Assembly (NCBI GenBank): GCA_002269645.1
Contig: NIVC01000511.1
Span: 404,023 to 468,022 of the forward strand
Length of the DNA stretch: 64,000 nt
Direction: 5' to 3'
Source of the DNA: Macrostomum lignano
Taxonomy: Eukaryota
Below, in pieces: positions 1 to 64,000 of the stretch. Position numbers and translations under genes: made by a program. The notes under the pieces were generated by a model. It was given only the letters and a program-made list of their open reading frames with translations, was not told the origin of the DNA and searched no databases. Each line of letters begins with the position of its first letter. The first letter of the stretch is position 1.

Positions 1-393
1 AAGACTATGGAGAGCGCTGGATTGCAGTGAGGTAGAGAGAGTCGAGAAGGCTGCAGCTGAGCGAAATATATAATTATAAATGCAAAAGATATACTTTGGG
101 GTGCGGCTAAGATTGCCTGCGATTCTCCATCCTCTCTCTCTTCTTGCTGGCGCAGTTGAGCAGTCTCAGATAAGAAAGAGATGAATGAGATTGAAAGGGA
201 GGCAGACCCGAACCACAGAAACTTCCCTTCCTCATTCACTTGCATTCGCTGCAGAAAAATAGGATTGAAGAAAAAAAACTGATAGCCGGGTTATTAATAA
301 GAGATGATGGCGGGCGTCGGGCTCTCACCTCAGCATCCTTATCTGCCTACATGCATGACTGCTAGTCTGACTTCGCTCTGCTTTTTGTTCCAG

Positions 394-1502
394 AAAAACT
401 CCAACTCGCAAGATATCTGAGTTTCCTATTCAGAACACTGCTAGAATACTTGGATGTGAAGTCAACTTTATACTCAATGAGTACTACTCAAATAGACAAA
501 CTCAAGTTTCTGGCACATTTTATTCGTCTGAAATGCACTTTTAAACTTTGTGTAAGTAGATAGCGAAATGAGGGTGGATACTGGGCTTTGGGCATAGCAC
601 ACACACACTGAATGAGCTGTGAGCACAGCACACACACACTCAATGAGCTGTGAGCACAGTCAACACACACACTGAATGAGCTGTGAGCATAGCACACACA
701 CACTCAATGAGCTGTGAGCACAGTCAACACACACACTGAATGAGCTGTGAGCATAGCACACACACACTGAATGAGCTGTGAGCATAGCACACACACACTG
801 AATGAGCTGTGAGCAAAGCAAACACACACTGAATGAGCTGTGAGCACAGTCAACACACACACTGAATGAGCTGTGAGCACAGTCAACACACACACACTGA
901 ATGAGCTGTGAGCACAGTCAACACACACACTGAATGAGCTGTGAGCACAGTCAACACACACACACAATCAACTGTGAGCATAGCACACACACACACACAC
1001 AATCAACTGTGAGCATAGCAGCTCAAAGAAGCTCATGGCAGCTCACAATAAATATAGGTTTCTACCACAAAAATGAAGAGCTGAAGTTCGCCATTACCAA
1101 CCATGCCAGGTATGGCGTGTATCGTTGCACAGGAGCCACAGGCAGTCAAGTTGGATAATCAATTCTCAGTAAGAAGTCTTCTAAGAATTTTAGCCACCCA
1201 GCTGCTTCCACCGCATTTAGCAGTCAAGGTGCACCGGTAGCGCCATCAATTATTAAACAGCGCCTTGCCATCTGCCTTAAGGGAGAGGTAAACATCGACC
1301 CATGCATGAGCCCGGCTCTGAGTACAGCTCAGGGTCTTAGCTACCACAATTGCAACAGGTTAAAAAAGCTGCAGCACTAGACCTGTAGAAGAAGCAGACA
1401 AGATCCGTCTTTTGCTTGACTAGCTTGAAGAAGAAGAAATTTCTCAACAAAAAAGTCAGTGAAGTATTGAGCCCGAGAATGAGTAGTCAGGCTTTGACAT
1501 GA
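394..1502 (+). CDS. Partial multi-exon gene of unknown product; exons 394-551, 1042-1109, 1170-1287, 1389-?
   Basis: AG/GT-bounded exons with consistent phases (2>0, 0>2, 2>0, 0) and one open frame: KLQLARYLSFLFRTLLEYLDVKSTLYSMSTTQIDKLKFLAHFIRLKCTFKLC|LTINIGFYHKNEELKFAITNHA|SKKSSKNFSHPAASTAFSSQGAPVAPSIIKQRLAICLKGE|KKQTRSVFCL. No domain recognised. The 1042 acceptor is weak and the end of the last exon is uncertain. Confidence 0.5.
593..1018. repeat. Minisatellite, ~29-32 bp unit (CA)n-TGAATGAGCTGTGAGCACAGTCAA
   Basis: Direct tandem copies visible; starts ~40 nt after the donor at 552. Confidence 0.95.
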
Positions 1503-1581
1503 AGTTGAAAGTCTTCACCGACTGTACTCAAATGCTTCCTACTTATTTTATTTTTCTGTCTTTGAGGATATGCTGGCTGAG

Positions 1582-2345
1582 GGTGCTGTCTTTGAGGTTG
1601 TGCTGTCTTTGAGGTTGTGCTGTCTTTGAGGTTGTACTGTCTTTATGGTTGTGCTGTCTTTATGGTTGTGCTGTCTTTGAGGTTGTGCTGTCTTTATGGT
1701 TGTGCTGTCTTTATGGTTGTGCTGTCTTTGAGGTTGTGCTGTCTTTATGGTTGTGCTGTCTTTGAGGCTTTGCTGTCTTTATGGTTCTGCTGTCTTTGAG
1801 GTTGTGCTGCCTTTGAGGTTGTGCTGTCTTTGAGGTTGTGCTGTCTTTATGGTTGTGCTGTCTTTATGGTTGTGCTGTCTTTATGGTTGTGCTGTCTTTA
1901 TGGTTGTGCTGTCTTTATGGTTGTGCTGTCTTTATGGTTGTGCTGTCTTTATGGTTGTGCTGTCTTTATGGTTGTGCTGTCTTTATGGTTGTGCTGTCTT
2001 TATGGTTGTGCTGTCTTTATGGTTGTGCTGTCTTTGAGGTTGTGCTGTCTTTATGGTTGTGCTGTCTTTGAGGTTGTGCTGTCTTTATGGTTGTGCTGTC
2101 TTTATGGTTGTGCTGTCTTTATGGTTGTGCTGTCTTTGAGGTTGTGCTGTCTTTATGGTTGTGCTGTCTTTGAGGCTTTGCTGTCTTTGAGGTTGTGCTG
2201 TCTTTGGGTTTGTGCTGTCTTTGAGGCTGTGCTGTCTTTGAGGTTGTGCTGTCTTTGAGGTTGTGCTGTCTTTGAGGCTGTGCTGTCTTTGAGGTTGTGC
2301 TGTCTCTGAGGTTTGAGGACAGTCTTTGAGGTTGTGCCGTCTCTG
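1582..2345. repeat. Minisatellite, 17-bp unit (GA/AT)GGTTGTGCTGTCTTT
   Basis: Tandem copies; explains the LCCLYGCAV-type ORFs. Confidence 0.97.
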
Positions 2346-3071
2346 ATGCTGCGCTGTCTTTGGGGACAGCGTAAGCAGCCCAGCAGCCCAGAGCCAAAAG
2401 GCAGCAGCAGCAGAAGTGCACTCAGCGCGTGGCCGTGACCGAAGTCGCATCGACTCGCATCCGAGTTGGAGGAGTAAGCTGGCGACCTATCGGTAGGGTA
2501 GGCAGCTCAGACACAGGAAGCGGCCTTAAAGCCCGACATCTCACGCAGACTCATCATCGTTTTTCCTGACCCGCGGCACACAGGAAATCGGTCTGCAGGA
2601 GGCTGCAAGCCCCGCATCACACCCTCAGTAGCGTGCGACAGCGAGGATGGGACAGGCGGAGCGGAAGGGGCAAAAGATGAAATAATCCTTTTCTGTCTCT
2701 CCCCCCAGGTCCTCGGCGCTCTCTCGCCCTCGCCCTCGCCGTCGCAGCTGCGCTGCTCGTCGACCCTCGAAATCTGGCCGCGTCAGTCCCCCCCCGGCCT
2801 CCCTTTTTTGCAATTAATTTTCCCACGAAACGGATTCAGGCCCGCCCAGCCTCGATGAGGAATAGAAGCTGCTGAGAGTCCAGAAAGTTGTTTTGTTTTT
2901 TTGCCCAAAGCTTTTTATTCATTCCGAATGCGCCAAGTTGCTCTGGTCAGCATGCGCTTGAATGGGAGTTGCAATGGCTCAGTTTCAAATAATTCTCACA
3001 CTGTTTTAAACTGCAAATATTTCTGAACCTCTGTAGAAGTTATAAATAATTATCAATCATTTTTTATTGTC

Positions 3072-3495
3072 AGGCTGCTGCGTCAAGAGCCGTATGGCTT
3101 GGGTCAGGCTTCTGGTCAAGAGCCATATGACTAGGGTCAAGCTGCTGGGTCAAGAGCCATATGACTAGGGTCAAGCTGCTGGGTCAAGAGCCATATGAAT
3201 TGACCGTATGGCTTGGGTCAAGCTGCTGGGTCAAGAGCCATATGACTAGGGTCAAGCTGCTGGGTCAGGAGCCATATGACTAGGGTCAAGCTGCTGGGTC
3301 AAGAGCCATATGACTTGGGTCAGGCTGCTGCCATAGGTCAAGAGCCATTTGACTAGGGTCAAGCTGCTGGGTCAAGGGCCATATGGCTTGGGTCAGGCTG
3401 CTGGGTCAAGAGCCATAGGGCTTGGGTCAGGCTGAGTCAAGAGCCATATGGCTTGGGTCAGGCTGCTGGGTCAAGAGCCATAGGGCTTGGGTCAA
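3072..3495. repeat. Minisatellite, 34-bp unit GGGTCAAGCTGCTGGGTCAAGAGCCATATGACTA
   Basis: About 12 tandem copies with an internal GGGTCAAG duplication. Confidence 0.95.
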
Positions 3496-3949
3496 CTGCA
3501 TCAAGTTTCCCTATCACAAAATGTCGGCCAGCCTCAAAGCCCAGTGATGGCTGCCGACTTGCCCACCTCCTTCCCACTTGCTGGCCGAATCGAATTAAGC
3601 GAGCCGAGAAATTGTCAATTAGCGGCTCCCGGGGCGGCTGTAGTGAAATAATAATAATATTATTACTAATATACATGCACAAGCGACACAGTCAGCCAAC
3701 AGGAAGCTGCACGGGATTTCACCCGAGCCTCATCTAATTAGCTATCAAGCCAAAATTGGTGCGACAAAAGTGCGCCGGCAATTGTGCAGATTTACGAGTA
3801 GTGTAGTAAGGGTTTTTTGCGACTGAAAGCATTTTTATGGTTTTGGAAAGCCGAATTAAGGTTCAAAGTGTTCCGTGCGCCCTTTGAAATAAAATAAAAA
3901 TTAATTGGTAAACTTGTGGTGATTTAATGTTTGAGTGATGATGTCAAAG

Positions 3950-4489
3950 TCGGTGAATTGAGAATCAGTGAGTTGAGAATAGGTGAATTGCGAATCGGTG
4001 AATTGCGAATCGGTGAATTGAGAATCGGTGAATTGAGAATCGGTGAGTTGAGAATCGGTGAATTGAGAATCGATGAGTTGAGAATCTGTGAATTGAGAAT
4101 CGGTGAGTTGAGAATCGGTGAATTGAGAATCGGTGAGTTGAGAATCGGTGAGTTGAGAATCGGTGAGTTGAGAATCGGTGAGTTGAGAATCGGTGAGTTG
4201 AGAATCGGTGAGTTGAGAATCGGTGAGTTGAGAATCGGTGAGTTGAGAATCAGTGAATTGCGAATCGGTGAGTTGAGAATCGGTGAGTTGAGAATCGGTG
4301 AATTGAGAATCAGTGAGTTGAGAATCGGTGAATTGAGAATCAGTGAGTTGAGAATCAGTGAGTTGAGAATCGGTGAATTGAGAATCGGTGAATTTAGAAT
4401 CGGTGAGTTGAGAATCGGTGAGTTGAGAATCGGTGAATTGAGAATCAGTGAGTTGAGAATCGGTGAATTGAGAATCAGTGAATTGAGAA
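3950..4489. repeat. Minisatellite, 15-bp unit GA(A/G)TTGAGAATCGGT
   Basis: About 36 copies; source of the ELRIG/TDSQL ORFs. Confidence 0.97.
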
Positions 4490-6000
4490 AAATGACGAGG
4501 AAGGTCATTTGACAGATGCAATGCAGCCCGTTTAGTTCATTACAGACCTAAGCAGTCAGGGCTTTGCTTGGGAAGTTGTCCCCACACACGCCAGCCGATA
4601 ATTTTCTTAGTGTGAAATCAATCCAAAGCATCGACCCTGCCAGGTAAAAAATCGAATTTCACTCAGCAACAGAGCGATGTCAGTTTTAATTGACAGGAAA
4701 ACTCTAAGCCAGTTGACACTTGCACTCACAACAGAGTGAAATATACAGCTAAATAGGTCATCATGCCCCAAGTGCCTACTAGGAGTAGAGTTCCAGACTC
4801 TACTCTACTCCTACTCCTATAAAAACTTGCATGCGGCAGGATTAAAGGGGTTCGTATTAAGGATTTAAAAAATCAGCCGTCGTATCCTGGATATTATTAG
4901 CGGACTACATGATGTCTGCTCTAAACTTTGTCCTGGATTACTGCAGGTTCCTCATTTTTAAATGAGTCTGAAACATTGATTTGAGCATCCTTCATTATCA
5001 TCATTGTCTAGACAAAAGCATAAATTGTCTCATTGCACATTGTCTCATAAATGCATTTTTTGTAGTTTTGAATGTTGATTTCGTAGTCGTAAAGCACCTA
5101 ACATAGTTATACTGAAATGTTTTTGGCACTCTACTAATAGTACTAATACATGTATAAGGAAAATGCACTAAGAAAAATAATCAATAAAAGTTCTATGCAA
5201 GTACTGTGCTACTAACTTAATAGTTTCTAGTCACTACACAGGGGAACGTTTTGTCTGTAGGAAAGATTAGGCTGACTGTAGATTATATAATGTACATTGC
5301 ATACGAACTTCAAGGACCAGCTTTAGCTTTATAGTTTTACTTATAAAAGCCATGAAACAGGCCTGTTTTCAAGAACTGTGGTTAGCTTTTTCTGGCGTAC
5401 TAAACGCGGCCACTCTGATTAAATAGTAAATTAATTATTAAATAGCTTTAGTTAGACTTAGAGCACAAGTAACTATCAACAGTAGTATATTTTGCAGTCA
5501 ATTATATAGCGGCAGGGTTAGGCTATAGCATTACACACACTCTCTGCTCGTGTATTTTTATAGATAGCACATTTCAAATTCGCAGATCTTTTGACAATAA
5601 TACTAGGAATGAGCAGCTAATGTATGGCACATGTTGTGGAGAGAAAACAGCCACGGAAAAACTTATTAATAAAAATATCAATAAACAAAAGTGACTGGCA
5701 GTTTCTGCTTGATAAAAAATCTGGTTACTAAGAAATAAAAATGAAATATTGCAATACAACCGATTGAATTTTAACCTTATTACTATTGCAGAAATTCGAC
5801 AATCAAAACTAAAACAAATACTGACTGGCTACTGACCAGATAAGTAGTATAAAAAGGACACGGAAGAAAAACATGAAGTAAGCAGGAATATATTTTCAAA
5901 GGCAGCACGCCACTCTACAAGGATAAACAATATTTTTAAAATATTTAAAATCAACAATCAGAGATGCGACACCTGATTGTACGCGCAAAATCGACAAGGC

Positions 6001-6200
6001 AAATTTTCCGATCTAGATGATTAATTTCGCAACATATCGCCGATAACAAATATAAACTAAATTATAGGTCAAATTCAAATTTTCCAATCTAGATTATTAA
6101 CTTCGCAACATATCGGCAATAACAAATATAAACTAAATTAATGATCAAATTCAAATTTTCCAATCTAGATTATTTAATTCGCAACATATCGGCAATAACA
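6001..6200. repeat. 76-bp tandem duplication (~2.6 copies) in the EHD 3' flank
   Basis: AAATTTTCC(G/A)ATCTAGAT... recurs at 6001, 6077 and 6153. Confidence 0.9.
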
Positions 6201-6326
6201 AAAACCAACTACTAAACTAATAACCAAATTCTGTAAAATTCGGCGTCACTGATTTTCGATAAATAAAAAACTAAAACAGATTAAAATACAAATTGAGAAG
6301 TTATTTTTTCGACACATATTGGTCGA

Positions 6327-9300
6327 TCAGTGCCGGCTGCCTGGGGGCACCAGGTGTTCAGGCAGGGTGCCGGGCAGCTCGTGGCCGTCCAGCCGCAGCT
6401 GGATGAGATACTTGGCCAGCGCGAACTCCTCAATGTTCAGCATGCCGTCCTGGTCATAATCGGCCAGCTTCCAGATCTTGCCCAGCTGCTGGAACGGCAG
6501 CTTGGACCTGGTCATCTCGTCCTTGGCCTGCGCTCCGGTCAGCCGGCCGTCCACCGGGCCGAGGCTGTAAAACTGGGCATCGAACTCGGCGCGGAATTTA
6601 TTAACAACCCATTCGTGCTCGAACTTGCCGTCCGACAGGCCGGGGTTGTCGCTGAAGGCGAAAGGGTTGTCGGCCGTGGCCTGGACGAAGGCGCCGCCGG
6701 CAATGACGCCCCAGTCCTTGCTCTGATTGGTCGACTCCTGAATTTTGATCATTTATAAAATATACATTTGGTTGTGATGATACTACTGACCAAACTACTG
6801 GCGATAACATTTAACAACTATTTAAAAAAAATAATTTAAAAACAAAAAAATTTTTGTGGGTCATTTAAAGACAAAATTTGAAGCAAATCACAAATCTGCG
6901 AAGATATAACATACGTTTCGTATAACATCGTATTTCAATTGGCACAGACACGGAAATCTATTGCGCAGAAAAAGAGCAACTATGGTTACCCCCTGAAACA
7001 AGCGCATTATGGTACAATTAAGTGTGCACCGAAGTAAGCGCAGCATTTTCAGTGGAACCGTTCGTCAAATTAAAAAAAACATGTATTACCTACATGATGT
7101 ACAAGAAAGCTTTTACAAACAGCCTATTGATGATAGTAGATATTCAAATTGCACAGTATGTATGATATGAAAAGTGTAGCACTTTGCCCAGCAACAGTTT
7201 GCAGTGCGCACTGAGATAAAGGTCCATGATAGCAGCATAGCATACCTTACTTTAACTGCTGGACCCACACAGCTCAGAATAAAACCTTGAAATTCTGCCC
7301 TTATTTTTGCTTTGAATTTGTCATTTGAGATGGCGCTGTTTAGCCGCATAGGATAGGAATGCAAATTCACAGTATTCAAATTAGATTGAAGAAATTCTAT
7401 ATTGCCAGCTTTCACACCCTCCCACCAATCCTCCGTCAGGCTTACCTGCCGTCTGAAAACTTAGGATACTGCTCTCCCATACTCCATCTTTCAATGCCTG
7501 AAGCTCTCATCGCCCCCTCTTCAGCACCTGAAGCCCTCATCCGCCTCTATTTAGCACCTGAAGTCCTCATCCGCCCCCTCTTCAGCACCTGAAGCAGTCA
7601 TCAGCCCCTCTTCAGCACCTGAAGCTCTTATCCGCCCCCTCTTCAGCACCTGAAGCTATTATTCGCCCCTCTTCAGCTCCTGAAGCCCTCATCCGCCCCC
7701 TCTTCAGCACCTGAAGAAGGCTTCATCCGCCCCCTCTTCAGCACCTGAAGCCCTCATCCGCCCCCTCTTCAGCACCTGAAGCCCTCATCCGCCCCCTCTC
7801 ACCTGCGGAATCATCTGCATCAGCTTGGCAATATCCTCGCTCAGCATGCCGTCAACCGTAGCGACCAGCCGCTCTCTGAGCGGTTGGAATTTAGTAAAGT
7901 CGGCCTCCTCCAAGGCCTGCTGCATCCGCTGCAGATTGGGCAAATCTCCCTGGCTGATATTGTGCTCCCTAGCAACCGTGGCGTACACCTGTGGTAAATC
8001 TTTAATCAGCTGCTTCTTCTTGCTGTCCTTGCCAAACATGGACGGCATCTGCTTTTGCAGGGCGGCAATGATGTAGGCGTGGGTCTTGGCCAGCCGGGCC
8101 CGCTTGATCAGGTCGTTCAGCTTGCGCAGCGTGGCGTTTCGGGGCAGCGACTGCAGGTCGCGGAACAGGTCTTGCGATTCCAGCTCGAACAGGCGCTTGT
8201 TGGTGTCGAACTTGAGTGGCTCGTTCCAAAAACTGCCGATGTACACTCGGGCCACCTCCGGGGTGTACAGCACCTTGCCTGCGGTGGTTGGGGAATTTTT
8301 GAAAAAAGTGCAAAACAGCTGGGCATTTTGGGACATATTTCCGGGCTATGTGAAAAATTGAATTAATTACAAACCGAAACTTGAAAATCATGAAATTTTA
8401 CTATCCCGAAACTTCACAATTCCGAAACTTAAAAATCCCGAAGCTTTACACACAGTCCCGAAAATTCACAATCCTGAAGCTTCACAACCACGAGAATTCA
8501 CAATCCCGAAACTTCACATCCTGAAGCTTCACAATCCCGAAGATTCACAACCCCAAACTTCACAATCTGAAAATTCACAATCACAAAAATTCACAATCCC
8601 AAACTTCACAATCACAAAGATTTACAGTCCCTAAGATTCACGATCACAAAACTTAGCCTCAAACTTCACAATCTCTAATTTCACAATCCCGAAGATTCAC
8701 AATCACGAAAATTCACAATCCTCAAGCGTCACAATCTTGAAACTTCACAATCCTGAGACTTCACAATTACGAAAAATCACAATCCTGAAACTTCACAATC
8801 ACGAAAACTCACAATCCTGAAACTTCACAATCACGAAAACTCACAATCCTGAAACTTCACAATCACAAAAAATCAGAATCCCGAGTAGAAAGCCTGAGTT
8901 CCGGCCCGGGAACCGTTTCCTGTAAATATTTTATCAGGCTGCACAGCCTTGACTGCATATATAGTATGCAGCTATGGATAGTAAGTATATATATAAATAT
9001 ATATAAGCAAATATGTATAAGTACTATATATAAGTCTATTTTTGTCATTTACGCTCGTATCAATCGCGCACTGTCCATTTCCACGGCTGTCGCAAATTTA
9101 GTCTACTCGAATGCAATTGAATATTTAAGTGCAGATTAAATGTCCATACCGGTACCGGAACTCCAGCCTTTGCCGAACTTCTCAACCCGGAGACTCCACA
9201 GCCCCGAAACTCCACAACCCTGAGACTCCACAACCATGAGACTCCACAATCCTGAGACTCCACAACCCGGAGACTCCACAACCATGAGACTCCACAATCC

Positions 9301-11260
9301 TGAGACTTCCCAACCCGGAGACTCCACAACCCTGAGACTCCACAATCCTGAGACTCCACAACCCGGAGACTCCACAACCATGAGACTCCACAACCCCGAG
9401 ACTCCAAAACCCTGAGACTCCAGAACCAGGAGATTTCACAACCCCGAGACTCCACAACCATGAGACTCCACAACCCGAAATTCCACAACCCTTAAAACTT
9501 GATAAATGGCTGCGGACTCACCCAGACTCCACATGAGCGCCCCGTACACCCGCATGAGCTGCTGCGAGTCCACCATATCGGACTTGTTGAGCACTATACG
9601 AATTTTGTCTTCATAGCCTTTCATGCTCTCGATGACCGCCTTGAATTCGTCAGAGATGTCCAGCTTGTGCGCGTCGAACAGCAGGACGATCCGGTCCACT
9701 CTGGCCGAGAACCATTCGATCACTTCGTTCATGGAGTAGCCGCGGTCCACGCGCTGCTTCTCGCCTGGGGAAGGCGGGAGAAGGCTGGGATGTGGCGATG
9801 ATGATGCTCAGGGGTGAAACGGAACGGGTCAGGTTAAATGAGAATTGGCTGGGTAGGAAAACAGCGGGAAAGGAGGGTAGACGGAGGGTAAAGCGGTAGA
9901 TGGAGGGTAAAGCAATAGATGGAGGGTAAAGCGGGAGACAGAGGGTAAAGCGGGAGACGGAGGGTAAAGCGGTAGATGGAGGGTAAAGCAATAGATGGAG
10001 GGTAAAGCAATAAGATGGAGGGTAAAGCGGGAGACGGAGGGTAAAGCGGTAGATGGAGGGTAAAGCGGGAGACGGAGAGACGCAAACGGGTGAAAAGCAG
10101 CAGGAGACAGATGAGCACTGCACTCAAAGTTAGCCAGATGTTCAGTGGAAGCAAGATGTTTTGGAAAAGATGTCCCTAAAGACGCGATCAAAGTTGACGC
10201 ACGAAGACTCACCAGACAGGATGCCGGGCGTGTCAACGATAGTGATGGACTTGAGCACTTCGTTGCGCACAGTTGAGCACTGGAACCGGTTCAGAAAGGC
10301 GTTACCAAACCGGCTCAGCGGACGGAAGGGATGCTGCGGGTCCACCACCAACGCGTTGCCTTGGAAACAGAAATTTGCAGATAAAATAAATCGGTTGCTT
10401 TGTTATCGATTGGAAAGTACTATCTCCTCTATCTGTCTGACTCACCCGGCACAACACCTTCAGTTTCGTCGTGCATGACAGCAATGAATTTGTCGGTAGT
10501 TGGCTCAGGGCCAATGTGAATGCCGGGAAAGTCGCTCTCCAGCAGGTAGCGAATGAATGTAGTCTTGCCAGTGGAGTACTGGCCCACTAGCAGGATTATG
10601 GGCTTGCTGGGTGGATGAAAAAGTTCCAAGTGATGGGTGATTTTTTGGGCTATGGCCTTGTCGCAAATATATTTCTTATCTTCTAGTGACCTTGAACGAC
10701 TGCCCTAGAAACCTATCTAGTGATCCTGGAACCCTACCTAGTGATCCTGGCACTCTTCTAAGATCCTGGAACCCCTATAACATTGGAACTGCTAGAGTGT
10801 CCCTAAAATTCATCTACCTATATACCAATTTGACACCAAAATTTGGTCAATAATCTTAAAGCCCATAGCTACTTGTTCATAGCATTTTGTAAAATTTGTA
10901 TATCTATCTAAAACACAAGCAACCAGATAAATAACTAAATAGGCAAGTATTTTTTGAGCCAAACTATTACAAAGGTGATATTTGCAATCAAAATAATTGA
11001 TTGTGTCCCAGTTACAACTACTCATAAATCAATTAGAATTAAAAGTGCTTTGATCAATAAAAGTACTATGGTAGTTTTTTAATGAAAATAACTTACCTAT
11101 GAAAATCAGCATCTTCCAGAGCTGGCGAGTGAAAGTCATGAAATTTGTAAACCTCTTCCAATGGCAATAGCTTTGTCTTATAAATCCTTTTCAGACCATT
11201 GGCTACAGTAGTAAATGTATCTGCTTCCTTAGAATCATTTTTATGCAAAAATGAAAACAT
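6327..11260 (-). CDS. EHD1: EH-domain dynamin-like ATPase (EHD1/Past1/RME-1), 533 aa; exons 11097-11260, 10446-10606, 10213-10359, 9522-9764, 7803-8278, 6327-6737
   Basis: All junctions are GT-AG and in phase (1602 nt). MFSFL N-terminus, FHDFHSPALEDADF, P-loop GQYSTGKT, IGPEPTTD, DTPGILSGEKQRVDRGY, FDAHKLDISDEF, VLNKSD, C-terminal EH domain (LGKIWKLADYDQDGML). Confidence 0.97.
7495..7800. repeat. Minisatellite, 31-bp unit GCACCTGAAGCCCTCATCCGCCCCCTCTTCA, EHD intron 5
   Basis: Runs right up to the donor GT at 7802-7801. Confidence 0.95.
8370..8875. repeat. Degenerate ~16-bp minisatellite TTCACAATCC(C/T)GAAAC, EHD intron 4
   Basis: Repeated TTCACAATC core. Confidence 0.9.
9188..9492. repeat. 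16-bp minisatellite CTCCACAACCCTGAGA, EHD intron 4
   Basis: Tandem copies ending ~30 nt from the donor at 9521. Confidence 0.93.
9875..10078. repeat. 19-bp minisatellite GGAGGGTAAAGCGGTAGAT, EHD intron 3
   Basis: About 10 tandem copies. Confidence 0.92.
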
Positions 11261-12739
11261 TGCAGAGTTGGTCTAGTTGCTGTGGGATATACAAATGGAG
11301 TCAATAAATCTTAAAATGAAAATAAAAAATTTCCTAAAAACTATAAAAAAGGAAATATTTAATATGATATTAATTTTAGATGTCTGTTTTTAAATGAATG
11401 TTTTAGTTATAAAAATTAAAAAGTGTTCTTTATAAAAAGACAACTAAAAAAAGCAGGGACAATTATTTTTCACTGTTTAAATAGTTAAAACAATTAACTA
11501 ATTATTAATAGTCTCATTAATTTATCCTAAAGAATTTTACTATAAATTTTTCTATCCTTGTCAATTATAATTGGATATAGAGTACATTTATAAGTATTAT
11601 ATAAATCTATATTTTTTCCTAGGGTAAGTATCACCGCATCTGAGATTTTTCAACACCCTTTTCATTGCTAATATTAATAATATTCTTGTAACCATTCTAA
11701 TTACAGTTTTAGGCTCTAAAAATAGAAATTCAAAGAAAATTATTATCTTATACAGTATATAGCTAGTTTCTTAGTATTTTTTAAACTAATCAGCAGACAT
11801 TAATATGTTCAAGAAAGAACTATAAAGCAGTACGAGTTAGCTGTGACTTTTAAGAATGTTTTAAATATTTATTTTTTGTCTTTTTGCTGTAGAGAACAAT
11901 TCAGAACAAGAACAAAAGACAACATCAGTAATACCATTTTCGGCTGGATACGGAGATAAAAAATGAATGAAAATGGCATTAGTCTCAATCAAGAAACGAA
12001 AATGATGATGCCAGTTGCCAGGATTGAACTGCTTTCATAGAAATGCTAACTTTTCAATTAGTTTTCGAGTTTGTTGAGCAGACAAACAAATTGAAAAAAA
12101 TTACCTAGATAACTGTGTCGTAAGGAATAAGAATAGATACCATTCGGATAGCCTGACATTATTTGGCGAAGTAGATATGATTTTTATTATTATAGTTGTA
12201 CTTAAATAGTTGATAAAGAGTCCGTTAATTGCGTTAGTTATTAGTTCTGAAGTGAATTTTAGACGTGTATTTAATCTAATCTAGGATACAAACATTAAAG
12301 TTAATCCGTAAATGTTTTTATTGAGATAAATGCAGTAAATTCAATTCCGCAAATACTCATCAACGTGACGGAAATGATAATGCTAGCTGTGACGGGACCT
12401 TTTGTCCGAGTTCGGTACTGACGGCTACAGCTAAATAAATGTGCCGAATATATTTAGCAAGTACCGATAAGATGCTACCGCCCCGACGAAATAGTTACAG
12501 ATACAAGATTTGAAGAAAGGAGCAGCGAGATTGAAGCGCAACACGTACAGCGTGGTAGGTCAGGCCTACGTACGTACATGTACACCCGAATGAAACCGTT
12601 TTCTGCGTAGTGTACAGTGTAAATGCGTCATTCTTTTCCTGTATGAAAAGTAATGTTCCACTTAATCTAAACGCAGGCCGGCCCCGCCTTTTTTATTTTA
12701 CTTTTTATTTATTTAAATGAGGTTATAGTTACCACCCGG

Positions 12740-13050
12740 TGTTAGCTAGCTAACCTTTTCCACCGGGGGTGTAACTCAATCCTCTCCCACCCGCTGTCTC
12801 ATGAGAGTCTATAAAAGAGTCTGTGCTCGTCAAGCCCTTGCCAGACTCGTGTGGAATTCGCCCATGGCCAGAGTATAGAGTGGAATACTCATAACCCAGA
12901 CTGGTGGGAATGCCAACTCTCAGCACCCCGATCTTAAATTCCAATACCGGTGGTTCCCAACTGTAAGCCCGAATTATTCAAATCCCGACCAGCTCCCTTG
13001 CCGACTATAGCCAGTGTGCTTGATTATTTTAGCTCTACGTGAAATTAACA
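12740..13050. mobile_element. Possible solo LTR
   Basis: Begins TGTTAG and ends TTAACA, flanked by CCCGG/CCCAG (4/5 match, possible TSD), with an internal TATAAAAG at ~12808. No clear polyA signal. Confidence 0.35.
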
Positions 13051-14167
13051 CCCAGAAAAACTTTTAGCGAAACGAATTATCATCTAGCGTACATACCTTA
13101 AGCGCTATTTAAATAAATCAAGTGGTGCCCAAAGACTTCGTGACCTCAGACTGCATTTTCTTGGTTTAAGGTCCCCGGCTGCCGGCGCCCTCCGCAGGGC
13201 CTTGCTCGGACTCACCGCAGGGGACATCAGGGCGGTGACTATGGCCCTCTCAGAGCATGGCTGTTTTGCCAGGCATTGTCATCCTCAGGAGAAATCCGCA
13301 GTGAGAAATGCCCTTTCTGTGTCTCCGGTGTTGAGAAGTGGAGCACTTTGTCGGTGACTCCCGCCTTTGTACACGCATATGCAACACGCATCTGATATTG
13401 TGTATGTATTCCTTTTGTGTTATTGTGTGCCTAAGCTTCTATGCAGTCTAATAAGGACTTTTAATTATAAAATATACCTTACCTTATTTGCCATTGAAAT
13501 ATTAGAATCTTTACTTATTAGCAACAAAAGATAGGGCTTTATTGTACATTTACAAAAGCTATTGTAGCTATTGGTAGCTATGTAGCGTTGACCTATTGCC
13601 GAAGAATTGCCATACTGATTGCTTTGCAGCTGGCCCGGCGTACATACAGGAATTTTCGCACATCAATAGATTGAGTTGACAGATTATTTTTAAAAATTAT
13701 ACTGTACATGGATTTTAGATACGTGCCATGCAGTCTTTGTTATGACTTAATTAAAGATAAATTTGTTCGAAAGTGGCGCTTTTTCAATATAATTTTTACA
13801 TACTTAGAAAGTTTATAAAATATTTTCAGCAAAGGGGAAATTGTACCAAACATTTCTGTAAAAACCAACGAGATGATCTGTGCTATGCACAAGTACGAGT
13901 AGTATGCGTGAATTGTAACTGAGTGATAGAAATCTACATTAAAATAATCAATTTTCATGCATAGACGCAGTTTAACTCATCATGCATAGGACAGAGACAA
14001 GGAGCTAGAATAACAGATAAAACAAAAAAGGGATGAAAAATGTAAAAAATATGTACTTATTTATACATCTTTTTCGTCGTATTTCCTTAAAGTTTAGGAC
14101 ATTTTAGTTCCATCACCAAAAGTGCACATCAAAAGATCGAAATCAAGCAGGGTGGTGTAATTTAAGT

Positions 14168-15959
14168 TCAGCAGATTTTGGGCAGCATGCTTTCCATTTT
14201 CTTCATATCTGCCAGACCCTTGTAACCGAGCTTATAAACTCGTTTTTTTGATCCTTTACCGGTGTCCAGGTACTCAAAATAGTCCGTGTGTTTCTCGCGA
14301 CCAACTCTGCAATGCGAAGAAAGTAGGCTTATGCGAACACGAGAGACTTAAGTGGCAGGAACAATCTGGTAATTCACTGTAATACGCACCTCATCGCCCG
14401 AGCAAACGTGTCATACGTGCTTCTCCTATTTTCCTTCACAATCTGCCACACAGTACCCATTGTTTTCGTGTCTTTAGCCAGGAAATGATTCGTTCTTCTG
14501 TTGCTTGGCTTCCCGTTTTTGTCGCAGAATACCAGAATGTTGTCAAGGTGGTACCTCATCTCACTGTGATGCTCTGTTGATAGCAATATAAAGAGGACTA
14601 CCTGATGCACCTGAAGCTTTCCATTAGAAGAATTTTCCTTGACTTCTTTGTCATAGCGAGCTGTAATTGAAATGCAAGTGTGCGCATGAGTGAATAATAG
14701 GGGCTTTACAATTATTTAGGTCAGAGTTGCAGACAGAAGTGAACTTGTAACGCCCAAACTTACCCAAGCACTCTTTCATGTACTCCACTTTAACTTCAAC
14801 ATCGTGGAAACGTTCTGAAGACGTCTCAGCTGTCGTTGACGTTGTCGATGGTTGTTGCTCCTGGTTCTCTAGCCAGGAATTTTTGCACTCTTCTTTTGTC
14901 GAGTCCTCCTGCTGGGCTGTCATTTGAACGGCTGCCGATTCTGTGATTACCGGAGGGCATTCCGGAGAAGTAGAGGTAGACGGATCGGGTTCCGTTTCGA
15001 CAAAAGCCAATGCGTCACCCAGAGCGTCTGACTGCGCTACCTGGCGCTTCATAGTTACTAGCTGGGGATAATCGCCCTCAATACTCTGAAATTTGTTTGT
15101 TCGAGTTTAAAATTGGTTGATGAAAGTCAAGAAAGTGGTATATGAATAATGAACGTCTATTCAAATGAGTCGTTTTATCGTACCATCATTTCCACTTCGA
15201 CACCCGGCTCAGTAAAGAGTTCGCTCATCAGCTTTTGAAATTCATCATCCCCGGACGGTGTCGAGTCAAACAAAGGGGTCACGTCACTAAACTGCGTGAA
15301 GGTTTTACGCTGATCTAAAAATAGAAACACGAAAGGAGCTTAGGAGGATTGGCGTTCAATTTGTATAGGTCGTACATGGTGCGCTCCAAAGCTGGGTACA
15401 AGATCACTAAGGATGCTTATTTGAAGTGGCTGCATGCTGCTGCAGTCAATGGGGATTTCTAACTTAACTTCAAACAGAACTACACCATCGACAATCGACC
15501 ATCAGCCAATCAAATGGATAATTCCAAGCAGCACTCTTCAGCGTTAACAGTTGTTAACGCGCGTCCAGTTATTAACTAAGCGTTGTACTCGTAAAACTAA
15601 TCATCGGCTAGTTCGTTTTCGGTAATTTTTTCGTCAATATTTTCGACTTCGCTCAGTGTCCGACACTGAGCCAACTAATACAATAACATTTTCTGATGAC
15701 TACGCTTGTACAGTATTCCTGCCAAATCAGTTTGCTAACTTCTCAAGTATCAATTAAGGAGCTTAAACTGACCATTTGTGAGAAACAATACACACTTTTC
15801 AGAAGTTATAGTTTAAACCTCGGGCTTTTATCTCTAAGGAAAGCCTCGCAATCATCTTGTGAGCTAGTGTTAATAACTATCCAATCAATGAGCCTTGCGC
15901 TCCTGACCACGTACTTCATAAACAACTGAAGATAACAACGACTCACCAGCTTGATCCAT
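14168..15959 (-). CDS. Divergent ETS-like (winged-helix) transcription factor, ~291 aa; exons 15947-15959, 15184-15314, 14764-15085, 14390-14660, 14168-14306
   Basis: Phase-consistent GT-AG exons (876 nt). C-terminal GKLQVHQVVLFILL...HFLAKDTKTMGTVWQIVKENRRSTYDTFARAMR...KKRVYKL aligns by eye to the ETS consensus. The N-terminus is acidic and Ser/Thr-rich. The first (13-nt) exon is the least certain. Confidence 0.62.
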
Positions 15960-17116
15960 TCAACCAGGACGCCTAGCTTTATTGAACAAGATATCAGAGT
16001 GCTACCTTGTTGTTGGAAGATTCTGCTTTTGCCGCATGCCGAAAACAGGGCAGCACCTTGTAGCCGAGGCTTTAAATACTACTAAGCTCATTTCTATGGC
16101 ACACGGTAGTACCGTGGCGTCGCCCATGCTTTAACTGCCTATCTGAGAACATACTGATGACGCCTATATCGACGGTTCAGCCAAGGAATTCCCTCAGCAG
16201 TTTGAAATCTGCTTGGATTTTCCAAGCCAAGCCCAGAGGGTACAACCTAGTAGCTAAAAATAGCAATGACAGCCGTGCGGGGGTGGGCGCTGGGTGGGTA
16301 AGGCGCTGGGTGGGTGAGGCGCTGGTACAGCGAACACTCTTGGGTCTATTTTTAGCATTTACGCAAATGACCTTTCCATCCAGAGGCAATCCCTCTGAAA
16401 ATAAGGCCGCTTGTAAAATGTATTTTGATTATAAGGTACAACCCTGATCACCAAAATGTCAAACTCATTGGTGACAACAGAGACAAAAATAAACCGGGAA
16501 AATGGTAATAATTTTCGTTTCACGCTCGCTTTTTGCTATTCATTTCTCGACTCGCTGTGCTCGACTGCTCAGAGCTTGTTACACTATATGGCCTGATGCA
16601 ACGGTTAATTCTATTGGTTCTTGATGAGTCTAGACTCTTCATTCCCAGCATGAAGCTTCTCGCTAAAAAATCTTTAGCGAGTAAGCAAGCGTCAGTTTTT
16701 AGGAACTAAAAAATTGACTATTGTTGTCTTCTGAACAGCAGCAAGCAATAATATACGCTGTCAGTAGGTCTTAAAACGGGAGCAGCGTCACGGGGCTTTG
16801 GCGCAAAAGCAGGCCACCTCGCAGACCAAATCTGCGACGCCGGCGTCAGCCAAATGCGCGCCTTTCCTCACCTGTTGAGTTGGCCGATCGCCTGGCCAAG
16901 GTAATCGGCTCGACCGGGTCTTTTTCTGGTCCCCTGCCTGTGCCCCCTGCTTCCACCGCCGTTGTCACCACTCAGATCAACCAGTGGATTGCATCTGAGA
17001 ATAGGGAGACGTCGCTAACGCCCTGACTGCCGGAAATCCCGCGCCGCTGTCCCCGCCCTCCCCCTCGCATGAACCTGATTGGGCTCAATTCCTCTCGGGT
17101 CAGGGAAACCGAGAAT

Positions 17117-17315
17117 AGACCGCCACAATTTGACCGCCACAAATTGACCGCCATAAACTGACCGCCACAATTCGACCGCCACAAATTGACTGCCACAAAC
17201 TGACCGCCACAATTTGACCGCCACAAACTGACCGCCACAATTTGACCACCTCAATTTGACCGCCACAATTTGACCGGCACAATGTGACTGCAACAATTTA
17301 ACCGCAAAAATTTGA
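17117..17315. repeat. 14-bp minisatellite TGACCGCCACAAAT
   Basis: Tandem copies. Confidence 0.92.
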
Positions 17316-17843
17316 CCTTAATTTGAAATCTTAAATCCCCTGCAATTTCTAGACTTTAAATGAAAACAGTAGTAAGACGTCTGATCGCAACGCATTTAAT
17401 ATGTATTTAAAAAGACTTCATTTCTTTTTAGATAGAAAAAAACTTCATCTCTAAACAAAATTTCATACACAACAAAACAAAGATTACCAAATTTACACGA
17501 ATAATGAAAAAATGAATAAAAATTACGAAAACAAACTGCGAAAACTTCGAAAAAGGTATGTTATACGATAACTGACAAAGTCTAAAGTCTAAGTCTAAAC
17601 TATTAATACTAACAAATCGACAAATGGGGTTTAAGCTACTAGGATTTTACTTTTGTCTGGGATAAACATGCAGATATGCGATTTTAAGAATGATAAATAC
17701 TAGAAAGAGAAATATAAACTTTAAGCTTAAAAAACTATTGTTGTGATAATCAAACGTGACAATTGTGATAATCAAATCAAATCGTTTTGCTTTTTTAACC
17801 AAACAAAACATTAATACGCGTCTAAGCAAACTTTATTTCTACC

Positions 17844-18839
17844 AATGACTCATTGTCCAAAGCTCTGTACTCTACGATCATTATGTTCACACCTATGACT
17901 CATTGTCCAGAGCTCTGTACCCTCTGATCATTATGTTCACACATATGACTCATTGTCCACAGCTCTGTACTCTATGATCATTATGTTCACACCTATGACT
18001 CATTGTCCAGAGTTCTGTACTCTATGATCATTATGTTCACACCTATGACTCATTGTCCAAAGCTCTGTACTCTCTGATCATTATGTTCACACCTATGACT
18101 CATTGTCCAAAGCTCTGTACTCTCTGATCATTATGTTCACACCTATGACTCATTGTCCAAAGCTCTGTACTCTCTGATCATTATGTTCACACCTATGACT
18201 CATTGTCCAAAGCTCTGTACTCTCTGATCATTATGTTCACACCTATGACTCATTGTCCAAAGCTCTGTACTCTACGATCATTATGTTCACACCTATGACT
18301 CATTGTCCAGAGCTCTGTACTCTCTCATCATTATGTTCACACATATGAATCATTGTCCACAGCTCTGTACTCTATGATCATTATGTTCACACCTATGACT
18401 CATTGTCCAGAGTTCTGTACTCTCTGATCATTATGTTCACACCTATGACTCATTGTCCAAAGCTCTGTACTCTCTGATCATTATGTTCACACCTATGACT
18501 CATTGTCCAAAGTTCTGTACTCTACGATCATTATGTTTACACCTATGACTCATTGTCCAAAGCTCTGTACTCTACGATCATTATGTTCACACCTATGACT
18601 CATTGTCCAGAGCTCTGTACTCTCTCATCATTATGTTCACACATATGAATCATTGTCCACAGCTCTGTACTCTATGATCATTATGTTCACACCTATGACT
18701 CATTGTCCAGAGTTCTGTACTCTACGATCATTATGTTCACACCTATGACTCATTGTCCAAAGCTCTGTACTCTCTGATCATTATGTTCACACCTATGACT
18801 CATTGTCCAAAGCTCTGTACTCTACGATCATTATCTTCA
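17844..18839. repeat. 50-bp minisatellite CTATGACTCATTGTCCAAAGCTCTGTACTCTCTGATCATTATGTTCACAC (~20 copies)
   Basis: Period 50 (ACCTATGACT at 18041 and 18091); the last copy overlaps the 3' end of the adjacent ORF. Confidence 0.97.
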
Positions 18840-20235
18840 CAGCTTCGCAGAGCTCGACTGCGCTGTCGGCCAGAGACCTGACGGAGTCCACCAAACCTGT
18901 CAGCTGGTTCCGGGCGTCCTCAGACACTTCAGCTTTCTGAGTGGAGAGCTTCAGCGCTTCTGAATTATCCGGGTACTGGTTCTGACGTGAGAGAGACAGT
19001 GCCGCATCCGCTTTGGAACTTGCATATGAAGTTCCTGCTTTAATACATTCAACCTGAAGTTTTCGATTTTTTTCAACCTTGGCCTGCCTGATACGGGCAT
19101 CTCCGTTTATTTCGTTTACCAACTTCTTCGCCTCGCCTTCAAATGTTTCGAGTCCGTCCCGGAAATTTCCCATTGCCTCCGACAGCCTGACCAAGTTGCT
19201 GCATATCTCTGATAGAATTACTTGCTTCTTTTCGTTTTTTGCTTTCCGTAGTTTCTTCAAGCTCTTCTTCACCTTCTTGACGAGAGTGTTCGATTTAAGA
19301 GTGGTGCTTGGTAGCAGCGGCACTCTCTCGGCCACAGTTGTCAGCGCAGATAGCTTGTCTTTGTACCCGTATTTTGGAGACTTTTTTGTTAGCAGCTTGA
19401 TTTTTTCCTGGATAGCTTTTGTCCGTTTTCGAAAATAGTCTGTGTCGGAGGACTTCAGAGTCGCCAGGGCGCAGGCCTCGCACACGAAGCAGGTTCCGAC
19501 AGAGTGAATCGAAGGTCGAGCCGCTGACAGTTGGCTATCTTGACTCTCTTGACCCCAACCAGAACAGATGCCACACTTCTTATTCCACATATTGGTTGTC
19601 CTCTTCGACCTTCGTACGATCAAATCCTGGTACAGCCCGGCAATTCGCTTGCTTCCGAAGTCCACACACCTGGCATCATCAAGCGTTCTCAGCGGTATCT
19701 TTTTGAAGTAGCCGACCATCTGACGAATGCTGCGGACAGGAATATCGATCTCAGATGCTTCCCTGCCTGCCTGCCCGGTGGAAGCACGCAGCTTTCTCAG
19801 TTCGTCCTCGCTTACCTTTGAGTTCTCGAGGCGAGAATCCAAGTCACCGATAGAGTCACAAATCTTAAGACAAACCTTGACGAGTTCATCCAGGACCGGA
19901 GCCAGCTTCTTGCCGCAGAATTTGAGCTGTGAAGCCTTTTTATTTACACCTGAACAGAGATCTTTTGCTTCTTTGTGGAGCGCTCTGTCCTTCCGTTCGG
20001 CAACTATTCGAAGTTCGAACAGCTTTTTGCATGTCGTCTGGGCAAGACAAATAAGGTCTACGAATGGAAGGATTTCCTTAACTTTAAAATCTTTTGAATT
20101 GATCTTTTTCGTCTCCGTGTCCACCGATTGAATCGAGCGCCACAATTCTTCATTCTTCAGGCATTTCACGAGCTTTAGCACGTTAGAAAGGCATTTGAAT
20201 TCGGCTGACTTTTGTTTAGAAACCAAGCCTCCCAT
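18793..20235 (-). CDS. Intronless orphan protein, 480 aa from the MGGLVSK start; N-myristoylation motif, Lys-rich helical regions, central Cys cluster
   Basis: Uninterrupted non-repetitive 1.48-kb ORF. GCCATGG context at 20235, MGxxxSK, CGIC...CFVCEAC. The ORF-track start at 20277 is a TTG. Confidence 0.75.
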   Translation of the reverse strand: MGGLVSKQKSAEFKCLSNVLKLVKCLKNEELWRSIQSVDTETKKINSKDFKVKEILPFVDLICLAQTTCKKLFELRIVAERKDRALHKEAKDLCSGVNKKASQLKFCGKKLAPVLDELVKVCLKICDSIGDLDSRLENSKVSEDELRKLRASTGQAGREASEIDIPVRSIRQMVGYFKKIPLRTLDDARCVDFGSKRIAGLYQDLIVRRSKRTTNMWNKKCGICSGWGQESQDSQLSAARPSIHSVGTCFVCEACALATLKSSDTDYFRKRTKAIQEKIKLLTKKSPKYGYKDKLSALTTVAERVPLLPSTTLKSNTLVKKVKKSLKKLRKAKNEKKQVILSEICSNLVRLSEAMGNFRDGLETFEGEAKKLVNEINGDARIRQAKVEKNRKLQVECIKAGTSYASSKADAALSLSRQNQYPDNSEALKLSTQKAEVSEDARNQLTGLVDSVRSLADSAVELCEAVKIMIVEYRALDNES

Positions 20236-20509
20236 GGCATCTGCGGCTGATACGAAAGAATCTACAAAATGGTGCAATACAAGTCGTACTTGGATGCTTC
20301 AGCTTCCGCGAGGGCATATACATAGCAGTGCGGATGGGGCTGGGTAACGGCCTGGCCAATGAAATGGAATGGAAGCATGGAAAGGAAAAATAAGGAACTA
20401 AGCTAGCTTAATTTCATCCCCATAACTTGCACAGCTAGACTCGCGCTCCAATACGGAACTAAAAAAGGGAAAGAAAAGTGGGGATAAAAGAGAGAAGAGA
20501 GAATGTAAA

Positions 20510-20510
20510 C

Positions 20511-20545
<35 letters not shown>

Positions 20546-20565
20546 AAAAGAGAGAGAGAGAGCTG
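20510..20565. repeat. (GA)n microsatellite
   Basis: Visible dinucleotide run. Confidence 0.9.
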
Positions 20566-20928
20566 AAAAAGAGACACCAACCTTGAGCGGACGGTATTGC
20601 GAAGAGTCGAAATAACCCGAGGGCCGGATAGAGAGGCTGCGTGGGCCAGGCCACACGTACACCATGGGCCCTGGTGTACGTGTGACTTTTTGCGTGCCAG
20701 AGTTTAAATTAGAACAAGGAACTACAGCAAGCAGATCAAAATTATGGTGTACTTTGGTGAAAGAGGAAGTTCATAAACAAGCAGCAAACCCGGTAGTGCA
20801 CAGAAAGCTAGTCTGCATTTGGGTAGATATTTGTAGCAGTGTGGGCAGTGAGCACCGCCATCCAAATTGGATAAAAAGTTTAATATGCGACTTACGGAAA
20901 CTTACAATCCGGGACATTTCCTCATAAG

Positions 20929-23900
20929 GAGGGGAAGTGCCCGAGGGGAAGTGCCGGAGAGAAATTGCCGGAGGGGAAGTGCGGAGGAGAAATGCGGGAA
21001 GGGAAGTGCGGGTGGAGAAATGCGGGAGGGGAAGTGCGGGAGGGGAAGTGCCGGACGGGAAAGTACGGGAGGGGAAGTGCGGGAGGAGAAATGCGGGGGG
21101 GAAGTGCGGGAGGAGAAATGCGGGAGAGGAAGTGCGGGAGGGGAAGTGCGGGAGGAGAAGTGCGGGAGGGGAAGTGCGGGAGGAAAAGTGCGGGAGGGGA
21201 AGTGCCGGACGGGGAAGTGCAGGCGGGGAAGTGCGGAGGGGAAGTGCGGGAGGGAAAGTGCGGGAGAAGTGCGGGAGGGTAAGTGCGGGAGGAGAAGTGA
21301 GGGAGGGGAAGTGCCGGAGGGGAAGTGCGGAAGAGAAAGTGCGGGAGGGGAAGTGCGGGAGGGGAAGTGCGGGAGGGGAAGTGCCGGACGGGGAAGTACG
21401 GGAGAATTGCCGGAGGGGAAGTGCGGGAGGGGAAGTGCGGGAGAAGTGCGGGAGGGGAAGTGCGGGAGGGGAAGTGCGGGAGAAGTTCGGAAGGGAAAGT
21501 GCTGGAGGGGAAGTGCTGGAGGAGAAATGCGGGAGGGGAAGTGCGGGAGGAGAAATGCGGGAGGGGAAGTGCGGGAGGAGAAATGCGGGAGGGGAAGTGC
21601 GGGTGGAGAAATGCGGGAGGGGAAGTGCGGGAGGGGAAGTGCCGGACGGGAAAGTACGGGAGGGGAAGTGCGGGAGGAGAAATGCGGGACGGGAAGTGCG
21701 GGAGGAGAAATGCGGGAGAGGAAGTGCGGGAGGGGAAGTGCGGGAGGGAAAGTGCCGGAGGGGAAGTGCGGGAGGAGAAATGCGGGAGAGGAAGTGCGGG
21801 AGGGGAAGTGCGGAGGAGAAATGCGGGAAGGGAAGTGCGGGAGGGGAAGTGCGGGAGGGGAAGTGCGGAGGGAAAGTGCGGGAGGGGAAGTGCTGGAGGG
21901 GAAGTGCTGGAGGGGAAGTGCGAGAGGAGAAATGCGGGAGGGGAAGTGCGGGAGGAGAAATGCGGGAGGGGAAGTGCGGGAGGAGAAATGCGGGAGAGAA
22001 AGTGCGGGAGGGAAAGTCCTGGAGGGGAAGTGCGGGAGGGGAAGTGCCGGACGGGGAAGTACGGGAGAATTGCCGGAGGGGAAGTGCGGGAGAGGAAGTG
22101 CGGGAGAAGTGCGGGAGGGGAAGTGCCGGAGGGGAAGTGCGGGAGGGGAAGTGCGGGAGGAGAAGTGCGGGAGAGAAAGTGCGGGAGAGAAAGTGCGGGA
22201 GGGGAAGTGCCGGACGGGGAAGTACGGGAGGGGAAGTGCGGGAGAAGTGCGGGAGGGGAAGTGCCGGACGGGGAAGTACGGGAGGGGAAGTGCGGGAGAA
22301 GTGCGGGAGGGGAAGTGCGGGAGAAGTGCGGGAGGGGAAGTGCCGGAGGGAAAGTGCGGGAGGGGAAGTGCCGGAGGGGAAGTGCAGGAGAGAAAGTGCG
22401 GGAGGGGAAGTGCGGAGAAGTGAGGGAGGGGAAGTGCCGGAGGGGAAGTGCAGGAGAGAAAGTGCGGGAGGGAAAGTGCGGGAAAAGAAGTGCCGGACGG
22501 TGAAGTGAAAGAGGAGAAGTGCGGGAGGAGAAGTTCCGGAGGGGAAGTGCCGTAGGGGAAGTGAGGGAGGGGAAGTGCCGGAGGGGAAGTGCGGGAGGAG
22601 AAGTGCGGGAGGGGAAGTGCGGGAGGAGAAGTGCGGGAGGGGAAGTGCCGGACGGGGAAGTGCAGGCGGGGAAGTGCGGAGGGGAAGTGCGGGAGGGAAA
22701 GTGCGGGAGAAGTGCGGGAGGGTAAGTGCGGGAGGAGAAGTGAGGGAGGGGAAGTGCCGGAGGGGAAGTGCGGAAGAGAAAGTGCGGGAGGGGAAGTGCG
22801 GGAGGGGAAGTGCGGGAGGGGAAGTGCCGGACGGGGAAGTACGGGAGAATTGCCGGAGGGGAAGTGCGGGAGGGGAAGTGCGGGAGAAGTGCGGGAGGGG
22901 AAGTGCGGGAGGGGAAGTGCGGGAGAAGTTCGGAAGGGAAAGTGCTGGAGGGGAAGTGCGGGAGGGGAAGTGCGGAGGGAAAATGCGGGAGGGGAAGTGC
23001 TGGAGGGGAAGTGCTGGAGGGAAAGTGCGGGAGGAGAAATGCGGGAGAGAAAGTGCGGGAGGGAAAAAGCTGGAGGGGAAGTGCGGGAGGGGAAGTGCGG
23101 AGGGAAAGTGCGGGAGGGGAAGTGCTGGAGGGGAAGTGCGGGAGGAGAAATGCGGGAGGGGAAGTGCGGGAGGAGAAATGCGGGAGGGGAAGTGCGGGAG
23201 GAGAAATGCGGGAGGGGAAGTGCGGGTGGAGAAATGCGGGAGGGGAAGTGCGGGAGGGGAAGTGCCGGACGGGAAAGTACGGGAGGGGAAGTGCGGGAGG
23301 AGAAATGCGGGAGGGGAAGTGCGGGAGGAGAAATGCGGGAGAGGAAGTGCGGGAGGGGAAGTGCGGGAGGGAAAGTGCCGGAGGGGAAGTGCGGGAGGAG
23401 AAATGCGGGAGAGGAAGTGCGGGAGGGGAAGTGCGGAGGAGAAATGCGGGAAGGGAAGTGCGGGAGGGGAAGTGCGGGAGAGAAAGTGCGGGAGGGAAAG
23501 TCCTGGAGGGGAAGTGCGGGAGGGGAAGTGCCGGACGGGGAAGTACGGGAGAATTGTCGGAGGGGAAGTGCGGAGGGGAAGTGCGGGAGAGGAAGTGCGG
23601 GAGAAGTGCGGGAGGGGAAGTGCCGGAGGGGAAGTGCGGGAGGGGAAGTGCGGGAGGAGAAGTGCGGGAGAGAAAGTGCGGGAGAGAAAGTGCGGGAGGG
23701 GAAGTGCCGGACGGGGAAGTACGGGAGGGGAAGTGCGGGAGAAGTGCGGGAGGGGAAGTGCGGGAGGGGAAGTGCGGGAGGGGAAGTGCGGAGGGGAAGT
23801 GCGGGAGGGGAAGTGCGGGAGGAGAAGTGCGGAGGGGAAGTGCGGAGGGGAAGTGCGGGAGGGAAAGTGCGGGAGGAGAAGTGCGTGAGGGGAAGTGCGG

Positions 23901-24672
23901 GAGAAGTGCGGGAGCGGAAGTGCGGGAAAAGAAGTGCCGGACGGGGAAGTGCGGGAGGGGAAGTGCGGGAGGGGAAGCGCGGGAGGAGAAGTGAGGGAGG
24001 GGAAGTGCCGGAGGGGAAGTGCAGGAGAGAAAGTGCGGGAGGGGAAGTGCGGAGGGGAAGTGCGGGAGGGGAAGTGCCGGACGGGGAAGTACGGGAGGGG
24101 AAGTGCGGGAGGAGAAATGCGGGAGGGGAAGTGCGGGAGGAGAAATGCGAGAGAGAAAGTGCGGGAGGGAAAGTGCTGGAGGGAAAGTGCGTGAGGGGAA
24201 GTGCGGGAGAAGTGCGGGAGCGGAATTGTGGGAGGGGAAGTGCGGGAGGAGAAGTGAGGAAAGGGAAGTGCCGGACGGGGAAGTGCGGGAGGGGAAGTGC
24301 CGGACGGGGAAGTACGGGAGAATTGCGGGAGCGGAAGTGCGGGAGAAGTGCGGGAGGGGAAGTGCGGGAGGGGAAGTGCGGGAGGAGAAGTGAGGGAAGG
24401 GAAGTGCCGGAGGGGAAGTGCAGGAGAGAAAGTGCGGGAGGAGAAATGTGGGAGGGGAAGTGTGGGAGGAGAAATGCGGGAGGGGAAGTGCGGGAGGAGA
24501 AATGCGGGAGAGAAAGTGCGGGAGGGAAAGTGCTGGAGGGGAAGTGCAGGAGGAGAAGTGCGGAGGGGAAGTGCGGGAGGGGAAGTGCGGGAGGAGAAAT
24601 GCGGGAGGGGAAGTGCGGGAGGGGAAGTGCGGGAGGGGAAGTGCGGGAGGGAAATTGCCGGACGGGGAAGTG
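20929..24672. repeat. 3.7-kb G/purine-rich satellite, ~12-14 bp units GGGGAAGTGCGGGA and variants
   Basis: Very few T or C on the + strand; source of all the 400-1300 aa GGEVREGKC and PPALPLPHF ORFs. Confidence 0.98.
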
Positions 24673-25120
24673 CAAGGACCACTGTATATAGCAGGATGTA
24701 AAACTCAAAGATCGTGTAAATTTATAGAGGTCGATTTCCTGGAAAAAATACACTGCGGAGATAGGAGAAAACCATTTTTTCATTACAAAATGATATTATG
24801 AAAAATAAATATTGACAATCTGATCTGTTAAAATTATAGAAACCTAGTAAAAATGGAATAGAATAGAATAAGAATAAAAAATTAACATCGAATCCTAAGT
24901 TTCTTAACGAAAAGCTTTATAAATATCGATAGAGCAATAAAAAAGGCACAAAATATGAAAAGATGAACACTGAATCTGCCTCCTATCAAACGCAATAACG
25001 ATTTTTGTGCTGAAAAAATGAAAACTTCCTATCTCCGTAGTGTATTTTTTCGGGAAAAAGTGGCCTTCAAAACTTTTCTAAGAAACGAGGTTTCCAGTCC
25101 TTCTACTTAAGTCGTCCTTG
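24673..25120. mobile_element. MITE-like element with ~108-bp imperfect terminal inverted repeats
   Basis: Starts CAAGGAC and ends GTCCTTG. GGAAAAAATACACTGCGGAGATAGGA (left arm) pairs with TCCTATCTCCGTAGTGTATTTTTTCG (right arm). GTG flanks both ends (possible 3-bp TSD). Confidence 0.75.
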
Positions 25121-25200
25121 GTGTCCCACTGGTATACATTTTTATGTATATGCAATGTGCGCATTCAGTGTTGATAGCTAGTGCACAGTCTTGTATGTTC

Positions 25201-25511
25201 AATAATAATATAATAATAATAATAATTGACTACACCTGAGCTAATGGGCAGATGTGCTACCGACAGCTCAGCCGCAGCTATTGCGCGGCGCATCTGAAGG
25301 CTGCGTACGGCTGTTCAGTCCAAGGACTGGTGGATCGCCACATATCCTCAATTACCCCAGCTAATGCTGGCACCCATTTTACAGCTGGGTGAACCGAAGC
25401 AATGCAGAGTTAAGTGCCTTGCTCAAGGACACAAATTGTTCCGAGTGGGGCTGAGCATCGAACCCCCGACCTTTCAGTCGTGAGTCCGACGCTCTGACCA
25501 CTAGGCTACAA
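25201..25511 (-). mobile_element. tRNA-derived SINE with CORE-like central domain and (ATT)n tail
   Basis: Minus strand: A-box TAGCCTAGTGG, B-box GGTTCGATGC, then GTGTCCTTGAGCAAGGCACTTAAC...CTGTAAAATGGG resembling the MIR/CORE domain; (ATT)n tail at 25201-25226. Confidence 0.85.
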
Positions 25512-26546
25512 CCCCTAAGTTTAAACTACGCTCGTAGGTTTACTAGGTTTAAACACTACGCCTAAGCACAGACTATTTGGTTTGATGTATTAAAAGCATA
25601 GAGGACACTTGATGAAGGATAGGTGTATTATATGTGAGCAAGTTGGCTTGGTTTGGGTGTACAAAATAGCGGTTTGAAAGCGATTAAAACATTCAATGTT
25701 AGCCAATCGTTCAATGGGTGACACCAAAAAGGAATACAATTCTAGCATTGTCGGCCCAAGGCCGAAGTGTTGGCTACGACTTTGCCAATAAAAAACTCTA
25801 AAGAAACTGTTTGCTGCAAAAATCAAAGACAACAAATACGAGTTCTCCGTATTGGAGTAACACTTATTGCCATTATAGTTTATTAAAAGACTACGCTATA
25901 ACACATGCCAAAAGCAACAACTAACACAATTAGATTTGTCATCAAGTTCCGGTCTAAAGCAATTGCATCGAACAAGGGAGTGAGTCGAATCAGTCAGCTG
26001 TTGTGTGCAGCGGAACTGAAGCTGATATAAATGATATGCACACTGAACTGGAGAGTTGTACATGTAGCGGTGCCTAAAAGATCAGGCGTGCATTCTTAGC
26101 GGCGGTCTGCATTGAAAAAGATTTGTATGTTCACTGAAGCTACTAGTGAGTAGTTCATTACAGCTAGCTATCTATATAAACTGGCATATATTGGTTTGCC
26201 GACTTCGAAGGGTAGGCGGCTTGATTTAGCCTTGTAACTGGCAATTTTCCAACGATAGATCACGTAGAAAAACGATGTCATTAGTTCACTCTGAACTTTA
26301 CTAGCTCGTACATAATTGGTATTTTCGGATGAAAGCTTGAGCTTGCATTGCCTTCTGCAGGGAAAAATTCGTTACTGATGCTGCAATGGAAATGTCTTGC
26401 TGCCGGAACAGGCTCAAGCCGAGCCTGAGACTTAGTAGTATAGCCATCGATTCGTACTTTGCCGTGAACTCGTGGCTTGAACGCCTGAACTCCAAGGTTA
26501 CGAAACCCGGTTCCTAAGCAGTGAGGGGAATACACGGGTCAGTGCC

Positions 26547-29500
26547 TTACTGCCTGCTGCTACTAGTAGAAGCAGATGAAGGCGTGCCATGACCCGGAAA
26601 AGGCAGCGGTCGCTTTACAGACGCTTTTTTGTGTTGTTGCTTCAGCTGTTGCTGCTGTGGTTGTTGTTGTTGTTGCTGCTGTTGCTGCTGCTGCTGCTGC
26701 TGCAGTAGTTCAACTCGCTTGAACTCCTTCAACAGGTCAATAGCCTCGCCGTCAACATTTCGGTCGTCCAGATTGTCAGCCGCGTCTGAGGTGCCAGCGG
26801 CCGCAGTGGCGTAATTAAATACTGGCTGAATGCGGAACTCGACGGGCTGGCTGGATGACGGGCCGGGAGTGCGGTAGGTGTACGACAGCGGCGCGCCGCC
26901 GCCAGCAGCACCGGAGTTGTGACTGCGCTGAGGCTCTGCAGCAGCCGTCGGTACCGCCACGGTGGTTGGGCCATTGCTCAGGCTGGGTTCCCGAGGATTC
27001 TGGTAGAGATAGAACTGGTTTTGAGGTTGCAGATGCGGCAGAGGCTGCTGACTGTGGGGAGGCACAGGGGGCACTGGGTGCACGGGAAATTCCGTCATTG
27101 TGGACGCGTCAAAATGCGGTGCGGGTGTCCGAATTGATGATGTCAGGCGACTTCCCAGCTCCTGAAGTTTTGATGGGACAAAATTTGCCGGGCTGAACCG
27201 CTAAGTCGACAAGGACCCCGGGTGGTAAGAGAATTAAACGCTACAAATCTACGGGAGTGCATTTGAAGGTGAAATTTTTATTTAATATGCTTCTTCAACG
27301 AGACTGGCGTTTTTAAAGTTTTCAGCACCAACTTTCTGGAACTCCGAAGTCATCAGATTTTAACAACTGTCAATCTCTAGCGCTAAAAACTGAAACGTTC
27401 CTACGATATCCTGTGAAGCAAATTTTTGTTGAGCAAAATGAGGACTTTAAATAAGCACCTATTAACTTAAGTGTTGCGTTCTCTTACGACTAGGGAACCG
27501 GTGATCACTAGGGAACCGGTGATCACTAGGGAACCGGTGATCACTAGGGAACCGGTGATCACTAGGGAACCGGTGATCACTAGGGAACCGGTGATCACTA
27601 GGGAACCGGTGATCACTAGGGAACCGGTGATCACTAGGGAACCGGTGATCACTAGGGAACCGGTGATCACTAGGGAACCGGTGATCACTAGGGAACCGGT
27701 GATCACTAGGGAACCGGTGATCACTAGGGAACCGGTGATCACTGGACACTTGCTTTCACTCACCTCCTCATCAGAAGAGCGCTTTCCCGCAGGGACAGTC
27801 CAATGCTTCCTATCCAGTCTTCGACGTCTGAAATGTTTTTTTCAAAACAAAACTTAACAGTTAGAATGTTCAAAAGCTTTGTCTTTGCCTCAAACTACTT
27901 TATAACAGAAGTTTAAACTGAAACAAACAGGTCATCACGACATCGATTCTCTGAGAAACAATGTGACAGGACAATACAGCTGTGTCGATTTATGACCTGA
28001 CGAACCTAAAAGAGCGCGTTCTGATTTTGAAATGATTTTTTTAAATACTTAATAAACAGGACTCACATGTCCGCAACCATACAACAGATAGCCAGGAGCA
28101 CAACAAACAGGGCTATCAAGGCGAGACCGGCCACAAGGGTCGTGGTGGAGAGAGTCGTCTCGGACACGCCTGCCACTGCTAAATTTCGAATTAGGCCTGC
28201 AATATTTTGATGAGGAAGAGAGGCTGATGCAGGAAGAAGAGGCAGCTAAAGACAGAGCAGGCGGCGACGGTGGTAAAAATAAAAATAAAGGCAAATGGAG
28301 TACAACAATTGCAACCAGGCGCATGTCGGTTTGGTGGACAAGGTGACACAACATTATTGTAAAGCATCAAGCCATTGCAGGTCGGTAACAATGCAATATA
28401 CTACTGAAAGCGGCTTACAAGCTGAGCAAACAAAACCAATGCTAAAGAACAACTATATTGGAATATTTACCACTGAACCGTAAACGGGTCTGAATGTACG
28501 CAACATTCTACTTATTAGTAGTGCAATTCCGTTGATCCCTACGGAAGGCTTTCTAAAGTAAATATGAAATTTATTCAGCACTTTTCTAACCTAGCCAAGT
28601 ACCAGGAGAGCAGCAGGATGGAGCACAGCACCGCTGCTACGATGGCTACCGCAACTGCGGTCAACAGTCGATCGACTCGACGGTGCAAATGCTGCTCAAT
28701 GTAGGCTGCAATTCGGTTGAGATTGAGCGATGGAGGCTAATTACAGGATATAGTGGACTTCCGGGATCTTCCTAAACCTGACCTTGCAAAAGCATTGGCA
28801 GCTCAGAGTTTACTCTCCTTAGTCTCTGAGCTGATCTGTCCAAGGGGTCCGGATGCCTTGGTAGCTGAGCTTCATCAGCCACACAGCTTCCAATATCCTA
28901 CTGCCAGCCCTCCCTGTTGCCTGTCCGAATTCTGATCAAGTTAGATGAAGAGGAGAGTCTGCAATGCCTCTATTGCTTTACTCAAACCAAACACAATTTG
29001 CTCTGCAGGCTGGAGACTGGAGCTGGTGTTGATCACGCGAGCGATTCGCCGCAATTTTGGAATTCTCTTTTGAAGTGCGGAGCCACTTTGCTCTTGCTTT
29101 GATGAGAATGCTTTGCTTAAGCTGTAAATTTAGTTTTATACGCACTTAACGACTGTCTTGCTGTCTAACCAATTTGTTTGCAAGTCTTAGCAACACAGGC
29201 ATTACTATAAACAGAATTCAAAGTTAAAAATTGGTTGCTAGCGTACTCTGCAAATCCACGCAGTCAGTGTCGTTGAGGTTTACAGCCGATATGCACCTGG
29301 TTAAAAAATGGGCAATCGGTTTCAAGCAAATGAATTAGTGCCACTCATCAACAATGGTTATAACGCGATATTGTTATTAATAGCTGAATAATCAACAAAG
29401 CATCCGTTGCTAAAATCAACACTGTAAAGATATTAGCAAAGGCATTAGACCATTCTCGGTTTTATAAGTGAGCTAAATCAAATGCAGCACTGGTTAATAT

Positions 29501-32500
29501 TGAGATTGAATTGAAAATCTGATTGACATAAATATTATTAATTAATCTTAGAAAGCTGTGCAAGAAAAATTTACTCTGCCTGATCTGCTCCCGGTACATG
29601 TATTCAATGTTGATATTCTCGCAGAAGAACCCCATGTACTCTTCCGGACATCTGGAATTTTTATTAGTAAATTAATTGTACAGTTTGTGCAGTAAAACTA
29701 ATGGACATAGAATTCTGTTCCCAGCTATTGCTATAATATATACGGTAATCCGTGCATTGTGCATTCCTAAATAGTACATGAATCTACATCCCTTGTGCAC
29801 AAGGATGCAGCTGATCGAAACGGGCATCAAGCTGTCATTACTTATCAGATCAAAGTGAATAATTCTAATTGAGCTTGTTTGATTTGATCAGAAAGCAGGT
29901 TTGACTCACTGGCAGGATGGCTTATTGGTAATTCGACTGATGACGCAGGTGCCTCCGTTGAGACAATAGGTGACATTCTTGTAGTTGCACAGGTAGTTCT
30001 GCGGCTGGGGCGCTGGAATATTTTCATCGATTTGTTTTTCATCTGTTTAGAGCTGCACTCGGCCTCCGCCCAGTAAATTTCAGCAAGCCCAATTCTAATT
30101 AACTATTTATGCTGGACGTTCAAAGCGCATACCAAAGCAGTCTTGCCAACTGTGTCAGCTGTCTGCGAATGCTTTGAGCCACTGTGCCGGCTCTCCCCAC
30201 CCACCCTGTCTGCTCTGCGTAGGTCAGGGCTGACTTTCACAATGGCATCTAAAAGAATACCGCCCCCAGATAGTTACTGGCCAACACTAACAGACAGACA
30301 GGTTGCAATAAAGACGCTTGCAGCTCCTAAAATAGAGCTCTGAACAGAACAACACTTACCCACAGTGGTGGATGTTTGCTGACCCATCGAGCTGCTCAAT
30401 TCTTCCGCTGTAACGTTGAAATGAGACAAGTTGAGTTATTGTTGGAATGACATACGTTTGTCTACGCTAGACTGTTGCATTGCCGATGCTCATTCCATAT
30501 ATGGGACCAAGGGTGTAACAAAAACAAGTCAATACGATACTTGGTGTGCTACAAGATTCCTTAAATACTTTTGGCGCTTAGATTAGAAAATCAGCAACTT
30601 ATGGCATTCCTCTGAAAGTCCCCCAGGTCGGTTCCACGAGCGAACTGAAGGGCCAGGGTGTGAGCATGCCTGGATACATACGAGCGTATTTGCGTGCGTC
30701 TAAAATACTGGGCACTAAACGGGTTTATCTGCGATTTTGGAACTACGGTCTACGTATCTTAAGTTTCAAGCAGTGGAGATGGGTTGTTTAAAGTTTAACT
30801 GGGCAAACAAAATCGCTTACCAGTGATAGAGTGATAGAATGAAAATTTTGAATTCGCGGTTTTCAGAGACTAACAATGGAGTTACGAGTTGGCCAGCGCC
30901 TCTAGTTGTTCGCTTTATATACAGTAGCAAAACTGCTCCGACGAAAATGCCCAGAGATTGGCTCAAGCGTTCGCAGGGTGAGAGCGGGGTAAGGGCTTTG
31001 AGCGGGGTAGATGCATTTACGATGCTTACTCACAAAAAAGTTTGTGGTACTCGATATACCCCGCATTCCTTTTCGTTCGAGATGCAACAAGACTTTATTA
31101 GCATGCTCGCCTCCCCCTCAATCAGCCTGACTACTGCAAGAACAATACAAGGCAAATAAGGTTAAGAAAATGATTGAGTTCAAATAGCAGTCAGCTCACC
31201 AGCCAGCACGATGCTGCTGCTGATGGAGCCCTGCAGGTTGCGGAACACGCAGGTGTAATTTCCAGCGTCATCTGGCGATGCCCTTCTTAGCACGAGACGA
31301 GACGTGACTATTCCTTTCCTGTTAATGTTGAAGAAAATACTTGAGGTGAATTCATGCGAGCTATCGAGGAGTTGGGCTAACGGCAGGACTTCAATCTTCT
31401 ATCTCATATCCCCCCCAGGCACAGTGAAGTGTACATTCCTAACGATAAATAAAGTTAGGGCCGCTGTACACCCCTGTGTGAGTGTGTGCCTGTGGGTATG
31501 ACTGCGTACGTATCTGCGCGCTTGTGTGCCTGCTCAGGGGAGTCGGCGGAATGGCCAGTAATGCCTCTCACCGGTTGTGCGACATGTCGCTTGCGCCAGG
31601 GTGTACAAATCCCCCTGCCTCTAATAAAAAGCTCATTTGCCCTTGTCTCTGTTCAGGGGGGGGGGGTGCAGATGCGTCGTAAAAATAGGAGGGGTAGAGT
31701 GCGCGACTGAGGAAAGAGGTGAGACTGAAGAGCCAATCAGAAGGCCGCGCGAGGGAGAGAGACAGAAAAAACAAGACTGAACCATACGGTAGACCAGAGA
31801 GGGAGAGAGATAAGAAAAACAAGACTGAACTATACGGTAGACCAGAGAGGGAGAGAGACAGGAAAAACAAGACTGAACTATACGGTAGACCAGAGAGGGA
31901 GAGAGACAAGAAAAACAAGACTGAACTATACGGTAGACCAGAGAGGGAGAGAGACAGGAAAACAAGACTGAACTATACGGTAGACCAGAGAGGGAGAGAG
32001 ACAGGAAAAACAAGACTGAACTACAGACCAGAGAGGGAGAGTGATAAGAATAACAAGACTGAACTACAGACCAGAGAGGGAGAGAGATAAGAATAACAAG
32101 ACTGAACTACAGACCAGAGAGGGAGAGAGATAAGAATAACAAGACTGAACTACAGACCAGAGAGGGAGAGTGATAAGAATAACAAGACTGAACTACAGAC
32201 CAGAGAGGGAGAGAGATAAGAATAACAAGACTGAACTACAGACCAGAGAGGGAGAGTGATAAGAATAACAAGACTGAACTACAGACCAGAGAGGGAGAGA
32301 GATAAGAAAAACAAGACTGAACTATACGGTAGACCAGAGAGGGAGAGAGACAGGAAAACAAGACTGAACTATACGGTAGACCAGAGAGGGAGAGAGACAA
32401 GAAAAACAAGACTGAACTATACGGTAGACCAGAGAGGGAGAGAGACAGGAAAACAAGACTGAACTATACGGTAGACCAGAGAGGGAGAGAGACAGGAAAA

Positions 32501-35500
32501 ACAAGACTGAACTACAGACCAGAGAGGGAGAGTGATAAGAATAACAAGACTGAACTACAGACCAGAGAGGGAGAGAGATAAGAATAACAAGACTGAACTA
32601 CAGACCAGAGAGGGAGAGAGATAAGAATAACAAGACTGAACTACAGACCAGAGAGGGAGAGTGATAAGAATAACAAGACTGAACTACAGACCAGAGAGGG
32701 AGAGTGATAAGAATAACAAGACTGAACTACAGACCAGAGAGGGAGAGTGATAAGAATAACAAGACTGAACTACAGACCAGAGAGGGAGAGAGATAAGAAT
32801 AACAAGACTGAACTACAGACCAGAGAGGGAGAGTGATAGGAATAACAAGACTGAACTACAGACCAGAGAGGGAGAGAGATAAGAATAACAAGACTGAACT
32901 ACAGACCAGAGAGGGAGAGAGATAAGAATAACAAGACTGAACTACAGACCAGAGAGGGAGAGAGATAAGAATAACAAGACTGAACTACAGACCAGAGAGG
33001 GAGAGAGATAAGAATAACAAGACTGAACTACAGACCAGAGAGGGAGAGAGATAAGAATAACAAGACTGAACTACAGACCAGAGAGGGAGAGTGATAGGAA
33101 CAACAAGACTGAGCTACAGACCAGAGAGGGAGAGACACTTGTAATAAATTAAACAGAGACGAGGGCAGATGATTTGCAGAAATGACCAAGTCATGCCCGA
33201 TTTCGCTAGCCCCCAAGCGCGCACTTGATCACAGGGTGTACAGCAGTGGTCGTGCACGAAATCAAATGCAGCGACTGTAGAGCGATAATCGGATGCATCA
33301 TCAATGCCTCTCGCCGGTTGTATGACAATGTCGCCTAAAGTGCGCCAGGGTGCTCACAGCCCCTGCCTCTAAGAAACTCACCTGGTCTTGAACTGCGCCA
33401 CCCTGCCCCGGCCCAGTTTAACTGGCTCGCCGTCGCGCAGCCACAGCGGCCTCGGACGGGGCAGCCCGTTCGCTCGGCACACCAGCCGCAGTCGCAGCCG
33501 CATCCCACGGCTGCCACCGCGCCTGCGGCTGATCCTTCGGATTCGTTTGCGCATCTCCTTCACCAGTTGCGGGGACGCGCTGGAAAAGGAAAATTGGCAA
33601 TTTGCATTTTTTTAAAAACTTCCTTGTAACAAACGTTTTGGTTAAGGAAAAGAGTACGATGTGCGAGTATTCTATAGATAAAGAGCTTCAAGTGCGACAA
33701 TCAAAACTTAAACAATTAGTACCGTCGGAGCGTTCCTTGATTTTTGTGTCTTCATTCTTAACCTACACGCGTAATTTAGATCAGTTCGCTCTAAAATTGA
33801 CGGCGGATGATCCCATTCATCGAGACCAATATTCACATCACGTTGTTAAAAATTCACTATGATTAATAACTAAAACTTAGGATCGGAATACAGTGAGTCT
33901 AGGACCCTGAGGAGTTATTTGTCTAATAATAAGAAGGTGAATTCGTGTACTTAAATGCGCAGAAGAAGTGGCTTAAGCAATCATGGAATAAATGTTTGTA
34001 TAAATATATAAATATAATTGTGTTACATTACGAGCGTAAATACGACCATCAGCGTCCATACAGCTGAGGTAAGATTTGGTTATGAAATTGGAAGATACAA
34101 AATGTGCTCAAAATTACGTCTCTATGGTTTCACTGCACTCGACACTTTCAACTGTGCATTTCGTTGCCTGCAGGGATTGCAAATTGCAACTGATATTGCT
34201 AGTAGTAGGCCCGTTCGAGCATACACTGTACTCCTACACTGCCGCACAGCAAGGTGAGGGGTGAGTGACACGCCGCCTCAATGCTTGCTAATTGTGTTAG
34301 GGCAGCCTTTCGAAGGCCTGTTAAGAAACTTCTCTTTAATTCTTTAACACAGGAACAGCCTGTTGGTAAAAGGGGACCGACTTGATCGAACGGCTTACCG
34401 CATATTGTAGTTTCAACACCTGCAGCGATTGATAGTCGGCGAATAAGACTGGGGTTTAATTTGTTGGAACTGATAAATGACTGAAACAAAAATCTCTTTC
34501 GAATTGCACCAGCACTTTGCTTATCGGCAGACAAAAAGCTATTTTGTTTGCCAGTAAGCATGCAGAAGCCTCTAAGGCATTCTCCGATAAAACAGTCGGT
34601 ATCCACCCTTTAGAAAGTCTTATAAACCAAACTAAAATACCTCAGCAGATCGCCTGATAACGCTTAGGAACCTAAGGGGTGCGCTTAAGGGATACTAAGA
34701 AATATTTATTCTGCCTAAAATTATTCTGCTCGGTAAAGTTTGTGTTATGGAAAGGGGAGCACATCGCGCTTTTTGAGTCCAGCTCCAAGGCATACCATTG
34801 TGACCCTGTTCTTTTCTGCTGTTGCTTGCTGATCTCTGTTGTCTGAGTTCGCAACTGTCTGCACTATTGTTTTTTTATTTTCGAATCCAAAGCGGCAAAT
34901 TTTTGTTCATATCTGTTCGAACATCAGTATACCTACGGGAGCTGAGTGGAGAAGTTATAGTGCAGCTTCAGGCCCGCGGAAAGCCTGGCTCTCGGGATAA
35001 ACAACCGTACAGAATTTGGTGGGACATCCGGGCCTGCGCAGCTGTCAGTGAGCCGCCCAGCCGCCCGCTCCAAATCCTCGCGACGTAAATCTTCATTTGA
35101 TTCCCTCTCGAGCGGATAAGTAAGGTCGAAAATCTTCCACGGTTTCCTCATCTGGCTGTTTTCTGATTTTTTATCCCTCCCTTTCTTCTTACTATCATTC
35201 AATCCCCTAAGTCCTCTTCTTGAACTCAAAGCTTTTCCAATTGCCTGCGCTATTTTTCTTTAAAGCAAGTTTAATTGGAAACTCAACCGCAAAACCAAAT
35301 TTGTTTGCCCCCCCCCCGAGAGAATCTCGGGTTTCTTCGAGAAGCCAGTCCAGGCTTTCTGAGTCCACTTTCGACCATCTTTCGTTTCTTTTCGTTGCTT
35401 CAGTCTTTAGTCCCACTTTTCGAGCTCTACTAAGCCTGTGCCGAAGTGTCAGTACCACTGGGTTGAAAGCTAGCTGGTAATCTTGCAATAATCTGTGTCA

Positions 35501-38500
35501 GAACAGACATCCTTTAATGGATTTAAAAAACTCGTCGCAAAAAAGTGTTGATAAGCTTGAAGACAAATTTCTGACAAGTTGAGCATCTTAGCTCTCAACA
35601 CTTTCTGACGTAATTCAAAGGAACCAGTCTTGCATTCTTTGAGGAAATTTGAAGGAATTAAAAGCAAAAGTTTAGTGAAAAATTGACAGCTCAGTAAGAT
35701 TTGCATATTGCGAGCTTGCAGCCATCAGTTTCAATATGAGTTGAACTTGCTGGGCGTGGCGTCTACAGTCTTCACAGTCATTTTCTAAGAACTCATTCTT
35801 CAGCTTTATGACTCTTTTGAAGCCCCGGGTGAATCGTCGGTTTGTACAGTCAGCTGCCCAGATGATGATTTCCGGTAGCCTTGGCAAGTAATTAGGAGAA
35901 CAAATCCAGTACAATGCAATTTCCCTGAAAAGAATCCTTATCTCTACGTCTTTTAAGATGAACTACTTCGGACAGGAAAAGACAGCCTTGCCAGGTAGGT
36001 GAATAGATAATTACATTATAATAACCCCATCTTGCAGAAAATGATGATTGCATGCCTGCATGCTTTTGGCCGTGGGAGACCGGAGTAAGCTAGGGAAGAA
36101 ATATAGAAGCAAAGCAGCGGGAAAAGAAAGAAGTTACTTGTTGTTGCCAAAAATTTTGGCAGAAATATCGTGAAACTATAAAGAGTTGCCGAGCTAACAC
36201 AGAGAGCCATTCTTGATTGCTTCCAAAGCTGAAGACAAAATCCCACGTAGGAGCGGAGCGTACTTATCGACCATAGACTGTACAAAGCCGATGCTCAGAA
36301 ATATAAGACATTTCACACTTAGAAACTGCATGTATCAAATAAGCAAGACAACATCGCTCAGTCACCAGACTCAGTTGCCGTCGTCGATTCACAACTCCGT
36401 AACAGCCATGCCATATAGCCCTTACGTCTGAACAACAACAGCCATGCCACTAAAGTGCGCGGTAGCTATTGCAAGAACTGCGTTTCTGATGCATCTGTAT
36501 CCTTCTTTCGTCTGCCTTTCAAGGACGTCGATCAGTGGCGTAGCCAGGATTTCCTTCTGGGGGGGGGGGTCACAGTCACAGGCTCACAGCGGCAACCGGG
36601 GGCAGGGGGTGCTAGGCCTCTGCAACGGGGGAGGGGGGTGCTGAAAATTTGGCCTGGGTCAGCCGGCTGGGGGGGGGGTCATGACCCCCATGATCCCCCC
36701 TTGGCTACGCCCCTGACGTCGATCGTCTGAGAGAGTGGCGAGCACGGGTGCCACTAAGATCTGCTGGAGATGTCAAATGGATGCGTATTTGTGAGTTTCA
36801 TTTCTCCATTGACGACTTTGTTCAGCAGAAGACAAGAAAAAAACTGAAATCTGATGCCGTGCCAAGTGTCAGAATTGCGACTCCTGAGCAGCATGTGCCG
36901 GTATCTGCACCTTCACTCTGCCTGTTTATTACTTATGCTTTTTGCTTTTCCCACTGCTACACCTTCACTCTGCCTGTTTATTACTTATGCTTTTTGCTTT
37001 TCCCACTGCTACACCTTCACTCTGCCTGTTTATTACTTTAGCTTTTTGCTTTTCCCACTGCTGCACCTTCACTCTGCCTGTTTATTACTTTTGTTTTTTG
37101 CTTTTTCCACTGCTGCACCTTCACTCTGCCTGTTTATTACTTATGCTTTTTGCTTTTCCCACTGCTACACCTTCACTCTGCCTGTTTATTACTTATGCTT
37201 TTTGCTTTTCCCACTGCTACACCTTCACTCTGCATGTTTATTACTTATGCTTTTTGCTTTTCCCACTGCTACACCTTCACTCTGCATGTTTATTACTTAT
37301 GCTTTTTGCTTTTCCCACTGCTACACCTTCACTCTGCATGTTTATTACTTATGCTTTTTGCTTTTCCCACTGCTGCACCTTCACTCTGCCTGTTTATTAC
37401 TTATGCTTTTTGCTTTTCCCACTGCTACACCTTCACTCTGCCTGTTTATTACTTATGCTTTTTGCTTTTCCCACTGCTACACCTTCACTCTGCCTGTTTA
37501 TTACTTATGCTTTTTGCTTTTCCCACTGCTACACCTTCACTCTGCCTGTTTATTACTTATGCTTTTTGCTTTTCCCACTGCTACACCTTCACTCTGCCTG
37601 TTTATTACTTATGCTTTTTGCTTTTCCCACTGCTACACCTTCACTCTGCATGTTTATTACTTATGCTTTTTGCTTTTCCCACTGCTACACCTTCACTCTG
37701 CCTGTTTATTACTTATGCTTTTTGCTTTTCCCACTGCTACACCTTCACTCTGCATGTTTATTACTTATGCTTTTTGCTTTTCCCACTGCTACACCTTCAC
37801 TCTGCCTGTTTATTACTTATGCTTTTTGCTTTTCCCACTGCTACACCTTCACTCTGCATGTTTATTACTTATGCTTTTTGCTTTTCCCACTGCTACACCT
37901 TCACTCTGCATGTTTATTACTTTAGCTTTTTGCTTTTCCCACTGCTGCACCTTCACTCTGCCTGTTTATTACTTATGCTTTTTGCTTTTCCCACTGCTAC
38001 ACCTTCACTCTGCCTGTTTATTACTTATGCTTTTTGCTTTTCCCACTGCTACACCTTCACTCTGCATGTTTATTACTTTTGTTTTTTGCTTTTTCCACTG
38101 CTGCACCTTCACTCTGCCTGTTTATCACTTATGTTTTTGTCTTTCCGACTCTGCTGCAAGAATCCTGCTCAACTTCTTTTCTCCGTACACAATGCAATCA
38201 TCGTACGTACGGTTACAGTATAGATACAGAAATAAAGTCTTGAGGACGTTTTAAGCATACATAGTATTCGTCCAAGCTACATTAGTTACTTGTATTTTTC
38301 TCATGCACTCTATGTATATTTCTGAGCATTGGCTTTGTACACCATTCTAGCCACAACTTGTGCCATAGACTAAAAAGCTTGGTGATCGGAGGGGGTGGGT
38401 GGATTCTAAAAATCGGCTTCAGATTTTCATCCTTATTGGCACTCTATACTAGGCGACCTCAATACTCTTTGGCTTAATCTAATTTCTTGATTCAAACTTG

Positions 38501-40012
38501 ATTCCTCAAACGACTTAAGTTTTTCACAATTATCGTAGAAATGCAATCAACGACATTCTTATTTGATCCAGCGTGCAAGAATGCTTTGGAAGTCGCCATA
38601 AGCGTGCAGAAATGCAAGTTTCTATGGTAAAAGCACCTTGAATTTACATGTGCACTCCGTGCAGGAATGTCAATCGTGCAAGAATGTAGTGCGCAATGTT
38701 TCTGTATTTAGCATAACAGCCATAGACTACAAGCATAATCTTCTTTCCATCGTGCAAGAATGATCAGACTAGCTCGCGCATATTTTGTCTATGGTTCAAG
38801 TCAAACTCCACACCCCCAGCTCCACCCTTGTCTACTTTAGCCACACATGTTGGATCAAATAAGAATGGGAATCAAGCACTTTGACTTGTGCGTCTATGGC
38901 CAAAACCCTCGTGCGCTACGCGCACTCGTGTTTCAGCCATTGACGCACTCGTCAGCGTGCTAGATTCCTCCATTGACATATGGCCAAGCATGCTTAAATG
39001 GAATTTACTGCACGGCTTGGGATTTACTGCACAGTCGCGTTATCTATCTATGTCTATGGCTAAAACCAGAAGAATGCTTTGCACATAAATCAATGAATCC
39101 ATCACTAGGTTCCTTCGTGCGTAAATAGTCTATGGCACTCGAAACCTAGAGATAAATCTACCAGTCAAGTAAGCTAAATTTCCACTGAGATTTGCACGAT
39201 TTACATAAATACACATGGAAAATGTCCGAATAACTCGAATAAACAAATATTTTGATTAAAGGTAAGAATGAAAGTTCAACTTATAAATAGTAGTGCCGTA
39301 AGCACTCCGCTTTCTGGTGTACACCAGCAGGGCATGGCAAAAGCCAGTGCACAGAGCTGGTAGCTCTTTGTCATATTTTAGCCACCCCGCCTCCTCGATT
39401 CTGATTGGCTAGAGGGCCAGCAAAATCAATGGTTAAAAACTCACGGCAGGCCCGCATCTCGTTGCACTGCACCCGGTTGAACTTTTTCTTCAGCTTCTTC
39501 TTGAAGCGCGCAGGCAGGAAAGCCAGGCGGAAGAAGCCGGGGTCTCGCGTGGCCGTCAGGAAGAACACGTAGCCAGCTGGGCGCCGGCGCAGGTCGCACG
39601 GCATGCAGGTCTGCCGCTGTCTGGCTCGCTGCTGGCGCACCTGGGTCCGGTTGAATGTGCCGACCGTGATGCGCCGGCCCTCCAGGTTCTGCCGCCACGG
39701 CTTCAGCTGCGACCCGACCGTCATGGAGATGTTGTAAGCGCCGTTTTCGGTCGGCGTTGACTCGTCGCTTGCCCGCCAGGTGGCGCGCAGGACCAGGTCG
39801 GACTGCAGCCACTTGGACTGAGCGTCGTGAAACTCGTGTCCGCACTCACTTGATGGCAGCTGCTTGGCGGGCAGCCTTCTCCAGCGCTTGTGTCGCTGTC
39901 GATTTCTCTGGCCCAGCGAGGCGGTGGGCAGCAGCAGGAGCAGCAGCAGGAGCAGCAAGGGCATGGCCTGGAGCAGGGGACTCCTGTGCTGCATGGGAGC
40001 AGCTGGCGGCAT
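26547..40012 (-). CDS. Neuregulin/vein-like EGFR-ligand precursor (signal peptide, NtA-like domain, Ig I-set, EGF, TM, Pro/Gln-rich tail); exons 39445-40012, [unresolved], 33382-33579, 31200-31318, 30360-30407, 29910-30042, 29575-29651 (alt 29247-29296), 28591-28705 (alt 28067-28196), 27764-27827, 26547-27161
   Basis: Poly-Leu signal peptide. SDLVLRATW/YNISMTV..LK/RITVGTF/C..GYVFFL resembles agrin NtA. Ig: PQLVKEM...LVCRANGLPRP..WLRDG...SRLVLRRASPDDAGNYTCVFRN. EGF: CNYKNVTYCLNGGTCVISRITNKPSC|QCPEEYMGFFC with an intron between Cys4 and Cys5, as in EGFR ligands. TM is followed by RRR. All junctions are in phase except 39445>33579. Confidence 0.85.
27489..27743. repeat. 18-bp minisatellite ACTAGGGAACCGGTGATC (~14 identical copies)
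   Basis: Perfect tandem copies, ~20 nt from the donor at 27763. Confidence 0.97.
28067..28196 (-). CDS. Transmembrane exon B (LIRNLAVAGVSETTLSTTTLVAGLALIALFVVLLAICCMVAD)
   Basis: ttgcag| ... |gtgagt; 130 nt, phase 1>2; ~22-residue hydrophobic helix. Confidence 0.72.
28591..28705 (-). CDS. Transmembrane exon A (YIEQHLHRRVDRLLTAVAVAIVAAVLCSILLLSWYLA)
   Basis: ttgcag| ... |gttaga; 115 nt, phase 1>2; resembles the neuregulin juxtamembrane/TM segment. Confidence 0.8.
29247..29296 (-). CDS. Candidate EGF C-terminal exon, variant 2 (CISAVNLNDTDCVDLQ)
   Basis: ttttttaaccag| ... |gtacgc; 50 nt, phase 2>1; first full codon is Cys, but spacing is C-x10-C and there is no Gly. Confidence 0.45.
29575..29651 (-). 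CDS. EGF C-terminal exon, variant 1 (CPEEYMGFFCENINIEYMYREQIRQ)
   Basis: ttccag| ... |gtaaat; 77 nt, phase 2>1; canonical C-x8-C. Confidence 0.88.
31752..33136. repeat. Purine-rich minisatellite with 43-bp and 47/48-bp unit variants
   Basis: GAGAGGGAGAGAGATAAGAATAACAAGACTGAACTACAGACCA and ...GAACTATACGGTAGACCA occur in blocks; lies in the intron splitting the Ig domain. Confidence 0.95.
34199..36285 (-). pseudogene. Probable frameshift-degraded coding sequence (possible transposase remnant)
   Basis: Overlapping ORFs in alternating frames tile 34933-35914, with flanking ORFs at 34199-34606 and 36016-36285. EDLERAAGRL..SCAGPDVPPNSVRLF is loosely like the P-element/THAP9 QDxLExxFGxxR..G...P motif (by-eye match only). 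Confidence 0.3.
36444..36900 (+). pseudogene. THAP zinc-finger coding segment, disrupted by a 1-nt deletion and a MITE insertion
   Basis: Reconstructed MPLKCAVxYCKNCVSDASVSFFRLPFKDVDRLREWRARVPLRSAGDVKWMRICEFHFSIDDFVQQKTRKKLKSDAVPSV has the THAP signature (C-x4-C, P, W, CxxHF, LK..AVP). Confidence 0.85.
36533..36715. mobile_element. hAT-type MITE (183 bp)
   Basis: Ends CAGTGGCGTAGCC / GGCTACGCCCCTG; perfect 8-bp TSD ACGTCGAT at 36525-36532 and 36716-36723. Confidence 0.92.
36905..38135. repeat. 52-bp minisatellite CTACACCTTCACTCTGCCTGTTTATTACTTATGCTTTTTGCTTTTCCCACTG
   Basis: About 23 copies starting right after the THAP segment; source of the FPTATPSLCLFITY ORFs. Confidence 0.97.
38360..39138. 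mobile_element. Possible non-autonomous DNA element
   Basis: 13-bp inverted ends GTGCCATAGACTA / TAGTCTATGGCAC; repeated internal CGTGCAAGAATG and GTCTATGG motifs; no TSD found. Confidence 0.35.
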
Positions 40013-41155
40013 TCGCTGTCTGATTCAGCCCAGCATGGTTTCGTCCGTTCCAGCCGCCTAATGAATTTCAGTTTGCTTTTGGCGCGCTAAAATTTCTGGT
40101 GCCCGTTGCACAGGGGTTTAGGAAGAAGCAAACAGATTTAGAGAGAAGCAGAGGCCAGATAAGCTCTCGTGCAGTCTTGTTCCAGTCTGCCTATCAGTCC
40201 TCTTTATCTCCTCCAGCGAGCTGGAATTGAGAGAGCAAGAAATAAAAGCAGAAGATCGACAGTATAAACGAGATTGCGATGAGAAATTTGCCGGCACCTG
40301 CTTTTTCTTCTGGAAGTAGAGAGCTCGCAAACTACGCAGAGCGCGCGTGTCCTGAGCTGTGTGCTCCAACCCCCAGCACTGGGTCTCTCTCCTCCGCTCA
40401 GGCGAGCCTCTCGCTGCCCAATGGCGACGGGACAGAGCGCAGCGTTTTGGGGCCCAGCGCGCAGCCCCCCAGTCCTCCTGTCTTATTTAGAAAACTCTTG
40501 TGAGCCTGATGAGGCGGGGGCCTTGCCAGTTGAGGTGTCTTCTGCCCCAGTACTCTCCCAGCTCTTTCTCTCTCTTGTCTCTTGCGTTCGTATAGGGCGA
40601 ATTAGTGAATTCCAGGTTGAGTCGTCAGGACCACCCAAGCAAACAGGGCGCTCTGGGGTTGGCAACTCCCCCGCACTGAGTGAGTTCGCCCCACCTCTGA
40701 TATATGACAGATGTGTGCAGACACCTGAGCAGCGGCTTCTGCTGTCTGGCTGTCCAGTCTCTTCTCCCCAGGTTTTTTAAATAGATTATTTATATTATGA
40801 GGTGCTTGTACCGGTAAAATGAGCTGCCTACGAGCGTAATTTCATCGGATTTTCAATGATTGCAGTTTGAAAATCACAAACCACAGTTTATCTACCCGCT
40901 TGAGCAGGAGAAGACGCCAACGATAGAGCAGATTGGAGCAGCCACAAAACTGGCAGCGCAAATGCCGCTTTGGAATGCCGGGCTGGGTGGGTGGGTGGGG
41001 AACACGCGATTGTCTCACGGACTGGCGCGCTGCTGCACTTGAGGAATGCCTGCCGAGACAGGTTGTAAAACTCGTGCGCAACTAGCAATGCCTAATATAG
41101 ACTGAGAAAGTAATGCTGATGAAGCAGGGAGACTGGTTGAGAGTTTGAGCACTTG

Positions 41156-41396
<241 letters not shown>

Positions 41397-41984
41397 GCCA
41401 AAATCCAGCAATGGAATGGCGGTGGGTGTTGCAGCCCAGTTAAAAAGCGCAGTCAGTAAACTGTGAGATTGCGAGTGCACAGTTCAAGCAGATCAAAACC
41501 AGACTAGGCGGACAGCTCATGTGCGCATGCATTCGAAATCCAATTTTGGACATGCTTCGCTGTCTCTGAGCAGGCGGGGGGAGGCGGTATAGGTGACTAG
41601 GGCCGGTTGCCAGAGGAATTAAGTGCTCAAGCTGCTATTTGGCTGCCGGGCCGCCCACTCACAACCCGGCAAGGCGCAGGGGGCGTGCATTGAGACACTT
41701 CTCAGGCATTGGCACTGCTCACTAGCCATCCACATTGCGCCGTTGGCCCGGCAAGTGCCGACCACCTGCGGAGGTGGACCTAAGCCTGAAAAAAAAGAAA
41801 TTGATGTCGCTGTCTGGGGCGCATTTTAATCTTAAAATTATCGACTGTGGTCTTGAACAACTACATTTAGCAAAACATACAAGACAAAACTAACATTTAG
41901 ATCGTATATGCAAGGTTAATAAACTGCAATAACATAATCTGCAGAAAAATGCTGATCTGGGTGAGAGAGGCAGGATACGGGGAG

Positions 41985-42215
41985 GGCGAGACAGAGAGTG
42001 AGATATAGGGGAAGAGAGACAGAGCGAGAGATAGGGAGAGACAGAGAGGGTGAGACAGGGAGAGACAGGGAGAGACAGAGAGACAGGGAGAGACAGAGAG
42101 ACAGGGAGAGACAGAGAGAGACAGAGAGACAGGGAGAGACAGAGAGACAGGGAGAGACAGGGAGAGACAGGGAGAGACAGGGAGAGACAGGGAGAGACAG
42201 GGAGATACAGGAGAC
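41985..42215. repeat. GA-rich 10-bp repeat G(G/A)GAGAGACA
   Basis: Tandem purine-rich copies. Confidence 0.9.
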
Positions 42216-44254
42216 AAGGCAGCATTATTTTGTGCCCTATTTTCCTATTCTAAGAAAACATGAGGCCATGCTTGAACGCAGCGTGCTCTCAGATGTTGCT
42301 GCTGTTGCTCCATGATTATCTCCGTTGAAAAGTGCTTGGTGATAAGTACTATCAGGAGCTGTGTGCCTTGCTGGTCCGGTGATTTATGGTCGTTTAAATT
42401 ATTTCGAGTGTTTAATAAGCCGGTAAATATCCTCAAAGGGACTGAGATTTTGGGCTGCAGGGTCGAATTGACTTCGATTTTTTATTTTCCACATAAGATA
42501 TGGTGGCGACTCTGCGCTGCGCGGGAATCGCATCAGCGATAATTCGCGACCTCCCCCGGCTGACTGACCGACCTGGTTATGCACTGGGCCCCGCTGGGCA
42601 ATCGAGCTGGATGCACTTGCAATTTTTCATCCGGGGCAGCTTACCCGCGGAAAAATTAGGGCTCACTCATCAATGCCAAAGTTCGTCCGAGCGCGTCTAC
42701 CCAGCGATTCCAAGAAACTGTAAAATCTAGCATTGTATTGCAGCGAGTTCAAATATATTCTGGCTCTTTCAGCCCAGATCATTTTTCATCCTATATGATT
42801 TCACTCCAGGCTCGACTGAACTTTGCGAATGATAGATACGAGTTAAAAGGCCAATCGGAAAGTAAAAGGGGTAAAATTTATGCAGATTCAATCTAGAGCG
42901 TTGTCTGCATGGCTACCAACTCGAGGGGGAAGCAGCTCGGACATAAGCTCGGAAGCATAAGCACTGTGTGGCATAAATAGTCTGTCAAAAACATTACGAA
43001 AAAATCGGGGTAGTGAATGAATCTCAAAAACTCTCTGTTAAACACCATTGTAGTGTAATACAACAATTCATTTGAATTCTGATTTCAGTGCATATATTTG
43101 TCGATTAGTTAATTAACTGCATACAAAATATTTCATTTAGCATAAGAAGCTTTAAAACTAAATTCAAATTCTATTTCATTGGATAAGCTGGTTCGACGTA
43201 TTTTAATTTATGCTCATCTGCTTAAATTCATTATAGGTCTCTACGATACTAAAATAGTAATACAAGCGTATGTTTGTTAATGTAAGCATAAAATTTAAAA
43301 CTAAAACTTTCAAAGAATTTCCCAAGAAAGACTAGGCTGTCTATCTAGACTTGGCCTACCTGTACTATTCTATAATTTGCTAGATCACTGGAAACCATTT
43401 TTTGAAGCTCCGAAAACTAGAATTATTATGCATTTTTTATAGAATTTGAGTTGTAGCACATGTATATGTATAAATGTATGACCGTCGCACCCCTTTGTTG
43501 TTTTTGTTTCGAACTTGTCTCTTATCAAGCCTCAATCAAGATATTAAAAATATAATATTTCACTAATGTAGCTGATTCTTAGTTTGCCACCCAGTCATCG
43601 ACCAAATTACTCACTTTTAATCATACAAGCTATACAGCTTGGCTAGAATTAGTTTTTTATTTATGAGCAATGGTGTGGCTTACAAAATAATTTGACTATA
43701 TAGATTAGATAATACCAGTATGTTCAAAAAAATGTTTCATATTATTGCATCTCATTAGACACAAGAACGAGTTCGTTTGACTATACTTTTTCATTAAGCA
43801 AAAATGCTGACACAAAAATGTTCACAAATTTATATAAGCAAGTCTAAGCTACTTTGATACAGTATTGATCAGTTATTATATCAATTATATTCAAGCGAAC
43901 TCTGTGTTTTTTACCAAAAATTCTGTTTAATGAATGAATAATTACCAACTAATTTCCGATTGTTCATGTCAGTCCCATATAAGTTTTGCATAGTAAATAA
44001 TCAATAGAAAATTTCTATAAGAAACAAATATTTATTGAAGCCATAGCTAACAATATATATGATTTATTATTAAGTAATGATGTTGATGTACATAGTTCTG
44101 AATAAATTTAGAATTACGACAAATTGCATATAAATTTATTGATTATTGTCAAGAAAAATGTTTTTAAGGATATTTATCTCTTCATCTCTTAACTTTGTTT
44201 CAGACAATCAGATTTACATAATAAAAAGACCTATTATTTTTATTAATTTTTAAA

Positions 44255-45453
44255 ATGATGAAAGGCTCCAACGACAGAAAAAACATTTATTTATATGTGC
44301 CAAACCTAATAGGTAAGTGAAAAATCCTTTTCAAACCTGCAATTGTAGTAGCATTGTTTTATTTTTGTTTGAAAGTTCATGTTTGATTCCAGGTGTAGTT
44401 TGAATTACTTCCATATAATTGGATTCTGTAAGAGTTAAAGAGGGGCATAAATTGATTTGTAATTATATGATATGGGGAATGCTAAAAGAATTTTCTAGGA
44501 TGATTTTTAGAATCGTTTTTAACCTAAAGAACCTTCTGGAGAAAGCCATTTTCCTCTAGATATCAGGAAGCCTCATAGAAAGTAATGAAGAAAGCTATCT
44601 CACGTAGGAAATGCTCGGCGAGAAAAATTCCTGCTGGGAAATCTTTGCTCGAAATCTGTCTTAATGGGAAATCTCCAAATAAAAAATATCGTACAGGGAA
44701 ATCTGACACTGGAAAATCTCGGGTAAATCTTCCACAGGAAAATCTCCCAAAAGCTACCGCTCCCACTCCAGCTGTATTTGCGGTAAAGCAATTTGCTTGC
44801 AGAGCCCCCAACCGCCTGGAGCCGGCCCTTCCCGCAGATTATGCTCGCCTGCTCTTCCTGCTCGCCGGCCTGCTCCTCCTGCCGCTCAGCGAGGCCGCCT
44901 TCCCTCTGTGCTACGTCGCCTCCTCCCTGCTTGACCTGGTGGACGGCTGGGCCGCTCGCCGCCTGAAGCAAACCTCCAGCCTCGGCGCCTGGCTGGACGT
45001 CATCTGCGACAACCTCGGCCGCGCTTGCCTCTGGCACCTCAGCGGCAGCCGGCTCGGCCCGCTGTTTGTCAGCGTCGAGTGGCTCGCCTTTGCCGCCAAT
45101 CAGCGCCGCTCCGTCGCCACTGCGTCGGCCGCCGCCGCCTGGAAGTCGAACGTGCAACGCCAAATGCCCGGCTGGCTCAGCCGGCTATTCGACAACGGAT
45201 TCTACAATCCGATGGGTGCGCTGGCGATGGCCGGCCTGTTCGGCCTGCCCATGGCGCACTTCCTGCTGGCCAGGGCGATGCTGCCCGGCTTCATCCTGGG
45301 CTGCCCGGCGCTGCAGTGGGCGGCGCTGACGGCGCTCTACACTGGACGGCTCTTGGCTCTGGCTGCCGAGGTGCGAATCTATATACAAATTTTGCGTTGT
45401 TTGTCTGTCTGTCTCTTTCTTAGTGTCTGCCTGCCTGTCTATCTGTCTGTCTA

Positions 45454-45508
<55 letters not shown>

Positions 45509-45559
45509 GTCTGTCTATCTGCCTGTCTATCTGTCTGTCTATCTGTCTGTCTATCTACC

Positions 45560-45596
<37 letters not shown>

Positions 45597-46430
45597 GCCT
45601 GCCTGTCTGTCTGTCTGTCTGTCTGTCTGTCTGCCTGCCTGTCTGCCTGTCTGTCTGTCTGTCTGTCTGTCTGCCTGCCTGTCTATCTGTCTGTCTGTCT
45701 GTGTAATTGATCTTTTAGAGAACAATCTGGCCGTGAAATAAAGCCGATATGTATTGAAAAATTTAAAGCTGGAGAAATAAAGCCGATATGTATCGAAAAA
45801 TATGAAACTGCCAAATGCGATATGTATAGAAAGAATACAGAAAACCCTCCGAGGAAAAATCGATTTGGAAGTGCTGGGTCAAATATTATGAATTTGAATG
45901 CCTCCATAAGGGACTTGGTGCGCTAGCGCTAACTAATTAGAGGTTAATCAGTAGGGAACGGGGCAGAGCAGCTCAGCTCAGGAGTCAGCAGAATGGGCAG
46001 AATTGCCCCAGCCTGCTGGTTGTGAGACGATGTCACCGAATGCGTTTCGGCGCCTTTCATCACTAGAATTTAGTCCTTGAGTTCTACTGTTCAAGCTAAT
46101 TGATTTTATCTACACTAAGTCGATTATGCTATATGATCGGGTCAGCTCAGTCTGCGCAGACCGTAAACTACTCAGTTTAGTAGCTTAATTAATACGCATA
46201 TTTCAGAAAAACCTAAGCATTTTTTAAATTTCTCTCAATTTCCAATGCACTCGAAAACGTGTAAGTAGTATGATGCACTACCAGTAGTAACCGTATATAG
46301 TTTTTTATATAAAAACTCTATAGTGTTTGATCAACATATTTACAGACACTTTTAAATTGCCCCCCTTCAGCTCCACTGCATCTGGTTTGTCATTGACGAT
46401 CTGGTGACAGAGGATCAGCAGTCTCCATAA
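44255..46430 (+). CDS. CDP-alcohol phosphatidyltransferase family protein, 216 aa; exons 44255-44312, 44838-45370, 46371-46430
   Basis: In-phase GT-AG junctions (651 nt). NIYLYVPNLIDYARL N-terminus as in PI synthases, full signature DLVDGWAARRLKQTSSLGAWLDVICD, last exon LHCIWFVIDDL...stop. Confidence 0.88.
45400..45702. repeat. (TGTC/TATC)n microsatellite in intron 2
   Basis: Starts ~30 nt after the donor at 45371. Confidence 0.96.
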
Positions 46431-47713
46431 TTTCTAAGACTGTCGTGGATGCTCCCAATGGATTCAAATGTGGACAATTTATATATATGTTGAATTTTTT
46501 ATTTTTAGCTATCATGCGCGCCTGATACTACTGTACAAAATGCAGCACATGTTTAGAATTTAGATTTAGTTTTTTATTACACGTGCATGAAATTCCCAAG
46601 CTTCAAAGTCATAGCAATTGATTTTGTTGATTTTATCCAAGACAATTTCGTAGAGATATTATTGTACGAGTATATAAAGTAAACTTGAATGCCTCCTCGA
46701 TTCTTTAATTCGACTGGTCACAACTGAAACGTCTATAATAGACAATCAGAACGCCGCATGTCGGACGCTATATAGACTCAAATTTTGTGGATTTCACTAA
46801 GTACTTTTGTTCGAGATTGATTCAAATTAACTTTTTAGAATATCGGATTATTAAATTGGTTTGTACCAAGGTACTCAGTCCGGAAACTTCTGAGACACCC
46901 CTCGTATTTTTGAGCTAATTGAAATCATGCTTAAACCAAGGGCGTCTTAATCACACCTTAAGACCTTAAGAAGTCCTTGGCTTAAACATGGACCCATGCA
47001 GTAGATCAGATCTACCGTAGATTAACTGCAGATCTAGATTTGTATGATCAGAAATTTCAACTTGGTACACTGCTGCCAAATGGCAATTGTCATTACTAGA
47101 ATATTAACTTGGCTGACAAAAGTAAAATGCGATTTGCAGAGGTCAACTGGGCCTGTGAACTGACTCTAACCAGTTTTTCAAAGTTTTTATAACGTCATTC
47201 GATCGATCTGCGATAAAGAAGTTATTAACGAAAAGATCATTAAAGTTTGTATTTTACGAACAATCAGTCTAGTGAGATGATTTACAAAAACTTTCTGTGT
47301 ACAGTGACTAACAAGTATATTTCAAGTCTAGTAGGAATGCTGCGTGCACAACAATTTCAAGGAACCAGATACAAAGCATAAAGTGAAAACAAGGAGATTT
47401 TTAAAACAGGCAAAAGTACTCTGGATTAAGAAAGATGTTAAAAACTGTAGAAAACGGCGAAATCATTTTAGCTACAGTGTGGATGACCCGATGAGCTGCT
47501 GAGCCTCAGTGCGAAATGCCGGCCAGGAATATCGATCGATGATGAGTCATTTGGCAGACAATCCATAAACATATTTATTCCAAGTCTTTTCTATCTGATT
47601 GACGCCGGACTTTGATTAGGGCAAGGCAGCACCGCCCCCAGAGGCAGCGGCTGCTGCTGCTCTTGTCGATTGACTTTCTTCAGTTGTACGGTCGTCATGG
47701 TTACGGTGGAGCG

Positions 47714-56746
<9,033 letters not shown>

Positions 56747-56889
56747 CTGGCCGTCAACAGTTCACTGGCCTAACTAGAACTGTCAATCTGGTTGAGAGGC
56801 GCCTCTGGCTGGTGAATTTGGCATGAAAAGTTTTTGTCCAGGATTTTCTAGTCCTTATTTGCATTAGAGCGACCTAGAGAGCAGGCCCT

Positions 56890-57420
56890 AGAATGACCGT
56901 GAGAGTGGACCCAAGAATGACCGTGAGAGTGGACCCAAGAATGACCGTGAGAGCGGACCCTAGAGTGACCGAGAGAGGACCCTAGAGTGACCGTGAGAGC
57001 GGACCCTAGAGTGACCGTGAGAGCGGACCCTAGAGTGACCGTGAGAGCGGACCCTAGAGTGAACGTGAGAGCGGACCCTAGAGTGACCGTGAGAGCGGAC
57101 CCTAGAGTGACCGTGAGAGCGGACCCTAGAGTGACCGTGAGAGCGGACCCTAGAGTGAACGTGAGAGCGGACCCTAGAGTGACCGTGGGAGAGGACCCTA
57201 GAGTGACCGTGAGAGCGGACCCTAGAGTGACCGTGAGAGCGGACCCTAGAGTGACCGTGAGAGAGGACCCTAGAGTGACCGTGAGAGCGGACCCTAAGAG
57301 TGACCGAGAGAGCGGACACTAGAGTGACCGTGAGAGCGGACCCTAAGAGTGACCGTGAGAGCGGACCCTAGAGTGACCGTGAGAGCGGACCCCAGAGTGA
57401 CCGTGAGAGCGGACCCTAGA
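56890..57420. repeat. 24-bp minisatellite GAGTGACCGTGAGAGCGGACCCTA
   Basis: Tandem copies ~150 nt upstream of the SLC38A10 ATG. Confidence 0.96.
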
Positions 57421-58713
57421 GGGAGGGGCGAGCCTAAAGGGAAAGGGCTAACTGCAGAGGAGTGGGTGGCAGAAGGAGAAAGAAATGGGCCATGCAACTA
57501 GAACTGATAGATAAAAACTTTAATTCACGAATGAAAAAGACTGTTCCGCTAGAAAGAGAACTGCACGAAATGAATGCAGGCAAAAATGATGACAGGCTTC
57601 ACTGCGCAACGAATTATAATGTATCCATCGCTTTGTAATTAGTAATCAACAGAAACAAAATTGGAAATTCGATCCGATCAAAGAAGAGTTACTTATAATA
57701 ATTATTATTATCAATTAGTTGCACTCAGCCCCGAGCGAAGGGTTATATTGATAAAAGTTGTGAAATTAAGTATACAGATCTCTTTGCACGGGTGTACGCT
57801 ATTTATTATACAAACAATAATTTCTGTACAATATAACGCGATATGCACATACTCGCTATAGTTTTATAGCTATAATCGCGTTGAGACAGGGAGAAGGAGG
57901 AAAAAACACACAATGTTGCTTTTTGAGTCACTTTCAGCTAGACCGGCGATCGGCATTTGTTAGTGCGCGGCAGTCTAGCAGTGCTTTTAGGAGCAACAGA
58001 CACAGACAGAGCGCACATTTAGCAGAGACAGATAGAGTGGAGAAAGAGAAATTAGGGGCCACAGAAGAAGTCAAGCTGGATGCGGGAAACACAGTGTTAG
58101 CGCATCATTGTGCAGCTGGCTCCGAGATGACAGAATATCAATGGAATCAGCAGCAGAAGGCAGAGTAAGCAAAGCAAATGGCATGGCAACTAATAATTTT
58201 ATTTTTGGAACAAAGAAGAAAACATGACATATTCGCAGACGACACACAGATTTACTGGCCTGTCGGGGGTCTTTGTGCATTTAAGTGACAGTGAAACAAT
58301 CGGCATATTATTTAATAAAGCAAGGCAGGCAGACACAAATCGATAAGCGGGCAGGCTGTGGTGCTGTGCTGCACACACAAGGAGACTGAATATTTACTGC
58401 CTGTTAAAAAAGAAACGATTAAGAATTGCATTGTGCGCAGCACTTCCGCTTGGCGACAAGCGCGCAGAAAAAAACATTAAAACGACAAAGCAGGTAGAAA
58501 AACACAAAGAAACCTGTCCACTATCAGATACAGGGGACACACAATTGATCGAGTTAAAAAATTCTTTAGCAGAAAGAAGAAAAACAAAAAGAAACAAATT
58601 AATCAGACAAACTGGTGCAGGTAAATACGATGAGAAATTGAATAGGGGCTGCAGAGCGCAGGATAAATAACAGTAACTAAAAACATAATACTTGAATAAA
58701 CTGGATTGGAGAG

Positions 58714-61700
58714 TCAGGACTTCGCTTCGGCCGCTGCCGCCTCTTCCAGGTCGATCTGCAGGTCGCCCGGGCTCGACGCTTCAGAGCCGCCGCCGCTGTT
58801 TTTCGCCGACGGCGCGGTCTCCCCCGTGCTGTTAGGCTTCGGCGGCGCTGACGACGCCGCGGAGGCAGCACCAGCCGAGATGCCGTTCGAGCCGTCGACC
58901 GCGGCCGCAGCGGCTGAGTTCGAATTCGCCGACGCATTGGACTGGCCGCTAGCGGGCGAATCGGAGGCGGCGGCCGCTGCAGCGGCGGCCGCTGCAGCGG
59001 CCAAATGCCGCTTTTTCAATGGGACAGCGGCGCCCGAAGCCGGCTGCGACGACTCCGAGCAAGACGGCGTCGATTGCTGCTGCTGCTGCTGCTGCTTTAG
59101 TGGCGGCGTTTCTTCAGCGCGGCTAGCCACCTGCTGCTGCTGTTGGTGCCGCTGCTGCTGCTGCTGCTTCTGTAACTGAAAATCGTCGCTGATAATTTTG
59201 TCGATGTGATCGCCGAATGTTAGAACTGAAGCACCTGCTATTGAAGCAGCCGTTGCGGCTGCGACAGTTGCTGGCGAGGACACAGATGGCGCCGAGGAGG
59301 AAGTGACAGCGGCTGACGGAGCGGAAGCGGCCGTCGGGAGCTGGGAACTGGCGGACAAGTGATGCACCGCCTGCTGCTGGTGAGGATTATGATGATGGTG
59401 GTGGTGGTGGTGATGATGATGCGGATGCTGCGGCTGCGGCTGCTTCTGCTGCTGCGGATGAGGATTCTGGTGCTGTGATTGAGAATGGTGCTGTTGATGA
59501 TGCTGATACTTGGCCTGCTTTGCCTGATGCTGCTGCTGCTGCTGTTGTTGAAGATGCGGCCGCTTAGCAGCCTGCTGAGACTCTTTGTGCGGATTCAAAT
59601 TGGTGCTGATCTGATTCTGAATAATCACGTCAATCAGAGTGGCTGCTGTCATCATATTCTCCGAGCTAGAGCTGGTCACCAGGCCGATTGACGATTCACT
59701 GGCTGCGGTGGTAGCGTTGGCCCCGTGATGAAAGCGCCTGGGCTGAGGCTGAGGCTGGTGCTGCTGGCGCTGTTGTTGTTGTTGCTGCTGCTGCTGCTGC
59801 TGCATCTGCTGTTGCAGAAGCATTGTCTGCTGCTGCGGAAACGGATGCGGGTGAAGATGCTGAGAGTGCGGCGGAACCTGCGGAGGTGGAGGAGGCGGCG
59901 GCGGAAGCAGCTGTTGCGGCGGCTCCTTAGCGGCAGGCGGAGCCATAGGCGGCGGCATGCGCTGCTCATTGGCCATACGCTGCCTTCTGTTAGCCAGTAC
60001 GTGATAGAGCTGGCTGGCTTCGGAGCTGGTCCTGGTGCGCTCGGCGTCGCTCATAGCCCGACCTCGGAAGGTGAACGGCTCGACCTCTTCGCGATATTTC
60101 TGCTCAGCCTGAGCTGCGAAATAATCAGACTGAGACATTAGCTGCGGTGGCGGCGGCGGGGGCGGGGGCGGCGGCAGCGACTGTGGCACCATCTCGTACA
60201 TCATTGACTGGTGCTGGGAGGAAGAAGGGTGCATCGGATGCTGCTGCCTCTGCTGCTGCTGATGATGATGCTGGGATGGTGACACAGGCATCCCACCGTG
60301 TGGCGGCGCACCGGGACCACCAAGTCTCTGAGCGGCGAGAAAGTTTTCCTGGATAATTGCGCGTGTGTTGGCAGCTTGATCGCTGCCGCCGCCGCCCCCG
60401 CCGGCCGGTGAGAACGGAGGGGGCGGAGGCGGGTGCGGAGGAGGCGCCGTCTTAACCAGCGGCGGGGGTGGCTGCTGCTGCTGCTTTTGTCGGTGCCGCA
60501 TCATGTCTGCGGCTGCGGCGGCTTGTTGTTGCGCTGCCGAGGCTGAGTAATCGAATCGATTCATTGGCATTTTTGGAGAAGACGACGAGTTTCGTACAAC
60601 GGAGGCTGGCTGCGACGGTTGCTGTACTGGATAAGGCCTGGACACAATCAGGCTGGCTGGCAGCTGCTGCGAGGCTGGAGGCGGCGGTCCCGAAACTGTT
60701 GTGAGATTCTTCTCTATTGTTATATTAATCAAATCTTTGATTGACTTCTGCGGCGACTCCTCGGCGACTGACGCGCCCATTGACGCGGCCGGCATCGGGG
60801 ACAACGCCGTCAACCGGCCGCCGAGACTGCTGTTGCCGCCAGGTGACGAGGAAGCGGCGGCTGCGGCGGCAGCGGATGGCGGATTGAGAGTCGCTGTTGG
60901 AGCCAGCGGACTGGAGGACTGGCGGCTGGCGCTGGGCGGCCGCAGCGGCGACCGATGCGGCGGTGTCGAATGCGGCGTCTGTTTTGCTTGCTGCTGAGGC
61001 GGCTGCTGCTGCTGCTGCTGCTGTGGCGGCGGCGGCAGGGGAGGCGTAGACGAAGGTGGCGACTCCTGCTGGCTGGACTGCGGTGGGACTGACGGCTCCG
61101 AATTGGTCCCGTCGGCATTCGAAACGGCGACAGTGGGATTTGCCGCGGAGGCGGGAGCAGCAGCCGCGGGGCGGCCGAGGATGCACCGCCTCCAGTTCGG
61201 TTGGCTTCGATGACTTTCCGCCGGCGAATATTGTGCTTCTTATACAGCTGCTTGTAGGCTTCCTTCTTCTTGGTCAGATAGTAGAACTGCACGCAATCCG
61301 GCACGGATTTGTTCTCCAGAAAGGCGGCAATCGCTCCGAAATTTTTTCCATACAACAGGAACTTTTCCTTGAACGTGGCCCTCTCGTGCGGCAGCCATCT
61401 GAATGACAGGTCCTGATCGGCGTTCCACAGTTGCACGGGATCGCCTCGAACTAGTCCGTTGCTATTAGCAACCAAGCGACGCCGTTCCCATGGCGGCAAC
61501 AGCATAGGCGGCAGCACGGCTAAACTCTTCATCCGCTCTTCCTCTTCACGGGCATTCTTAATCGTGTCAACCATCTCGTTGACTTCGGCCTCGCTTCGGG
61601 CGGCCGGCTGGGCGTAGAAGCGTTCCATTCGCTCCTTCTCTTCGCGACTTTTGCGCACCTCGGGGAAGTATTTCTCAAAATAGTCGCGCGATTTAGCGTC

Positions 61701-62279
61701 GCGCTGTTTGCGCTTAGCGCTATTGCCTAGCCGCTCTAGCCGGCGGGTCCACTGCCGCTGCAGCTGGTCGTAGTTCTCCCGCAGGTGCCGCTCCCTGTGC
61801 GCGTTGGCCAGCACCAGCCGGCGAATGTGGTGAATTAGTCGGGGCTTGAACTCCTGGTGGCGCAGCTCCTGATCGCGAATCGCCGGCACGTCGGACGGTT
61901 GATTGTAGAGCGGCAGCACTCGGAAGAAACTGTCCGGGCCGCCACGGTCTGGCCGATCTAGCAGGCCGCGGCCGGCAGTCTCGGCAATCTGACGATGACT
62001 GTCGCGAGCTTTGCGACGATTGTCGGCCAGCACGGCGGCGAAGGGGTTCACCAGGCGCTGGGCCAGCTCTTCCTCTTCGCGACGGCGGCCTTCCTCGGTT
62101 TCGCCTTGGCGCGCCTTTAACTGCAGCTTCTCCAGCTCGGAAGTCTTGGCTGCCAGCTGATCAACTGTGCTTTTTATCTCCGATTCGATGTTGATCAGCT
62201 TCTGTCCGACATCGTTCTTTTCTTTTTGCAGCTTTTGCTCGTTGCGGGCGTCCTCGGGAGCGGGGCTGATTGCCTCCAC
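58714..62279 (-). CDS. NCOR1: Nuclear receptor corepressor NCoR/SMRT-like, large 3' exon (5' exons not identified); apparent 1-nt frameshift at 61168-61171
   Basis: Acceptor cgcag|VEAISP; GPS2-binding coiled coil (LPLYNQPSD), ARSEAEVNEM, SANT W..HERATFKEKFLLYGKNFGAIAAFLENKSVPDCVQFYYLTKK; CoRNR-like TAATLIDVIIQNQI and FGDHIDKIISDDF. Confidence 0.93.
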
Positions 62280-62499
62280 CTGCGATAGTGCGATTGTGGG
62301 TAGTGCAATTGAAAATTATTCTCTGAACTCATCACTAGCGTCCGCTGGAAACCATAGCGAAGACGCTTGGCTTGCTTCTAAATATTTGAGTTCATTTTGA
62401 AAATTTTTTAGAACCATCTTTAGAATTCCTCAGCAACAACCATTTTCGTTTTCTTTTAAAAGCGTTTTGAAAATTCCGTTTTTAAACACCTTGAAGAAA

Positions 62500-63995
62500 C
62501 CAGCTCAATGATTCCACAGAAACCATCTCAATGATTCCACAGAAACCATCTCAATGATTCCACAGAAACCATCTCAATGATTCCACAGAAACCATCTCAA
62601 TGATTCCACAGAAACCATCTCAATGATTCCACAGAAACCATCTCAATGATTCCACAGAAACCATCTTAATGATTCCACAGAAACCATCTCAATGATTCCA
62701 CAGAAACCATCTCAATGATTCCACAGAAACCATCTCAATGATTCCACAGAAACCATCTCAATGATTCCACAGAAACCATCTCAATGATTCCACAGAAACC
62801 ATCTCAATGATTCCACAGAAACCATCTCAATGATTCCACAGAAACCATCTCAATGATTCCACAGAAACCATCTCAATGATTCCACAGAAACCATCTCAAT
62901 GATTCCACAGAAACCATCTCAATGATTCCACAGAAACCATCTCAATGATCCACAGAAACCATCTCAATGATTCCACAGAAACCATCTCAATGATTCCACA
63001 GAAACCATCTCAATGATTCCACAGAAACCATCTCAATGATTCCACAGAAACCATCTCAATGATTCCACAGAAACCATCTCAATTATTCCACAGAAACCAT
63101 CTCAATGATTCCACAGAAACCATCTCAATGATTCCACAGAAACCATCTCAATGATTCCACAGAAACCATCTCAATGATTCCACAGAAACCATCTCAATGA
63201 TTCCGCAGAAACCATCTCAATGATTCCACAGAAACCATCTTAATGATCCCACAGAAACCATCTCAATGATTCCACAGAAACCATCTCAATGATTCCACAG
63301 AAACCATCTTAATGATCCCACAGAAACCATCTCAATGATTCCACAGAAACCATCTCAATGATTCCACAGAAACCATCTCAATGATCCCACAGAAACCATC
63401 TCAATGATTCCACAGAAACCATCTTAATGATCCACAGAAACCATCTCAATGATTCCACAGAAACCATCTCAATGATTCCACAGAAACCATCTCAATGATT
63501 CCACAGAAACCATCTCAATGATCCACAGAAACCATCTCAATGATCCACAGAAACCATCTCAATGATTCCACAGAAACCATCTCAATGATTCCACAGAAAC
63601 CATCTCAATGATTCCACAGAAACCATCTCAATAATTCTGCAGAAACCATCTCAATGATCCCACAGAAACCATCTCAATGATTCCACAGAAACCATCTCAA
63701 TGATTCCACAGAAACCATCTCAATGATTCCACAGAAACCATCTCAATGATTCCACAGAAACCATCTCAATGATTCCACAGAAACCATCTCAATGATTCCA
63801 CAGAAACCATCTCAATGATTCCACAGAAACCATCTCAATGATTCCACAGAAACCATCTCAATGATTCCACAGAAACCATCTCAATGATTCCACAGAAACC
63901 ATCTCAATGATTCCACAGAAACCATCTCAATGATTCCACAGAAACCATCTCAATGATTCCACAGAAACCATTTCAATGATTCTGCAGAAACCAAA
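62500..63995. repeat. 23-bp minisatellite CCACAGAAACCATCTCAATGATT
   Basis: About 65 near-identical copies in the presumed NCoR intron. Confidence 0.98.
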
Positions 63996-64000
63996 TCTTA

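Follow-up and report, generated by a model that had tools for sequence, protein, structure and literature searches.

The Macrostomum lignano gene described here carries two exons, A and B, each encoding a juxtamembrane stalk and a whole transmembrane (TM) helix. Both lie between the EGF exon and a shared downstream exon C, and the sequence suggests that each productive mRNA includes exactly one of them (probability about 0.7). Exon A is missing from public gene models.

The gene is on the minus strand of the window (the whole stretch of 64,000 nucleotides that was analysed). It encodes a signal peptide, an N-terminal domain, an Ig domain, an EGF domain, a stalk, a single TM helix, and a cytoplasmic tail. 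A neuregulin-type EGFR ligand is defined as having Ig, EGF, and TM segments (PMC4914847). By this definition the gene is a neuregulin-type EGFR-ligand gene of this flatworm, with a product that would be expected to bind and activate an EGFR/ErbB receptor. The Ig domain is N-terminal to the EGF domain and clears the curated Pfam cut-offs for I-set (E 3.3e-9 to 4.5e-9) as well as for Ig_3 (E 1.3e-9). The single EGF-like domain with six cysteines scores 17.7-17.9 bits against Pfam EGF, below the cut-off of 21.5. Its cysteine spacing, read directly, is CX7CX5CX10CXCX8C, which agrees with the EGFR-ligand pattern. C-terminal to the EGF domain is the TM segment, encoded as two alternative helices followed by RRRLDRK. 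The Ig match (I-set E 3e-9) and the EGF cysteine spacing support the label neuregulin-like given in the first-pass annotation. The gene's protein has no match to the Pfam Neuregulin intracellular domain at E <= 1. This domain is described for vertebrate NRG1 and NRG2 only (PMC4914847) and is therefore not required for the invertebrate "NRG-type" class. Close relatives are limited to three M. lignano UniRef proteins (P0001, P0002, and P0003). A scan of metagenomes found no relatives, and exact look-up of P0001, P0002, and a neighbouring 480-aa ORF for paralogue DNA returned no record.

The features of the gene in the window are, in order of transcription:

39445..40012, minus strand: exon 1, with start codon, signal peptide, and N-terminal domain (tblastn of P0001 residues 1-182, 97.8% identity)
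33382..33579, minus strand: Ig exon 1 (sequence reading and P0001 tblastn)
31200..31318, minus strand: Ig exon 2, containing AGNYTCVFRNLQGS (Pfam I-set E 3e-9)
29910..30012, minus strand: EGF exon 1, cysteines C1-C4, CNYKNVTYCLNGGTCVISRITNKPSC, ending in phase 2
29575..29651, minus strand: EGF exon 2 (77 nt, phase 2>1, the annotated form), encoding the C5-C6 loop and the first part of the stalk, CPEEYMGFFCENINIEYMYREQIRQ
29247..29296, minus strand: EGF2alt, a candidate exon, CISAVNLNDTDCVDLQ, 50 nt, phase 2>1, unannotated
28591..28705, minus strand: exon A, short basic stalk and TM helix, LLTAVAVAIVAAVLCSILLLSWYL, 115 nt, phase 1>2, unannotated
28570..28577, minus strand: stop TGA (28577-28575) on read-through and AATAAA (28575-28570), just past the exon A donor
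28067..28196, minus strand: exon B, Ser/Thr/Ala-rich stalk and TM helix, LVAGLALIALFVVLLAICCMVA, 130 nt, phase 1>2
27764..27827, minus strand: exon C (64 nt, phase 2>0), encoding the stop-transfer and juxtamembrane segment, (R/I)RRRLDRKHWTVPAGKRSSDEE
26547..27161, minus strand: terminal coding exon, with cytoplasmic tail, poly-Q, and stop

The predicted junction sequences (a slash marks the junction) are:

EGF exon 2 to A: GAGCAGATCAGGCAGA / CCTACATTGAGCAGCATT
A to C: CTCCTGGTACTTGGCTAG / ACGTCGAAGACTGGATAGG
EGF exon 2 to B: GAGCAGATCAGGCAGA / GCCTAATTCGAAATTTAGC
B to C: TGTATGGTTGCGGACAT / ACGTCGAAGACTGGATAGG
A to B: CTCCTGGTACTTGGCTAG / GCCTAATTCGAAATTTAGC
EGF exon 1 to EGF2alt: AAGCCATCCTGCCA / GTGCATATCGGCTGTAAACC

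Exon 1 ends in phase 1 (...GCC TGC C/GTGAGT), and its N-terminal domain has a weak NRG2_N Pfam match (E 0.0027, below the cut-off). The first codons of Ig exon 1 are out of frame with exon 1 in the window, where a C-run at about 33570 has four C against the five implied by the public models (reading ACPRPPQLVKEM). This one-base offset at the junction could mean that the copy is defective, or it could be an assembly error there.

All coordinates and frames given for exons A and B in the first-pass annotation were reproduced. Exon A is flanked by ttgcAG upstream and GTtaga downstream and encodes the phase 1 peptide (T)YIEQHLHRRVDRLLTAVAVAIVAAVLCSILLLSWYLA(R); exon B is flanked by ttgcAG and GTgagt and encodes (S)LIRNLAVAGVSETTLSTTTLVAGLALIALFVVLLAICCMVAD(I). 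Exon C is the acceptor for both. As had been stated, either exon joins it in frame (...WYLARRRRLD... or ...MVADIRRRLD...) and reads on into the terminal exon. Membrane insertion is predicted for both helices (Hessa sums of -3.4 kcal/mol for A and -5.2 kcal/mol for B), and A and B have no detectable similarity, in line with the claim that the two helices are unrelated. Peptide comparisons of A with B, A with B', and B with A' (the primed exons are those of paralogue L001, see below) all stay at shuffle level. A and B share an ATTGCAG acceptor context, but acceptor pairs elsewhere in the gene are no less similar. The splice signals of exon B are strong, with a GTGAGT donor and a long polypyrimidine tract, and all three public protein models (P0001, P0002, and P0003) include it. 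The donor of exon A (TAG/GTTAGA) is weak, the weakest in the gene, and exon A is in none of the three.

In the intron between EGF exon 2 and exon C, phase-compatible open AG..GT segments with a TM-grade hydrophobic stretch are found at the A and B loci only. The whole window has nine such loci on both strands, i.e., about 0.1 expected per 1.75 kb, so a chance origin of A and B is unlikely, and conservation in paralogues removes the remaining doubt. Codon usage in exon A is strongly coding against an intron-composition null (0/5000). With stop-free windows as an empirical null, it ranks in the top 9% only, a result that is not decisive and is superseded by the paralogue comparison. A transposon or repeat as the source of the exon A region was rejected, as there is no second copy in the window.

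Two M. lignano paralogues, L001 and L002 (41-45% identical), have an A-type exon at the same place. These exons, A' (L001 19665-19779) and A'' (L002 19577-19691), are both 115 nt long with AG/GT ends and phase 1>2, and both are located between the EGF exon and a C-type exon (C' at L001 20337-20397; C'' in L002, from about 20638 on). With the A peptide as query, tblastn matches L001 19667-19780 with E 4e-8 (the next best match has E 0.24) and L002 19579-19692 with E 1.6e-10. Amino-acid identity among the A-type exons is 44-49%. For A and A' (44%), the Smith-Waterman score is 91, compared with 23+-4.7 for composition-matched shuffles (z = 14; 0/5000 reach 91). Residues Y2, R9, D12, R13, L15, T16, V26, L33, and W35-Y-L-A-R39 are invariant. 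Nucleotide identity by codon position in the three pairs is 0.46/0.65/0.35, 0.49/0.78/0.30, and 0.43/0.68/0.38, always in the order 2>1>3. The introns around these exons are not alignable between paralogues, save for one block, shared with L002, that holds EGF2alt. The conserved length of 115 nt, the phases, and the 2>1>3 order indicate that exon A is a genuine coding exon that has been maintained for a long time but is missing from the annotation.

B-type exons are found in fewer paralogues. L001 has one (B', 19993-20128, 136 nt), and a B-type segment is found in the paralogue protein P0012 (Smith-Waterman 41 vs. a null of 27+-5, p 0.014). No B-type exon was found in L002, which has the A type only; there A'' fits C'' in frame, and no TM path other than A-to-C was found that preserves the frame. 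When the exons were checked for conservation, A was thus kept in three paralogues and B in two. The suggestion that the isoform is undescribed holds at the level of annotation, A being absent from every public protein model searched. No A-type peptide was found among the predicted proteins of a 5.8-billion-cluster collection, a weak negative since the index missed the real paralogue P0012 too. M. lignano has three neuregulin-type loci, against the one counted by a published survey (PMC4914847).

Exon A could instead be mainly an alternative last exon, its donor bypassed, with a stop five codons on (...SWYLARLEKC, stop) and polyadenylation at the AATAAA overlapping that stop. Such use would give a membrane-anchored ligand nearly without a cytoplasmic tail, and the choice would be between splicing and polyadenylation. 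The AATAAA at 28575-28570 does overlap the stop at 28577-28575; this strand has only three AATAAA in 26000-30500, which puts the probability of finding one within 30 nt by chance at about 3%. Read-through of A'' in L002 stops at once (AGG TAA) with an AATAAA 70 nt downstream, and the weakness of the exon A donor in the window also fits. In L001, however, the reading past A' continues without a stop for 43 codons and without AATAAA. The 115 nt, the AG/GT donor position, and the phase are kept in 3/3 paralogues, which fits a spliced internal exon, and in L002 no TM-containing route to the conserved tail was found other than A'' to C''. We regard last-exon use as improbable.

Splicing of A to C with B skipped is what the reading frames favour. 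Exon A (115 nt) and exon B (130 nt) are both 1 mod 3 in length, with identical entry and exit phases. In both the window and L001, A with C or B with C leads to the full tail, and A with B, or neither, leads to a premature stop. Productive mRNAs would therefore carry one exon of the pair and only one, and the sequence is best explained by mutually exclusive use. The first-pass annotation had proposed such exclusivity; the frame logic agrees with it in both paralogues carrying the pair, and from this we infer exclusivity in transcripts and the A-to-C splice. Frame incompatibility is the one enforcing mechanism found, in the window and L001. Steric hindrance is excluded by the A-B intron of 394 nt. 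The best ungapped inter-intron stem in the window pairs 29303-29286 with 28329-28312 (17-18 bp, marginal p ~0.05); a counterpart sought in L001 was not found, and RNAduplex on whole introns was uninformative. A hairpin that could mask the exon B acceptor, seen in the fold, was rejected because shuffled sequences are as stable as this region (z = -0.4). Homology between the partners, which is typical of mutually exclusive exons but not obligatory, was not detected for A and B.

The frame-shift would have another meaning if A were included together with B. The product would be a helix-A ligand with a short unrelated tail, or the mRNA would undergo nonsense-mediated decay, making A a tail-switch or down-regulating exon. 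Given its strong splice signals, exon B might be retained even in transcripts that use A. In the window the frame-shifted B is open (as it is in L001), and translation ends in exon C at a stop 46 nt upstream of the last junction, close to the usual decay limit. But the peptides that frame-shifted B would encode in the window and in L001 have no visible similarity. What is conserved at the protein level in A is a complete stalk and helix ending in WYLAR, abutting the conserved RRRLD of C, and A'' joins C'' directly in L002, where there is no B-type exon. Joint inclusion is accordingly quite improbable. A variant put forward earlier, in which A, B in the shifted frame, and the terminal exon are joined with C skipped, is arithmetically correct (the reading frame is restored), and the shifted frame is open in B' of L001 too, but the shifted peptides are visibly dissimilar and nothing supports the product. 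It is very improbable that exon A is an unused relic here, replaced by B, with A-type exons functional only in paralogues such as L002: B is in every public model of the gene, the A donor is the weakest, and A reaches only the top 9% of the empirical codon-usage null, yet A and A', both in B-carrying genes, keep an open frame, splice sites, length, and 44% identity between introns diverged beyond alignment, and an unused exon would not last so long in two lineages.

Upstream of exon A lies a further conserved, unannotated exon, the candidate EGF2alt (flanks aaccAG and GTacgc). It could, by analogy with NRG1 alpha/beta, replace EGF exon 2 and with it the last EGF loop. It is within the only intronic block alignable with L002 (blastn E 7e-5), and the L002 counterpart is also 50 nt (CLIVSNETAENCVEFQ). 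The L001 candidate is weaker (65 nt, CLPDTANGSTAATPRDCAEFL) and did not emerge from nucleotide comparison. The window, L002, and L001 exons (3/3) have AG/GT ends and carry an N-x-S/T sequon, and identity by codon position is 0.62/0.56/0.31. It is conceivable, if rather unlikely, that the locus is a two-cluster splicing system from an early neuregulin, EGF2 vs. EGF2alt and A vs. B, perhaps coordinated. One gene's ligands would then differ in the receptor-binding surface and in the releasing protease or sorting. For several paralogues, current gene models each lack two or more conserved coding exons.

Which protease releases a membrane-tethered EGFR ligand (ADAM, BACE, or rhomboid), and where its precursor is sent, depend on the stalk and the TM helix. 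With exon B as the default choice, as its strong splice signals and the annotated models suggest, and exon A probably a regulated alternative with weaker signals, the A and B isoforms would have the same receptor-binding ectodomain and tail. They would differ in the segment read by sheddases and intramembrane proteases and governing trafficking, so that an A/B switch may alter ligand release or sorting. By analogy with other EGFR ligands, the swap may switch the shedding route between ADAM and rhomboid. M. lignano is a regenerating flatworm amenable to RNAi and transgenesis, which makes isoform-specific tests feasible.

Known systems resemble this gene in part. Vertebrate NRG1 has the same domain order, from Ig and EGF through stalk and single TM helix to the tail. 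Its alternative exons directly after the EGF core set sheddase susceptibility, with alpha, beta, and gamma EGF C-terminal exons (PMC7297728), and EGF2alt is at the equivalent position. In NRG1, however, short linker exons vary before a single shared TM exon, whereas the M. lignano gene would swap the stalk and the whole TM helix; the latter also has no detected Pfam Neuregulin intracellular domain. Orthology of exon A to the NRG1 TMc helix (sequence in PMC3995064) was rejected as not significant (A or B vs. TMc, p 0.09-0.8). In C. elegans LIN-3, the splice form (S, L, or XL) decides whether there is dependence on the rhomboid ROM-1 (PMC519001), a functional outcome of the kind proposed here. 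LIN-3 differs in that its variants are 15- or 41-residue insertions, produced by an additional exon or another donor site, with one TM exon common to all forms, and in that it has no Ig domain. A comparable exon arrangement is that of Drosophila Dscam1, where the mutually exclusive exons 17.1 and 17.2 exchange the TM domain of a single-pass protein and direct it to dendrites or axons (PMC2566808; PMC7430681). Dscam1 is an unrelated gene encoding a receptor/adhesion molecule, not a shed growth-factor precursor. In the EGFR ligands known to us, splicing varies short linker pieces only, and we know of no description of one that swaps its whole membrane anchor. If the proposed A/B exchange takes place, the M. 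lignano gene would offer a natural experiment in the control of signalling by the membrane anchor, with ectodomain and tail held constant.

The gene lies on the minus strand of the window, where the sequence is read as the following exons. A and B are the alternative stalk and transmembrane (TM) exons, and C is the stop-transfer/juxtamembrane exon that accepts both.

40012-39445, minus strand: signal peptide and N-terminal domain exon
33579-33382 and 31318-31200, minus strand: Ig domain, two exons
30012-29910 and 29651-29575, minus strand: EGF domain, two exons
28705-28591, minus strand, 115 nt: exon A, flanks ttgcAG / GTtaga, (T)YIEQHLHRRVDRLLTAVAVAIVAAVLCSILLLSWYLA(R)
28196-28067, minus strand, 130 nt: exon B, flanks ttgcAG / GTgagt, (S)LIRNLAVAGVSETTLSTTTLVAGLALIALFVVLLAICCMVAD(I)
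27827-27764, minus strand: exon C, encoding RRRLDRKHWTVPAGKRSSDEE
27161-26547, minus strand: terminal exon, joined in frame after exon C

Close relatives in the databases are limited to three UniRef proteins, all from Macrostomum lignano, one of which has just two residue differences from the window across the aligning stretches. In Pfam, the Ig domain is clear, the EGF domain (cysteine spacing CX7CX5CX10CXCX8C) is slightly below threshold, and the vertebrate Neuregulin intracellular domain is not found. From these relatives and this domain make-up, therefore, the gene is of the neuregulin type in its architecture, as Barberan et al. (PMC4914847) define it, and belongs to a free-living flatworm. 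Note that the C-run at the start of the first Ig exon (about 33565-33579, minus strand) lacks one base relative to the public models (ACPRPPQLVKEM in the models). The junction of exon 1 with the Ig exon is therefore out of frame and reaches a stop, which points to a homopolymer error in the assembly or to a defective copy.

Exons A and B both have an entry phase of 1, from the EGF exon ending at 29575, and an exit phase of 2, and A+C and B+C both read in frame into the terminal exon. The first-pass annotation had described them as AG/GT-bounded, in frame with exon C and unrelated to each other; re-reading the window agrees, and no similarity is found between the A and B peptides. Joining A to B shifts the frame to a stop within exon C, and the frame is restored if C is skipped, as had also been claimed. 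Skipping both also changes the frame, leaving a short soluble protein. Membrane insertion is predicted for the A helix and the B helix alike. Within the EGF-to-C intron, A and B are the sole phase-compatible open AG..GT segments with a TM-grade hydrophobic stretch, where about 0.1 would be expected from the window-wide density. The stalk of A is short and basic; that of B is longer and rich in Ser, Thr and Ala. All three public models of the gene include exon B. Exon A is in none of them and is annotated in no protein model reachable.

A second in-frame acceptor, catcAG/CC, lies 27 nt 5' of the exon B acceptor (28197-28223, minus strand) and would extend the B stalk by nine residues, SLPHQNIAG. 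About 20 nt past the exon C donor begins a perfect 18-nt tandem repeat (27489-27743, 14.2 copies, 100% identical). In one public model, P0003, the exon C donor is read through into this repeat (VSESKCPVITGSL) and the transcript is then spliced onward.

Evidence from the window alone left the reality of exon A undecided. Its GC content is 0.57, like that of coding exons, versus 0.33-0.41 in the flanking introns, its third-position GC is 0.68, and its synonymous codon choice matches the other exons of the gene better than that of B does. Its codon score, however, falls no higher than the top 9% of an empirical null of stop-free windows. No donor in the gene is weaker than GTTAGA, that of A; the donor of B is a consensus one, and B also has a long pyrimidine tract.

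A HMMER search with the public model P0001 against 1.84 billion representative proteins returned, among many Ig-repeat proteins, two true relatives. P0012 (561 aa) is 45% identical over its full length, and P0031 (353 aa) is 41% identical and ends at the EGF domain. The genes for both lie in GCA_002269645.1, the M. lignano Mlig_3_7 assembly, at loci L001 (NIVC01002603.1) and L002 (NIVC01001050.1), respectively.

L001, 19993-20128, 136 nt: exon B', used by the annotated protein, helix ...IVLLSVCLM...
L001, between the EGF exon and B', 115 nt: exon A', acAG/.../GTttgt, phase 1>2, AYLSSRSVRQTDRLLTSVAIGTACCVIGALFLLAWYLA(R)
L002, A-peptide match at 19579-19692, 115 nt: exon A'', tcAG/.../GTaaga, YVDRRVNRAIDRVLTATTIGVAATVIIGIVVLSWYLA

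The B' helix resembles that of B (...VVLLAICCM...). The A peptide matches L001 at 19667-19780 (E 4e-8; runner-up E 0.24) and L002 with E 1.6e-10. A against A' scores 91, versus 23+-4.7 for composition-matched shuffles (z = 14), and by the same scoring A against B' and B against A' are at noise level. Invariant A residues are grouped at the two helix ends, R..DR.LT and WYLAR. Nucleotide identity by codon position in the three A pairs (0.46/0.65/0.35, 0.49/0.78/0.30 and 0.43/0.68/0.38) follows the pattern that protein-coding constraint would predict, and the introns around the A-type exons cannot be aligned between loci. These observations establish exon A as a genuine coding exon, kept since before the paralogue split and better conserved than exon B.

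L001 behaves like the window: A'+C' and B'+C' both yield the full tail, and A'+B', or neither, leads to a stop in C'. Long retention of both exons in two genes, though they are not jointly readable in frame, makes little sense unless some transcripts include A without B and others B without A. Between the EGF exons and the C-type exon of L002 there is no exon of B type, and A'' fits C'' (cag/A CGC CGA CGA TTG GAT...) and the homologous tail exon; the A-to-C splice is therefore the only TM path found there. Judged from sequence, A and B probably form a mutually exclusive pair (probability roughly 0.7), in which B would be the default and A a regulated choice. Conservation across the paralogues gives strong support to the structural side of the first-pass proposal; exclusivity itself is inferred.

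Exon A could also be an alternative last exon producing a tail-less anchored ligand. An AATAAA overlaps the stop reached by read-through of the A donor (28577-28570), and in L002 one lies 70 nt past A''. However, no AATAAA follows A' in L001, and conservation of the length, phase and donor position of the exon points to splicing as the main use of A. Inclusion of A with B, giving a frameshift, is possible, although the shifted B peptides have no visible similarity between paralogues. The view of exon A as a relic in the present gene conflicts with its survival in two genes that carry a B-type exon as well.

As for how mutually exclusive use would be enforced, frame incompatibility of A with B is demonstrated in the window and L001. 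With an intron of 394 nt between A and B, steric hindrance is ruled out. A 17-18 bp stem between the intron before A (29303-29286) and that before B (28329-28312) would loop A out, and a local hairpin could mask the exon B acceptor. An RNA-structure mechanism is unsupported, since the stem barely beats shuffles (p about 0.05) and has nothing comparable in L001, and the hairpin region is not unusually stable.

The sole intronic block aligning the window with L002 (29301-29213 versus 16851-16940, E 7e-5) contains a conserved candidate alternative EGF exon 2, EGF2alt.

Window, 29296-29247, minus strand, 50 nt: EGF2alt, AG/GT-bounded, phase 2>1, unannotated, CISAVNLNDTDCVDLQ
L002, 16856-16905, 50 nt: counterpart, CLIVSNETAENCVEFQ
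L001, 18923-18987, 65 nt: weaker candidate, not recovered by nucleotide similarity, CLPDTANGSTAATPRDCAEFL

All three encode a pair of cysteines and an N-glycosylation sequon, with the motif C-x10-15-C-[VA]-[DE]-[LF]-[QL]. Codon-position identity between window and L002 is 0.62/0.56/0.31, lowest at third positions. EGF2alt cannot come after EGF exon 2 and can only replace it, and in doing so it would alter the final disulfide loop of that domain. In vertebrate neuregulin-1 (NRG1), the alpha/beta exons alternate at this position, a choice that EGF2alt would parallel. The standard EGF exon 2 of L002 has lost its donor (TAG/AC) and ends in a stop, so L002 may rely on an EGF2alt-type exon to reach the TM segment.

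Diverged neuregulin-type loci in GCA_002269645.1, 41-45% identical, number at least three; the published survey lists one M. lignano locus (PMC4914847, Table 2). The L002 gene call ends at the EGF exon 2 stop, leaving the A-type, C-type and tail exons outside any called gene. Large tandem arrays occupy 20928-24673, 31751-33135, 36908-38150 and 17841-18841 of the window. One of them, strongly skewed in GC and AT, consists of about 272 copies of a 14-nt unit and separates the neuregulin gene from its neighbour; another, with a 43-nt unit, is inside the Ig1-Ig2 intron, and there are arrays of 52 nt and 50 nt. For an intron-less 480-codon ORF (18796-20235, minus strand, MGGLVSKQKSAEF...), Pfam gives no match and the gene collection contains no exact record. 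By eye, long ORFs at 58714-62279 (minus strand) and 44585-45400 (plus strand) seem to be SANT-domain co-repressor-like and CDP-alcohol phosphatidyltransferase-like, respectively.

The A module carries its invariant R..DR right before the helix and WYLAR at the helix exit. It is reported that NRG1 linker exons determine sheddase susceptibility (PMC7297728), that LIN-3 juxtamembrane variants are unequal in rhomboid dependence (PMC519001), and that the two TM exons of Dscam1 govern sorting (PMC2566808). By analogy, the choice between A and B would most likely alter the manner or place of EGF-domain release, whether by an ADAM or a rhomboid route, or the sorting of the precursor. The A/B pair would extend two kinds of splicing that are already known: alternative use of the juxtamembrane region in EGFR ligands and mutually exclusive TM exons in Dscam1.
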